From contig DATLBD010000141.1 of NCBI GenBank assembly GCA_035527135.1, positions 1 through 61,803 of the forward strand: a stretch of DNA of 61,803 bases. Direction: 5' to 3'. The stretch is from Methanothrix sp. GTDB lineage: Archaea; Halobacteriota; Methanosarcinia; Methanotrichales; Methanotrichaceae. Position numbers and translations under genes: made by a program. The notes below the pieces were generated by a model. It did not search any database. It had not been told where the DNA came from and saw only the letters and a list, made by a program, of their open reading frames with translations. Positions 1 through 61,803 of this stretch are shown here, one piece after another (position 1 is the stretch's first letter; the number at the start of each line of letters is the position of its first letter).

Positions 1-123
1 ATGGGCGACGCCGATGACATTGCTCAATGGATGAAGTCTGTCGAACATTGGCAGAGATTCCAGAAAAAGGAAGTATTCGCGGTGCTGCTCGATCATCTGG
101 TCTATGGCAGAAGGACTGACTGA
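1..123 (+). CDS. probable 3' end of a gene entering the window (MGDADDIAQWMKSVEHWQRFQKKEVFAVLLDHLVYGRRTD*), product unknown
   Basis: Open frame from base 1 to TGA 121-123 with protein-like composition; too short to assign a family. Confidence 0.45.
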   Translation: MGDADDIAQWMKSVEHWQRFQKKEVFAVLLDHLVYGRRTD

Positions 124-494
124 TCATATCTGGACTATCAAGGAGCTAATGGCATTCAAGATATCAATTCAATGATGTGCGTACACGACCCATTTTTTCA
201 TATCTTTTTCAAATCCATCATGATTCGGGATTTCTTTTGCGCATAACTTTTTCTCTTCTCCACCACCTCCAGTGCTCTTCCCCATCCCCATAAATCGATT
301 CCTGGATTTTGGTCCAAACTCAAAATGCCAAGCCCAGGGGGGCGATCAAGCGGTCTGGTGAGCTTGATGGCTATTCAGATTAAATGCCTCAATTGCTGAG
401 ATGCTCAGAGAGTTTTTATAGTCAAATGACGAATATTAGATCATATTAGATCGTTGAAAACGCGAATGATGGCAAAAAGATTTGGAGGCATAAA

Positions 495-1190
495 TTGATG
501 AAGAGACTCATGATCATTTCCCTGCTGCTCATAATCATCTTTTCAGTGTATCCATCTCCAGGGCAGCCTGTGAATGATTCTAGCAACGAGACGGCTTTGC
601 AAGAGGCATCGGCTGCGCTCTCTAATGAAAGCGAACCCACCCCCGTTCCCAGCCTGAGCTACATCTGGTCGGTATCGGGAATTGAGAGTGACCAGGTGAC
701 AATGGTACTAAGCCAGGATGGTAGCGACCTCTACGGCCAGGCTAAATTCGAACCTGATAGCGGCCAGGCCTGGAATGCCATCGTCATCGGTTCTGTAGAG
801 AGAGAAAAGGTCTACCTGGTACTGACCGCCCTCAAGGACACAGTGCAATTTTCCAGTCGGCTGACGGGGACTTATGATGCTGCCAGCGGGTTGATCCGGG
901 GCGACATTTTGCAGGTGAGCAATGGAAATATCTCTTTGCGATCGGAATTCCAAGCCATGTGGATCAATCCCGACATCTCCAGCTACGCTGCTGCACAAGT
1001 AGCACTGCCCAGGACTGAAGAATCGGCCTTCGGCCAGGAGACAAATGCCACCGTGCAGAAGGCAAAAGAGAGCTTAGAGCTCGAATCCAGCCAGAAATCC
1101 AGGTACTATGATGTGCGCCAGGATGCCGACAGGATCTTGACTGGGGTAGGAGATATTAGCCAGATACCGATAGGAATGAGCGGATTGTAG
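495..1190 (+). CDS. secreted hypothetical protein
   Basis: Signal peptide (MKRLMIISLLLIIIF), GGAGG upstream, beta-rich body, TATA-like TTTTTATA near 414. Confidence 0.75.
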   Translation: MMKRLMIISLLLIIIFSVYPSPGQPVNDSSNETALQEASAALSNESEPTPVPSLSYIWSVSGIESDQVTMVLSQDGSDLYGQAKFEPDSGQAWNAIVIGSVEREKVYLVLTALKDTVQFSSRLTGTYDAASGLIRGDILQVSNGNISLRSEFQAMWINPDISSYAAAQVALPRTEESAFGQETNATVQKAKESLELESSQKSRYYDVRQDADRILTGVGDISQIPIGMSGL

Positions 1191-1266
1191 AATAGGATCT
1201 TCGCTGTGTCATTTGGGTGCATTCGCAGATCGCGGCTTGTGCTCTTTGTGAACCTCGTGAGAAAGC

Positions 1267-1809
1267 TCACAAAGCACGCACAAAGACGATCGTGAAATCT
1301 AGACCAACGCAATCTGATCCCGACAAGCGCAGGAGAGCGAACGAGACATTACAATAATCCGTATCGAAATTTCTCCTTACCAGGGCCTTTTGATAGGAAG
1401 GATTGATCTGAGTGGCTCTCTTGTATGCCTGGACGGCTGTGTAGTAGTATCCCTTAATGTCATAAATTACGCCCATGTTGTACCAGGCCTCAGCATAAGA
1501 CTCATTGATCGTTACTGCATTCTTAAAAGACTGCAGCGCCTCGTCGTACCTTCCTAAGATACCCTCGTCAATTCCTTTGTTGTTCCAGGCCTCGAAATCA
1601 TTTGGATCCAGCTCGAGAGCCTTATTGTAGGCCTCCAGGGATTCATTGTATTTTTCCTGATTGCAAAGATCAAAACCCTTCATAAACCAATTGATAGTGG
1701 TTTCATTTTCTCCAGCACAGGCTGGAGCCGTGAAAGCCCAAATCAGCGCTAAAGTAACCAGCACTAAGGAGACATATCGCGATCTGCAATTCGTTTTTCT
1801 TCCCTCCAC
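1267..1809 (-). CDS. secreted tetratricopeptide repeat protein
   Basis: Signal peptide then TPR motifs (YNKALELDPNDFEAWNNKG, YAEAWYNMG); C-terminus possibly frameshifted. Confidence 0.8.
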   Translation of the reverse strand: MEGRKTNCRSRYVSLVLVTLALIWAFTAPACAGENETTINWFMKGFDLCNQEKYNESLEAYNKALELDPNDFEAWNNKGIDEGILGRYDEALQSFKNAVTINESYAEAWYNMGVIYDIKGYYYTAVQAYKRATQINPSYQKALVRRNFDTDYCNVSFALLRLSGSDCVGLDFTIVFVRAL

Positions 1810-1864
1810 GTCAGCCTACTCATTCACCAGTAAAGATAAAGCTTCTGCATATTTATCTCATGCT

Positions 1865-4034
<2,170 letters not shown>

Positions 4035-4143
4035 AAAATGAAAATGTTTCAGAATTGTTACCCATTGCCAACTATCCATTGCCTCGAAAAAGGCCTTTAC
4101 CGACGGAAAGCTTTATGGATACCTGAAGGATAATGCAAACCCT

Positions 4144-4617
4144 ATGAGACATATTATACTTGTGCTAATTGCTCTGGTGGCTCTCGGTGGGCTGTTGCCT
4201 ACTATTATAGCCGCACCTGTAGCACCAGTTTTATTAGATAACCCCGCCGCTATGCCAGAACCAGCTGAAACCTCCCTGTTGACCACACCTTCTATGGCCG
4301 CCTTCCTCAATGATAGCTGGACGCCAAGCACATTCGTAGCTCCACTGGCAAGCCAGGCGACAGGGGTGTTGAAGAACATGACCCGCAATAACACCACCCA
4401 AGAAAGCTCTACCTATGCCATTTACGATTTCCTGAATGACAATTACACTTCACCCGCTCCCGCGTCTCCCATCTATACAGCCAGCGCAGCCGGAAAGGAT
4501 AAGAAAATAGCCTGGACCGGCGAGAGCATCTATCAGTTCTTGAATGATGCATGGACTCCTTCCACACCTGTCGAGACATACGAGCAGTCTCCATTCAAGA
4601 TGCACGAGATGAACTAA
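4144..4617 (+). CDS. secreted hypothetical protein with three FLNDx(W/Y)T repeats
   Basis: Signal peptide; repeats FLNDSWTPS, FLNDNYTSP, FLNDAWTPS. Confidence 0.75.
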   Translation: MRHIILVLIALVALGGLLPTIIAAPVAPVLLDNPAAMPEPAETSLLTTPSMAAFLNDSWTPSTFVAPLASQATGVLKNMTRNNTTQESSTYAIYDFLNDNYTSPAPASPIYTASAAGKDKKIAWTGESIYQFLNDAWTPSTPVETYEQSPFKMHEMN

Positions 4618-4634
4618 TATCAATTAGATTCGCA

Positions 4635-4683
4635 TGACAGGTGCTCTTTTGGGTCACCTGTCAGACGAAAATTTATCTTTTTT
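4635..4683 (+). terminator. hairpin plus T-tract, putative terminator between convergent genes
   Basis: TGACAGGTG (4635-4643) / CACCTGTCA (4655-4663) inverted repeat followed by a T run. Confidence 0.5.
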
Positions 4684-4801
4684 AAAAGCTTGCCGGCCAG
4701 CTCAATGTTATTACCTCTTCGGAATGGCTTTCGGCAAAATGTTGAGAGACGGTTGAAGAAGGTGGTTGAGGATATTAGTGCTCATTTGAAGATCTTTGCT
4801 C

Positions 4802-6550
4802 TCACGCCTTTTTGCCTGTATACCTCTTGAGATAGAGGCTCACCACATCATAGGGAATGGTATACTTCTCCAGCCTGAGATGATTGGCCAGGGCCTCAGC
4901 TTCTTTGCCATAAGAGCCGGCGACCTTTTCTGCGTACTTTATGCCTTCAGCAGTGAGCATGTATTCGTATCGCTGCAGCCACTGACAATTCCGCTCATAG
5001 TGTCGCTCGTCCTGATAGATCATGCCGCTGGCCACAAGGATCTGAATATCTTCGAAGAGCCTCTCGCTGTAGGGAAAGCCATAGTCAGTGTGAAAGGTGT
5101 AGTCAAAAAGGCTAGAGAGGCCAGTTGCCCCCAGATCCTTTATCCTGGCCACGGTCCGGTAGAGCCAGGTTATGTTTCTGATCCGAGGAACGAGGATCTT
5201 CTGGCCGTAAGTCTCGGACAGCATCTGGTGCAGGGTATAAAACAGCAACAGCATCCCGTCGATGGGAAGGTAGCTCTCAGAGCGAATAAAGGTGAGTATT
5301 CTCTCAGCCTGCTCTCGCACCTCTTGCAGTGATATCTCCGGCCTATCGTCCGAGAAGAAAGAGATAGCGATCTGGCGGGTCAAAGACTTGACAAGACCCG
5401 ACGCCAAGGCTGACTCGTCATAAAGAAATCCATTCGCCTCTGTTCTCATGGATCGCGGCACTCCGCTGCCCACTGTTACATCCACCAATGCCCCGTATTT
5501 TTTGCTGAGGGCGTCCTCGAAGAGCTTTCTCATGCGTCCGTGGCGGGAGATCGTGGAGAGAGCCATTCTGATATCAGGCGACAGAGACCTGTGGTCGAAC
5601 CTGGCCACCAGGGGAAAAACTCTTCCGTATTTAATGCGCGCAAGGAGATCTCGAGAGGTGCTGTCACCCTTCTGCCAGATGAAATCCAGAAGGTCGGGAT
5701 CCGTATATTCTTGGAAGAATAGAACAATTCTGCTCCTAGCCTCATCCGCATCCATCTTGCTCAGGACACGCTCCAATGAGGCCAGCAGCATGGCCCTGAT
5801 GGACTGGACGGCTGGATGGTAGATGAGTGCATTGTAGTGATGAGCACGGGCAATGAGCATCGACTCAGCCGCGGTCTGGGACATCTCGGCCCGATAGTCG
5901 CCCTGCCCCGCCAGCACAATGCGGCCACCGTTAATGGTGAGGGCCTGCAGAATCTGATCAGTATCGACCAGCCCTAAAGAGACGCCCGAGTGGTGCGAAT
6001 CACGCAGAAGAAAGTCAATTCTGTCCGCATCCAAATCACCCACGATAATCTGGCCCAGGGGCGGCCTGTCTCCTAAAGCTATGTCCGCGACCTGGTTGAA
6101 CAATTCGTCCGCATTACCAAAATCCCTTTCCGCGACCTGTAAGGCCTCTTCTCCGAAGGTGTGGGCCTCTATGATTTGACGGGTGAACTGTTCATGTCTG
6201 AAAACGCGCCTGCCTGCCAGGGTGGGCTGTATGTCCGGGTTTCGGCTGAGAACGCCCTCCACGGCATGAGAGAGTGCCGAATGCCCCAGATCGTGCAAAA
6301 GCCCGGCCAGTCGCACTTTTCGAATCTCTTCCCCAGAAAGGCCCAAGTGCTCGGCCATCCGCCCGGCCATGTACATGGTTCCTATGGAATGCTCGAGCCT
6401 GCTATGGCTCGCACCGGGATAGACCGTCTCCACCAGACCCAGCTGCTTAATCCCCTTCAGTCGCTGCACCGGCTGGGACTGGATGAGACGGCCTTCCAGT
6501 TCATCTATCTGGATAGCCCCATGAACGGGGTCGCGAAGAGTGCCAGGCAT
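4802..6550 (-). CDS. HD-domain phosphohydrolase (dNTPase/YwfO-like) with C-terminal extension
   Basis: RDPVHG, QRL..IKQLG, YPGASHSRLEHSIG, LLHDLGH, DADRIDFLLRDS. Confidence 0.88.
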   Translation of the reverse strand: MPGTLRDPVHGAIQIDELEGRLIQSQPVQRLKGIKQLGLVETVYPGASHSRLEHSIGTMYMAGRMAEHLGLSGEEIRKVRLAGLLHDLGHSALSHAVEGVLSRNPDIQPTLAGRRVFRHEQFTRQIIEAHTFGEEALQVAERDFGNADELFNQVADIALGDRPPLGQIIVGDLDADRIDFLLRDSHHSGVSLGLVDTDQILQALTINGGRIVLAGQGDYRAEMSQTAAESMLIARAHHYNALIYHPAVQSIRAMLLASLERVLSKMDADEARSRIVLFFQEYTDPDLLDFIWQKGDSTSRDLLARIKYGRVFPLVARFDHRSLSPDIRMALSTISRHGRMRKLFEDALSKKYGALVDVTVGSGVPRSMRTEANGFLYDESALASGLVKSLTRQIAISFFSDDRPEISLQEVREQAERILTFIRSESYLPIDGMLLLFYTLHQMLSETYGQKILVPRIRNITWLYRTVARIKDLGATGLSSLFDYTFHTDYGFPYSERLFEDIQILVASGMIYQDERHYERNCQWLQRYEYMLTAEGIKYAEKVAGSYGKEAEALANHLRLEKYTIPYDVVSLYLKRYTGKKA

Positions 6551-6661
6551 GCTTACTAAAAGATGACCTGATTAAAAATCCTGCCGGCAATAAAGAGGGG
6601 CTTTGCCCCTCCAGTACCGGAATTACTGCAATTGATGCTATTGATGCAATTTTAAGATGGC

Positions 6662-7060
6662 CTATTTTGAGGCCAGCTTCAATATAGCTGCTGCCAGGTC
6701 GCCTTTTGCCTCCTGCAGGGCAGCTTTTGCATCTGCCAAATTCGCGCCCGTTTGAGCTGCTACCAGCTGCACGTCCGAGTCCGGGATCTCAATCTGGGGC
6801 TCTTCTGCAGTCTCCTGGTCCGCGCTGGATACGGCGCGCTCAGTTGCATCGCCTGATATCTGATAGCTTCGCTGGCCGTGGGCATCCATAATCGCGACAG
6901 AGGCGTTCACTATAACAATCTCCCTGTCGGGCATGCGAATTATGACCTCAGAAACGTTATCAAGCTCTTCGATATCTATGCCCATGTTCTTTAGCATGCC
7001 CTTCATCTTCTTGGGGCTCATGCCGCCCCTTCCGCCTAGTCCTCCGAGTCCTGGAAACAT
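6662..7060 (-). CDS. nac: archaeal nascent polypeptide-associated complex protein
   Basis: MKGMLKNMGI NAC domain and C-terminal UBA-like DVQLVAAQTG..AL...GDLAAAI. Confidence 0.92.
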   Translation of the reverse strand: MFPGLGGLGGRGGMSPKKMKGMLKNMGIDIEELDNVSEVIIRMPDREIVIVNASVAIMDAHGQRSYQISGDATERAVSSADQETAEEPQIEIPDSDVQLVAAQTGANLADAKAALQEAKGDLAAAILKLASK

Positions 7061-7367
7061 ATAATCACCATTTTTCTGGAGGTGATTTATTGTTAGTAAA
7101 GATATCTGTCATTATCGTCCCTGGCTAAACAAGTGCAAAGCAGGCGGGCGGTACTTTCTTGGCTATTATTGAGAAACTGGGCTTCTCAACTTAAAGAGAT
7201 GGGCTGCCCTAAATGAAGCTGAGCCAGGAAGCCAGGAGGCTGTCTTCGAGGTAATATTTACTCGTCCCCCATTCCTATGATTAATAACAATAATAATCTA
7301 TTTAATATTTGAAAGATGGAAAGATTCATATTTCAATCTTTCATTGAGCAGGATTCGGAGGAATTTA

Positions 7368-8033
7368 GTGAAAACTTCAAGCTTTTTGGCAATAGCTCTT
7401 TTGCTATCTGTCCTAACAGCAATTGCATGTGCATCAGAGGAAAAAAGCGGCATTACAGGCGAGCAGGCCCTGCAAAATCTCATGGAAGGAAATGCTCGAT
7501 ATGCTTCAGGCAATGCCAGCCATCCCGATCAATCCGTGGAACGTCGCTCTGAGCTGATCGCCGGCCAGCATCCCTTTGCCGTCATCGTTGGATGCTCCGA
7601 TTCCAGAGTTCCCCCGGAAGTGATCTTCGATCAGGGTCTAGGAGATATCTTTGTGATCAGGACTGCAGGCCAGGTTCTGGATGATGTGGCCATAGGCAGC
7701 ATCGAGTACGCCGTCGAGCATCTGGCCGTGCCATTGGTGGTAGTCCTTGGCCACGACAGCTGCGGTGCTGTCACGGCTGCCGTTATGGGTGGCGAAGCGG
7801 AAGGCCATTTGGACAGCATTGTCAATTTCATAGAGCCCGCGGTGGATGATGCCAGGGAAATGGGAAACGCTAGCGATCTGCTCAACAATTCCATCGATAA
7901 TAATGTCTACAACATTGTGGATGAGCTGAAGGACTCCCAGCCGATCTTATCGGAAAAAGTCGAGAATGGCGAGCTGTTGATTGTGGGAGCACGCTACCAT
8001 CTGGATTCAGGGGAAGTGGAGACTTTCGAGTAA
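7368..8033 (+). CDS. beta-class carbonic anhydrase with signal peptide
   Basis: GCSDSRV and LGHDSCGAV zinc-ligand motifs; GTG 7368 preceded by GGAGG; hydrophobic leader. Confidence 0.9.
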   Translation: MKTSSFLAIALLLSVLTAIACASEEKSGITGEQALQNLMEGNARYASGNASHPDQSVERRSELIAGQHPFAVIVGCSDSRVPPEVIFDQGLGDIFVIRTAGQVLDDVAIGSIEYAVEHLAVPLVVVLGHDSCGAVTAAVMGGEAEGHLDSIVNFIEPAVDDAREMGNASDLLNNSIDNNVYNIVDELKDSQPILSEKVENGELLIVGARYHLDSGEVETFE

Positions 8034-8468
8034 ATAATCTTGAAATGGGGCGCTCTTGGGATCGTTTAGAATCGCCAACGTGCCCTTCATTTTTATTGTT
8101 CAAACTGAGATCTCCTGAGAGACGATAGTGTTTAGCAGCGCGATGATTAGCTTTTTAACTGATTCCTTGTCGTCGAAATTTATCTTATCCGGATCAATGT
8201 TGATCATGCTCTCTTTAATAATAATAGATATTATTTAATATATTGAGTGATTAATTAATTATATTTTCTAGTCTATTCCAGATTTGATAATATATATCCT
8301 TCGGTGAGTTCGTGAGCTGAAGAAATCAAATGAAAAAATGGTTACTGCTTAGGCCGGAGTCTTGGTTATGATATATAAACGATTTTCCCCTAAATGCCAT
8401 GAGGATAGCGTTTAAATTCTCTAACAGATAACCCTTGGCAATTACCACAATCTATCTGAATTGTTGAG

Positions 8469-9044
8469 GTGATGCATATAACCAGCAAGTCGTGGCTAAT
8501 AATAGTGGCATTGGCTCTGATCGTAGGAGCTTTGTTATTTTTCGAGAGTCCCCCCTCATCTATATCCACAGAGAGCAATAAGGCGACAGGCATTCCGGAG
8601 GACTATTACTTTAGCTTGAAGGCCGCCGACATAGATAGCCCTATTGAACTGGTCCGCTTTGCAGCCAGCATCAAGCCGGATGCAAGCGGCATGGATATCC
8701 CAAAAAGAGTTGCTTACTACCAATGGTATCTGAAGAATCGGGGCTTTAATGTGAGCTTTGCCTACAACGACAATTTCCGAAATCAGGGCGATGAACACGT
8801 CTGGCTCTTAGTGAAAAATTTGCAGGGTGAAAGCATGTATGTGGATCCCAGCTCAGACCGAATGAAAGCCGATTCCATATGTCCCACAACACCCGAATAC
8901 AAGGCCTATCAAAAAACGTTTAAGGACATCAGTGAGCTATGCAGCCACACAGGAGGCTTAGAAAAATACGCCTGGTGGAAGACTGGCCGCGGCAAGGAGC
9001 TATTTGATAGCAGCATTATGCTGCTGAAAAAGGAGCAGCTTTAA
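8469..9044 (+). CDS. membrane-anchored or secreted hypothetical protein
   Basis: N-terminal hydrophobic helix; HVWLLV..YVDP faintly resembles transglutaminase-like folds but no catalytic Cys is seen. Confidence 0.7.
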   Translation: MMHITSKSWLIIVALALIVGALLFFESPPSSISTESNKATGIPEDYYFSLKAADIDSPIELVRFAASIKPDASGMDIPKRVAYYQWYLKNRGFNVSFAYNDNFRNQGDEHVWLLVKNLQGESMYVDPSSDRMKADSICPTTPEYKAYQKTFKDISELCSHTGGLEKYAWWKTGRGKELFDSSIMLLKKEQL

Positions 9045-9184
9045 GCCGGCCATCCCACTGAGCCCAGACGATAGCGGATGATAAGGTTTTAACTGGCCAT
9101 CCTCTTTGATATGAAAATGCCCTTTATACCGGGAGCATTTTCATCCTCATGGATGTCCAAACGGACATGAGCGTTTCTTTTCTT

Positions 9185-9748
9185 TCAGTCTCTTTGTGCT
9201 GCTCGGGCCGCCAGCCGGGCTACTCTCACCGGCTCTGGTACCCGGCCGTCTCGCGTGAATTTGTTGAGCAGGACTCTTGCCTCCTCGGGCGAGGCTCCCA
9301 GGGCCCGGACGAAGACCTCATAGCCCGTCTTGAGTCGGACAGGCTGGCGCGCTCCCAGGCCCTGGTAGCGATGAAGCTTCTCCTCCGGGCTTGAGAAATA
9401 CTCTCGAATATATTTTTCTAGGCCAGGCGATTCTTCGTAGGTCAGACAAATCAAAGGCCTTTTCGTTTTTTCGAAGACCTCCTGCAGGTCGATGATGTTA
9501 AACCAGCTTATGACTGCGCCGCTTAAAATCAGGGCATTCACATCAGCCCGGTCAAGTTGCCGGTAAAGGCTGAGCACGGCCTCTGTTGCATCATCACCGC
9601 CCACGGTGGCATGGGCATAGGTCAGTCCGTCCACGCGCAGGTCGGCACGCATAACCACGCCGGCTATTGTGGAGGTGGGGCGAGAGCGTACAAAGCTCTC
9701 CGCAATGCCTAGAGACCGCAAGCCTCGCTTGTTAAGATGGAGGGGCAT
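9185..9748 (-). CDS. DUF99 family (endonuclease V-like) protein
   Basis: GIAESF, TVGGDDAT, SWFNIID, GRVPEPVRVA motifs. Confidence 0.85.
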   Translation of the reverse strand: MPLHLNKRGLRSLGIAESFVRSRPTSTIAGVVMRADLRVDGLTYAHATVGGDDATEAVLSLYRQLDRADVNALILSGAVISWFNIIDLQEVFEKTKRPLICLTYEESPGLEKYIREYFSSPEEKLHRYQGLGARQPVRLKTGYEVFVRALGASPEEARVLLNKFTRDGRVPEPVRVARLAARAAQRD

Positions 9749-9826
9749 ACTTTTACCTCAGATTCTTCTTAGATTTCGTTTGAATTTTGAAATGATATTG
9801 TAGCTGCAAATCAATTCACATATCTG

Positions 9827-10129
9827 CTAATCTACCTTAATCCTGTGGGCCGCTCTCACTTTTTCTAGAATATCTCTCAGAGGAGAAGCCAGCTTTAAAA
9901 TGGCCTCGATACTCATCGGCTTTCCATCAAAAGATACTGCGTATTGCCCTGCTGGCTCTATGATGAGCATGGCCAAAGGTGTGATCTGAATTGCCTGGAT
10001 CCTGTCCTCACGGGTCTTTAGAATAGTGATTCTCATCACGGGCCAGATGGTTCTATCGCCTGCTTTTATCTCCTTGCCCACCTGCACCTGCATATCCGTC
10101 CCGAAAAGCCCCTTACTTCCCATAATCAA
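9827..10129 (-). CDS. GerW/YtfJ-like small protein
   Basis: VGKEIKAGDRTIWPV..ITPLAMLII resembles YtfJ; start overlaps the upstream gene's stop. Confidence 0.65.
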   Translation of the reverse strand: MIMGSKGLFGTDMQVQVGKEIKAGDRTIWPVMRITILKTREDRIQAIQITPLAMLIIEPAGQYAVSFDGKPMSIEAILKLASPLRDILEKVRAAHRIKVD

Positions 10130-10971
10130 GCCAACCCCAGCATCTCTCTAAAGAGCAACCTTATCTCCCTCTCCCGCAGGGCTTTGATCACGGCAAAGAC
10201 CGTATACAATAATCTGACTTCTATCTCTGCCATAAATTCTCCCTCCAGCCGCTCTCCTTCAAACCAAGGCTCAATGGAGATCTTTGGTCGAAAAGGGCCG
10301 AGCACGGATGCTATAGACCAGAGGTAGCCGCTGATAATAGCAGTTTGGGCTGGATCGTCCAGGCCAAAACATAAGTGGCAGGAGATCTTTTTAAAGAGGA
10401 TTGATTTAAGCACATCCAAGAGGATGTTTGCCAAGGCGGGAGCGGCATTGATCAGAGATCGAATTTTCGGAGTCCGCACGATACCTGTCTTCCGATTATC
10501 CTTTGGCTTGTTGATTTCGCTTCTTTCCTCCGTCTGTGCCCCTTTTTCGACCTCTTTTTCACGTCTCTCCTCCTCTTCGCTTCCGTCGCCTTTCCGTTCT
10601 TGCTCTCTGCCTTCCTCTTCCTCTCGGCTTTTCTTCTCTTCTTTGCCCTCTTCTTCTCCCTTGGATTTTTTTCCCTCTTTGGCTTGCACTTCCTTTTCCG
10701 CTTCCTCCTTCCAGAGGGACACCAGCAAATCCTCTATTGATTGGGGTGGAATCTCATCCTTCCCTAAAGTGAGCCCAAGCCAGGTCAATCTATAGCCCCC
10801 CTGTAGCAATGGTCCCTTCTTGCGAATATTCAGGGAGAGACGAATAGGAGCGACTAGGAAAATTACAAAAAGAAGGATAAAAAGCAAGAAAAATGTGGCC
10901 AAATAGTCCAGGGCGCTAAATGAGCCCAATGAACTTAAACTTTCAGCCGATAAAAGGGAAGAAAAATGCAT
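10126..10971 (-). CDS. DUF2953 (YtfI-like) membrane protein with charged low-complexity insert
   Basis: N-terminal TM; FGLDDPAQTAIISGYLW; flanked by YtfJ-like genes. Confidence 0.75.
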   Translation of the reverse strand: MHFSSLLSAESLSSLGSFSALDYLATFFLLFILLFVIFLVAPIRLSLNIRKKGPLLQGGYRLTWLGLTLGKDEIPPQSIEDLLVSLWKEEAEKEVQAKEGKKSKGEEEGKEEKKSREEEEGREQERKGDGSEEEERREKEVEKGAQTEERSEINKPKDNRKTGIVRTPKIRSLINAAPALANILLDVLKSILFKKISCHLCFGLDDPAQTAIISGYLWSIASVLGPFRPKISIEPWFEGERLEGEFMAEIEVRLLYTVFAVIKALREREIRLLFREMLGLA

Positions 10972-10991
10972 CCCTGAGCCTCAGGCGACAG

Positions 10992-11393
10992 CTACTCTAC
11001 GTTGATGGTAGCCATATTTTTAGCTCTTTTTTCTCGATACTCTTTATGGCTCATTATTTTCTCCATAACGATATGAGCAATGCTGGATACTGGTTCTTCC
11101 GGCGGCGACAGGGGAACAACCTTCACACCCTCCGGCCCAGCAATTCCTTTGAAGATTACTACAACGGCGACGGGAAAGACCCCTACTCCTCCACCCGCTC
11201 CGCATCTTGCCAGGTCTTCTGGGCTCGCATGTTGGCCCTTCCGGCCAATATCAGTGCCAAAGCCCATGCCCATCTTTGTTATGGGTATGATGATCTTGTC
11301 TTCCATCTCTATCGGCTCGCCGATTATGCTCTTGGTCGAAAGAGTTTCGAGGAGTTCATCGATAGTGGCTCTCATGGCGTCAACGCCTGGCAT
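10992..11393 (-). CDS. GerW/YtfJ family protein
   Basis: IIGEPI..IIIPITKMGMGFG..GAGGGVGVFPVAVVV. Confidence 0.85.
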   Translation of the reverse strand: MPGVDAMRATIDELLETLSTKSIIGEPIEMEDKIIIPITKMGMGFGTDIGRKGQHASPEDLARCGAGGGVGVFPVAVVVIFKGIAGPEGVKVVPLSPPEEPVSSIAHIVMEKIMSHKEYREKRAKNMATINVE

Positions 11394-11642
11394 CCATATC
11401 TCCTTTAATAACTATAGCCTCTGTATATATACATCTTTCTGCCTGGAAAATGAGAGAAAGCTTTGGATCAATGAAGCTACTGCAATTTGTAAGTCGCGAT
11501 TTTGAATCGTGAGAGTAGGACAATGGGAAACAGCCAAGAGCCTAAAAAAAGGCCAGCTCCCACAAAAGAAACAAAGACGCACCAAAATTAAAAAGAAAAA
11601 TATCCTGCAAGTCCGCTCGACCTGCAGGCTCTCTCATCTCTT

Positions 11643-13322
11643 CTAACTTTCGGCCAGTATATGTCCGATGATCCTGCCGTAAGCTGGCCTTGCTATGAAT
11701 GTGCCCAGGATCACACCCAGGATGATGATGAGTGCAAATCCGGTGAGCGCGCCAAAGCCCATGACAAGCAACGGCAGCATGGCCACGCAAGTTGTCGTCG
11801 CAGCTCCCAGGATGATAATGAAAGCCCTGGACAGCCTGGCAAGATAGACCTTGCTGGTGGTAGCAACTGCCTTGCCAACGCCCGCCTTTTCCGCCGCATC
11901 TGCCGCTCTCTCCTTGATGCTGCGTTGGGCAGAAGATGCCACCGCCTCGCCGCCTTTCATCAGCTCATCGGTGATGATAACGAGCTGATCCACGCCCGTG
12001 CCTATCACCATGATGATTCCAGCCAGGCTTGCTAGATCAAGCTGCCAGCCCGCTAAAGCCCACACGCCCAGCATCATCACGACCTCGAAAAAGGACGTGG
12101 TCACCATAGGCAGGACGATCCTCTTCTCCCGGTAACGGTAGTAAATCATGCCGGCTACAGCCAGAAGAGCAATAAACCCTGCTATGACCATCTGCAGCTT
12201 GAACTGCTTGCCCAAAGCGGCAGATACCTGGCCGGAGCCCACAACCTCAACGTTGACAGGAAGGGCGCCTTCTCGCAGGTGAATATAAAGCTCTTTAGCC
12301 TTAGCAGAGCCTGCATCGCCTCCACCCACGGTCGCTTGCATGCTTCGCGAAGGAGCCTTCTCTAGACTGCTTGCCAGCTCAGGGGCAAGTGGTGCGGAAA
12401 AGATCTCATCCTTATCCAGATACATGGATATGAAATGGTCCTTAGGTTTCTTGGTGGCACCAGAGTCTATTGCTGCCTTCTGGAAGACCCTCGCGCCCTC
12501 TTCCGAGAGCACAAATGGAACACCCCATCCACTATTGCTTGGGTCGGGAATCTCTACAGACTCCACAGCATCTCCGTAAAGCACGTGCATGCTCTGGTTG
12601 TTCTCGGTTTGGATTCTTATCTCGAACTTGCCGGGCTTGCCTACTACCTCCTGGGCAGCAGCCACATCCATTCCCGCCAGATCGATGAGGATGTACTTAT
12701 TGTCTACAACTCTGACCTTTATATCCTGAAGGCCCAGGCGGTTGAGCTTGGAGTCTAAAACCGTCTTGGTCTCATCCACGGTCTCTCGAGACACGCCCAT
12801 TACAAATGCATCTTCGCCGGGGGGCACTTTGCCACCCACCGGAGCTAGGAGCGCATCAAGCGATTCCCGGGTAACATTGGTCCGGATCTCATAGCGGACG
12901 GGTGCGACTTCGATATTGAGCTTGACATCTGCATCCAGATTCTTCTTGAGATAGTTGATGACTATTGTCTCTGGAGCCGCCATTATTGTGATCTTGGTGC
13001 TGTTACCCCCTTCAGCAATTTTCGCCCCTATGTATCCGAGATCATCGGCAAGCGTTGACTTGACTGTGCCTGGCACCGTTACAACATAGCTCTGTCCGTG
13101 CCTCTCTACAGAGGAGGCATTGAACTGAACTTCAAGAATATTCTCAGGGGAAACATCGATTTGCGCCTCAGCGCCCTGCAATTGAAGTTGCAGATACGAG
13201 CCGCCCTCCAGATCCAGTCCGAATTTAAGGCCGAAAAAGCCGATGGAAATGATGGCTAAAACCACGAACACCGCATACAAGACGACCCTTCGATCCTTGG
13301 ATAGTTCCTCGAGAAGGCTCAT
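11643..13322 (-). CDS. secD: preprotein translocase subunit SecD
   Basis: GLDLEGG, large extracytoplasmic domain, LREGALP, IGTGVD and TM bundle. Confidence 0.95.
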   Translation of the reverse strand: MSLLEELSKDRRVVLYAVFVVLAIISIGFFGLKFGLDLEGGSYLQLQLQGAEAQIDVSPENILEVQFNASSVERHGQSYVVTVPGTVKSTLADDLGYIGAKIAEGGNSTKITIMAAPETIVINYLKKNLDADVKLNIEVAPVRYEIRTNVTRESLDALLAPVGGKVPPGEDAFVMGVSRETVDETKTVLDSKLNRLGLQDIKVRVVDNKYILIDLAGMDVAAAQEVVGKPGKFEIRIQTENNQSMHVLYGDAVESVEIPDPSNSGWGVPFVLSEEGARVFQKAAIDSGATKKPKDHFISMYLDKDEIFSAPLAPELASSLEKAPSRSMQATVGGGDAGSAKAKELYIHLREGALPVNVEVVGSGQVSAALGKQFKLQMVIAGFIALLAVAGMIYYRYREKRIVLPMVTTSFFEVVMMLGVWALAGWQLDLASLAGIIMVIGTGVDQLVIITDELMKGGEAVASSAQRSIKERAADAAEKAGVGKAVATTSKVYLARLSRAFIIILGAATTTCVAMLPLLVMGFGALTGFALIIILGVILGTFIARPAYGRIIGHILAES

Positions 13323-14209
13323 CTTCTCTGCCCCCTAACTGTCTTCTTCGGCCGATTCATGTACCATCTCAGACCCTGGGCATTTGTGACCCAGGTGTTG
13401 ATGACATCCGCCGCCAGGCCGAATATGAGGACAGTCGTCATATCGGCAATGATATCCATTCTGGTGAATGACGGTACTATAAGATATAGGAAGTTTGAGA
13501 TTATTATGAGCGAAATTATCGCAGCAATGGTGGTCCCGGCCATGGTCAGGCCTGTTCCCATTGCTCCTCTAATCTTATCTTCCACTGCACCCTTGCGCTT
13601 CAATACCCTCATGGATAGCAAGATATCGGTATCAACAGAATAACCAATGAGCATGAGAAGAGCAGCTACCGTTCCCAGTGAGAGCTGAACGCCGGTCAAG
13701 TTCATAGAAGCTGCTGCAGTCAAAATGTCGGCCATCGCACTTACCACAACCAAGAGAGACACCATCGGATGCCTGAATACGACAAAGACCACTATGGCCA
13801 TAAATAAAAAGGACAGAGGAAGGTATCTGATGACCTGCGCCTGAAGCTCCTTGCTATAAATTGGCCCCATGTGCCTGATCTCTGGACTGTCGAACTTGGC
13901 ATTCGCCAGCTTGGCCAGCTCGGTATACTCCGAATCGCTCATGGGCCCGAACTGGAGCATGAATCTGCTACCGATGTTTCTTACGTCTACCAGAGGATAC
14001 GAAGCAAACTCTGCTGCCACACTCTCTTCCGATTCCGTCGAGGGCACTGTGATAAGAGTGCCTCCCGTAAACTCTATTCCCAGCTTCACAGGCGAGCCCG
14101 TGCTGAGGTAGGTCGCGCCCAAGCTGATAAGTGCCAATATTATGATAGCGATAGGAATCAGCATTATCTGCTTGGGTGGGTACTTAGAAACGATGTCCTC
14201 CAATTCCAT
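13319..14209 (-). CDS. secF: preprotein translocase subunit SecF
   Basis: LGIEFTGG, LMLIGYSVDTDILL; ATGA overlap with secD. Confidence 0.95.
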   Translation of the reverse strand: MELEDIVSKYPPKQIMLIPIAIIILALISLGATYLSTGSPVKLGIEFTGGTLITVPSTESEESVAAEFASYPLVDVRNIGSRFMLQFGPMSDSEYTELAKLANAKFDSPEIRHMGPIYSKELQAQVIRYLPLSFLFMAIVVFVVFRHPMVSLLVVVSAMADILTAAASMNLTGVQLSLGTVAALLMLIGYSVDTDILLSMRVLKRKGAVEDKIRGAMGTGLTMAGTTIAAIISLIIISNFLYLIVPSFTRMDIIADMTTVLIFGLAADVINTWVTNAQGLRWYMNRPKKTVRGQRR

Positions 14210-14454
14210 GTTATTCTCCTCGAACTTCCTCTATGATTAAACCCACCACATTAATATTACTTTGCGAATATGCTACTATAGCGAATGTACTGCTATTGCG
14301 ATAGCCTTTCATTGCGCTTTCATTGCGAATGTATTGCTTGATGTTTATGCGCCTTCATAAGAATATTTCAATCTATTTACGGCTTATCGTCAATGCTCAT
14401 CCTATAGGCCGATCTTCAAAGCATGTTATCAACGCATGTTATCAAAGCCTGTCG

Positions 14455-15735
14455 TCAAACCTTCTCCCACTTCTTAAGGTTTGCCACCTGCGAGAGAGTC
14501 TTTCCGCGCCTGATCTCCTCATAGAGCCTGCTTTCCATCTTCTCCACCTCTTTGGCTCTCCTGGCAATCTCATAAGCCCTCTCTTTGGGTATGACTACAA
14601 CTCCGCTATCGTCTCCCACAATGTAGTCACCGGGTCGCACCGTCTGGCCGCCACAGGTGATCTCGGAGTTGATCTCGCCCATGCCCTTGGGGTCGCCTGC
14701 ATTTAGTGTGATCCCTGAGGAGAATATGGGATAGTTCAAGGCTCTGATCTCATCGACATCCCGTACGGCTCCATCCATAACTACGCCCTCAATTCCCTTA
14801 ACCTTGCAGCTCAATGTGGCCAGACCACCCCAGGGTGCGATGTAATTGCTGCCATTGTAGATAACCAGCACATCCCCTGGCCCTGCCAGGTCAATGGCCT
14901 CCACCGGCTTGGCCCAGTCTCCTGCAAAGGTTTGCACGGTTATAGCCCTGCCTACGATCTTGCTGCCCAGATTTATGGGAAGGATGCCGCGCATGGCTCC
15001 CTTGCGGTGCATGGCATCGGAGATGTTGGGTGCTGATACCTCCCGCAGAATGGATACCATCTCCTCCTCTAGACTCATTTTCGGTGCCCTGCTTACCTGG
15101 GCATGGTCTATTGCTTCGCGAATTTTTCGGGCCGAAGCCGTTACATTGGCGCTTCTCACAATGCTTCCGCCCACGATGACAACAGCAGCACCGCTGGCGA
15201 TAGCCTCGGCACCGGAGAGGGCATCTATGCCACCTGCCGCCGCCACCGGAGTTTTGACCTCTTTTACGATCTCTTTCAGGAAATCGACGGTGTCGCGACC
15301 GGTCATCTGCTGGTCGATCCCTACGTGAACGCAGATGTAGTCTACACCAAGAACGTCTAGCTCACGGGAGCGCTTTACGGGATCTGGGACGGTCAGAAGA
15401 TCCATCATGATCTGCACGCCGTATTTTCGCGCCGCCCTCAGGGCATCCTCGATGGTAGAGTTGTCGGAGGCGGCAAGCAAAGCCACGATATCTGCTCCGG
15501 CTTTGGCTGCCATCTCTACCTCCATGGCGCCGGTATCCACGGTCTTCATATCGGCTACGATTTTGGTACCAGGAAGGGCCTTCTTCATCTCGCGCACAGC
15601 GTTCATACCTTCGCTCTTGATGAGAGGTGTTCCTGCCTCAATCCAGTCTGCTCCACCCGAGACTGCCTCTTTGGCTATCTGGATTGATCTGTCTAGCTCC
15701 AGAAGATCCAGTGCCACCTGTAGAATGGGTTTAAT
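14455..15735 (-). CDS. hxlA: 3-hexulose-6-phosphate synthase fused to RraA/MenG-like domain
   Basis: [34 protein letters not shown]; C-terminal [25 protein letters not shown]; N-terminus extends in frame to ATT 15735. Confidence 0.88.
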
Positions 15736-15778
15736 ATCATATCACCACACAACAGCACAAGCCTAAGTAAATTGATAC

Positions 15779-16690
15779 ATGGTATATAAAATGAAGCTGG
15801 CAGAGATTTCTGAGATAGAGCTTGATGACGGTCCCTTTCGGTCTCACAGCCTGACCTTCACCAAGCTGCATGGAAACGGCAACGACTTCATCTTGGTAGA
15901 TGAAATAGGGCAAGAGCAGGTAGTTGAGAGCGAGAAGAGAAGATTTGCTATTGCCTGCTGCCATCGCAACTTCGGCATCGGTGCAGATGGAGTTTTATTC
16001 CTGACAAGCAGCCCGCGAGCGGACCTGGGCATGAGGCTCATTCAGCCGGACGGCTCGGAGGCGGAGATGTGCGGCAACGGCATACGCTGCCTGGCCAAAT
16101 ATGCATGGGATACGGGATATGTGGGTGAGTTCTTTGATGTTGAGACCTTAGCAGGCATAATTTCCGTGCAGGTTCGAGAAATGGATGGCTGTTTTTGGGC
16201 CAAGGTAGATATGGGAGTGCCCAAGTTCGACCGGCCCACTATCCCCGCCTGCGGCTTTGGCGAAATGCTCTCAGAAGAGATAGAGGGCCTCCGGGTTTCG
16301 GCAGTCAATACCGGCGTTCCTCATGCGGTTGTTTTCGTCGAGGATATGGATTTTGACATCCGGGAGACGGCCCCGCTTATAAGACACCATAGCCTCTTTC
16401 CGGAAGGTGCCAATGTCAATTTTGTCAAGCCCGGCCAGCCTTTTCAGATCAGGACCTTCGAGAGGGGTGTAGAAGGGGAGACTTTCTCCTGCGGCACGGG
16501 TGCCGTGGCCAGTGCCAGTGTGGCACGCCGCCTGGGAGTGGTAGACAATGAGGTCTTGGTGCAGACCAAAGGCGGACCTTTGATCATAACCTTCGAAGAG
16601 GGCAAGGCCTTTATGGAGGGGCCGGCGGTAACAGTTTGCTCCGGCGAGCTTTCCGAAGAATACCTGTGGAACCTTTATCAGGAGCCGTGA
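15779..16690 (+). CDS. dapF: diaminopimelate epimerase
   Basis: KLHGNGNDF, EMCGNGIRC, GVPH, RTFERGVEGETFSCGTG. Confidence 0.95.
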   Translation: MVYKMKLAEISEIELDDGPFRSHSLTFTKLHGNGNDFILVDEIGQEQVVESEKRRFAIACCHRNFGIGADGVLFLTSSPRADLGMRLIQPDGSEAEMCGNGIRCLAKYAWDTGYVGEFFDVETLAGIISVQVREMDGCFWAKVDMGVPKFDRPTIPACGFGEMLSEEIEGLRVSAVNTGVPHAVVFVEDMDFDIRETAPLIRHHSLFPEGANVNFVKPGQPFQIRTFERGVEGETFSCGTGAVASASVARRLGVVDNEVLVQTKGGPLIITFEEGKAFMEGPAVTVCSGELSEEYLWNLYQEP

Positions 16691-16713
16691 GAAAAATTAT
16701 TGAGGCAAAAAAG

Positions 16714-17190
16714 ATGGGAAAGGCGGCATTCTCGGGGCGGATGGTTCTTTTCATTATCTTCACTTTCTTAACGCTCTTCACGCTCTTCACTCTCGCAAGT
16801 CCGGCTTATGCGGAGCATTATGTGATGGAGATCGGCAGCAAGAGCAATCCCAATGCCCATCTTTTCGCCTACGACCAGAAGTTCCGGGAGAGCACCAATC
16901 TGCATAACTATCCTATGAAAATGAGCGCATCCAAGGAGTTCACCGATGCCACCCGTCTCTCCACCAGGATGGAATTAAAGGCGCTTCCCAATCTCACGGA
17001 GATAAGCATAGACGCGGACTTCATCGGCATTGGACGCATCGGCTATCTGGTACTGGACCCGGAAACCGGGAACATAAAGGACGAGATGTCGCGCATCAAT
17101 CATATGTTTGTGGGCAACTTCAGCATTGAAGAGCAGATCCTGGTGGCCAAGGATCACATGTGCGAGAACGGATATCTGCCATGTGCGTGA
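16714..17190 (+). CDS. secreted hypothetical protein with Cys-containing C-terminus
   Basis: Signal peptide (..LFTLASPAYA), ends CENGYLPCA. Confidence 0.7.
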   Translation: MGKAAFSGRMVLFIIFTFLTLFTLFTLASPAYAEHYVMEIGSKSNPNAHLFAYDQKFRESTNLHNYPMKMSASKEFTDATRLSTRMELKALPNLTEISIDADFIGIGRIGYLVLDPETGNIKDEMSRINHMFVGNFSIEEQILVAKDHMCENGYLPCA

Positions 17191-17821
17191 CCTCCAATCG
17201 TTTTGTGTCTTTATGTAAGGGTTGAGGGGCTCAGATCACGATTTGCAGCAAACGCGATAGAGAAATCCGCATGAGTATTGGCACTCCATAGAGCCTGAAA
17301 ATGAAATCCTTCTGCCAAGGTTGCAATTGGCTGGGCTAAATGGGATGACTTTGTGTTTTATTCGTGAGCTGCGTTGTTGATAAGTTTGTATAAAATAATA
17401 AATAGTTGATCGGCGGATTAAGTATAAATGATATAAAATAAAAACCTAGTCAGGATCATTTAATCCTTCTCGGTCCGCTTCATATTAAAATGAAATAACT
17501 ATGAGTATTCATAATAATCCCCAATTTCTGGTTTTCCTATATTAGAAGAAACAATATATTTTTAAAATTGTTTTGATAATAACTACAATAGCAAGTATTT
17601 TATACCATACTTTTGCCAGAACATACTGATCATAGATTCGGATCAATGATCCTAACATCTTCAGGGGATTGGCGGCCGTTCCAAACTCCTGGGTTTTTTG
17701 TGGAGGGAAAGGGAGCATGGCAAAGGAATCGGGCCGCTCGGGAGGGCGCGCGCAGTCGGTGGAGAGCCGCGAGCATTGGCAGTATGATCTCATCTGCAAT
17801 AAGCCCAAGAGAGGTGGCAGC

Positions 17822-20800
17822 ATGAGACGGTTGCTGCTCTTGGCTCTGTTGGCCATGCTTTTGCTGGCCTCTGCCCAGGCGAAAGAAGTAGCTTTAGCAG
17901 CTTTGCAGGGCAATGCCTGGCATGACCTGGACTGCGACGGTCTCCAGGATCCGGGCGAGCCCGGTCTCGCAAATGTCCAGGTAGTTCTCTTGGACGGCAG
18001 CGGCAATCCTCTGACTCCTGTACAGATTGGCGGACTGCCTGTAGCAACCCAGACTGATGCAGACGGAGCGTACCAATTCACGGTTCCATCTGGAAGGCAG
18101 TATCGGGTCAAGTTCAGCCCGTCTTCGGGTCTGTTCTTCAGCCCCAAGGATCAAGGAAGCGACGATTCAAAGGACAGCGATGCCGATCCGGCCACCGGCC
18201 AGACTGATGCCATTGCCACGATACCCGGCCAGAGCTATCCTGGCTGGGATGCGGGCATATACGAGAACGAGATAATAATTAATGAGATTTACCCAAATCC
18301 AACTGGAAGCGACAACCGGGATGGTGTGGTCTCCTGGGAACGGGTGGAGCTGAAGAATGTAGGATCCTCAGACTGCAATATCGGTCAGTGGTCCATCGAA
18401 GATGACGAAGGCACCCTTTATACCATTCCCGCAGGCACTACTCTACCAGCAGGCGAATATCTGGTAGTTCACATCGGTGGCTATTCCGTGGGCATAAGCA
18501 ATTCCGATGGCGATCCGGTGATCCTCTACAATTTTGCCAGACAGGAAATGGAGCGGGTCGTCTGCCCAGTCTGCAGCAAAAAAGAAGGGCTGAGCTACTC
18601 CTGCCTTCCCGATGCATCCGAGAACTGGGACTTTCGGGGCGAGCCCACCTTTGGTGGCGATCTCTCTGAGACGAGCCTGCCCGGCGCTGTCAATGCCGTC
18701 CAGGACTATGGCGATGCTCCTGCATCCACTGGCACCACGCGCGCCCAGAATGGCCCGCGCCATTTTATCCTCGGACCGCACCTGGGCTCTCTGGTCGACA
18801 ATGAGCCGGACGGCCAGCCGGGACCCAATGCAAACGGAGACGACACCACCGGCCAGGATGATGAAGACGGTGTGACCTTCTCCAACCTCATCGTAGGCCA
18901 GAACTCGACGTTCGATGTGACCGCTTCGGCCTCGGGCATTCTGCAGGCCTGGATGGATTTCAATGGCGACGGAGCTTTCGACAATTCTGTAGAGCGGATA
19001 GCCATCGATCAATCGCTCACTGCGGGCGAGCATTCCTTGAGCTTCAGTGTGCCTTCCGGAGCCGAAGTCGGATTCACTTACGCTCGCTTCAGGCTGAGCA
19101 GCTCATCTGGCCTTTCGCCCTTAGGCCCTGCTGCGGACGGAGAAGTGGAGGACTACCAGGTGGAGATAAAGCAGAAATACATCCTGGGAGACCGCGTCTG
19201 GGAAGATCTCAATGGAGACGGCTTGCAGGACGCAGCTGAGCCTGGTGTGGATAGTGCCGTGGTCAATCTGAGAGATGAGCAGAACAATCTCGTAGCCAGT
19301 CAGACCACATCCGGCGGAGGATACTATGAGTTCATAAATCCTCTGCCAGGGACTTATACTCTGGAGTTTTTGCCGCCCCAAGGGTACCTTTTTGCCCAGA
19401 AGGATGTAGGGCCAGATGATGAAAAGGACAGCGATGCCGATCCGGCCACGCATCTGGCCGGGCCGGTCACAGTTGTTTTAGACCAGTCCAAATCCACCTG
19501 GGATGCGGGACTCTGCCATTTCGCCTCCATCTCGGGCTGCAAGTTCGAGGACAAAGATGGCGACGGCCAGAGGGACAGTGATGAGCCCGGCCTGAAGGAC
19601 TGGACCATAACGCTTTGCAAACCAGACGAATCAGAGATCACTGCTACCACCGATGAGAACGGTTTCTACTCCTTCACAAACCTGCCTCCGGGCAGCTACA
19701 ATGTCAACGAAGTTCAGCAGTACGGTTGGGTCCAGACTGCTCCGGCTCTCGAGTCTGAAGGAGATACTCACTACAATGTGACCCTCAGTGGCACCAACGT
19801 CACAAACAAGAACTTCGGAAACCGCGGCGCTCTTAGCGTCTACGGGACCAAGATCTACGATCTGAATGGTAACGGGCTCTGGGATGAGGGCGAGCCGGGT
19901 CTGCAAGGCTGGGAGATCCAGCTCAAGGACGGCAACGGAGCCATCATTCAAACCATCACCGAGGCCGATGGCGCTTACGGTTTCACCAACCTTGAGCCGA
20001 CAACTTACATAGTCAGCGAGGTGCAAAAAAACTTCTGGGTGCAGACTGCTCCCCTGGAGAGCAGCTACACCCTCAATCTGGCGAACGGCGATTTTCATGA
20101 CAAGAACTTCACAAACCGTGGCACCCTGAGCATCTCTGGCATCAAGTTCAGTGATATTAACGGCAATGGCGTTAGAGACCAGAACGAGCCTCTTCTACCT
20201 GATTGGCAGATCCAGCTCCGGGACAATCAGGATCTGCTCTTGAAGACCGTTTCCACCAGCAACGATACCGCAACCTTGGGCGCATACACCTTCACCAACC
20301 TGGGACCCGGAGTCTATAAGCTGACCGAGATTTCCCAGAACGGCTGGGTGCAGACAGCACCACCCGGTGGCCAGCATACCGTAGAGCTAGTTAACGCGAA
20401 TGTTGAGGGCAAGGACTTCGGAAACAACAGGCTTGCCATCTACGGTTACAAGTTCCAGGACATCAATGGCAACGGCCAAAAAGAGGAAAACGAGCCCTAT
20501 CTGCTAGGCTGGGAAATCAAGCTCAAGGACGGCAACGGGAACGAGCAAACGGTCACAACCAGCTCCGAGCCCGGCCAGGAGGGCAGATATTCTTTCTCGG
20601 GTCTGCAGCCCGGAGCCTACAAGGTGAGTGAGGTCCAGAAGCCCGGCTGGGTCCGGACCACTCCCTCGGAAGAAAGCTACGACGTGCAACTGTCGACTCA
20701 GGCGGTTGGGCCGGTTATCTTCGGTAACCGCGGCACTCTCTCCATCTCCGGCATGAGGTTCGAGGATCTGAACGGCAACGGCCAGAAGGATGCAGACGAG

Positions 20801-23800
20801 ACCGGACTTAAGGACTGGACCATCAGGCTGCAAAGCCCGCAGATCATCGAGACCACTACGACCACCGGCCAGGACGGTTCATACCAGTTCCAAGACTTGC
20901 CACCCGGGGACTACACCATCAGTGAGTTACTGCAGAGCGGCTGGGTGCAGACTGCACCGCCCGGTGGCCAGCATACCGTAGAGCTAGTTAACGCGAATGT
21001 TGAGGGCAAAGACTTCGGAAACACCAGGCTTGCCATCTACGGTTACAAGTTCCAGGACATCAACGGCAACGGCCAAAAAGAGGAAAACGAGCCCTATCTG
21101 CTAGGCTGGGAAATCAAGCTCAAGGACGGCAACGGGAACGAGCAGACGGTTACAACCAGCTCCGAGCCCGGCCAGGAGGGCAGATACTCTTTCTCGGGTC
21201 TGCAGCCCGGAGCCTATAAGGTGAGTGAGGTCCAGAAGCCCGGCTGGGTCCGGACCACTCCCTCGGAAGAAAGCTACGACGTGCAACTGTCGACTCAGGC
21301 GGTTGGGCCGGTTATCTTCGGTAATCGCGGCACTCTCTCCATCTCCGGCATGAAGTTCCACGACAGGAACGCCAATGGCCAAAAGGATGAGGATGAACTG
21401 CCTCTGTCCGATTGGGAGATTCAGCTCAGGGATGGTAACGGAGTAGTGCAGACCGTCAAGACCAGTGCCAAACCAGGCGAAGAGGGCAGATACGAGTTCG
21501 TGAACCTTCAGCCCGGCACCTATACTGTTACCGAAGAGCAAAGAACGGGCTGGGTGCAGACAGTTCCCACGGAGGATGGCTACACCATAACCCTGACCAA
21601 CCAACCTGTCAGGGGCAAGATTTTCGGCAACAACATGCTTGCTATCTCCGGAATCTGTTTCCTGGATTCAAACGGAAACAGCCAGCGAGACCAGGACGAG
21701 TCACCCTTCTCAGGCTGGGAGATTCAGCTCAAGGACGGTAGCGGAAACGTGCTGCAGACAGCCACCACCAGCTTCGAGCCAGGCAGCGAGGGTCGGTACG
21801 AATTCATGAACCTGGCACCCGGGACCTACAAGGTTGGCGAGGCTCCCAGAGCAGGCTGGATTCGCACCTTCCCACAGGATGAAGACCATGTGGTCACCCT
21901 AACCAACAAGCGCGCGGACGGCATCGACTTCGGCAATCGCGGCACTCTCTCCATCTCTGGCATGAAGTTCGAGGATCTGAACGGCAACGGCCAGAAGGAT
22001 GCAGACGAAACGGGACTTAAGGACTGGACCATCAGGCTGCAAAGCCCGCAGATTATCGAGACTACTACGACCACCGGCCAGGACGGTTCATACCAGTTTC
22101 AAAACCTTCCACCCGAAGACTACACCATCAGCGAGTTACTGCAGAGCGGCTGGGTGCAGACATCTCCTGCCGACGGCTCCTATTTGGTTAATCTCAAGGA
22201 TGCCGATGTCTTCGAGAGGGACTTCGGAAACCGCAAGCTTATAGAAGCCTTCCAGGTCCTGGTGACTGCCAATCCCCAGATGATCCTGCCCGGCCAGGAG
22301 ATCACCTTTACCATCACAATCAACAGCCAAGGCGAGATCCTGCCCGAGAGTCTGGGCGCAGAGAATACGCTGCCCGAGGGCCTGAAATTCGTCTCTTCGA
22401 ATCCCAGCCCTCTGAGCGTAACCGAGAACCCCGATGGCACCACAACACTGACATGGACGGGCCTCGCCTTCGGCTCACTCACCGCGGCCCAGGCAGCTCA
22501 GACGGCTGAATCTCAGGCCACATCCTTGAACTCTGCCCCGGCCCCATCGCCTTCGACATCCATAACCATCACCGCCCAGGCACATTCAGGAGCACCGGAG
22601 AGCCTCACCAGCACTGTTGTGGTCACAGGCAGTTCCAGCCAGGCAGCAGTGGCCTCGGCCACTTCCCAGGCATGCGTGAAATGCCTGAAGCTGCAGAGCG
22701 TCCCGGTGAAGCTGAACAAGACCTCCGACTTGAAAGAGGTCTGGCCTGGAGCGACGATTGGCTACAATATTACCTACACCAGCATGGTGAACATTGCGCT
22801 GACCGACGTGGTAATCGTCGAGCAGTCCTCGCCGGACCTGATTTTCATATCTGCTACGCCCGCACCGGACACGGAAACGAGCACCGTTTGGACGATTGGT
22901 GAACTGCAACCGCATGCTTCGGGCACCATAAGCGTTCTCTTCCTGGTCAAGGATGCTGAGAACCTGAGCTTTGGCAGCCAGTCCCATGTTCAGGGCAATG
23001 GCTTCATGAACCGCTACCGCAGGCTCTCCACGGACACAATTCCATCGAGCATCCAGAACAGCGTTTCTTTAAGCAGCAAAGAGTTCGGCTCGGTCACAGC
23101 CTCCAACTCTGTCCGGCTGCGGGACGCAAAGGGCACGAGCATCCTCAAGAAGGAGCACGGCAGCGGCAATCTCCAAAGCGAGGAACTCTCAGCTCTGGCC
23201 ATGAAGAACAAGACCGTGGAGGTGAACAGCTCCCTTGAGGCCGTCTACCTGCCTACAGCCTTCGATCTGCCCAGGAGGTCGCTGGACTACAACTCCCGAT
23301 TATCCTCGTTGACATGGACCAAGAACCGCGCCACGGACGCCTCGACCAGCCAGGAGTACAGGTATGCAGACAGCCTGGCGCTGGTGCAGCAGATAAGGCT
23401 CGACAAGAACGGCACGGACATGGCCACGGAGGGCTCTGTGCTGGGGCAGACTCACCTGAGCATCCGAAAGAAGGAGCCGACCGAGCTGAAACATCCCTCT
23501 CCAATCTTCGAGTCCACGGAGGACTATTCCGGAGCCTTCCAGTTCAATCAGAGACTGGAAGACTTTGGCTTGAATGTCAAGATGATCAGGAACGTCACCT
23601 GCCTCGGCTGGGCCTCGAGCGACCAGCGCCTCAAGAAGAGCCAGCGAAGCTATGAGCACGGCGCAGGCTCCTACCAGAGCAAGGAGCTGGCAAGCACTGC
23701 AGAAAGCTACATCGCCAAAGACCTAAACGTCATTTACGATCCTCAGTACGGCTACGGCAAATGGAAAGCGGGCATTTGGTCAAAGAGCCCCGGCCAGAGC

Positions 23801-24868
23801 TATCTGGGCCAGGAGATCACCGGTGCGGACTTTATCCATGAGGAGACGGAGGCGGAGGGCTTGAGTGATATGTCCACTAACCTCAGTTTCCTGGGAAAGG
23901 CCATGCTGCGGGCTGTCTCCAAGAGTGCCAACAGTGAGCTGGATTTGGATGAGGAGTACATGGGCCAGTATTCCTTGCAACGCAAGGTCCACCTGGGCGG
24001 CGTCTCCCACTTCGACAGGCCTCATCTCACACTGAACAAGACCGGGCGACTGGTGCCCGGCACTACTGCAGCCGATTACACCATCACAGTTCTTAACGAC
24101 GGTAACGCGGCCTTAGGCCCGGTCTACGTCTGGGACATATTTCCGGCTGGAACCGATTTCCTGAGTTCCTCGCTCAAGCCCGACAGGCTGCAGAAGAGCT
24201 ATGCCAACTGGTCACTGCTGTACCTGGGCATAGGCCAGTCCGTGAACATCAACCTGCGGCTGAATGTGACTGACCAGAGGGACGAACTGGTCAACTTGGT
24301 CTATGCCTCAGGAGGACATAACCGCGAGTGGGTCACGGCAGGCAACATGAGCACTATTCAATTTGGATGGCTGGAATGCTGCTCGCCGCAGATGCTCGTG
24401 GAAAAGCAGGCCAGAATCGATGCGGCGGACAGCCGGCTCATCTGGTACCGCATCCTTCTCAAAAACCAGGCCAATGTGAGCCTGGTGGCACATATCACGG
24501 ACCGCCTGCCGACGGGTTTACAGATCTTGAATGCCTCGGCACAGCCACAGGTGGAGGGACTGGATCTTGCCTGGGTAACGACGGCTATCCCTGCCGGTGA
24601 AACCAGGTTCATCGAATATCGGGCACAGGCCACGAAGAACGGCAAGTTCGTGAACACGGCCAGAGTGGAGGCCCATGCCCTGGATGGCTCGGGTGGATCC
24701 TCGACAGAGGCCAGCGCCAGCGTGCAGGTGGGCGAGGCGACATCCTACACTGAGGACGGATGGCGGCCACCTGAGTGGGGGCTGGACAGGTCGGAGATGA
24801 TATGCGACAATGAGATCGCAGGGGCATGCAGCTCCTGCCCAAGCTGTAGCTGTTCTGCTGGAGAATAA
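17822..24868 (+). CDS. giant cell-surface protein: SdrD-B-like repeats (11), lamin-tail-like domain, GEVED domain, DUF11-like domains, Cys-rich tail
   Basis: Signal peptide after GAGGTG; repeated (I/L)xGxx(F/W)xDxNGNG..E.GL..W.I.L; INEIYPNP; DYGDAP..GEVEDY; DUF11-like segments. Confidence 0.92.
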   Translation: MRRLLLLALLAMLLLASAQAKEVALAALQGNAWHDLDCDGLQDPGEPGLANVQVVLLDGSGNPLTPVQIGGLPVATQTDADGAYQFTVPSGRQYRVKFSPSSGLFFSPKDQGSDDSKDSDADPATGQTDAIATIPGQSYPGWDAGIYENEIIINEIYPNPTGSDNRDGVVSWERVELKNVGSSDCNIGQWSIEDDEGTLYTIPAGTTLPAGEYLVVHIGGYSVGISNSDGDPVILYNFARQEMERVVCPVCSKKEGLSYSCLPDASENWDFRGEPTFGGDLSETSLPGAVNAVQDYGDAPASTGTTRAQNGPRHFILGPHLGSLVDNEPDGQPGPNANGDDTTGQDDEDGVTFSNLIVGQNSTFDVTASASGILQAWMDFNGDGAFDNSVERIAIDQSLTAGEHSLSFSVPSGAEVGFTYARFRLSSSSGLSPLGPAADGEVEDYQVEIKQKYILGDRVWEDLNGDGLQDAAEPGVDSAVVNLRDEQNNLVASQTTSGGGYYEFINPLPGTYTLEFLPPQGYLFAQKDVGPDDEKDSDADPATHLAGPVTVVLDQSKSTWDAGLCHFASISGCKFEDKDGDGQRDSDEPGLKDWTITLCKPDESEITATTDENGFYSFTNLPPGSYNVNEVQQYGWVQTAPALESEGDTHYNVTLSGTNVTNKNFGNRGALSVYGTKIYDLNGNGLWDEGEPGLQGWEIQLKDGNGAIIQTITEADGAYGFTNLEPTTYIVSEVQKNFWVQTAPLESSYTLNLANGDFHDKNFTNRGTLSISGIKFSDINGNGVRDQNEPLLPDWQIQLRDNQDLLLKTVSTSNDTATLGAYTFTNLGPGVYKLTEISQNGWVQTAPPGGQHTVELVNANVEGKDFGNNRLAIYGYKFQDINGNGQKEENEPYLLGWEIKLKDGNGNEQTVTTSSEPGQEGRYSFSGLQPGAYKVSEVQKPGWVRTTPSEESYDVQLSTQAVGPVIFGNRGTLSISGMRFEDLNGNGQKDADETGLKDWTIRLQSPQIIETTTTTGQDGSYQFQDLPPGDYTISELLQSGWVQTAPPGGQHTVELVNANVEGKDFGNTRLAIYGYKFQDINGNGQKEENEPYLLGWEIKLKDGNGNEQTVTTSSEPGQEGRYSFSGLQPGAYKVSEVQKPGWVRTTPSEESYDVQLSTQAVGPVIFGNRGTLSISGMKFHDRNANGQKDEDELPLSDWEIQLRDGNGVVQTVKTSAKPGEEGRYEFVNLQPGTYTVTEEQRTGWVQTVPTEDGYTITLTNQPVRGKIFGNNMLAISGICFLDSNGNSQRDQDESPFSGWEIQLKDGSGNVLQTATTSFEPGSEGRYEFMNLAPGTYKVGEAPRAGWIRTFPQDEDHVVTLTNKRADGIDFGNRGTLSISGMKFEDLNGNGQKDADETGLKDWTIRLQSPQIIETTTTTGQDGSYQFQNLPPEDYTISELLQSGWVQTSPADGSYLVNLKDADVFERDFGNRKLIEAFQVLVTANPQMILPGQEITFTITINSQGEILPESLGAENTLPEGLKFVSSNPSPLSVTENPDGTTTLTWTGLAFGSLTAAQAAQTAESQATSLNSAPAPSPSTSITITAQAHSGAPESLTSTVVVTGSSSQAAVASATSQACVKCLKLQSVPVKLNKTSDLKEVWPGATIGYNITYTSMVNIALTDVVIVEQSSPDLIFISATPAPDTETSTVWTIGELQPHASGTISVLFLVKDAENLSFGSQSHVQGNGFMNRYRRLSTDTIPSSIQNSVSLSSKEFGSVTASNSVRLRDAKGTSILKKEHGSGNLQSEELSALAMKNKTVEVNSSLEAVYLPTAFDLPRRSLDYNSRLSSLTWTKNRATDASTSQEYRYADSLALVQQIRLDKNGTDMATEGSVLGQTHLSIRKKEPTELKHPSPIFESTEDYSGAFQFNQRLEDFGLNVKMIRNVTCLGWASSDQRLKKSQRSYEHGAGSYQSKELASTAESYIAKDLNVIYDPQYGYGKWKAGIWSKSPGQSYLGQEITGADFIHEETEAEGLSDMSTNLSFLGKAMLRAVSKSANSELDLDEEYMGQYSLQRKVHLGGVSHFDRPHLTLNKTGRLVPGTTAADYTITVLNDGNAALGPVYVWDIFPAGTDFLSSSLKPDRLQKSYANWSLLYLGIGQSVNINLRLNVTDQRDELVNLVYASGGHNREWVTAGNMSTIQFGWLECCSPQMLVEKQARIDAADSRLIWYRILLKNQANVSLVAHITDRLPTGLQILNASAQPQVEGLDLAWVTTAIPAGETRFIEYRAQATKNGKFVNTARVEAHALDGSGGSSTEASASVQVGEATSYTEDGWRPPEWGLDRSEMICDNEIAGACSSCPSCSCSAGE
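20341..21353 (+). repeat. near-identical intragenic direct repeat, ~415 bp (20341-20756 vs 20938-21353, offset 597)
   Basis: Direct comparison shows long identical runs with scattered substitutions; the protein repeats GWVQTAPPGG...GNRGTLSISGM. Confidence 0.9.
20719..22161 (+). repeat. second intragenic direct repeat, ~230 bp (20719-20952 vs 21928-22161, offset 1209)
   Basis: Both copies encode FGNRGTLSISGM.FEDLNGNGQKDADETGLKDWTIRLQSPQ...SGWVQT. Confidence 0.85.
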
Positions 24869-24877
24869 TTGAGAAAA

Positions 24878-24910
24878 AGGCCCCAGAGAGAATGGGGCCT
24901 ACCTTTTTTA
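24878..24910 (+). terminator. hairpin plus T-tract terminator after the giant gene
   Basis: AGGCCCCA/TGGGGCCT inverted repeat followed by CCTTTTTT. Confidence 0.65.
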
Positions 24911-24934
24911 TTGAGTGAATAGTATGTGTAGAGA

Positions 24935-26359
24935 TTATTCTCTGGAAATCTGCTGACCCACCATTGAATCCATAAGCGCTAGAAATTCCTCTTTGGCCTG
25001 TGGCGGTATCGTTGCGCCTGCCGCAACATTGTGCCCCCCGCCCACGCCGCCCACCGCGCGCGCACAGCGTGACAATGCATCGGCCAGGTCCAGGCCCGAT
25101 CGGACCAGGTCTCGTGTGCCTCGCGCCGAGACCTTGATCTCCCCTTCCGCAGTCCGGGCAAAGGCCAGGATGGGTCGGGAGCGATCTGCCATCTGAAAGC
25201 TCATGCCGGCTACGATGCCGACGATCGTGTCTAGAATTGCATCGCCGGCATCAAAGTACTGGATGCTCTTGAGGGGCGTGATGCCTCTTTCGCTGACCAG
25301 TTTCAGGCCGTTTACCAGATTCTGGCGGTGCTGGCCCAGCAGCCTCTGCGCTTCGCTGAAAGCCTTGTCTCTGTCGCCCATGCAGACCTGCAGACCCACA
25401 CCAGCATGACCGTAACGAGCGGTAGCATTGAGAAGAGTCGAGTACTCGCTGGCATCCCGAAGCTCCGTGCCCTCCTGCTCATCCAGAAGAACGTAAACCT
25501 CTCCAATCAGGCGTTCCAGCTTGACATTGGATATGCCGTTTCGCAGACCCTTCCGAAGAACGGCTGTGACAAAGCCGGCCTTCTCTTCCTGGGATAGATC
25601 GATCCAGCGTCGCCATTTCTCTCCGCCCAGGCGTATTCCTATCTCCTTGAGAAATGCGATGCAAGCGTCTTCATTTCCCGATAGTCCCGGCAGGTACGGA
25701 TCTTGACAGTACTGCAGCATCTTGTAGACGGGACGGGTCTGCCTGCCGAAGAGCTTGATGTCGCGGGAGAAGGAAACGGCCCCTGCCTTGGATCCGATCT
25801 CCAGGATATGGCGGTTGATGCCAACAAGATGGCCATGCGCCATGTCCTGCAAATCGCCCACTGCCCCCACCACCGCCAAAGCCGCAAGATCATCATTGCT
25901 GCCAGGAGCGGACGCCAGTGCTCGTGCCAGGAGAAGAGAGGTTCCGCTGCCGCTGAGCTGAGTTGCCCCATCCGCCCCTACCAGATGGGGATTGATGTGA
26001 GCCAACACACGGGCCTCACTGGCGACAGGCTTGTGATGATCGGCCACTACTGCAGAAAGGCCACGATCGCATATCTGCGGGATCATTCCGCTGCCAAGAT
26101 CCGTGAATATGACCAGATCGGCGCCGTGATCTGCAACCTCGTCCATTGCAGCCTCATCAAGCTGCCGAAAGAATTTTGGCTGGAAGTCTATGCCGCATCT
26201 ATCCAGGGCGGTGCAGACAATGGCCGCAGAGGTGAGTCCGTCTGCATCCACGTGCGAGACGACGAGAAGATTCTTTTTCTTCTTGATCTCCTCGGCAGGG
26301 CTCTTGCATAGCTCGCTTAGCTGTTGAAACTTCTCGGCGATCTCCTGGCAATCTTGCAT
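24935..26359 (-). CDS. archaeal RecJ/GAN-like DHH-DHHA1 phosphoesterase (ssDNA exonuclease)
   Basis: SHVDADG, TDLG, ADHH, GAVGD, SARG, GGGHNVAAG motifs. Confidence 0.9.
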   Translation of the reverse strand: MQDCQEIAEKFQQLSELCKSPAEEIKKKKNLLVVSHVDADGLTSAAIVCTALDRCGIDFQPKFFRQLDEAAMDEVADHGADLVIFTDLGSGMIPQICDRGLSAVVADHHKPVASEARVLAHINPHLVGADGATQLSGSGTSLLLARALASAPGSNDDLAALAVVGAVGDLQDMAHGHLVGINRHILEIGSKAGAVSFSRDIKLFGRQTRPVYKMLQYCQDPYLPGLSGNEDACIAFLKEIGIRLGGEKWRRWIDLSQEEKAGFVTAVLRKGLRNGISNVKLERLIGEVYVLLDEQEGTELRDASEYSTLLNATARYGHAGVGLQVCMGDRDKAFSEAQRLLGQHRQNLVNGLKLVSERGITPLKSIQYFDAGDAILDTIVGIVAGMSFQMADRSRPILAFARTAEGEIKVSARGTRDLVRSGLDLADALSRCARAVGGVGGGHNVAAGATIPPQAKEEFLALMDSMVGQQISRE

Positions 26360-26491
26360 ATCTATCGTAACTTTAAGGGTGTGTTTAATAATCTTTGGCG
26401 CAAAGCGAAACTAATCTCCAAATTATGCTTATCGCTTTCCACAATTGCCCGTTTTTCATTTTTTCCTTTTGGATCCGCTCAGGCTCCTGGC

Positions 26492-26965
26492 CTAACTGCT
26501 GTTTTGGCTGCCATTTTGTCCGCTATCATTTTGAGATGTAAGGTTTATTTTTCCGGCCCAGGTCGTTCCCAGCAGGCGGAAGCTTCCTGGGATTTTAGTC
26601 ATCTGAGGATAGTCGCGAATAGTAATCTCGTGGGCGGCAGGTGCCTTTGTAAAAAGGAACTGGTCTTCAATGGAGACGTTCTCGGAGTTGTTGCTGAAAA
26701 AGATATATTTGTTCATAACCTCTCCGGTTCCCCGCACCCTTCCTGAGGCCTGCGTGTCCTCGGTGGACCCCATTTTAAAATCGGTCATTACCGTCCCAGT
26801 GCCTTTTACGTTATGGCTATAATCAATATCCATATTTGTAGAAGCGGCATATACCCCGCCCATTACCATCGTCAGGGCCAAAATCAGCAGGGCTAGAAGA
26901 AGCAGGGCGAAGTTAAGCCGAAGCGGAAGGAAGTTCCTTTTTTTCATGGTTTCATTGCCTGACAT
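26492..26965 (-). CDS. secreted hypothetical protein
   Basis: Basic plus hydrophobic signal peptide, beta-rich mature part. Confidence 0.7.
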   Translation of the reverse strand: MSGNETMKKRNFLPLRLNFALLLLALLILALTMVMGGVYAASTNMDIDYSHNVKGTGTVMTDFKMGSTEDTQASGRVRGTGEVMNKYIFFSNNSENVSIEDQFLFTKAPAAHEITIRDYPQMTKIPGSFRLLGTTWAGKINLTSQNDSGQNGSQNSS

Positions 26966-27152
26966 GTTCTATCCAGACATAGACATGTTTCAAGCTTGAC
27001 ATGTTTCATGCCTGCCCTATCTCTATCCTTATTTAAATCTGCGGAGTATTAAGGCCCGCCCTCGAGCGGCCTTGGGATTTCAGTTTTATGTCTGATACGA
27101 CAGCCAATCAAAGGGCATTATTATATGGCCGCGAAATAAAGCAAAGATTGCG

Positions 27153-27932
27153 ATGACAGCTCAAAAGACCATGCGGACATTCAGCCAACTTGACATAGCA
27201 CCCACGGCAGCCTATATTCTGGGCTTACAGCTTCCCAGCTCAGACGGCCAGCCAATTGGTTCGGCAGTCGCCTGGGGCTGCAAAAACGTAGCGCTCATCA
27301 TTATCGACAGCCTTGGTTATGATTTATTGATGTGGCTTTTGCCCACGCTGGAGAACATGAGAACTCTCTGTAATGAAGGGCAGCTCTTCCGGGCAAAAGC
27401 CGTCTCCAATCACACCACTCCGGCAATCGCCAGCATCTTGAGCGGACTGTTGCCGGAGCACCACGGAATTTTCGATAAGGCTGGCGCTAAAGAGTCACGT
27501 ATCCTCAGCCTGCCGGAGATAGCAGCAGCGTCAGGCCAAAGGTGCGCAGTGATAATGGAGCAAAATGGAGCCGATGTTTACCAGGGTTTGATTGAGATCG
27601 TGAGCGGCATACCGGATAGCATCCCTCCCCAGGACTTTGATCGAGAGGCTTGTCGCATGACCTGTCTGGCCCTTTCAAAGCGGCCCAGACTTCTCGTCTC
27701 CTACTTCATAGGAATTGATAAGAGCGTTCACCTGGGCCAGGGCCAAGAAGGCATAAGAGAGGCAGCTTTGCTTATTGATCGCTGCATAGGTGAGATCGTA
27801 AGCATGGCAGACGATGAGACCATGTTCATCATCTGCGGAGACCATCCTATACACGCCGGGCCGCTCAAAAGAATTAGAGAGCCTTATTGCGTGGCCATGA
27901 TCATAGCAAAAGGAAGAGCACAAAAAATCTAA
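27153..27932 (+). CDS. alkaline phosphatase superfamily (phosphodiesterase/sulfatase-like) protein
   Basis: IIIDSLG, HTTPAIASILSG..PEHHG, ID..VH, GDH metal motifs. Confidence 0.8.
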   Translation: MTAQKTMRTFSQLDIAPTAAYILGLQLPSSDGQPIGSAVAWGCKNVALIIIDSLGYDLLMWLLPTLENMRTLCNEGQLFRAKAVSNHTTPAIASILSGLLPEHHGIFDKAGAKESRILSLPEIAAASGQRCAVIMEQNGADVYQGLIEIVSGIPDSIPPQDFDREACRMTCLALSKRPRLLVSYFIGIDKSVHLGQGQEGIREAALLIDRCIGEIVSMADDETMFIICGDHPIHAGPLKRIREPYCVAMIIAKGRAQKI

Positions 27933-27979
27933 CGGAGTTTCGATAAGTTTAAATGCAGCAAGCGAAATGTAGCTGTTTA

Positions 27980-28102
27980 ATGGATGAAGATCTCTCCGAG
28001 GTTTTTCAATTAATTGCCGAAGATGAACGCAAGCGCAGGTATCTTAAGGAGGTCGGCGACTGGCTTGTAGAAGAATACTTCGAACTCCGCCAAGCATCTT
28101 GA
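27980..28102 (+). CDS. unannotated 40-aa small protein (MDEDLSEVFQLIAEDERKRRYLKEVGDWLVEEYFELRQAS)
   Basis: ATG..TGA open frame; TTTAAAT box ~26 nt upstream (leaderless geometry); T-tract right after the stop; amphipathic helical sequence. Confidence 0.6.
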   Translation: MDEDLSEVFQLIAEDERKRRYLKEVGDWLVEEYFELRQAS

Positions 28103-28679
28103 ACCTTTTTTTCAATTCTTTGGTTTTGCGTTTAACGAGACTTCTTGATAGGAACTTTATGGTCAAGATTTTTTAATTAATTGTTTATTAAGTTTTTTTG
28201 ATTAATACGTTTTAATCTATTTATTATCGAATTTTATTACATCTTTATTAATTCTTAACACTTCACATTCCTGAATCGCTATCGTAACTATAATACTTAA
28301 AAATAATTCTGATGCGGCTGCACAATGGATTTTCGCCTTTCCGAGCATTTTGTGCGGCAACTTCGCGCGCATTAGTTCACAAAGTTTTTTGATATAAGGC
28401 ATATTTAGGATTAAATTTTCCAGCAATTTCCGCATCAGTAGGACATTGTGAAATGGTTTCACAAAGGCAAAAACTCCTCCGCGCATAGATACAAGATCCA
28501 CCGATAGCTATTATCATGATAGTATTCGCCCGAAATTTCTTTTCACAACAAATTATATTGCGTTTTTCCGGTCTTAAAGAAACCTTGTGAAATGCTATTC
28601 TGGATACTATTAGATCTTTATTTCGAAAAATAACTACAAATATGAGTTTTAAGCCATTAACCACAACTACCAACTATTA

Positions 28680-28693
28680 GAAAGGTTTATATA
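28680..28693 (+). promoter_or_regulatory. archaeal BRE-TATA promoter
   Basis: GAAAGG + TTTATATA (28686-28693); predicted start near 28716. Confidence 0.7.
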
Positions 28694-28715
28694 TCACAAA
28701 AACTAGGTTAATATT

Positions 28716-29678
28716 GTGCCAGAATGGCCAGACAACCTGTCTGATTACATCGAGATGGGATAAACAAAGAGGGCTTATTCGTCTGAGGGGATGGATGGAC
28801 CTTCGCAATATCTCAGCACAGTAAGGGAAGTGTATAGGGTGAATAGATCCGGAGTATCGGCACCATTCATTCCACACAAATTTGTGGAAGAGCCGCGTCG
28901 TCTGGAAGTTCACCATTGTGCAAGCATAACGTCACCGTAAGGGATGGCACGAGGAGTAGCAATGAAGGGGGAAATCGAAGGCGTTAAAGGCCTTTTCGGT
29001 ATCCAGCAAAATGCTTCACAACGATACTCTTCTCGCAGGGATGGCACAAGGGGTAGCGAAAGGGAGTTCGTATAAGATCTGGGTATTAAAGGCATCTGTC
29101 TACAGACTGTTCACTGTCGGAAAGGGACGACAAAATGGCTCTGTCTGATGCAGGCGAAAAATCCCGTGGCTTTGGCCGGTTAAATTCTCGTTGTCGGAAA
29201 GGGACGACAATGAGGATCGAAAGGGGACGGCCAAGACAAGATCGAATATGAATTGTTGGAGACAGGCTGTGAAAGCAAGGACAAAAGGACTGGACCATCA
29301 TTGAAGGGGATGGTAAGGTGTCAGCTCTCCAATGTTTAATTACAGCCTGTCTGGAAAAAGGGATGGCACGAGAATGACATTAGGTCGGATCGACCGGAAG
29401 GGAATTCATGCATAAGCTGATCCGATCCGTAGAAAACGTAGAAAAGAAAGAGTAGTTGCTAAGAGCGAGCATTTGGCTATGAGGAGGGGAAATTTGTGAG
29501 AGGGCACATTAAATTGTTTATGCTGCAGATGAACCTGGAGAAATCCAAGCAGCCAAAAAATGCTGCGATGACAGAAAACGTCTGCTTTGGAACCTGCCGG
29601 AATGCAGCTTCCTCTATCCAGCGCATATTCCTTCCTTCCTTGGAGATAATATCCGGAAGATGATCGGAGGGGGATTAA
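28716..29678 (+). ncRNA. candidate large structured non-coding RNA or ~960-nt 5' leader with repeated AAGGGA motifs
   Basis: No convincing ORF; many stems; three GAAAGGGA octamers, three GGGATGGCAC decamers; strong GGG over CCC strand asymmetry. Confidence 0.6.
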
Positions 29679-30146
29679 ATGAGAATCCGGATAGAGATAG
29701 AAGACAAGGGCCTTAAGTCCTCCCATGAGTTTGAGTCGCAAAACATGGATGGAGAGGCTTTAAGAGACAGGATTATTGGCTTTCTGTCAGCTTCCGGTGT
29801 CTTTGAGAGCAGAGGAGAGAGCATTGCCTCAGCCGCATCTGCTCGTAATTACAGTAGCGGAACGCTCATGGACCGGCTGGAAAGCTTCATTCGCTATGAG
29901 TTTTCCAATACCTGGTTTACAACCCAGGAATTAAGAGTGAAATATGAGACCGTAGCCGATGATATCAAGCTCTCCACAGTCTCTACCTATCTATCCCGCA
30001 TGAATCGCGACGGTCTGCTGGATAAGAGGGGGAACAGGAACAACCGGCAATACAGATTGATTGAGAGCATCGAGCCAGAGATGGTATCACAACATAATTA
30101 TCAGCGCCAGAATAGCTATGAGAAGAGAAGAGCAGAAAGCAGATAA
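29679..30146 (+). CDS. small winged-helix nucleic-acid-binding protein with N-terminal beta-rich domain
   Basis: GGAGGGGG SD; WFTTQEL..IKLSTVSTYLSRM..DGLLDKRG..RQYRL fits a wHTH recognition helix and wing. Confidence 0.8.
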   Translation: MRIRIEIEDKGLKSSHEFESQNMDGEALRDRIIGFLSASGVFESRGESIASAASARNYSSGTLMDRLESFIRYEFSNTWFTTQELRVKYETVADDIKLSTVSTYLSRMNRDGLLDKRGNRNNRQYRLIESIEPEMVSQHNYQRQNSYEKRRAESR

Positions 30147-30225
30147 AAAATAGCCCGACCGGAAAATATCTTATGGATCTTTCCCACCATCAAGACATCC
30201 TTTGCCATAGACATCCGGTCAGGCT
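30145..30225 (-). other. structured element with 12-bp closing stem followed by U-tract (small RNA or terminator)
   Basis: Minus strand AGCCUGACCGGA...UCCGGUCGGGCU then AUUUUUU, with internal stems. Confidence 0.45.
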
Positions 30226-30383
30226 CCTCTGCTCTAAATTAGCAATATTTTGCCGCCTTCCTAAAGCGATTTTGTGCTTGCTATTTCATACTTTATATTT
30301 TATTTTTTAAACATAATACCCTGTAGCTTGCTGTGGTTGAAAAGAAGGCATTTGGGTCAACTTAACCAGGGTTCCACTTTCAT

Positions 30384-30447
30384 GCGGCGGCGCCTTGGAT
30401 GCTCCGTCTGCTTGCAACGGGTGCGTCGCCACCGTTTCTACTCCGAC
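30384..30447. repeat. GC-rich palindromic dispersed repeat, copy 1
   Basis: GCGGCGGCGCCTTGGATGC matches 35271 at 18/19; forms a hairpin with GCGTCGCC. Confidence 0.55.
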
Positions 30448-30464
30448 TTATTATGCAGCACCGG

Positions 30465-33400
30465 CTAGGCTATATCGCTGAGGCGAGCCTGAGTTAGATT
30501 GATGGCATACCTGGCGAATGAATTCTCTGGGTCCATTTCCAAAACCCCTTCAAAGGCGAGAAGAGCTTCTTGGGAGCGGTTTTGGGCCGCCAGGGCCAAG
30601 CCCTTGTAGTATTTGGCATCAATGTTTTGCGGCTGCAGCAAGACGGCTTTCTCAAAGCTCTGCAAAGCCTCATCAAGTCGGCCGATCTGGCTATGCGCCA
30701 GTCCCAGTCCCAGCCAGGCGGCAGCATCCTCCGGATTTTGCCTGGTCGCATTCTGAAAAGCTTCTGCCGATTGGCTGAAGCGGCCCAGAGAGTAGTACAC
30801 CTGACCCAGATTATACCATACCTCTCCATGAGAGGGATCGATCCGGCATGCCTCTTCCAGGCTGCGGGCAGCCTCATCGTACCGGCCAACAGCTGCCTGC
30901 AAGCTTCCCAAATTGGACCAGGCAGCATAGTTTCCTGGCTGTATGGATACCATCTCTTGGAAGCATTTTAAGGCAGAAGAGCTGTTGCCGAGAGCCGCTA
31001 GCGCCAGGCCCTTGCCAAGCAATGCATCGACATCAGATGAGTTCAGGCTCAGTGTTTTGTCAAAGAGCGGCAGAGATTTGTTGTACTCTCCCAGGGCGCA
31101 GAGTACATTGCCTTGCCCCCTGTAGCCGTGGCCGCTACTGGGATCAAATGCTGTAGCCAGCTCGTAATAGTAAAGAGCATCACTGTAGTTGCCCTTTTCG
31201 TAAAGAGCATCGCCCATGCCCAGGAGTGCAGCCGCATTTTGCGGCTCGATGGCAAGAGCCCGCTCGTAGCTTTGCAGGGCTAGATCTGCATCTTTGTCGC
31301 ATAGGAGGGCATCGCCCCTGCCCGCCCAGGCAGCAGTGTTATTTTCATCCAGTGCCAGGACCCTATCATAAGACTGCAGAGCTGATTTGCAGTCAGCCAC
31401 TACATAGTGAATCCTTGCCTCACCCAATAATGCTCGAATGTTTTCCCTATCGATTTGCAGTGCTTTCTCATACATTGGTTTAGCCCGGTCAGAAAGGCCA
31501 TTATGCAGGAAGATATCTCCCCTGCCAAGCAATGCCTGCAAGTTGCCAGGCTCCTGATCCAGGACACGGCCATAGGCCAGCAAAGCTCCGGCCAGATCAT
31601 TTTGCTCCGAGAGCACATCTCCTTTGCCCAGCAGTGCTTCAGTATTTTCTGGCTCCAACAAAAGAGCCTGATCATAGCACTGCAGGGCCTGTTCTGTCTC
31701 TTTTTGCAGATAGAGCGCCTCTCCTTTTCCCACCAGGGCAAAGACGCTTTTCGAATCCTGGGCCAGAGCATTGGCAAAGCTGCTTTGAGCTGATGGATAA
31801 TCATGCAGCGCCAGGTGGCAGTATCCATTGCCAAGCAGTGCCCGAAGATCATCTGGCTTCATTTTCAGAGCCTGATTGTATGCCTGCAGGGAGGAGTTGT
31901 AGTCCTGCCGGGCATAAAGAGCCTCAGCTTTTCCCAGCATTGAATCAAAATCTGTGGCGTTATGCACAAGTGCTTCTTCGTAGTACTGCAAAGCCTGATC
32001 GTATTCCTGGAGAGCGAGGTTTGCATCGCCCATGCCCCGCAAGGCAGAACCATTTCCGCTTTCCTTCTCCAATACCCGGGAAAAGCATTGCACTGCCTCC
32101 TGGTACCTTGCCAATTCCAGCAATAGGCTGCCTTTGCCGAGCAGTGTTTGTGTGCTATTGTCATCCAGCTTTAGCGCCTTGTCGTAGCTTTGCAGAGCGC
32201 CTTTAGAGTTTTGCAGCTTCTCTTGCACCTGTGCCTTTTCATTCCACAAAGAGATATCCTCCGGGTCCAGACGCAAGGCGGAGTCGATGAATAGCCCGGC
32301 CATTCTATATTTCCCAGTCAGGGACAGGATGCGTCCTTTTAATGCCAGGGCAGGGAGATTGGATTGATTTATCCGCAAAGCCTGATCCAGTGAATCGAGG
32401 GCCTCGGATTGCCTACCCAGACTAAAGAGCATATGTCCTTTAAGCTGCCAGGCCTCTGCCTGATTGGCGTCAAGCTCAAGGGATTTGTTGAGTCTATCCA
32501 GAGCAAGAGAATACGAGCCGTTTTTGCTATAGTTATCAGCCTGCTCTAAATAGTAGGAGTAATCGGAGATCTCCGGCTCCTTTTGCTGGACAGCGTCCTT
32601 CGGTTCGGCATCCCCTGATTTTGCCTCCTCCTTATCCGCGGCAGATGCTGCCGATGCTGCAGATACCTTCTCTTTTCCGGCCAGTGCGCCGGGATCCTGA
32701 GGCGAGAGGACAAGGGCAGTCTCATAACTCTTCTGTGCCTCTGAGAAGTGGTTTTCGGCTAGGAGCCGGTCTCCCTGGGCCGTCAGAGCCCTGACCCAAC
32801 CGGATACTGCTCCTTCGCTTTGGGGTGCAAGCCGGGAAGCATCCTCAAAATTATCAAGGGCCACGGATACGTTTCCTGCTGCAAGCTCTATTTCGCCCAG
32901 GCCCACCAGAGCCCGCGACTTGCCCACTTTGCTTATCTCATCTGATGAATTGCCGGCCAGGATCTCGTCATAGCAGGCCAGGGCTTCCTCAAATCTGCCC
33001 AGGCTGATCGAAGCTTCTCCTTTAAGCTGCAGAGCCTGGATATTTTGCGGATCCAGGGCAAGAGCATCATTGCTGCCAACATAAGCCGTCTCGAATTTTC
33101 CTTCCTGCAAAAAGGCCGAACTGCGGGCCAGTAGCACTTCAACCTGACCCGCTTCTCCGGCTGTGCTCCGGCCATAAAGGGAGGCGTTCTTGAAGCTTTG
33201 CAAAGCCTCGTCGTAGCTTTCCAGGGCAAGAGATGCGTTGGCCTTGCCCAGCCACGCCTCGGCAAGGCCTTCTTTCAGCGCCAGGGCCCGCTCGTAGCTG
33301 TCCCGAGCCTCGCCAAAATCCTCCGTCAGCTCTTTTACCCTGCCGTCCTCCAGCCAGAGCTGAGCATTCTTGGCATCTTTTCTTAGGGCATAGCTAAAGC

Positions 33401-33671
33401 ACAGCTCAGCCATCTTGTATCGGCCCAGCCGGGAGAGGGCAGCGCCTTTGCCGCCCCACGCCGATGCATTCTCGGGGTCGATCTTTATGGCGCGATCAAA
33501 GCTGTCGATGGCGCCCTGAAAGCTGCCATTTAAAAGAGATGCCTGGCCCATCTCTAGCCAGTAGGCAGCACTATCTTGAGCTGCGGTAGGTGCAGGAAGG
33601 AATAACAGCAGCATGCAAGCCAACATGGCGCAAGATGGCACCAGGGATGGAGAAGGAGGAGACTTTTGCAT
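30465..33671 (-). CDS. large secreted tetratricopeptide repeat protein
   Basis: Signal peptide (MLLLFLPAPTAAQ), more than 20 TPR units; likely start 33671 rather than 33875. Confidence 0.9.
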   Translation of the reverse strand: MQKSPPSPSLVPSCAMLACMLLLFLPAPTAAQDSAAYWLEMGQASLLNGSFQGAIDSFDRAIKIDPENASAWGGKGAALSRLGRYKMAELCFSYALRKDAKNAQLWLEDGRVKELTEDFGEARDSYERALALKEGLAEAWLGKANASLALESYDEALQSFKNASLYGRSTAGEAGQVEVLLARSSAFLQEGKFETAYVGSNDALALDPQNIQALQLKGEASISLGRFEEALACYDEILAGNSSDEISKVGKSRALVGLGEIELAAGNVSVALDNFEDASRLAPQSEGAVSGWVRALTAQGDRLLAENHFSEAQKSYETALVLSPQDPGALAGKEKVSAASAASAADKEEAKSGDAEPKDAVQQKEPEISDYSYYLEQADNYSKNGSYSLALDRLNKSLELDANQAEAWQLKGHMLFSLGRQSEALDSLDQALRINQSNLPALALKGRILSLTGKYRMAGLFIDSALRLDPEDISLWNEKAQVQEKLQNSKGALQSYDKALKLDDNSTQTLLGKGSLLLELARYQEAVQCFSRVLEKESGNGSALRGMGDANLALQEYDQALQYYEEALVHNATDFDSMLGKAEALYARQDYNSSLQAYNQALKMKPDDLRALLGNGYCHLALHDYPSAQSSFANALAQDSKSVFALVGKGEALYLQKETEQALQCYDQALLLEPENTEALLGKGDVLSEQNDLAGALLAYGRVLDQEPGNLQALLGRGDIFLHNGLSDRAKPMYEKALQIDRENIRALLGEARIHYVVADCKSALQSYDRVLALDENNTAAWAGRGDALLCDKDADLALQSYERALAIEPQNAAALLGMGDALYEKGNYSDALYYYELATAFDPSSGHGYRGQGNVLCALGEYNKSLPLFDKTLSLNSSDVDALLGKGLALAALGNSSSALKCFQEMVSIQPGNYAAWSNLGSLQAAVGRYDEAARSLEEACRIDPSHGEVWYNLGQVYYSLGRFSQSAEAFQNATRQNPEDAAAWLGLGLAHSQIGRLDEALQSFEKAVLLQPQNIDAKYYKGLALAAQNRSQEALLAFEGVLEMDPENSFARYAINLTQARLSDIA

Positions 33672-33960
33672 GGCAATCACTTGTTCTCCAGAGGATTGCA
33701 GATGGGATATATTACCAGCGCCTTCAGAGACGCACCTGGGATGCACCTTATGCGCCCATCGATAAATTATGCCTTTCAATTTCAATGAATGCGGCTCTAA
33801 TTTATCCTGGCCTTGAAGGTCCTCGAATTTATATACCCAACACCGCTCCCATGGGTAAACTAAATAAGATTGCAAAGCTAACTGATTAAAATATCTGATG
33901 TATCATCATTACCAAAATGTATTGCACCAGAGATGAGAATGCGTGTTAGGAGATGAAAAA

Positions 33961-35223
33961 ATGAAAAAAACGAATTCTAAGACGAAACTCTATTTAGCAA
34001 TAATAGTATTGGCAGCATCGATCCTTACCTTAAGCATAGCCTCTTTAGGTAACGATAATCATAAGAATATAACTCGAGATCTCATAGATTTAGTGGAGGA
34101 AAATCCGGAAATCGGGAACTTGCTGGAAGCATCCATCGCAGAAGCTAAAGAAATAAATCCCGATCCGAAAGCGAATCCCGTTCAGAGCTTGTCGGATTAC
34201 TATGATTTCATAGATAGTACATCCGAGCTCATCCCGCAAGATGTGCTTGAAAATCCGTCCAATCTCACACGTGACCAAATACTGCAAAGTATCTGTTACT
34301 TTTATTTCCTGGTTGACCAACCCCTGCCTGAATTAGAGAACAGGGGTCTGTACAGGAATACGATTCAGTACTATGAACCCTTTTCCTCATGGCTGCGCGA
34401 TTTTGCCGATACCTGGGGATTGTTCCTTGATACCGAAGAGTCATGGAACCAAACGATTTATCAGGAGTTTTATAACGACCCGAGCTTCGGTTTACAGAAC
34501 GGGTGGTATGAGTCCTCATCTAACTGGAACACGTTTAACCGATTTTTCTCCAGATACCTGGAATCGCCTGATGCGCGGCCTATCGCTTCGCCGAACAACA
34601 CGACAGTCGTTGTCTCACCGGCTGATTCCGTTCCTCAGGGAATGTGGGCTATTGACAACAATTCGACTATCCAGGTAGAAAACGAATCTGAAGGATTGGA
34701 AGTTAAACTTGTGCGTTATTACAATGTCGAGGATCTGCTTGGTGAGGACAGTCAGTACAAGGATGCCTTTGCCAATGGCGTGCTCACCCACACTTTCCTG
34801 AATGTAAATGACTACCACCGTTATCATTTCGCTGTTGGTGGAACGATTAAGGAAAAGAAATCCATAGTGCAAAATGTTGCTTTAGAGGTGGCGTGGAATT
34901 CAACCGAAGGCAAGTATGATCCAATCGATTCGACCGGCTGGCAGTTTTCTCAGACCCGTGGTTATGTAATAGTGGATACGGAAGATTATGGGCTGGTAGC
35001 ACTTATTCCCATGGGCATGGCCCAGGTCTCTTCGGTCAATTTTGAGGATGATGTTGAGGTGAATACCACTCATGAGAAGGGCGACATGCTCGGGTATTTC
35101 CTGTTTGGAGGATCTGATTTCGTTATGCTTTTCCAGGAAAGTGCCGGGTTTAACATGACAGCGACGTCAGGCAATCACATCCTCATGGGCGAGGAGTACG
35201 GGGTGATGAAGGGCATAGCCTAA
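33961..35223 (+). CDS. phosphatidylserine/archaetidylserine decarboxylase family proenzyme
   Basis: FNRFFSRYL..RPI, SPAD, DYHRYH, KGDMLGYFLFGGSD self-cleavage motif; N-terminal anchor. Confidence 0.85.
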   Translation: MKKTNSKTKLYLAIIVLAASILTLSIASLGNDNHKNITRDLIDLVEENPEIGNLLEASIAEAKEINPDPKANPVQSLSDYYDFIDSTSELIPQDVLENPSNLTRDQILQSICYFYFLVDQPLPELENRGLYRNTIQYYEPFSSWLRDFADTWGLFLDTEESWNQTIYQEFYNDPSFGLQNGWYESSSNWNTFNRFFSRYLESPDARPIASPNNTTVVVSPADSVPQGMWAIDNNSTIQVENESEGLEVKLVRYYNVEDLLGEDSQYKDAFANGVLTHTFLNVNDYHRYHFAVGGTIKEKKSIVQNVALEVAWNSTEGKYDPIDSTGWQFSQTRGYVIVDTEDYGLVALIPMGMAQVSSVNFEDDVEVNTTHEKGDMLGYFLFGGSDFVMLFQESAGFNMTATSGNHILMGEEYGVMKGIA

Positions 35224-35270
35224 ATACGCCAAAAAAAACTGGTAACTGGACCGAATTTAGAGGTAAAATC

Positions 35271-35337
35271 GCGGCGGCGCCCTGGATGCCAGCATTTTGC
35301 TGCGCGGGCAGCGCCGTCGCCGTTTTGCCACTTCGTC
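35271..35337. repeat. GC-rich palindromic dispersed repeat, copy 2
   Basis: GCGGCGGCGC/GCGCCGTCGC stem; homologous to 30384-30447. Confidence 0.55.
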
Positions 35338-35422
35338 ATTAAAGGACGAGTGGAGAGCTACGATCCGGATTGCTTGAATGCATCAGATTTTGGATTATCC
35401 TAAAGTTGCCGCTGCACAATTT

Positions 35423-35782
35423 TTATAATAAGATCACTTCAACAGGATCGCCATCTTTCAACCCCAAAGCCCGCAACTTTACGGGTGCTATGACCTCAAT
35501 CAGCTCCGCCGGATACGAGCTGCGCTCGGGCCGGACCACAGCGGCATCGATGCCGTTCAGCTTGATGCGGTAGCACTTGCACTCGCCAAAGCTCTTGCCC
35601 TCTTCCTGGAAGCCCTCGATCCTGATCGCCCGTGGGTCCGCCGGGAAGGGCTCCTCCAAGAGCACGTTCAGGGTGCCGGGAAAGGGGACAAAGCCCAGAT
35701 GATGCAAAAACTGGCGGCTGTAGCCCTCTCGAGAGATGAAGTACTGGCCCTGCCCCAGGCCCGCCGAAACTTTTCCTCGCAT
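35423..35782 (-). CDS. ribK: CTP-dependent riboflavin kinase
   Basis: GKVSAGLGQGQYF, PFPGTLN, RPERSSYP, EVIAPVKLR. Confidence 0.9.
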   Translation of the reverse strand: MRGKVSAGLGQGQYFISREGYSRQFLHHLGFVPFPGTLNVLLEEPFPADPRAIRIEGFQEEGKSFGECKCYRIKLNGIDAAVVRPERSSYPAELIEVIAPVKLRALGLKDGDPVEVILL

Positions 35783-35879
35783 GAATCCGATCTGCACTCT
35801 CCGAAATAGGCTCCTGCAATTATGATAACTGATCTGCAATAACTATATGCTCTTCTCGGTGATCTTAATGTTACGGTAG

Positions 35880-35987
35880 GGGGGCACGGAGTTGAAAAGG
35901 AGACCAGATCGGTGGTCCTTGTCCATCCTCTTTTTGTAGCAGCAATGAAGACGTTAGTGTCCAGTAAAAACCTTGTACTTCTCTCAT
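35880..35987 (-). pseudogene. PIN-domain (VapC-like) toxin remnant
   Basis: RFLLDTNVFIAA PIN N-terminal motif, out of frame with its ATG (35987) and truncated. Confidence 0.65.
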
Positions 35988-36219
35988 GTAGTCCTGTTGC
36001 CCTCTTCCTCGACATCCCTCTCAAGCTTATCGAAATCTACCTTTCGGGCCTCTTTTTTAACACCTTCCAATATGATTGGTCGGTCCTTCTTCTTCAGGAG
36101 TATCGAGTCGCTTGTGGCTTCGCCTACGACAGAATCGTCGCCTGAACTCATTTTAAGCATGGCTATCAAATAGGCAGGGGCACGATCCTGTCCTTTTCGT
36201 CAATCTTTGCCGTGGACAT
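35984..36219 (-). pseudogene. AbrB/MazE-like (VapB) antitoxin, frameshifted
   Basis: MSTAKIDEKDRIV (AbrB-like) stops early; continues in another frame LKMSSGDD..ILLKKK; ATGA overlap with the PIN remnant. Confidence 0.6.
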
Positions 36220-36615
36220 ACGCTTTTATTCACATTGTATTTAATCACTCGGCTAATGAATGATTATCAGCATTGCTGGGCACAATCTAGAAATCTAGTG
36301 GAACCTTGTTTCTGCCTGCTATAATTTGAAAATCTCATTAATATTATTGCCCATGTAGAATATCATGGCGAAAAATTTAGCTGTAACGCTTTAATTAAGG
36401 CGTTATTTATTTAATTTATATTTAAACTATCCGTTACATTCTTACAAGACTCGATAGCTTCAGCTGTTTATTCCCCAAAAAACGACATCAATAGGCAATA
36501 TTTAACCTGCATCCAAAAACGGAATGAACATGACAAATGCATGAGTAGTTGCTGAAGAATGGTTGTGAGCATCTTGCCAAAGATCCGGCAGAGAAGCGCA
36601 AGCCCTATAACCTAA

Positions 36616-36747
36616 TATCAATTATTAGCAAAAAAAGGATGTGCGAAACAAATAAACCAGAAGATAGAACCACAACCGGGATTTGGAGCAGCTTTAGGAA
36701 TACTGATTATGCTGGCGGCAGCCGGACTGATGAGAAGACATGATTAA
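36616..36747 (+). pseudogene. orphan PGF-CTERM sorting-signal fragment
   Basis: Frame encodes QPGFGAALGILIMLAAAGLMRRHD* with no ATG upstream of the motif after the in-frame TAA at 36613. Confidence 0.65.
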
Positions 36748-36846
36748 GGCAATGCACCCCATTTTTGCTTCCCAGTTTTCTGCTGGGATCGGTTTAATTT
36801 ACAAATACGATAGCTGTCAGTCAGTCAAAAGCTCAGGTTAGAAAAT

Positions 36847-37854
36847 ATGGGAAATATTCCTGAAGAAGAAGACAAGCGAAAGTCAAATGTAGCACTCCTT
36901 TCTGTTATTTCTAATTCAAGTCTGGTAATTCTCAAGTTGGTCGTAGGAACAATGATCGGATCGGTCTCCATTATCTCTGAGGCCATTCATTCATCAGTGG
37001 ACTTGCTTGCCGCCATTATTGCTCTCTTTGCCGTTCGGACATCCGGCAAACCGGCGGATGAAGACCATCCCTTTGGTCACGGCAAGGTGGAAAACATCTC
37101 CGGCACTCTTGAAGCGCTTTTAATCTTTCTCGCCGCAACCTGGATTCTCTACGAGGCTGCAGAGAAATTGAAAAATCCCGAGCCACTGCAAGAGGTGGGT
37201 TGGGGCATTGCAGTAATGCTTTTCTCTGTGGCGGCAAACATATTCGTATCCAATAGGCTCTCTAAAGTGGGCGATGAGACGGACTCGGTGGCACTAAAAG
37301 CAGATGCATGTCATTTGCGCGCTGATGTTTATACCTCTCTAGGGGTTTTTTGCGGCCTCGCCATCATTGTAGTTGGAGGACTGATTATACCGGATGTTAA
37401 CCTGCAATGGGTTGATCCGGCAGCGGCAATAGTAGTTGCAGTGCTTATCATCAAAGCTGCGTATCATTTAACAGTTGAATCCGCCCGCGATCTGGTTGAT
37501 GTGGGCCTGCCTGCCGATGAGGTAGAGGATGTCCGCAGACTAATATTGGCCTTTGCCCCTACTATCAGGGGAATCCACAGACTGCGTACGCGAAAGGCAG
37601 GCGCAAGTCGCTTTGTAGATTTCCATATGAGAGTCGATGCAACGATGTCCGTGGACGAATCACATCGCATTACGGATATGATAACCTGCTCGATAAAGGA
37701 GCGCTATCCAGGGACCACGGTTACTATTCATATTGAACCCTGCAATTGCGCTCTAGCTAAAGATGGATCATGCGGATGTTTGCTCTCAGAAGAGGCCAAG
37801 AGGGCATTGACGTCCAAGAAAAAAAACGGCTGCCAACTGCACAAAGGATCATAA
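36847..37854 (+). CDS. cation diffusion facilitator family transporter
   Basis: SEAIHSSVD, HPFGHGKVE, ADACHLRAD, C-terminal IHIEP; Cys-containing tail. Confidence 0.92.
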   Translation: MGNIPEEEDKRKSNVALLSVISNSSLVILKLVVGTMIGSVSIISEAIHSSVDLLAAIIALFAVRTSGKPADEDHPFGHGKVENISGTLEALLIFLAATWILYEAAEKLKNPEPLQEVGWGIAVMLFSVAANIFVSNRLSKVGDETDSVALKADACHLRADVYTSLGVFCGLAIIVVGGLIIPDVNLQWVDPAAAIVVAVLIIKAAYHLTVESARDLVDVGLPADEVEDVRRLILAFAPTIRGIHRLRTRKAGASRFVDFHMRVDATMSVDESHRITDMITCSIKERYPGTTVTIHIEPCNCALAKDGSCGCLLSEEAKRALTSKKKNGCQLHKGS

Positions 37855-37925
37855 GCAGGACAAAAAGAAATAAGCAAGTTTTTTGATCAATAAATATTAA
37901 AAAATAAAAAAATAGTATTTTCCTC

Positions 37926-39062
37926 TTAACGCAGGACTTTCTCTATCCTTTCCAGCGACTGTTTGATTCGACTTTGCGATATGGCATAAGAGAGCCGGAC
38001 GTAATTTGCGCCTCCCGGCCCAAAAGCCGATCCGGGCGTGGCAGCAATGAGAGCCTCTTTGAGCAGCCTATCAGTAAAAGCATCCCCTCCGCCAAAATGG
38101 GATACATCAGGGAAGACATAAAAGGCACCCCCCGGCATGCTGCACGGCATTCCCAAATCCTTCAGGCCAGCAGACAGCATATCCCGGCGCGTCCGAAACT
38201 CAGCTACCATGGATCCAACCTCATCTTGCGGTCCCTGCATCGCGGCAACTCCGGCGTGCTGCACAAATGTAGCAGCCTGAGAGACGGAGTGGGAAAGAAG
38301 TCTTATAACCCATTTCATAATTTCCTTAGGGCCTGTGAGATATCCCAAACGCCAACCGGTCATGGCATAGGCTTTAGAAAAGCCATTAATTGTCACCGTA
38401 CGATCCGCCATTCCCGGCATAGAACCTATGCTGATGTGCTCGTGATCGTAGACTATCTTCTCGTAAATCTCATCGGAAATGACGAAAAGATCGTGATCCA
38501 CGGCCAGGTCGCGAATCTCTTCCAGCACATTGCGGTCAAAAACGGCGCCGGTAGGATTAGAAGGAGAGTTGACTATGATGACTTTGGTCTTGGGATTAAT
38601 ACTAGCAGCAAGATCAAGAGGCATAAAATTCTCATCAACTTTTCCCCATGAAACTTGTGCTCCTGCAAAGGCCACGCTGGGCTCGTAGCTCACCCAGGAA
38701 GGGCCGATAAGAACGCACTCATCACCCTCCTGCAAGAGGGTTTGGATGGCGGCAAAGACGGCCATCTTCGCGCCAGGAGTTACAATGACATCATCCGGGG
38801 TAGATGGAATCAAATTTTTTCTGGTTAGCTTCTCTGCAATAGCCTGCCGGAGTTCCGGAATGCCGCCTGTTGGAGCATAATGGGTCTCGCCCATCTTGAT
38901 GGAATTGCAGCCAGCCTCGACAATATACTTAGGCGTATCAAAATCAGGCTCGCCCACGCCCATATCTATGACGTCCAGGCCGCCGGCAGCCAGCTTCTTG
39001 GCCATGGCCGAGATCTTCATAGTGGTTGATTCGTGGATGGAGGCCATCCGCGAAGAGACCAT
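37926..39062 (-). CDS. PLP-dependent aminotransferase class I/II (aspartate aminotransferase-like)
   Basis: GEPDF, NSPSNPTG, SDEIY, GFSKAYAMTGWRLG. Confidence 0.92.
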   Translation of the reverse strand: MVSSRMASIHESTTMKISAMAKKLAAGGLDVIDMGVGEPDFDTPKYIVEAGCNSIKMGETHYAPTGGIPELRQAIAEKLTRKNLIPSTPDDVIVTPGAKMAVFAAIQTLLQEGDECVLIGPSWVSYEPSVAFAGAQVSWGKVDENFMPLDLAASINPKTKVIIVNSPSNPTGAVFDRNVLEEIRDLAVDHDLFVISDEIYEKIVYDHEHISIGSMPGMADRTVTINGFSKAYAMTGWRLGYLTGPKEIMKWVIRLLSHSVSQAATFVQHAGVAAMQGPQDEVGSMVAEFRTRRDMLSAGLKDLGMPCSMPGGAFYVFPDVSHFGGGDAFTDRLLKEALIAATPGSAFGPGGANYVRLSYAISQSRIKQSLERIEKVLR

Positions 39063-39065
39063 AGT

Positions 39066-39476
39066 CTAAACGCCCCCCAGCCTCTGCAAAAGCTTGACCG
39101 CCGCCTCGACGGCTCGCTTTGCATAATCCACGCGCTTGTGGGCATCAGGCCGGGACATCTTGGGGCCTGTGATGCCGAGGGTTACCGGTTTATCAAACTC
39201 CAAAGACAGATCCATCAGCTTTCTGGCCGCTTGCGAAACCACAATTTCATCATGAGCGGTCTCTCCTTGAATCACGCAGCCGATTGTCACCACTGCATCG
39301 ATATCCTCGCGACGTAGCAGCTTCTTTGCAGCAATGGGCATGTCATAAACTCCAGGAACATAAACGACTGCAACGACCTCTGCACCCAGGAACTGGGCAT
39401 GCTCTCTGCCCAACAGCTCCATCTGATAAGTGATGTCCCGATTGAACTCCGAGACGACGAAACCAAGTTGTGCCAT
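39066..39476 (-). CDS. ribH: 6,7-dimethyl-8-ribityllumazine synthase
   Basis: [31 protein letters not shown]. Confidence 0.93.
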
Positions 39477-39618
39477 AAGCTCCAAACCCCGTAAAGAATA
39501 GGCCCACCCCTCCTTCCTTAACTAATAAACCCATCGATTCTCAGGTCATCATAAGATCTTTCGCTTGAACGATCAAAACGCATTTATCCATGTCAGTTGT
39601 CCGATGATGAGATGCTCT

Positions 39619-40491
39619 ATGGACCTAATTTATCTTAACGGAAAGTTTGTTCCAGCAGAACAAGCTGCGGTTTCGGTCTTCGATCACGGATTTCTCTATG
39701 GAGATGGAGTTTTTGAGGGCATACGAGCCTATGGAGGGCGCGTCTTCCGGCTCGAGGACCATGTTAAAAGGCTCTTCGATTCGGCTCAAGCCATATTGCT
39801 CTGCGTTCCTATGAGCCAGGAAGAGATGTGCGAGGCCATCCTGGAGACACTGAGGAAGAACAACCTACGTGATGCTTATATCCGACCCATTGTCACCCGA
39901 GGTTCAGGTGATCTGGGCCTTGACCCCAATAAATGCAGTCTGGCCACGGTTATCATCATTGCCATTGAGTGGGGTGCAATGTACGGGGACCTTTACGAGG
40001 TAGGTCTTACGGCAGTCAGCGTCTCTGTGCGCAGAAACGCCCCGGATAGCCTGCCGCCCAACATCAAGAGCCTCAACTATCTGAATAATATCCTTGCAAA
40101 GATTGAGGCAAATATCAAAGGTGGCAATGAGGCCATCATCCTCGATTCCCGAGGATTTCTGTCTGAGGGAAGCGGAGACAATATTTTCATCATTAAAGAT
40201 GGAAAGATCTACACGCCGTATACCATAAATAATCTCAAGGGCATAACCAGGGAAGCAGTCATGGAGCTGGCCCCGGCTCGTGGCTACGATATCCTGGAGA
40301 GAGATTTAGGCCTGTTCGACCTTTACACGGCAGATGAGGTCTTCGTTACAGGCACAGCAGCGGAGGTTGCACCCGTAACCCGAGTCGATGGCAGGGTCGT
40401 GGGTACCGGCAAGCCTGGACCGGTTACAAGGGATCTCATGGCGGCCTTCAAAGAACTTGCTGGGACCACGGGCACAACTATATTCAAATAA
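39619..40491 (+). CDS. ilvE: branched-chain amino acid aminotransferase
   Basis: [34 protein letters not shown]. Confidence 0.95.
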
Positions 40492-40637
40492 GCTGAGAAC
40501 TTGAGGGATTTTCCTTCAATTTTCCCTCTTATGGTACTTTTTTGGATATTATTTCTGACGAGTTTTAAAAACATTCGCGGCTGTGAAAGGATCTTTATTT
40601 CAGGATATACCCAATTGAGCATGATTTTTTTGCGGCA

Positions 40638-41036
40638 TCAATCAGCGATTATACGAACGAAAATACTTCTTCTTCTAGGACCATCAAATTCGAAGAAGAG
40701 AATCCTTTGCCACGTTCCTAGAGCCAGTCTCCTCCCTTCTACGGGAATTATGACACAATTTCCAAGCAAGGTTGCCCGCAAATGAGCATGTGCATTGCCG
40801 TCGCCTCGATCATGCTGGTAGCCAGCGCCCTTTGGAGCAATTCTCTCCAAGAGATTCAAGATATCATTTATCAATGCGCCGTCCGCTTCATTGACAGTCA
40901 ATCCTGTAGTTGTATGAAGGGAATAGACCAGGCAGATGCCTTTTTCTACGTTGCTCTCTCGCAAAGTCTGCTCAACATGATCTGTGATATCAACAACGTC
41001 CACTGATTTTCCGGTTTCAATCTTGATCATAATCAC
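40638..41036 (-). CDS. YjbQ/UPF0047 family protein
   Basis: HTTTGLTVNE, NAHAHL, LGTWQRI..EFDGPR. Confidence 0.9.
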   Translation of the reverse strand: MIMIKIETGKSVDVVDITDHVEQTLRESNVEKGICLVYSLHTTTGLTVNEADGALINDILNLLERIAPKGAGYQHDRGDGNAHAHLRATLLGNCVIIPVEGRRLALGTWQRILFFEFDGPRRRSIFVRIIAD

Positions 41037-41669
41037 ATATGCTTGAAAGATGAGAATTTAAGTCAAACGCATCAAAAAGGGATTGCATGATTATATGTGA
41101 AATGAAGAATAGCATAATCATTCTTGAGGATTTAGAAGGGAGGATCCGGGTTAATTCATCTTGAGGGGATGGATGATTTAAAAATCGCTTAAGAAATCCC
41201 GGACCCAAATTGTACTTATTGCCAATCATATATAAATTTTGCTGTATAACTTTTTGAGAATTTCAAATAGGAGTAATTTATCTTTATGCTTTGCCAGCGG
41301 ATTGAAAAAGAAAAAAGATAAAACTATAGCATCGTATAAAAATATCAGCGCTTTTTTGGATGGATGTTTCCCCTTTCTCACGCTGTATTAGCTATCGAGG
41401 AGGAAATAGTTAATTGAATTTCTTCGTCATTCATCAGATAAGATGATGAGAACTTTTAAATGAAAATATTAATAGAAAAACAAAATGTAAAATTAACTTA
41501 TTAAATATAAATAATTGAATGCCACAGTTAAATGAGAAAATTAAATGTGAATAGTTAAAACTTTTGAGTGGAAAATGTTGAATTAAAATGATATATAAAA
41601 ATTTAAAACACAATAAAAACTATCCAAATTAAAATTATAGGTATTATGTAATTTGAATAATTTGCTTGG

Positions 41670-42008
41670 ATGAATCCAACGTGGATTACTCCTTGTATCA
41701 GCCAGGAAGCCTCCGGGCCCACGGAGAATTTCATCAGCAACTTCGGCCCTCGCGTCCATCACATTGCCTTCCAGGCGGAAGAGATTGAAACGAATGTAGA
41801 GGTTTTAAGAAAGGAAGGTATGAAGTTTCTCCTTGATTTGGTAGGCATTCCTGAGGAGGAGCTGAAGCAGATCTTCCGCGAACATTCTAAAAATTCTATC
41901 CCGATTTTGGAGTATATTAATCGACATGACGATTTTGACGACTTTTTCACCAAATCTAATGTGGCCAGCCCTACCGCAGAAACCAAAGCGGTGAAACATA
42001 AAAAATAA
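41670..42008 (+). pseudogene. C-terminal fragment of a VOC (4-hydroxyphenylpyruvate dioxygenase-like) protein
   Basis: FISNFGPRVHHIAF..LKQIF..EYINR..F resembles the HPPD-like C-terminal domain; N-terminal part missing, upstream DNA very AT-rich. Confidence 0.55.
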
Positions 42009-42078
42009 ATTCAATAGAGGCTTAAGGGAAGCAAGGCTTACTGAAAACCATAGCACAAAAAAAGGTAAGGAATGGCTG

Positions 42079-42567
42079 ATGAATTCTATAACTTTGAGGG
42101 AGCTTGCCAGGCTCATCTTATGCATAGCTATATGCCAGCTAGCCGGAGTCATCGGCTCTGTCTTTACTGCTAGCTCAGTTACTACCTGGTATACGACCCT
42201 TGTCAAGCCCTGGTTTACACCGCCAGGATCGATCATCTCTACTGTTTGGATAGCTCTCTTTGCTCTCATGGGCCTGTCTTTATTTTTGATATGGCAAAAG
42301 GGGATAAGCGGCACGGATAGCAAAATTGCTTTAGGGGTATTTGTAGCCCAGCTTTTGGTCAATGTTCTCTGGTCCTATGCCTTCTTTGGCTTGCAGTCGC
42401 CCCTGGCGGGAGTCGTAGTAATTGTGGTCCTCTGGCTTCTCATACTGCAATGCATCATCCGGTTTTGGTCCATCAGCAAAGATGCAGCCCAGCTCCTTGT
42501 TCCTTACATCATCTGGGTGAGCTTTGCTGCTTATCTCAATTACACTATATGGAGGCTCAATCCCTGA
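42079..42567 (+). CDS. tspO: TspO/MBR tryptophan-rich sensory protein
   Basis: WY..LVKPWFTPP, VW, QLLVNVLWS, LVPYIIWVSFAAYLN. Confidence 0.9.
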   Translation: MNSITLRELARLILCIAICQLAGVIGSVFTASSVTTWYTTLVKPWFTPPGSIISTVWIALFALMGLSLFLIWQKGISGTDSKIALGVFVAQLLVNVLWSYAFFGLQSPLAGVVVIVVLWLLILQCIIRFWSISKDAAQLLVPYIIWVSFAAYLNYTIWRLNP

Positions 42568-42851
42568 AATATTGGCAAGAATAGAAATCAATAGAGTGTG
42601 CGGGGGGGGAATTGGCAGAGAAATGGTCAGGGAACTAAGCAGGAAGATTGGTGGGGGGTAGGGAAATAAGCCTCGGGTGGAGAAGAATTGATAGCAATTA
42701 GCCATACCGGTTTCTACATTAAGGTCTCCAGCAACGGCCTTGCCTTGATTTGCTCCGACCGATTCAAATATATGCGTAGCCACAGACATGAAATAATATA
42801 ACCAGGCAAGCCTTCCGGGAGAGAAACGATCTGAAAACGGTGCCAACGACT

Positions 42852-43574
42852 ATGTTGAATAGAACGGTGTTGTTATTATTATCAGTCATGCTCGCACTTG
42901 CTGCGACAGATATCGCTGCCATGGCCTCTCAGGACCCCATTTCTGAGGATTTTAATGGCGAGGGTTATGCCGCTGAAAATTCTTCTTACAACAATTCATC
43001 GATCTCCTTTGTTGGCCAAAACAAAGTCATCAGCTCTCCTGTGGACCTTTCCGTGGGAAGCGGCTACTACTCATCCCATCCTGTCGCCATTGGCCTTGGA
43101 GTCGGCAGCAGAACACAGCTTGCCAATGCAAATTCAGGTACATCCATGAGTCATGAGATCGGCTTTGCCCAGGAAGTCTCAGGGAAGACGGAATATGCAG
43201 TCTCTTCTACCAGCAGCCGGGGTGATTATGAGAACATCAACACAGCCACAACTCATATGCAAATCGATGAGACCGTCACGAGCGGCAAGGTTCATATCGG
43301 CGTGCTTTCGGGCAGCGATAGTTCTGCAGGCAAGAGCGGTAATCGCGGAACAGATCCTATGATTAATGCCTGGAAAAATCCGGCCATCGAGATCGAAGAG
43401 GAATATATCGGCACATATCATATATCCAAAAATTTTACTCTGAACAATAGCTACTCTGAAAAGAGAGCTCTGGATGGCTGGCTGAGTTGCTGTGGTGGAA
43501 ATTATGCTATTTATCCCCCAGAGCCGGTTTTCATAAGTGCGGATGATGTCTTCAATTGCATAAGATGCAAATAG
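42852..43574 (+). CDS. secreted hypothetical protein with GWLSCC and Cys-rich tail
   Basis: Signal peptide; beta-rich; ends GWLSCCGG..VFNCIRCK. Confidence 0.75.
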   Translation: MLNRTVLLLLSVMLALAATDIAAMASQDPISEDFNGEGYAAENSSYNNSSISFVGQNKVISSPVDLSVGSGYYSSHPVAIGLGVGSRTQLANANSGTSMSHEIGFAQEVSGKTEYAVSSTSSRGDYENINTATTHMQIDETVTSGKVHIGVLSGSDSSAGKSGNRGTDPMINAWKNPAIEIEEEYIGTYHISKNFTLNNSYSEKRALDGWLSCCGGNYAIYPPEPVFISADDVFNCIRCK

Positions 43575-43869
43575 CAGAGATGAAGAGAGACCTTGCGATT
43601 AATACTGTTTCCGATTTTTGTTGCTGCCCCATCCCGTTTATTCTTGGCTAAAGGCTAAACGCAATTAGGAGCAAAAAAAGCCGTTTGATTTTGATTATTT
43701 TTTGCTGTCTGCGGACCGCGTTGTCTTTCTATTCTTCCAATTCACAGATCTCGTTAAATAGATATGTCATGAGATAGATATATCATTCGCGCCTAATATT
43801 GTGCAGAGTTTCCTGATTTCTGGGCAGAAGCAACCGGCCATAGAGCTGGGAAATGGGAGTTATGAAATT

Positions 43870-44757
43870 ATGAAGACATATCCATATCCTGCTGGCAAGA
43901 GCGTTGTGAAATGGGTTTCCACTGATTGGCTGGGAGATCACATCAATGATGAAAACCTAATGATCCTTGACGTGCAGCCCAATGTGCATGACTATATCAT
44001 GGGCCATCTTCCCCGTGCCATATATCTAAACGAGGGACTCTTTCGAACGGCGAATAACGGGCTGCCGGCCGTTTTTGTCTCGCCTGAGGTCTTGCAGCCT
44101 GTCTTTTGCCAGATAGGTCTGCAGCCTGAGAGGCCTGTCGTAATATATTCCGCTTCCGGGCGGTACAGCAAATGCACATCTGGCCTGGGGGACGGCCTGG
44201 AGCAGACCATGGTGGCCTATTCCTTGATACGCTTTGGCCACAATAATGTCTATATTCTTGACGGAGGCCTGGAGAAATGGAAGGAAGAAGGCCGGGAGCT
44301 GACCAAAGTATTTCCTTCCTGGAAAGCATCAGACTTTGAAATCTCGGTGAGAAAGGAGTATTTCATAGAGCACGAGGAATTAAAGAAGATCAAGGACCGC
44401 GAGGATGTGATCCTCTTTGACGCCCGCCCCTTTGAGTCCTACAAAGAAGGAGGCCTGTGGATCAAGAAAGGACACATCCCTGGCGCCAATAGTTTTCCCT
44501 GGCGAACTCTTATGACCAAGGATAATGCCAGGCTCATGAAAAGCGATGAAGAGCTGCAGCAACTGATCAGCAAGTTCAATATCACATCTGACAAGACCCT
44601 GATCATCTATTGCGGCACGGGACGCGAGGCCACCAATGAATTTCTCTTCTTCAAGTTCTACTTGGGCCATGAAAAGGTCAGGATCTACGAGGGCTCTTTT
44701 ACAGAATGGTCCTATCATGCCGAAAGTCCAACGGTTACCGGAGAGAATCCTCGCTGA
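43870..44757 (+). CDS. tandem-domain sulfurtransferase (rhodanese)
   Basis: WVSTDWL, GHLP, LDGG..W, GHIPGA, YCGTG active site, YEGSFTEW. Confidence 0.92.
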   Translation: MKTYPYPAGKSVVKWVSTDWLGDHINDENLMILDVQPNVHDYIMGHLPRAIYLNEGLFRTANNGLPAVFVSPEVLQPVFCQIGLQPERPVVIYSASGRYSKCTSGLGDGLEQTMVAYSLIRFGHNNVYILDGGLEKWKEEGRELTKVFPSWKASDFEISVRKEYFIEHEELKKIKDREDVILFDARPFESYKEGGLWIKKGHIPGANSFPWRTLMTKDNARLMKSDEELQQLISKFNITSDKTLIIYCGTGREATNEFLFFKFYLGHEKVRIYEGSFTEWSYHAESPTVTGENPR

Positions 44758-44884
44758 ACATCGCTAAATTGAAACCTTGAACCACACTAATATTTTTTAG
44801 TAAAGGGCCGACTAATAAATTAATCAATAGCCAAATTCAATAGCCAAAATCAAAAGCAGCAAATGCGCATTGAGGTGTACTGTT

Positions 44885-46249
44885 ATGCTCTTGGAAAGAA
44901 TTGTCTCTACAGGCCTCGCCCACTACTCCTACCTGGTGGGCGACAGAAATCTGGCCCTGGTAATTGATCCTAGAAGAGATGTTGATGTCTATGTAAAAAT
45001 GGCATCCGAGGCGGGAATGAGGATTGCTCACGTCCTGGAGACGCACAGGAATGAGGATTATTTTGTGGGATCGATGGAGCTGGCTGGCCATACGGGGGCG
45101 GAGGTCTGGCATGCCGACGGGGAGTGGGACTACAAATATGGACAGCCTGTCGCTGCCGGCCAGAAATGGAAGGTGGGCCGCCTGGAGGTCGAGGCTCTCG
45201 CTACTCCCGGCCATACCCCGGGAAGCATGAGCTACCTGCTGCGCGATCCTGCGGGCATTCCCTGGATGCTCTTTTGCGGGGATGCTCTTTTTGCCGGAGA
45301 TGTAGGCCGAATCGATCTGCTGGGCAAAGAAAAGGCCGCGGAAATGGCCGGCCTGCTTTATGAGAGCCTCTTTGAAAAGATGCTGCCACTGGGCGACGAG
45401 GTCATCCTCTGCCCGGCCCATGGGTCTGGCTCAGTATGCGGCGAGTTAATTGCCGAGCGCCTCTGGACTACCATTGGCCTGGAGAAAAAGCACAATGCAA
45501 GGCTGCAAGCAAAGAGCAAAGAGCAGTTCGTGGCCTCAATATTGAAGAGCCAGCCGGATCGACCTCCCTATTTCCGCCGCATGGAAAAGGTGAATCTGGA
45601 GGGCAGGCCGATTCTGGGTGCCCTTCCAACACCCCAGCCCATGGATGCCAAGAGCTTTTTTGCACTTTCCGAAAAGGCCCAGATCCTGGATACGCGCCAG
45701 GAGCTGGCTTTCGGTGCAGCTCACGTTCCCGGCTCCCAATCCATCTGGCAGGATGGGCTGGCCAGCTTTGCCGGCTGGTTTCTCAGCTACGATCGGCCCA
45801 TTCTTCTCGTAGGCGAGAGCAATTCTGTCGAGAACGTAGTTGCTATACTGGTGCGCCTGGGCTACGATGACATCGCCGGATTTTTGGCAGGAGGCATGCT
45901 GAGCTGGCACATGTCCGGCCTGCAGTCCGCAGCCATCAGAACACTTACAGTGCAAGAGCTCTGCCGGCTGCTGGATGAGGGTGAAGCTATCTCGATTTTA
46001 GATGTCAGATCCGAGAGCGAGCTTGATAGAGACGGCAGAATCGAAGGTGCGCAGCATATCCACATCACTGCCATCGCCGAGAGAATGGATGAGGTGCCCA
46101 AAGACAAGGAAGTATACATCTTCTGCGGCAGTGGCATGCGGTCCATGGTGGCGGCAAGCTTTCTAAAGGCGAGGGGCTGGAAGAGACTGGCTGTCATTTT
46201 AGGAGGCATGGCCGGTTGGAGATCGAGAACGTGCCCAATTAAAAGATAG
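44885..46249 (+). CDS. MBL-fold hydrolase (persulfide dioxygenase-like) fused to two rhodanese domains
   Basis: IDP, ETHRNED, TPGHT, GDALF, PAHG; rhodanese LDTR..HVPG and LDVR..FCGSGMRS. Confidence 0.9.
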   Translation: MLLERIVSTGLAHYSYLVGDRNLALVIDPRRDVDVYVKMASEAGMRIAHVLETHRNEDYFVGSMELAGHTGAEVWHADGEWDYKYGQPVAAGQKWKVGRLEVEALATPGHTPGSMSYLLRDPAGIPWMLFCGDALFAGDVGRIDLLGKEKAAEMAGLLYESLFEKMLPLGDEVILCPAHGSGSVCGELIAERLWTTIGLEKKHNARLQAKSKEQFVASILKSQPDRPPYFRRMEKVNLEGRPILGALPTPQPMDAKSFFALSEKAQILDTRQELAFGAAHVPGSQSIWQDGLASFAGWFLSYDRPILLVGESNSVENVVAILVRLGYDDIAGFLAGGMLSWHMSGLQSAAIRTLTVQELCRLLDEGEAISILDVRSESELDRDGRIEGAQHIHITAIAERMDEVPKDKEVYIFCGSGMRSMVAASFLKARGWKRLAVILGGMAGWRSRTCPIKR

Positions 46250-46375
46250 ACCTTGAGAGAGAGGGCTTCATTGCTGCTCTTTCCACATCAAGTCATTCAA
46301 GCCCACTCTTTTTTGCGTCTGTTGCAGCTTTGCGTCAACAGATGCGTTTCTTCTCGTGCATGCCGTCTTCGTCTG

Positions 46376-47893
46376 TTATCTCTTGCTAGTTTCGCCAGGC
46401 ACTAGATTAAAAACGATGGTCTTGAGGTTGGTCATCTCCTCGATGCTGTAGCCGATGCCCTCACGCCCCAGCCCGGATTGCTTTATTCCTCCGAATGGGA
46501 AATAGCCAACGCCATGAGATGGGCAGTCGTTGATGGTAACCTCGCCGCATTCCAGGGCCCTGGCCACGCGCCACATGCAGGAAAAGTCCCTGGTAAAGAC
46601 GCATGACTCCAGGCCGAACTGGGATTTGCGGGCAAAATTCAAAGCCTCCTGCTCGTTCTTGCAGCGGATAATGCTGATCACAGGCCCAAAGACTTCTTCT
46701 CTGGCGATTCTTGCATGGGCTGGAACATGGTCAAGTACCGTCGGTTCAAAGTATGTGCCCTGGAATTTGCCGCCCCTTAAAAGCTCGGCTCCCTTGGAAA
46801 CGGCATCCATGACCAGGTCATTTATGCCCGAGGCGGCGCGGGGGCTGATGACCGGGCCGATGCTCACAGTCGGGTCCCTGGGATCGCCCAGTTTCCATCT
46901 GTCAACCTCGGAAACGATCTTGCGGCTTAGAGTTTCAGCGATGGGCTCGGTGGCCAGGACAGCGCTCACGGCATCGCACCTCTGCCCGGCAAACTTTAGC
47001 GATCCATAGACGCACTTGGTGGCAGCCAGATCCAAATCTGCATCCTCTAAGACCAGAGCGTAGGCCTTTCCCCCCAACTCCAGGTGAAGCTTCTTCATGA
47101 CTGCTAACTCAGAGATCTTTTTTCCCACAGGAGTGCTGCCTGTGAAGTTGATCATATCCACGTTCTCGCTCTTCACCAGCGCGTCTCCGCTCTCTTCTCC
47201 TCTGCCGGTAATCAGATTCATGCTGCCTTGGGGCACTCCCGCGCTCTCCAGAACTCTGGTCAGCAGTATGGCCGAGATGGGGTTGCTGCTGGAGGGCTTT
47301 ATGACCACCGAGTTTCCGGCCAGAAGGGCAGGAACTATCTTGGCGGCGGCAATAAAGAGGGGATAGTTGAAGGGAATTATGGCGGCCACCACGCCCACCG
47401 GCTCGCGAATTGTGAGTGCCATCTTTTCTTTGGTGCTGAAATTCCAGTCACCAGGGATCAGCTCTCCCCAAAAACGATTGGACTCTTCCCGAGAGAGCTT
47501 TAATCTCTGCAAGGCAGCATCAAACTCGCCCTTAGCATCACTTTTTGTCTTGCCGGCCTCTGTCTGAAGCACATGCACGAATTCGTCCTGATGCTTTTCC
47601 AGCAGGACTGCGGCGCGTTCAAAGATCTCGACGCGTTCTCTGCCCGGCAGTTCATTGATGCCCCTTTTCTCTTTGGCGGCCTTGGTGGCTGAAATTACAT
47701 CGCTAACCGTTGCCTGCTGGGCTCTTGCCACGACGCTGCCATTGATGGGAGTATGAACGTCCAGCAGCTCTCCCCTTTCGCTGCTTCGCCAGTTCCCGTC
47801 GATCAGCATCTTGAAGACGGCAATTCCTTTCATTGTGTCATAAATTCCGTCAAAGTCGGAGCCTAACTGCAGCTGCCAATCACCGTTTCCCAT
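46376..47893 (-). CDS. NAD(P)-dependent aldehyde dehydrogenase (GAPN-like)
   Basis: PFNYP, FTGS, ELGGK, GQRCDA, EEVFGP, PFGG. Confidence 0.88.
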   Translation of the reverse strand: MGNGDWQLQLGSDFDGIYDTMKGIAVFKMLIDGNWRSSERGELLDVHTPINGSVVARAQQATVSDVISATKAAKEKRGINELPGRERVEIFERAAVLLEKHQDEFVHVLQTEAGKTKSDAKGEFDAALQRLKLSREESNRFWGELIPGDWNFSTKEKMALTIREPVGVVAAIIPFNYPLFIAAAKIVPALLAGNSVVIKPSSSNPISAILLTRVLESAGVPQGSMNLITGRGEESGDALVKSENVDMINFTGSTPVGKKISELAVMKKLHLELGGKAYALVLEDADLDLAATKCVYGSLKFAGQRCDAVSAVLATEPIAETLSRKIVSEVDRWKLGDPRDPTVSIGPVISPRAASGINDLVMDAVSKGAELLRGGKFQGTYFEPTVLDHVPAHARIAREEVFGPVISIIRCKNEQEALNFARKSQFGLESCVFTRDFSCMWRVARALECGEVTINDCPSHGVGYFPFGGIKQSGLGREGIGYSIEEMTNLKTIVFNLVPGETSKR

Positions 47894-48104
47894 TTTATCG
47901 ACCTACTGGATGTTTTCCAATTTAACAAACGCCAAGACTTTAATCGTTTGAAGAATTTTGCAGAATTAGATAGGATGCAAAATATGCTCTGTTTGATTAA
48001 CGGGGCATTAAAGAATATAAATTTTGCTAAAAGCATATGAATATATTCCGATATGAATCGTTCTTAATGGACTGAATGTGCCAGATCAATTTCCGGAAAA
48101 ATCA

Positions 48105-48149
48105 AAAATCAACAAAAATTTTGGATCGAGGGCATTGACTCCTCGATCC
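48105..48149 (-). terminator. hairpin plus T-tracts downstream of the fasciclin gene
   Basis: GGATCGAGG/CCTCGATCC inverted repeat followed by T runs on the minus strand. Confidence 0.55.
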
Positions 48150-48178
48150 CGGAAAAATTTTGAATCGTTCTCTTGGCT

Positions 48179-49123
48179 TCACATAGAGAGCCGTATGGGC
48201 ACAAGCACCTGGTCGATGACGTAGACAATGCCGTTATCGTACCTCTCAGACTTCAAGACATTGGCACCGCCCACCAGGCCCATGTTTGCATCGACTGCCA
48301 AAGAGTCTCCCTGCATGGTCTTGACGGAATTGGTTTCGTTCATGTTGAGCAGGCCCTTAGCGTCCACAATGTGGTAGGACAGAAGGTTCATCATACCCGC
48401 ATCTTTCTTGCTGATGGTATCCAGGGAAGCTTTGGCATCATTGAACGCCGCATCGCTTGGGGCAAAGACTGTAAAAGGCCCACCTATCAGGCTCTCAAAT
48501 CCCATCAGGCCCTGACCGTTGAGCGTCTCCTCAAGTCCCACGTCCTTGATAGCTGACGCGAACTTCTTGGCGCCCAGATCGTCAGCCGCCTCGGCCACAC
48601 CCAGGCTGGAGCTGGCCATGGGGAGCAGCACTTTGTCAATCACGTAGATAGTGCCGTAGTCGTAGCTCTTGGATGCTGTGACATTGGCTCCATTTACAGT
48701 CATGCCTTCGGCGCTTTCAATGGTCAAATTCTCCCCTTGCATTGTTCTTGCTGAGGAGAGTTCGGTGATATTTTCAAAGCTGCCGTCATTCCAGACTATG
48801 TGATAGGCAAGGATCCGCTTCAGCTCGGTAGCGTTCTCCTTTATGGCGCTCATGTCAGCATCAGTAACTGCTGCAAAGGCCTCATCGCTGGGCGCGAAGA
48901 TCACGAAGGATTCGGAGGCAAATGTGAGCACTCCCTGGTTATTCAGAGTATCCTCCAGGCCTGCGCTTTCGATCGCGGCTGAGAATTCATTAAGGCTCAG
49001 GTTGGCAGCTGCATCGATTACGCCGATTTTCGCCGCCTCGCTGTCCTGGGCGAAGCTGGAGCCCGTGCACAGCAATGCTGCTATGAACAAAAGGCTTAGC
49101 AAAATCCCACTTTTTTCAAACAT
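48179..49123 (-). CDS. secreted protein with two fasciclin (FAS1) domains
   Basis: Signal peptide; two FAPSD.AF..L.YHIV..YVID.VL units. Confidence 0.92.
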   Translation of the reverse strand: MFEKSGILLSLLFIAALLCTGSSFAQDSEAAKIGVIDAAANLSLNEFSAAIESAGLEDTLNNQGVLTFASESFVIFAPSDEAFAAVTDADMSAIKENATELKRILAYHIVWNDGSFENITELSSARTMQGENLTIESAEGMTVNGANVTASKSYDYGTIYVIDKVLLPMASSSLGVAEAADDLGAKKFASAIKDVGLEETLNGQGLMGFESLIGGPFTVFAPSDAAFNDAKASLDTISKKDAGMMNLLSYHIVDAKGLLNMNETNSVKTMQGDSLAVDANMGLVGGANVLKSERYDNGIVYVIDQVLVPIRLSM

Positions 49124-49248
49124 TACTTTAACCTCCACTCATTCACTAGCAAAGTGATAGGCGGGATAAAAGATAAATCTTTTCGCATTCTTCTGAGGAT
49201 ATTTGGCCTGATGCAAGAGCCGAAATATTGAATAACGATCGGGTGTTT

Positions 49249-50331
49249 ATGACCGGTGTGAAATCAAGCCCTCTCCTCACTGTCGTTTTGCTGGTCATGC
49301 TTTCGCTAGCTTTTCCTGGCCTTGCCCACGTGCCCCTCATGACTGAGGGAAATGAGAACATCTCCTCAGCCATGCACATCTCCGATCCGGGCAAGTCCTG
49401 GGCGGTTTATGGTTCTCTTGAGAAGGACGGCGTGCATTACTACAACTTCGATCTGGAGGAGGGCGAGCGAATTTATCTCTCCCTTTTCAAGTCATCCGAT
49501 GCAAAAGAAAGGGATTTTCTTCCCGGCCTGGTGCTCCTGGGTCCGGGATTAAAGGATGGAGAAAAGCTTGCCCGGCAGCTAGCCCTGCCTTCGCAAGCTT
49601 CGGCCTTGAAAACCCTGGCAGCGGAGGGCAAGAGCGCTGCCAATGCCATCTATGAGCCCTTCGGGCCCAGTAATTTCATTGAAGTGGCGGAAATAAACAT
49701 ATCAGCACCAGAATCTGCCCGCTACTATGCTGCAGTCTATAGTAATAGTACAAATGGCGCAAGTGCGAAGGGTACGAAGGGTACTAACAGCACTATCGGA
49801 CATTACGGCCTGGCGGTGGGCTACCGGGAGGAGTTCAGCTTCTCGGATAGGATAACTACGCCCATCCGGCTCATATCTGTTTATCTCTGGGAGGGCCAGA
49901 GTCTGGCTGTGATACTCATTCCCTACCTGGTGGCGGAGATCATAGCTCTCCTGTTCTTCTGGCGTGGCTCTCGTCGCACCTCATTTTGCCTGGCCGGATC
50001 TTTAGCCGGATTTCTCTTCCTGGCCACCAGCGCCTCGGTCTTTACTCAGATGATCTTCTCCCTCACTCGTGCTCCTTTTGGGCCGGAGGTGTACATCACT
50101 GTGCTAATTGCAGTTTTCAATGCCCTTTTGGGTGTAGCAGCCATTCGTCTGGCCAGAGGAGAGGCGGGGATACTGCAAAGAGTCCTCCTGGCCGTCCTGG
50201 GAACTCTCGCCCTGCTGGCTGGCTCGGGGATGATCATGGGTCCCATTCTGGCAATAGCGGCAGGCTTCCTGCCCTCGAAGAGCGGAAGCATTTTCGGCAA
50301 TCCCGCCGCGAGAGATAACCTGAAAAGTTGA
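49249..50331 (+). CDS. membrane protein with extracellular domain, function unknown
   Basis: Signal peptide ending AHVP, YEPF motif, several C-terminal TM helices. Confidence 0.75.
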   Translation: MTGVKSSPLLTVVLLVMLSLAFPGLAHVPLMTEGNENISSAMHISDPGKSWAVYGSLEKDGVHYYNFDLEEGERIYLSLFKSSDAKERDFLPGLVLLGPGLKDGEKLARQLALPSQASALKTLAAEGKSAANAIYEPFGPSNFIEVAEINISAPESARYYAAVYSNSTNGASAKGTKGTNSTIGHYGLAVGYREEFSFSDRITTPIRLISVYLWEGQSLAVILIPYLVAEIIALLFFWRGSRRTSFCLAGSLAGFLFLATSASVFTQMIFSLTRAPFGPEVYITVLIAVFNALLGVAAIRLARGEAGILQRVLLAVLGTLALLAGSGMIMGPILAIAAGFLPSKSGSIFGNPAARDNLKS

Positions 50332-50404
50332 TTAAGAAACCCTTAATCAACTTTGCAAAATTTTTAAATAGGTTTAAGAATACATTGAGCCCTGAGGGAA
50401 GATA

Positions 50405-51401
50405 ATGCTCAAAAAAAAATGCATCATTGCTGATTTTATTAGCTTTGGTTTCTGTGGTCGCCTTGAACGGCTGTGTTAGTAAAGCCGATAGTAATCCTCT
50501 AAAGGTAACGGACCTCGAAATCGTTCCCGGTCAGATAAAGACATCGACGATCGAGTTGAAGGTTATAACTTATATCGAGAACTCTGCTGAAGGTTCTGCT
50601 GCAGGGAGCAGCAAGAACACATCCCTGTTGCTAAAAGCCACCAGTACAGGCAGAGATTTCCTTGCCAACCAAACCACGACATTTATCGGCAAGATCCCGC
50701 TGGAGAAGACTGTTAACGTCACCCAGACCCTGACGCTTCCCAAGAAGGGCGGCTACAGGCTGGAAGCTACGCTCTTTGAGGAGGACAAGGAAGTAGACAG
50801 GGGGTACAGAACGGTTTACCGCCTGGAGAGTCTTCCCGCAGACAGCCATGCGATCGGCCTGCAAATCGACGGCATCGACTTCCTGGTGCGAAAGGCGACG
50901 GAAGATAAGGTAGTCATCCAGAGCGACATTTACGTAACAAACTATGGAGCCGAGGCAAGCCAGGATTATAAGCTGATGCTTAAAGCTACCGACATCGATT
51001 CAAAGCTGGTGGCGGACAAGCAGTGGAGCAATACCGGGATAATCGCTCCCGAAGAGACAGCTATTAGGAGCGTTAACCTCACTGTCCCGGACAGGTACAA
51101 CTATGTTGTGGACGTCCTCATCTGGAACAATTCCACGATTGTTGGCCAGGGACAAGACTATGTGCAGCTCAATGCTACAACCATGCTCTCGGAAAAACAG
51201 CGCTTGGCAACCAGAGGAACGAGCACGGGAGTATTCGTCAATGAGGTAGCGGCTGGAGCAGTGCCTGAAGAAATGAGTGTCAGCGAATTCGAACGCCCTT
51301 CAGAGTCCGCAAAAACAGCAGCAGAGGCACCTGGTTTCATGGGATTGACGGCTATGATCATGATCAGTCTGGCGGCGGTGGCAGTGCGAAAGAGGCGATA
51401 G
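50405..51401 (+). CDS. PGF-CTERM-anchored surface protein with lipobox-like LNGC; apparent extra A in A9 tract near the start
   Basis: C-terminal APGF+TM+RKRR; ATG 50405 after GAGGG is out of frame with the body by one base. Confidence 0.8.
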
Positions 51402-51498
51402 GACTGATTTGAGCACGACCATTTTTCATTTTTTTGCACAACATATATATATCGATTTGAAGTTGTTATTTCGAATCGAAGTCAAGAGATGGCAAAAA

Positions 51499-52854
51499 AT
51501 GGCAAGACTTATCAAGCTGCATGAAATCGAGGAATTTTCAGAAGTCAAAGCTATTCCAGATGACACAGTTACCTCACAGATTATTTCCAATATTCGCTGC
51601 CTTGATGAGAAATCTGAGCTTGAACCTTTTATCAGAAATATAATACACGATCCTAATAGTACGCCGCATGGACCGACTGAAATTGCGGATATAATTACGA
51701 CTCATGTACAGATCAGAGGCGAAAAACAACTGGCAGCATTTATTTTAAAAGGAAAAAGTTTTGATAGAGTTTCTAGCAAAATAGTTGTGCATCAATTTGC
51801 AAAAGTGAGGCAGATCAGGGGCCTAAATTTAATGGTCTTTTTAGCTGTTGGAGATATTCAAGATGATGCACAAAGAGACTTTGTGCAAGCTGCAATTGAT
51901 GCCAATTCTAATTATATAATAATTGATGCACACGATTTGGCTCGCCTGCTTATTGGCTATGAGATGATATGTCCTAAGGATGGAACACCCTTTGATGATC
52001 AGGGAAATTGCAGAAATGGTCACATCCGTGATGAGGGTTTAAAGCTCGAATTAAATGTTAGAGAAAAAGCTCGTTATATCATTTATAGTCAGAAAGATGT
52101 GAGCGTTGGAGGCGCGAAGAGATACAGCGCGATTGTTCTTCTTGATCCTCATTATGCTAAAGACATAAAAAGAAATATAATTAGAGAAGCAACAGAGAAA
52201 ATAAAAAATAGTAACTATTATCGTAATGAAAGAACCAAGATAAGATGGGGAAAATCCAAAGCTCACGTGGTATGGCTATTTGTTGCATGCGATATGGAAG
52301 ACATAAAAAATGCCAACTGGTTTTGCCAATCTTGTTGGATGGATCGTTCTTCGAAGAATAACATAATACTCCCACAGCCACTGAATGGGAATGACAAATA
52401 TGAAGATATAGATATCCATTGGAATGATGATTATAAATCTATTAAAGATTTTATGGAATCAATAACAGGAACCAAAGAAGATGTACTTGGACAAATTGAT
52501 TCAATATTACAGGACATGATATGTTTGGCGAAGGGTTGTATTGAAGATTTTGATAATTACATTGCAGGATACGTCTCTGAAGAAGATTTTTTATTAAAAA
52601 TGCATGACGCAGAGCCGAAAATAAGAAGCTTGTATCTTAAAGCAGGCAATATTCCGTTGCCACCGATCGATTGTAGCAGTTACAATCAAGCATGTCAAAA
52701 TATGTTCGCCAATATAGATAATATGACTTTATTTTTTTCAGCAAGAGGACTCGAAACATGGGACCAACCAACGAGAAAAATTCTCATGAAAACTGCCATA
52801 CAAGATTTTTATAAAAATATAAAAAGAACTGAATTGGAGAAAGATAAAATTTAA
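51499..52854 (+). CDS. AT-rich hypothetical protein, putative restriction-endonuclease-like N-terminal domain
   Basis: HGPTEIADI..AAFILKGK..Q pattern resembles PD-(D/E)xK nucleases; composition visibly more AT-rich than neighbours. Confidence 0.6.
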   Translation: MARLIKLHEIEEFSEVKAIPDDTVTSQIISNIRCLDEKSELEPFIRNIIHDPNSTPHGPTEIADIITTHVQIRGEKQLAAFILKGKSFDRVSSKIVVHQFAKVRQIRGLNLMVFLAVGDIQDDAQRDFVQAAIDANSNYIIIDAHDLARLLIGYEMICPKDGTPFDDQGNCRNGHIRDEGLKLELNVREKARYIIYSQKDVSVGGAKRYSAIVLLDPHYAKDIKRNIIREATEKIKNSNYYRNERTKIRWGKSKAHVVWLFVACDMEDIKNANWFCQSCWMDRSSKNNIILPQPLNGNDKYEDIDIHWNDDYKSIKDFMESITGTKEDVLGQIDSILQDMICLAKGCIEDFDNYIAGYVSEEDFLLKMHDAEPKIRSLYLKAGNIPLPPIDCSSYNQACQNMFANIDNMTLFFSARGLETWDQPTRKILMKTAIQDFYKNIKRTELEKDKI

Positions 52855-52921
52855 TTACTTAAAATAGGCCACAAAAGGTACAACCCTGTGCGCTCTGTCC
52901 CCCCTTCGCATGATAGCGCAA

Positions 52922-53530
52922 TCAACCTTCGCCCAGAAAGTCCTCTAGAGTCGCATTTCTCTTGTTTTGCACCAGCCGCAGCCCCGCTGCCTCCTGATCT
53001 CTTCTTGGCATTTGCCGGCGAAATGCAGCTAGGTTCTTTCTCTCCGGGCAGTACTGGCTGTCGTAGTAGACCTGCCAGAGGCACTCCACATTGGCGCTAT
53101 CCTCGCTGCAATGCAAGGCTGACTTCAGCCTCTCCAAAGTTTCGGTCATCCCTCCACCATGATCTCGCCAGATCCTGCCCTCCCGGCAAAGCGAGATCCA
53201 GCTCTCGCTGCCGTTTCCCAGCACTATTATTATCCCGGCGTTTCTGCGGGAGAAGTGATCGCAGATATTCTCACCAATTCTGTTTCTGGGCTTGAAAAAT
53301 CCGTAAAGCACTCGTGTGCCCAGGGGCTGTAATCTCACAAATGCCTTCATCCTGTGCACCTCGCCCATAACGGCATAGACCATCTTTTTTATGCGGGCAA
53401 CTTCGGGATGAAGGGAGACTTCCACTTCCCCAGCCTTGAGCTGCCCGGCCCTGGCAAGAAGCCTCTCATTGCAGTCCCGGTGCAATGAGAGATCGTAGAG
53501 GAAGTTTTCCGGAACTTTCAAGCCTGCCAC
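52922..53530 (-). CDS. DUF4130 / TIGR03915-type DNA metabolism protein
   Basis: EVHRMKAFVRL, HFSRR, LWQVYYDS..PER..MPR; overlaps the radical SAM gene. Confidence 0.85.
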   Translation of the reverse strand: MAGLKVPENFLYDLSLHRDCNERLLARAGQLKAGEVEVSLHPEVARIKKMVYAVMGEVHRMKAFVRLQPLGTRVLYGFFKPRNRIGENICDHFSRRNAGIIIVLGNGSESWISLCREGRIWRDHGGGMTETLERLKSALHCSEDSANVECLWQVYYDSQYCPERKNLAAFRRQMPRRDQEAAGLRLVQNKRNATLEDFLGEG

Positions 53531-54705
53531 ATCTCCAAAGTAGTATCTCTCCAGCCGTTGATCTTCAGAAATGGCGCCGCTCTTTTGATCCTGACGCCCA
53601 TTGCTGCCAGCTCCGCCCTGGCCGCAATTGGCTGCCTTTTCCGGAAAGCCACAATCCTTTGCGCGCTCCGAGGCCCAATGCCCGGCACTCTCAGCAGCTG
53701 CCTAAATGGGGCCGTATTTGGGTCCACGGGCCCGTCCATGAACTCCCTGGCAATGGCCATCTTTGGATCGGCATTTGAGAGAAAGCCGTTCTCGTTAAAG
53801 GCGTGGCTGATCTCGCCGGGCTGGAAATGGTAGACCCGAAAGAGCCAGTCCATCTGATAGAGGCGGTGCTCTCTCCACAGCGGCTGGCCCTCTCTGTTCT
53901 CAAAGGGCGTGCCCCGCTGCGGGGAAAAAGCGCTGTAGTAAGCTCTTCGCACTCCAATCTCTTTGTACTCATAAAGCACTCTTTTGAAGATCTCCTCATC
54001 GCTCTCTCCGGCTGCACCTACCACAAGCTGGGTGGTCTGGCCGGCGGGCAAAACGTTCTTGGTCGTCAGGTCTCGAATATACCTCTGCCTTTGCAGGATA
54101 TCGCTCTCGTAGTTCTTGGTGGCGCAGATCTCACTCATGTGCGAGGCGGATGCAGCCTCTAAATTTATGCTGACTCGATCTGCCAATGCCATGGCTTCCT
54201 GGATGTGGGCCCGGGTGGAGCCGGGCAAAACCTTGAGATGAATGTATCCGGAAAAGGCGTGCTTCTGGCGAAGCAGCCTGGCTGTTTCTACCATCTTTTC
54301 CATGACGGTGTCCTCATCTCGGCCCGCGCCGGAGCTGAGAAAGAGCCCTTCAATATAATTCGACCGGTAAAGGGAGAGGGTGATATTGGCCAGCTCTTCC
54401 GGGGTATAGGAGAAGGCTCTCACTTTGCGGCTGCAGTTTGCAGCATTGGTGCAATAGCTGCACTGATGGGTGCAGTGATTGGTGTAAAGGGTCTTGAAGA
54501 GGCTGACGCATCTGCCGTCCTGGGTGAAGGCGTGACAAATTCCGGGCAGTGGGATCTCACGAGGGGAGAAAGTGGACGCGCAGACGTCATGCCTGGTGCC
54601 CTCTCCCAGAGTGCTGAGCTTCTCGGCATTCACTCCCCCGGTCGGGCCCATGGTGTCGAATCTGCACTCCTCTGCCAGGTGGGCGATCTTCTCCAGGGTG
54701 ACCAT
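53518..54705 (-). CDS. putative DNA modification/repair radical SAM protein (TIGR03916-type) with HhH
   Basis: GICH..DGRCVSLFK, CTHQCSYC, GLFLSS, REHRLYQ.DWL, LLRVPGIG. Confidence 0.92.
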   Translation of the reverse strand: MVTLEKIAHLAEECRFDTMGPTGGVNAEKLSTLGEGTRHDVCASTFSPREIPLPGICHAFTQDGRCVSLFKTLYTNHCTHQCSYCTNAANCSRKVRAFSYTPEELANITLSLYRSNYIEGLFLSSGAGRDEDTVMEKMVETARLLRQKHAFSGYIHLKVLPGSTRAHIQEAMALADRVSINLEAASASHMSEICATKNYESDILQRQRYIRDLTTKNVLPAGQTTQLVVGAAGESDEEIFKRVLYEYKEIGVRRAYYSAFSPQRGTPFENREGQPLWREHRLYQMDWLFRVYHFQPGEISHAFNENGFLSNADPKMAIAREFMDGPVDPNTAPFRQLLRVPGIGPRSAQRIVAFRKRQPIAARAELAAMGVRIKRAAPFLKINGWRDTTLEMWQA

Positions 54706-54848
54706 TGGGATTATACGGGAACTTATGGATTATAACCAATATGCAAGCGGGGCGAAAGTGATCTGCATTCATCTCTCTGCATCTTCTCTTCGAAATCCTT
54801 AACATGTTGCAGGTGCATAAATTATGTACCGGCAGAGCGGAGAAGATT

Positions 54849-55295
54849 ATGGACCCGAAAATTATGATGGAGAGAATCGGGCAGATAATAAGCAATTATC
54901 CCGAGGTGCAGACTGCCTATATCTTTGGCTCATTTCTGGAGAGAGAAGATTTCCGAGACATAGATATTGCCCTGCTTCTCTCTGAGAATCTTTCTTCATA
55001 TAGAGCCCTCAAACTGGCCCTGCACATCGGCAGCGATCTGGATCTAGGGATCAAGCCAGGCCGTGACTTCGATGTGAGAATTCTAAATAATGCACATCCA
55101 GAATTCCAGTATGAAGTGGTTAAGAATGGACGATCTGTTTTCTCCCGAAACAAACAGGAACAGTATGACTTTGAGGCAGAAGTGATATCTACTTACCTGG
55201 ACCTTAAAGAGATGTACGATTCATACGACAGGAAATACCTGGCGAGGGCGCAAATGGGATCAAAACCGCACCACTTCTCTTGTGGAGGAAAATAA
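54849..55295 (+). CDS. minimal nucleotidyltransferase (MntA-like antitoxin), no HEPN partner adjacent
   Basis: YIFGS..DIDIA, DVRILN.A...FQYEV. Confidence 0.85.
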   Translation: MDPKIMMERIGQIISNYPEVQTAYIFGSFLEREDFRDIDIALLLSENLSSYRALKLALHIGSDLDLGIKPGRDFDVRILNNAHPEFQYEVVKNGRSVFSRNKQEQYDFEAEVISTYLDLKEMYDSYDRKYLARAQMGSKPHHFSCGGK

Positions 55296-55790
55296 ATGTC
55301 AGAAGATGTCTTCAAGATGCCCCGTATGGGAAAGGCGGAGTACGACCGGCTGGTGGAGGAGCAATATGTCTGCCGCATTGCTTTCAAGGGGGAGACGCAT
55401 CCTTACATCGCCCCGTTTCTTTATGTGTTTGATGGCAGGTTCATGTACTTTTTATCCACCAATTACGGCAAAAAGGTGCAGTACTTCCGGGACAATCCCG
55501 TTGTGACTGTGGAGATAGAGCACTACTCTCCCGATCTGTCCGCATTCAGCTTTGTGGCCCTGCCCGGGCGGCTGGTGCAGGTTGAGGATGCCGGGGAAAA
55601 AAAGGCGGTGCGAGAGCGGTTTGTGCATCTGATCAAGAGCAAAGCTCTCTCTTCCAATGTCCTCTCCGCTCTGGGCCATTCGCCGGAAGAGTCGGTGGAG
55701 GTCTTGCTGGCAGGAGAGAAGAGCTCTGTCTGGAAGCTGGTGGGCGTCAAGGTTGACGAGATCTTGGGGCTGAAGAGCCATAGCCTTTAG
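55296..55790 (+). CDS. pyridoxamine 5'-phosphate oxidase-like FMN-binding protein
   Basis: CRIAF..PYIAP..Y..GKK..DNP.VTVE split-barrel pattern. Confidence 0.85.
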   Translation: MSEDVFKMPRMGKAEYDRLVEEQYVCRIAFKGETHPYIAPFLYVFDGRFMYFLSTNYGKKVQYFRDNPVVTVEIEHYSPDLSAFSFVALPGRLVQVEDAGEKKAVRERFVHLIKSKALSSNVLSALGHSPEESVEVLLAGEKSSVWKLVGVKVDEILGLKSHSL

Positions 55791-55799
55791 CTCCAGGCA

Positions 55800-56260
55800 A
55801 TTTTTGGCCGTTGACCTGGCGGATGCCTATTTGCCTACAGCCCGCGTTCTCTCTGATCTTTATCCCTGGACAATCCAAACCTTTCGATTTCACAAATTCA
55901 AATGTGTCATTTATGTCGTATGCGCCATCCGCCAAAACCTCCTCAATATTGACGGTTTCAACAAAGGGCGCAAAAGCTCGCTATCCGATGTGTTTTCTTC
56001 TGTAACTTGTAGTGACATTAATCTCTTTGATTCAACATCGACTGCCACATGGACTTTAAGCCTCCTCTGCGCTGCTTTCCATGCTTCTCGCGCATCTAAT
56101 CCCCTCTATTGTTACCTCTATCCCCGTTGAATCAACTGCAACAACTGCATCATTCTAATGTATCTCTATCCCAAGATTTTATGCTTAGAGATATGCTTAT
56201 GGTGTGTGGTGTAATCAGCCGCCACTAATCCAGGTCCATAGACGGAAATCCGTCCAATCA
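55800..56260 (-). mobile_element. IS5-family (IS903-like) transposase pseudogene
   Basis: Fragments across frames on the minus strand: ADYTT, VVAVDSTGIEVT, LKVHVAVDVES, SDSELLRPLL, ADGAYD..GIKIRENA. Confidence 0.8.
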
Positions 56261-56660
56261 ACTCCTCTAACTGACGATATGGCATCAAAAAAAGAAGTAT
56301 ATTATTAAAATATACGCTATAAAAATATTTTGCTATTTGTAAGGGAACCTCGTTTCCGCCTATTCATCTCTTTTAACTAGCGTCTCCCAATTTTTCATAT
56401 AACTCAAATCAAGATAGAAATTCGCCTCTTCGAACGAGTTTGGCATTGTATTCAGGCCAACCTCTTATATCAATATATTAATGATAGTAACGATATATTT
56501 TTACTATAAAAGTTTATGCAACACGCACCGTTTGCCGAAAAAAATGATGAAAATATCTCAAATAAGGATCATAATTATTTCAGCTTTGACAGAAGAGATT
56601 TTATGCTTTGATTCGAATATGGACAAAAATAGAATTCTAGCCGATAAAAAGGGAGGCCGA

Positions 56661-59591
56661 ATGAGAAAGACCCAGCAACAGACAGCTCTGCTAGCTATTG
56701 TTTTATTGCTGATCTGGTGGCAGGCAGGCCTTTGGTATCAGGCCCAGCTTATAACTGATGAGCGGGCGCGGGTTGCCGGCCAAATCGATCCACACGGCAA
56801 CTCTTTAGCAATGGCCATTTCTCAGCGTCTGGAAATGCTGGATGGCCTGCATGCCTTCGTCCAGGCGGAGATCGAATCATCCAAGCCCGCTTTGGATGAA
56901 AAGTTCGAATGCTTCTCAGCCCAAGTTTACTCCGGCACCAACGGCATTTCTAATCTTGCCATAGCACCAAATGGTGTCTTTGCGTATGTCTATCCTGCCA
57001 GGGCCAATGAAGCCATGATCGGACGAAGCCTTTTCCAGGAACTTTCCCCCGGCTTTCGGGAGGACGTGCAAAGAGCCATTGACACTCATCGCCCGGTTAT
57101 CACCAATCCTCATGAGATGAAGAGAGGCGGCCTTGGCATGGTTGCCAGGAAAGCCGTCTATAAGAATGAGACATTCTGGGGAATCATTTCTATAACCATC
57201 GACATCCCGTCGGTCCTGCAAGCGGCAGGATTGAACCATACCTCAAGCGGCCTGGATATGGCATTAAGAGATAGCAGCGGACAAGCATTCTTTGGCGAAA
57301 GCCGCGTATTCCAATCCGAACCGGAGGTCTATAGAATAGAGCTGCCCGATAGCTACTGGGAGCTGGCAGGAGCACCCCGGGGAGGGTGGATTAACTCAGT
57401 GCAAGTGCCGCTGAGAATCGCCCAAATGGCAGGACTGATAATTATTGGACTTCTAATCAGCCTGTTTTACCTGGCTGCCAGCAGACAGGAATTCTTGAAC
57501 CAGATGGTAATAAAAAAAACAGCTGATCTGAATAAAGAGCTGACCGAACGCAAGCGTGCTGAAAAGGCTCTGCAGGAGAGTGAGCTATATTTAAGAGCCA
57601 TATTTGAAGCGACTAAGGATGTATCATTTATCATTGCTGATGCCAGGAATCAGGACCCCCTCATCCTTGAGTTTTCCCCGGGAGCTGAGAAGATCTTCGG
57701 TTACCGGCGCGAGGAGGTTTTGGGAAAGCCGGTTTCATTGCTGCTTCTTCCCGAGGACCGCGATAGATTAGATGAAGCTTATCGCCGCATGAAAGAAGAA
57801 ATCACACTGTCAGGATTTATAACTTTAGTGAGGCGCTCCCTAGAGAAATTTCCGGCAATGTTCTCCATATATCCTCTGCTCGATGAGTCGGGTGAGATTT
57901 ATGCAGCTCTTGGCGTCTGCATAGATATCACCGAGCAAAAGAAGATGGAGAAGGAACTGGTCCGGGCCAGGAACGCAGCAGAGGCTTCGGCAAGGGCGAA
58001 GGCCGAGTTTACTGCCAATGTAAGCCATGAGATGAGAACGCCCCTTAATGCCGTCATAGGGATGACGGACCTTCTCTTAGAAAGCGATCTTGACCCGATA
58101 AAGAGAGATTATGTGGGGACCATTCGCAGCAGTGGCCTTTCCCTGCTGGCCATCATCAACGAGATACTGGACTTCTCCAAGATCGATGCCAGAAAGATGG
58201 ATATTGAGCATCTGCCATTCGATTTGCAGGAAGTCCTGGAGACATCCCTCGATCAGGTTGCCGCCCGAGCCGATGAGAAACGCCTGGAGCTGGCTTATGT
58301 TCTGGCAAGCGATGTACCACAGAAAATGGTAGGCGATGCCCAGCGGCTGGGGCAGATTCTTGTGAACCTTCTCAGCAACGCCATCAAGTTCACTGAATCG
58401 GGAGAGGTCACAGTCTTCGTTACAATCGAGAAAAAAGAAAACATATCTAACGGTGTATCTAATGGCGCGAGCGAGGGCAATGGACTGGATTATCATTTCA
58501 TAGTCAGCGATACCGGGATAGGCATCCCAGAGGATCGCATGTCGCGCCTTTTTGTCCCCTTTAGCCAGGTAGATACATCACTCGCCCGCAAGTACGACGG
58601 AACTGGTCTAGGGCTGGCCATCAGCAGCAAACTGGTCCAGCTGATGGGCGGTCGAATCTGGGCGAAGAGCAAAATCGGCGAAGGATCTCAATTTCATTTC
58701 ATCATTCCGGCAATACCTGCGATTGATGCCAATTTACCTGAAAAAAGCACAGCCATCGTTGCCGGCACTGCCATAAACCGAGATGTTGGGGATGCTGGGA
58801 GGTATTCCATATTGAGAGGCAAGAAGGCACTGATTGCGGTCGGAAAAGAGGCCAGCCGTGAGATGCTTGCCAGTCACCTTCACTCTTTTGCCATGGCCTC
58901 AGCGAAAGCAGGCTCCGGCTTGGATGCCATCAAGCTGCTGGACCGGGACAGGTACGATGTAATCATAACTGATGTCGATATCCCAAAATGGCCCCTTCTG
59001 GGGGAAAGATTGCGCCGGCCGGATCTGCAATCGCTGCCCGTGATAGAGGTCGCATTTTTAGGCCAGAAGGCTGGAACCACTGAGGCAAAAATCAAGGCCT
59101 TTTTAACCAAGCCGGTCAGAGAAGCGCAGCTTGGCAGTGCATTGCTGCGCATTTTTGGGGATAAGGAAAAATCATTAGAGACAGAGACAGAAACTGCTTT
59201 GCCATCCAAGGGATACCTGGATTTTCGCATTCTTCTGGCAGAGGACAATCCAGTCAACCAAAAAGTAGCATTAGCCATGCTCAAGCATCTGGGGTATAAG
59301 GCCGATTTGGCCGCCAATGGCAAGGAAGTGCTGAATAGTCTAGAGCAAAAACCCTATGATGTGATCCTCATGGACATCCAGATGCCGGAAATGGACGGGC
59401 TGGAGGCTACAAAATTCATTCGTAGTAGCTTGCCTGCTGCCGGACAGCCCAAGATAATCGCCATGACCGCCTATACCCTGCAGGGAGATCGGGAGCGGTG
59501 CATTGCCGCCGGAATGGATGAATACATCAGCAAGCCAGTGAAGATGGAGGAGCTGAGAGATGCTCTACAGAGGGTGGTTAAATCCGGTTAA
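56661..59591 (+). CDS. hybrid sensor histidine kinase (CHASE, PAS, HisKA, HATPase, receiver domains)
   Basis: Two TMs around a CHASE-like domain, SHEMRTPLN, NLLSNAIKFT, DTGIG, GTGLGL, C-terminal REC (AEDN, MDIQMP, KP); ATG after GGAGG. Confidence 0.93.
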   Translation: MRKTQQQTALLAIVLLLIWWQAGLWYQAQLITDERARVAGQIDPHGNSLAMAISQRLEMLDGLHAFVQAEIESSKPALDEKFECFSAQVYSGTNGISNLAIAPNGVFAYVYPARANEAMIGRSLFQELSPGFREDVQRAIDTHRPVITNPHEMKRGGLGMVARKAVYKNETFWGIISITIDIPSVLQAAGLNHTSSGLDMALRDSSGQAFFGESRVFQSEPEVYRIELPDSYWELAGAPRGGWINSVQVPLRIAQMAGLIIIGLLISLFYLAASRQEFLNQMVIKKTADLNKELTERKRAEKALQESELYLRAIFEATKDVSFIIADARNQDPLILEFSPGAEKIFGYRREEVLGKPVSLLLLPEDRDRLDEAYRRMKEEITLSGFITLVRRSLEKFPAMFSIYPLLDESGEIYAALGVCIDITEQKKMEKELVRARNAAEASARAKAEFTANVSHEMRTPLNAVIGMTDLLLESDLDPIKRDYVGTIRSSGLSLLAIINEILDFSKIDARKMDIEHLPFDLQEVLETSLDQVAARADEKRLELAYVLASDVPQKMVGDAQRLGQILVNLLSNAIKFTESGEVTVFVTIEKKENISNGVSNGASEGNGLDYHFIVSDTGIGIPEDRMSRLFVPFSQVDTSLARKYDGTGLGLAISSKLVQLMGGRIWAKSKIGEGSQFHFIIPAIPAIDANLPEKSTAIVAGTAINRDVGDAGRYSILRGKKALIAVGKEASREMLASHLHSFAMASAKAGSGLDAIKLLDRDRYDVIITDVDIPKWPLLGERLRRPDLQSLPVIEVAFLGQKAGTTEAKIKAFLTKPVREAQLGSALLRIFGDKEKSLETETETALPSKGYLDFRILLAEDNPVNQKVALAMLKHLGYKADLAANGKEVLNSLEQKPYDVILMDIQMPEMDGLEATKFIRSSLPAAGQPKIIAMTAYTLQGDRERCIAAGMDEYISKPVKMEELRDALQRVVKSG

Positions 59592-59593
59592 AA

Positions 59594-60838
59594 TTACTTT
59601 GATACGGCCAACGTCAGATTCCCATGAGGCATGACCAGCATGCGTGCATCCCTGCCCTGCTGCGCCCTGGCCAGCTCAAGAGCCTGCTCAAGAGTTGCCG
59701 CAGGAGTCATGAAGCACATCTCTGCCCATTCTTTGGGAAGAGTGGAGACCAGGATCAGGTGATGCTCCAGGGACTCCTTAGCCAGGAAGGCGGCCTTGTG
59801 TCCGCCGAACTCGTACTCCCGGCCGAAGCGCTCCCAGCAATCCTCAGCAGATGTCGCTTCCTTTGCCCAGCGCTCGAAGACAGGATGGCCCAGCCCCTCA
59901 CAGCACTCCGCCACCAGGATGATGCTTCCACCCGGCAGTGCAGCATTCTTAGCATTGTCCAGCGCTTTTTGAGCCTGGAAGAGGTTGATGTCTTTTGGCC
60001 TGCCGCCGGCACAGGTTACAACGATCTCTGCCGGCTGGACGGGGCGACGGTACATGCGATCCACGCTAGCAGCTCCGATGCGATGCGCAGAGATAAAGTC
60101 GCCTGCAACCGACTGCACGATCTCTTTTTTGCCATTGAGCACGACATTCAAAATGAAATCAAGTCCTGCAATCCCGGCGGCATCCTCCATGTCCTGGCGT
60201 ACGGGACTATCCAGCCTCCCGGTAATTGAGAGCGGATCTCTCATCAGCTCGTGGTTCTTTATCACAGATCGCTCCGAGCTGACTCCAGGCAGGACGGCCT
60301 TGGCTCCGCCGCTGTAGCCGGCATAATAATGATATTCGATATTTCCTGTGGCCACGATGAGATCCGAGGAGGCGACGCTCTCCAGGATCTCAACGGGCGT
60401 TCCCCGCCGCGTCTCGCCCAGAGATACGCAGGCTTGAGGATCGTGCTGCATGTAGGGCAAGATCGTGCAGTCCCGCAAAAGCAAGCGCTCTTCCCCAGCC
60501 GTCATCCTGCGGTGCGTGCCCAGAGCAAAGACGATTTTCAGATCTGTAATGCCCAGGCCCTTGAGCCTGCGGATGAGAGGAGGAAGCATGAGGTGGCTGG
60601 GGGCGGGCCGGGTGATGTCGCTGACCAGGATAGAGGCCGATTTGCAGCCTGCAAAATCATCCAGACTTCTTCCCTCGGCATGATCTATCGATCTGTCAAT
60701 CTCGCCAGGGAGCGAGGCAGGAAGCTCCTCTGCCAGCACAACTTCGGCTCCTCGGGTACTCTCGCCGATCATCAGATCCAGGCATCCCTGACCATAGCTT
60801 AGCTTAATTTCGTTATTTTCTGATTTCATGAGCCTCAT
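59594..60838 (-). CDS. nickel-pincer-dependent lactate racemase (LarA) family protein
   Basis: VSDITRP, ALGTHR, HYYAGYSGGAKAVLPG, NH, DINLFQAQK. Confidence 0.9.
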   Translation of the reverse strand: MRLMKSENNEIKLSYGQGCLDLMIGESTRGAEVVLAEELPASLPGEIDRSIDHAEGRSLDDFAGCKSASILVSDITRPAPSHLMLPPLIRRLKGLGITDLKIVFALGTHRRMTAGEERLLLRDCTILPYMQHDPQACVSLGETRRGTPVEILESVASSDLIVATGNIEYHYYAGYSGGAKAVLPGVSSERSVIKNHELMRDPLSITGRLDSPVRQDMEDAAGIAGLDFILNVVLNGKKEIVQSVAGDFISAHRIGAASVDRMYRRPVQPAEIVVTCAGGRPKDINLFQAQKALDNAKNAALPGGSIILVAECCEGLGHPVFERWAKEATSAEDCWERFGREYEFGGHKAAFLAKESLEHHLILVSTLPKEWAEMCFMTPAATLEQALELARAQQGRDARMLVMPHGNLTLAVSK

Positions 60839-60844
60839 TCTCGA

Positions 60845-61702
60845 TTATGTCTTCCAGATCACAGCGCGGCTTAGCATCTCGGAAAAGGCCTCGAAGATGG
60901 GCTTGTCCGTTTCAATGAGGAAGTAGTCAGCGCCAACCTGGCTGCATGCCGCTCTGATGCGATCATTATGCTCCGCCATGCGTCTCATATACTCCTGCCG
61001 CTCTCCTTCCGTTACGCGGGTGATAAGAGGCTGGCCGCTCTCCAGATCCACGAACTTCATATCGCCTCCGAAACGTAGCTGCGTCTCTTCTGGTGCCAAT
61101 ACTTGAATTACCACCAGCTCATGCCCGGATAGTCGATAGATGCTGGACAGGACATCATCCGTCTCACCCAGGAGATCGGATATCAAGACCACCAGGCTTG
61201 TAGTCTTGAGAAGTGCTTCCAATTGATCTGCGATGGCGAGCAGGTTCGTGCCGCCCCGGGGAGCGGTCTCATCCAGCTCAACGATTGATTGAAAGAGATT
61301 TCTTCTTCCCCGCTTGGGCTCACCTGGATAGAGCTTCTTGCAGAAGAGCGATATGGCATATTTCTCATTTTCCATGGTGGCGAGATAGGCAAAGCCGGCT
61401 GCAAGGCGCGATGCATAGGCGAACTTTCCTTCATAGCTCATGCTGGCGCTGCCGTCTAAAAGGATGTGCACCACGAGGCTTCTCTCCTCCTCGTGCTCCC
61501 GGATGTAGAGCTTCTCGGTTCGCCCGTAGACTTTCCAGTCCACCAGCTTGAAGTCGTCTCCTTTGCGGTACTCCCGGTAGCCGACTGGGCTGATGCCGTG
61601 TCCTAAGCGCAGGGACTTTCTGCCTCCGCTGTAGGCGGTCGACACCCGCTTTTTGACAAGCAGGGAGAACTTCTCCAGCTCTTTGAAGAACTCTGTATCC
61701 AT
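60845..61702 (-). CDS. DUF58 (VWA-associated) protein
   Basis: YREYRKGDD..DWK.YGR, LDGSASM, LISDL. Confidence 0.9.
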   Translation of the reverse strand: MDTEFFKELEKFSLLVKKRVSTAYSGGRKSLRLGHGISPVGYREYRKGDDFKLVDWKVYGRTEKLYIREHEEERSLVVHILLDGSASMSYEGKFAYASRLAAGFAYLATMENEKYAISLFCKKLYPGEPKRGRRNLFQSIVELDETAPRGGTNLLAIADQLEALLKTTSLVVLISDLLGETDDVLSSIYRLSGHELVVIQVLAPEETQLRFGGDMKFVDLESGQPLITRVTEGERQEYMRRMAEHNDRIRAACSQVGADYFLIETDKPIFEAFSEMLSRAVIWKT

Positions 61703-61740
61703 GATTTGTCCTGAAGACCTAAGACTTAAAGATGCACTTT

Positions 61741-61803
61741 TCAGAGGGACTGGCTCTTTAAAATGTCCGTTACCACCTGGTCGCGTGTGAGCCCCTTTCT
61801 CTC
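61741..61803 (-). CDS. C-terminus of a probable MoxR AAA+ ATPase (partial)
   Basis: ERKGLTRDQVVTDILKSQSL*; assignment rests mainly on position directly upstream of DUF58, the usual MoxR-DUF58 order. Confidence 0.55.
   Translation of the reverse strand, partial: ERKGLTRDQVVTDILKSQSL

Follow-up and report, generated by a model that had tools for sequence, protein, structure and literature searches.

The small RNAs sRNA41, sRNA154 and sRNA162, whose families are in Rfam, are among the closest archaeal counterparts of the locus described here. Sponges of small RNAs are known from bacteria, where they are Hfq-dependent and mostly single-site, as well as from eukaryotes, where multi-site microRNA decoys such as CDR1as/ciRS-7 carry many seed-complementary sites on one long RNA. 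In Methanosarcina mazei, sRNA162 is described as masking the ribosome binding site (RBS) of the transcription-factor cistron in a bicistronic mRNA (accessible text of PMC3510493 and PMC5867862), and most archaeal sRNAs were reported to be poorly conserved, even within a genus (accessible text of PMC4152357). Stretches borne by bacterial mRNAs were described to base-pair with the seed of an sRNA and to be able to titrate it, as the chbBC decoy does with ChiX and SroC with GcvB (accessible text of PMC13501541). Known archaeal sRNA-target pairs are few. Methanothrix is a major acetate-using methanogen.

In the present study a window of 61,803 nucleotides from Methanothrix sp. (assembly GCA_035527135.1, contig DATLBD010000141.1) was analysed, in which the first-pass annotation had proposed a structured non-coding RNA of about 960 nt at 28716-29678, likened to the bacterial CsrB/RsmZ RNAs. 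With the protein-titrating CsrB, CsrC, RsmY and RsmZ RNAs the locus shares multicopy purine motifs in hairpin loops, a long structured RNA and the logic of titration. The non-coding leader was recovered, but with a length of about 780 nt, after which it runs into a two-gene operon, and the repeats proved to be antisense to two candidate small RNAs, here called sRNA-A and sRNA-B.

The leader and the operon behind it

The features of the locus are, from 5' to 3':
28660-28675, + strand: conserved box just 5' of the promoter, a possible regulator site, conserved among 28 genus leaders and visible in other genera
28680-28693, + strand: BRE/TATA promoter in conserved alignment columns; the start would lie near 28716
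28716-29495, + strand: long non-coding 5' leader of about 780 nt with multiple small-RNA-complementary sites; short frames, indels, strong folding
28732-28749, + strand: conserved 5' element of the leader, conserved in the genus alignment and in other genera
28775-28798, + strand: predicted sRNA-B site, ancestral phylum-wide motif; best non-self genome duplex for the sRNA-B loop
28928-28971, + strand: main predicted sRNA-A site, with three perfect runs of 9, 15 and 19 nt
29037-29067, + strand: second predicted sRNA-A site, with perfect runs of 11 and 12 nt
29115-29132, + strand: hairpin with an 8-nt sRNA-A seed in its loop (loop opening cost 0.0 kcal/mol)
29184-29225, + strand: covarying hairpin with the same 8-nt loop seed (29184-29217), then another 8-nt seed (29218-29225)
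29294-29314, + strand: hairpin that carries an 8-nt seed for sRNA-A (29302-29309); it is conserved in only a minority of relatives
29358-29373, + strand: perfect 16-nt antisense match to the 3' stem strand and tail of sRNA-A (net -12.6)
29478-29490, + strand: Shine-Dalgarno (SD) region serving the small ORF; a duplex with the sRNA-A loop is predicted (net -9.5)
29496-29663, + strand: conserved small ORF of 55 codons, with codon-like conservation and no Pfam match
29679-30146, + strand: winged-helix (wHTH) gene encoding 155 aa, widely distributed in the phylum and usually single-copy

The + strand of 28716-29678 holds 20 G-runs, 18 of them with a preceding A, and a single C-run, close to the earlier count of about 18 and one; the letters quoted at first pass were likewise present in 18 of the 18 ranges printed. 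The number of G-runs as such is at composition level (20 vs 20.4 in 2000 dinucleotide shuffles) and plain GGA is mildly enriched (38 vs 30.4). Enrichment was clear for the A-G-run-A motif (14 vs 4.1) and for an exact 8-mer (3 vs 0.11), neither of which was as frequent in any of the 2000 shuffles, and among 48,646 genome windows of 963 nt this region ranks first for A-G-run-A. A 5-letter purine motif occurs eight times, always on the same strand, and the opposite strand has no copy. A single short motif behind the repeats was ruled out, the shared sequence being about 45 different letters, of which the repeats are pieces.

Folding was stronger than in shuffled sequence, with z = -3.8 for 28716-29678 and z = -4.6 for 28716-29495 (20 shuffles each). 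That the motifs are displayed in hairpin loops, as had been proposed, was borne out: hairpin 29184-29217, which bears such a loop, shows two-sided changes at four of seven pairs and 95.7% of cells paired in related sequences chosen for carrying the hairpin, a value reached in 0 of 500 shuffles and set against 20-74% in slid controls. Loop hairpins in the strict sense number two in this leader and usually one or two in genus relatives, and are absent from the most distant genera.

A coding leader was ruled out by the absence of a long + strand frame, the longest stop-to-stop frame within 28716-29495 being 60 codons, together with the many indels between relatives. For the genus alignment 28 upstream regions were used, 29 having been located and one without the promoter pattern left out. 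Over a wider set of loci this pattern was in range at 75 of 81. The 5' element 28732-28749 has two other matches in the genome, each with three mismatches. The upstream DNA was matched in 34 of 36 genus genomes, in a few only via the sRNA-A locus, and in 0 of 24 genomes of two other families. A bacterial-type scan for Sigma-70 promoters and terminators, which is uninformative for an archaeon, gave no + strand terminator-like site.

The earlier statement that the region held no credible ORF did not hold, as 29496-29663 is a conserved small ORF with its own SD, belonging to a family of 48-57 codons found with SD in 59 of 81 loci; the 22 loci without the pattern comprise 17 from distant genera and five closer ones. 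In pairwise counts over related sequences, single-letter differences within codons 2-15 were 6462 synonymous vs 3134 non-synonymous in frame, a ratio reversed in the other two frames. Codon-like conservation begins at 29496 in the genus alignment, and the non-coding part is therefore about 28716-29495. Two stems described at first pass as RNA structure (29549-29566 and 29652-29668) fall inside this ORF or at its end. Only 15 nt separate its stop from the wHTH start, which suggests coupled translation of wHTH. Region 28716-29495 is likely the 5' leader of a small-ORF plus wHTH operon of Methanotrichaceae. The first-pass proposal agrees with these findings in so far as an archaeal promoter is followed by a non-coding RNA element that is conserved, structured and multivalent, in one wording a 'multivalent regulatory leader'.

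By their labels, the homologues of the wHTH protein come from Methanothrix or Methanotrichaceae. The gene is present in 193 of 251 class genomes, nearly always once, and a profile search matched 112 of 251 genomes of the phylum, which we take to be Halobacteriota, a few of them being weak partial matches; the profile matches 360 clusters at 50% identity. In genus g6, probably Methanosarcina, it was found in 0 of 35 genomes by single query and in 0 of 7 by profile, and it was not found in genus g25 either. The AlphaFold model displays a short N-terminal domain of a beta-hairpin plus helix and a confident winged helix at residues 61-130. Pfam matches were below cut-off only, NCBIfam gave three stray single-member matches among 32, no solved relative was found by sequence, Foldseek returned none at E <= 0.001, VIA-align found winged-helix folds of a generic kind for residues 61-135 only (Z up to 10.5) and the ESM Atlas held hypothetical clusters only. 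The protein fits no named family among those compared.

Two candidate small RNAs and their predicted partners

sRNA-A was first noticed as a short second match of the leader DNA search in many genomes. The element is intergenic and nearly invariant, lies downstream of trm1, a tRNA methyltransferase gene, and is on another contig than the window (G000:C139:27251-27351; L045:2752-2852). A BRE/TATA is conserved there on the strand that does not carry the purine motifs, and the predicted RNA is therefore C-rich; it would fold into a 5' hairpin, which is variable, and a second stem, with an open loop of 30 nt and a short tail. It occurs in 101 of 104 family genomes (E <= 1.6e-10), a 102nd match being to the leader only, and in many of those genomes the second match is the wHTH leader. 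Among 146 other genomes of the class there were three weak matches. Over 24 copies the loop is fixed and two-sided changes occur at nine of 20 consensus pairs, while frames at the locus are short and unconserved. With its own intergenic promoter, a structure exposing the seed and conserved complementarity to a distant mRNA 5' region, sRNA-A has the traits expected, at sequence level, of an archaeal trans-encoded sRNA.

Perfect complements of sRNA-A in the leader measure 19, 16, 15, 12, 11 and 9 nt, with four more of 8 nt, among them the hairpin loops noticed at first pass. The top antisense match of sRNA-A in the genome (BLAST) is 28953-28971, with 19 of 19 letters, and 28939-28971 gives a net -35.1 kcal/mol after opening costs. 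When 237,968 windows were ranked by duplex energy, of which 11,506-21,730 passed the seed filter, no non-self duplex surpassed the one with the leader, whether for the 3' domain of sRNA-A, for its loop or for the loop of sRNA-B. The leader also tops 3132 intergenic strands for sRNA-A, with 104 letters in nine sites, the next non-self strand having 37 in four. The loop seeds are modest partners, with about -8 to -9 net after opening costs, and one tail site is weak (-3.3).

In 75 leaders with a promoter, the mean number of sRNA-A sites of >=8 nt was 6.7 vs 0.9 in shuffled sequence, a count that included the small-ORF region wherever the ORF pattern missed; 72 of the 74 shuffled leaders (one with Ns was excluded, and the genomes are related) beat all 100 of their shuffles. 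Number and arrangement of sites vary between genera, some of which have tandem copies, so that the sites turn over but persist. Substitutions within the leader sites have no G-U-compatible bias (20/266 vs 19/324, p = 0.5).

The start region of the small ORF (-40 to +15) is in the best 1% of 2253 start regions for sRNA-A pairing, start codons having been guessed mechanically, and the wHTH SD (29665-29681) is a moderate partner within the best 12%. Good pairing with the sRNA-A loop is also predicted for some further start regions of the genome. A PRC-barrel gene was followed as another target, with -33.0 here and a mean of -22.5 in 30 loci; 14 of the 30 loci came within the best 5%, a proportion to be expected from a strong SD, and the gene was dropped as a second conserved target.

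The RNA data comprise 16 listed runs, all as assembled contigs, for which strand, start and level are not given and DNA is possibly present. In runs X1 and X2, from one study, four contigs 99% alike fell on 27100-31600, all within 28766-29306; none lay over the ORFs, a contig gap that proves nothing. In runs X5 and X8 relatives' contigs map to the leader, to the span that starts at 29458 and crosses the small ORF to reach wHTH, and sparsely to the flanks. A 98-nt contig of run X13 covers L045 2786-2851, the 3' two-thirds of sRNA-A, and ends at its predicted 3' end; its depth of 75 vs 2-16 for the listed neighbours is not a level because the invariance of sRNA-A pools species. Such a contig was found in one of four RNA runs and not in the other three, where gaps again prove nothing. 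The contigs on the leader and on sRNA-A are consistent with transcription.

The locus of sRNA-B lies within the window:
41131-41206, - strand: candidate sRNA-B, a closing stem around a C-rich loop complementary to 28775-28798
41229-41240, - strand: BRE/TATA of sRNA-B, conserved in the 24 family copies printed

Against 28775-28798 the sRNA-B loop forms a duplex of -41.0 kcal/mol (net -17.1 after opening costs), which makes the leader the best non-self partner of the Methanotrichaceae sRNA-B. A counterpart was met in another family, f3, which we take to be Methanosarcinaceae, in which the 5' UTR of the wHTH gene is short and bears the motif seen here at 28782-28798 twice. It was present in four of five genomes searched, and all four have an additional near-copy at a single syntenic position flanked by rtcB-like and PUA-like genes (gene names recognised by eye). 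This near-copy is antisense to the loop of a hairpin that follows a TATA box. In the fifth genome, of genus g6, none was found. The f3 sRNA-B gave strong matches in 69 genomes, with the same genera and numbers as the wHTH gene; in g6 and g25 (41 genomes) its matches were weak only (E >= 0.0125) and the wHTH gene was not found at comparable strength.

Within Methanotrichaceae, sRNA-B was matched in 60 of 104 genomes, a few weakly, and its site is present in 61 of 75 leaders. Four genera (g12, g16, g20, g23) lack the site and sRNA-B was not found in them either, and two (g11, g15) have a B-like leader site with no sRNA-B found. A search for a diverged form in g10, g11, g12, g15 and g16 was abandoned, its 137 pattern matches being too many to choose from. 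Two-sided changes occur at one of nine pairs within the family, and the closing stem is predicted in all 30 folded candidates, whose boundaries were chosen to favour it. As with sRNA-A, the site substitutions are without G-U-compatible bias (1/35 vs 6/95). Rfam gave no match at gathering score anywhere in the window, and for 27 related loci nothing relevant at E <= 1, only neighbouring tRNAs and three sub-threshold chance matches being listed.

Across the phylum, the UTR motif was read by eye in 18 of 20 distant loci shown and is absent from both loci of family f17. Hairpin candidates that follow AT-rich, promoter-like boxes were obtained by pattern search in five of five f4 genomes, in five of five genomes of f2, f5 and f8, and in five of ten more distant genomes; the other five of these ten (f16 0/3, f36 0/1 and one f18 genome) have the UTR motif with no convincing sRNA-B. 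Duplexes between sRNA-B and UTR over 24 genomes of 11 families averaged -39.0 kcal/mol within families vs -28.9 between them (permutation p = 1e-5 for same-family pairing, one genome per family), and 17 of the 24 leaders had their best sRNA-B from their own family, an all-letter contrast that is partly built in because the search patterns came from leaders. On letters outside the search patterns, in the eight families whose patterns held no flank letters, the score was 9.4 within vs 6.6 between (exact p = 2/40320), in a test that was not blind since the candidates had been picked by eye with flanks visible. Beside the core, one position forms three different Watson-Crick pairs, A-U, C-G and U-A, depending on the family. 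A cross-family covariance model was dropped because the stems did not align. By their sequences, sRNA-B candidates and the wHTH 5' UTR change in step in 11 families, and the intergenic promoter, the seed-exposing stem and the conserved complementarity to a distant mRNA 5' region mark sRNA-B too as a putative trans-encoded archaeal sRNA.

Proposed regulation and competing explanations

Our main reading, to which we assign a probability of roughly 0.55, is that sRNA-A and sRNA-B repress the operon by pairing and that the multi-site leader titrates them, which together would make a threshold switch. That the RNA-RNA pairing itself is real, whether it leads to repression, to sponging in trans or to activation, is held to be highly probable, and repression as its direction is inferred by analogy with sRNA162 and sRNA41. 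Both sRNAs would be transcribed on the C-rich strand from their own TATA boxes and would meet the leader by loop-loop kissing at exposed seeds, followed by extension into longer duplexes, and the tail of sRNA-A may offer a toehold from which the leader could open the sRNA stem. In the presumed ancestral state sRNA-B alone paired 15-60 nt upstream of the wHTH start, at an SD-like core in a short UTR, where it would hinder ribosome loading. In Methanotrichaceae the UTR would have grown to 400-1000 nt and gained 2-11 sites for the family-specific sRNA-A, which could also cover the small-ORF SD. The upstream sites would act as decoys or recruiters, so that output would depend on the leader-to-sRNA ratio, the operon being repressed until the many leader sites have soaked up the sRNAs.

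Repression with titration is preferred because the ancestral B site is an SD-like core near the start in short UTRs, because sRNA-A can cover the small-ORF SD, and because the short stop-to-start distance suggests that wHTH translation is coupled to it. With the B site about 700 nt from the first start codon, direct SD masking by sRNA-B is impossible here. This distance counts against the main reading, as do the lack of a wobble bias, the only moderate partnership of the wHTH SD with sRNA-A, the five distant genomes with the UTR motif and no convincing sRNA-B, the B-like sites of g11 and g15, where no sRNA-B was found, and the presence of an sRNA-A contig in only one of four RNA runs. A broader formulation, which is put forward tentatively and at slightly less than even odds, is that an ancient phylum-wide sRNA circuit controls a single-copy wHTH regulator and co-evolves with it in at least 11 families; in Methanotrichaceae it would have been rebuilt as a two-input titration device, whose leader of up to 1 kb with about ten seeds for a second sRNA would form a multi-site sponge in cis, perhaps also in trans.

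The same pairing would serve another end if the leader were released or stopped early and acted mainly in trans, as a multi-site sponge freeing other mRNAs from sRNA-A, whose loop is anti-SD-like. The restriction of cover in X1 and X2 to the leader part of 4.5 kb would suit this, as would the strong folding of the leader, the distance of most sites from start codons and the good pairing of some other start regions with the sRNA-A loop. The gap in contig cover proves nothing, however, relatives' contigs run from the leader end through the small ORF into wHTH, and the single other target followed, the PRC-barrel gene, is not clearly conserved, which leaves this explanation unlikely. Somewhat less likely again is that the small RNAs pair but activate, by stabilising the mRNA, blocking early termination or refolding the leader, as with M. 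mazei sRNA154, which is described as stabilising some of its targets (accessible text of PMC5867862). Short-UTR lineages carry the site with an SD-like core close to the start, and the small-ORF SD region is a top-1% partner of sRNA-A, both of which argue against activation, although the B site of this leader lies near the 5' end, far from start codons, and long duplexes would remodel the leader.

Two further explanations do without RNA-RNA pairing. In the protein sponge favoured at first pass, the purine loops would bind a protein, and the two small loci would match as purine-strand RNAs with the same motif. CsrA (PF02599) was found in 0 of 61 genomes, in a search whose positive control matched in three of 14 known genomes; conserved TATA boxes at both small loci read into the C-rich strand, which the stem G-U pairs there also fit, and a shared stretch of about 45 different letters is too long for one small protein motif, plain GGA being enriched only mildly. 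Set against the fit of the loops to the CsrA-type consensus, their full exposure in covarying hairpins and the null wobble test, these points render a CsrB-like sponge improbable. The shared letters could instead be DNA sites of a transcription factor, perhaps wHTH itself, downstream of the promoters at all three loci, and a factor of drifting specificity would likewise produce lineage-matched change. The winged-helix fold of the neighbouring gene product and the missing wobble bias would agree with this, yet the 5-letter purine motif keeps to one strand, and the matches are long, non-palindromic, have a 9-nt offset and are enclosed by stems with two-sided and G-U changes; DNA sites are accordingly given the least credence, as very improbable.

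Under the broader formulation of an ancient phylum-wide circuit, the leader would be the first archaeal sRNA sponge found in our literature search, and sRNA-B with its UTR an unusually deeply conserved prokaryotic sRNA-target pair. For two uncatalogued candidate sRNAs the main target is predicted, the seeds are defined to the letter and compensatory variants occur in nature, so that archaeal RNA-RNA regulation becomes directly testable, including in culturable short-UTR relatives. The predicted target in Methanothrix is a conserved, uncharacterised regulator present in single copy, and a many-site leader would be a natural prokaryotic threshold switch with RNA as titrated ligand.

Comparison with known systems

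A literature search, with most subscription papers outside its scope, gave no description of the leader, of either sRNA or of an archaeal sRNA sponge; the sRNA table of PMC5378194, a dRNA-seq study of Methanolobus psychrophilus, may list the f3 sRNA-B as an unnamed start site. Neither the wHTH gene nor sRNA-B was found in the genus that is probably Methanosarcina, and the seeming absence of the system from this model genus would explain why it was missed.

Multiple GGA-type loop motifs, by which CsrB and RsmZ are recognised, are found in the leader, whereas a cognate CsrA/RsmA and a covariance-model match are not. The leader further differs from CsrB, CsrC, RsmY and RsmZ in that its apparent ligand is RNA and that it is apparently not a stand-alone gene: RNA contigs of relatives run into the ORFs, contigs as such being unable to show one transcript. 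With sRNA162, sRNA41 and sRNA154, both candidates share the form of intergenic archaeal small RNAs with single-stranded anti-RBS regions (accessible text of PMC3510493 and PMC5867862). No homology in sequence or structure to these three was found for sRNA-A or sRNA-B, neither of which matched Rfam, and in place of the one or few sites per target of the M. mazei sRNAs about ten sites for two sRNAs are present on one leader. In contrast to most archaeal sRNAs, the pair of sRNA-B and its target can be traced over 11 families.

The likeness to bacterial sRNA sponges, namely the chbBC intercistronic stretch for ChiX and SroC for GcvB, lies in mRNA-borne pairing with the sRNA seed and in titration, both of which are predicted here. 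Unlike in those sponges, the sites are many, displayed on hairpins, meant for two sRNAs and placed in the 5' leader of the likely main target. Many seed-complementary copies for one small RNA on one long RNA are finally shared with CDR1as/ciRS-7, where the machinery is another one; here no Argonaute is implied, and the carrier of the sites is a linear archaeal leader joined to coding genes.

Candidate targets of sRNA-A and sRNA-B beyond the wHTH leader

Complements of sRNA-B, the candidate small RNA of the window, were recorded at two further places in the same genome (G000; C, contig; L, extracted locus; predicted duplex energies in kcal/mol):

G000:C154:10070 (-), L160: near-perfect site (-32.8) in the short leader 5' of a small membrane-protein gene
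G000:C12:15951 (+), L382: perfect complement of 18 nt (-38.1), intergenic, at a contig end

For the small membrane-protein gene, a near-perfect sRNA-B site was also seen in the leader of one relative (L155), and in G000 this leader additionally holds a seed like those for the C-rich candidate sRNA-A. This gene is likely a second target. The gene 3' of the C12 complement is truncated by the contig end.

Among the start regions of G000, the top partner of the sRNA-A loop was that of a PRC-barrel gene (-33.0; G000:C90, L380:576-842 (-)), which in relatives pairs just moderately with this loop. Several signal-peptide proteins of similar look were found within the 25 best start-region partners of sRNA-A and possibly constitute a regulon.

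Signal-peptide protein genes among the sRNA-A start-region partners
G000:C179:1195
G000:C70:1379
G000:C84:9529
G000:C22:42979

Leader and protein variants among relatives

Some genomes of genus g12 possess two copies of the winged-helix (wHTH) gene (L095 and L096 of G069; G067; L373 and L377), and in G069 the multi-site leader is present on one copy and absent from the other. In genus g16 (L090, L091) the leader is a tandem array whose units, each about 100 nt long, all have an sRNA-A site, and these sites match the altered sRNA-A tail of the same genus. In family f16 (L280, L283, L284) the B-type motif occurs three to four times within UTRs of 200-300 nt, which is an independent multi-site expansion; a pattern search for sRNA-B in this family yielded no convincing candidate. 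One f8 genome (G243) harbours two sRNA-B candidates (L245 and L263).

The wHTH protein of family f3 shows a Gln/Pro-rich linker of 100-300 residues separating its two domains, whereas Methanotrichaceae display an expanded RNA leader instead.

wHTH proteins of f3 with the Gln/Pro-rich linker
L100, L102, L106, L108-L112, L114, L117

We had the impression that the conserved N-terminal residues of the small protein encoded 5' of the wHTH gene (window 29496-29520) are similar in pattern to the initial beta-strand of wHTH (29679-29705); the small protein might join or block the domain holding this strand. Elsewhere in the window, positions 17669-24868 (+) encode a repeat-rich protein of 2399 aa, probably a secreted surface protein.

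DNA elements around the wHTH promoter

Inspection by eye gave the impression of a short hexamer, recurrent phylum-wide in both orientations, flanking the promoter and directly past the start site; it is a candidate operator, perhaps for wHTH itself.

Recurrent hexamer, both orientations, by eye
window 28260-28600
5' UTRs of L268-L287

Likewise by eye, a conserved pyrimidine-rich element was recognized 150-350 nt 5' of the promoter (L098-L117 and L268-L276), present across many non-Methanothrix lineages. It looks like the archaeal origin recognition box and may reflect control by Orc1/Cdc6, or an origin nearby.
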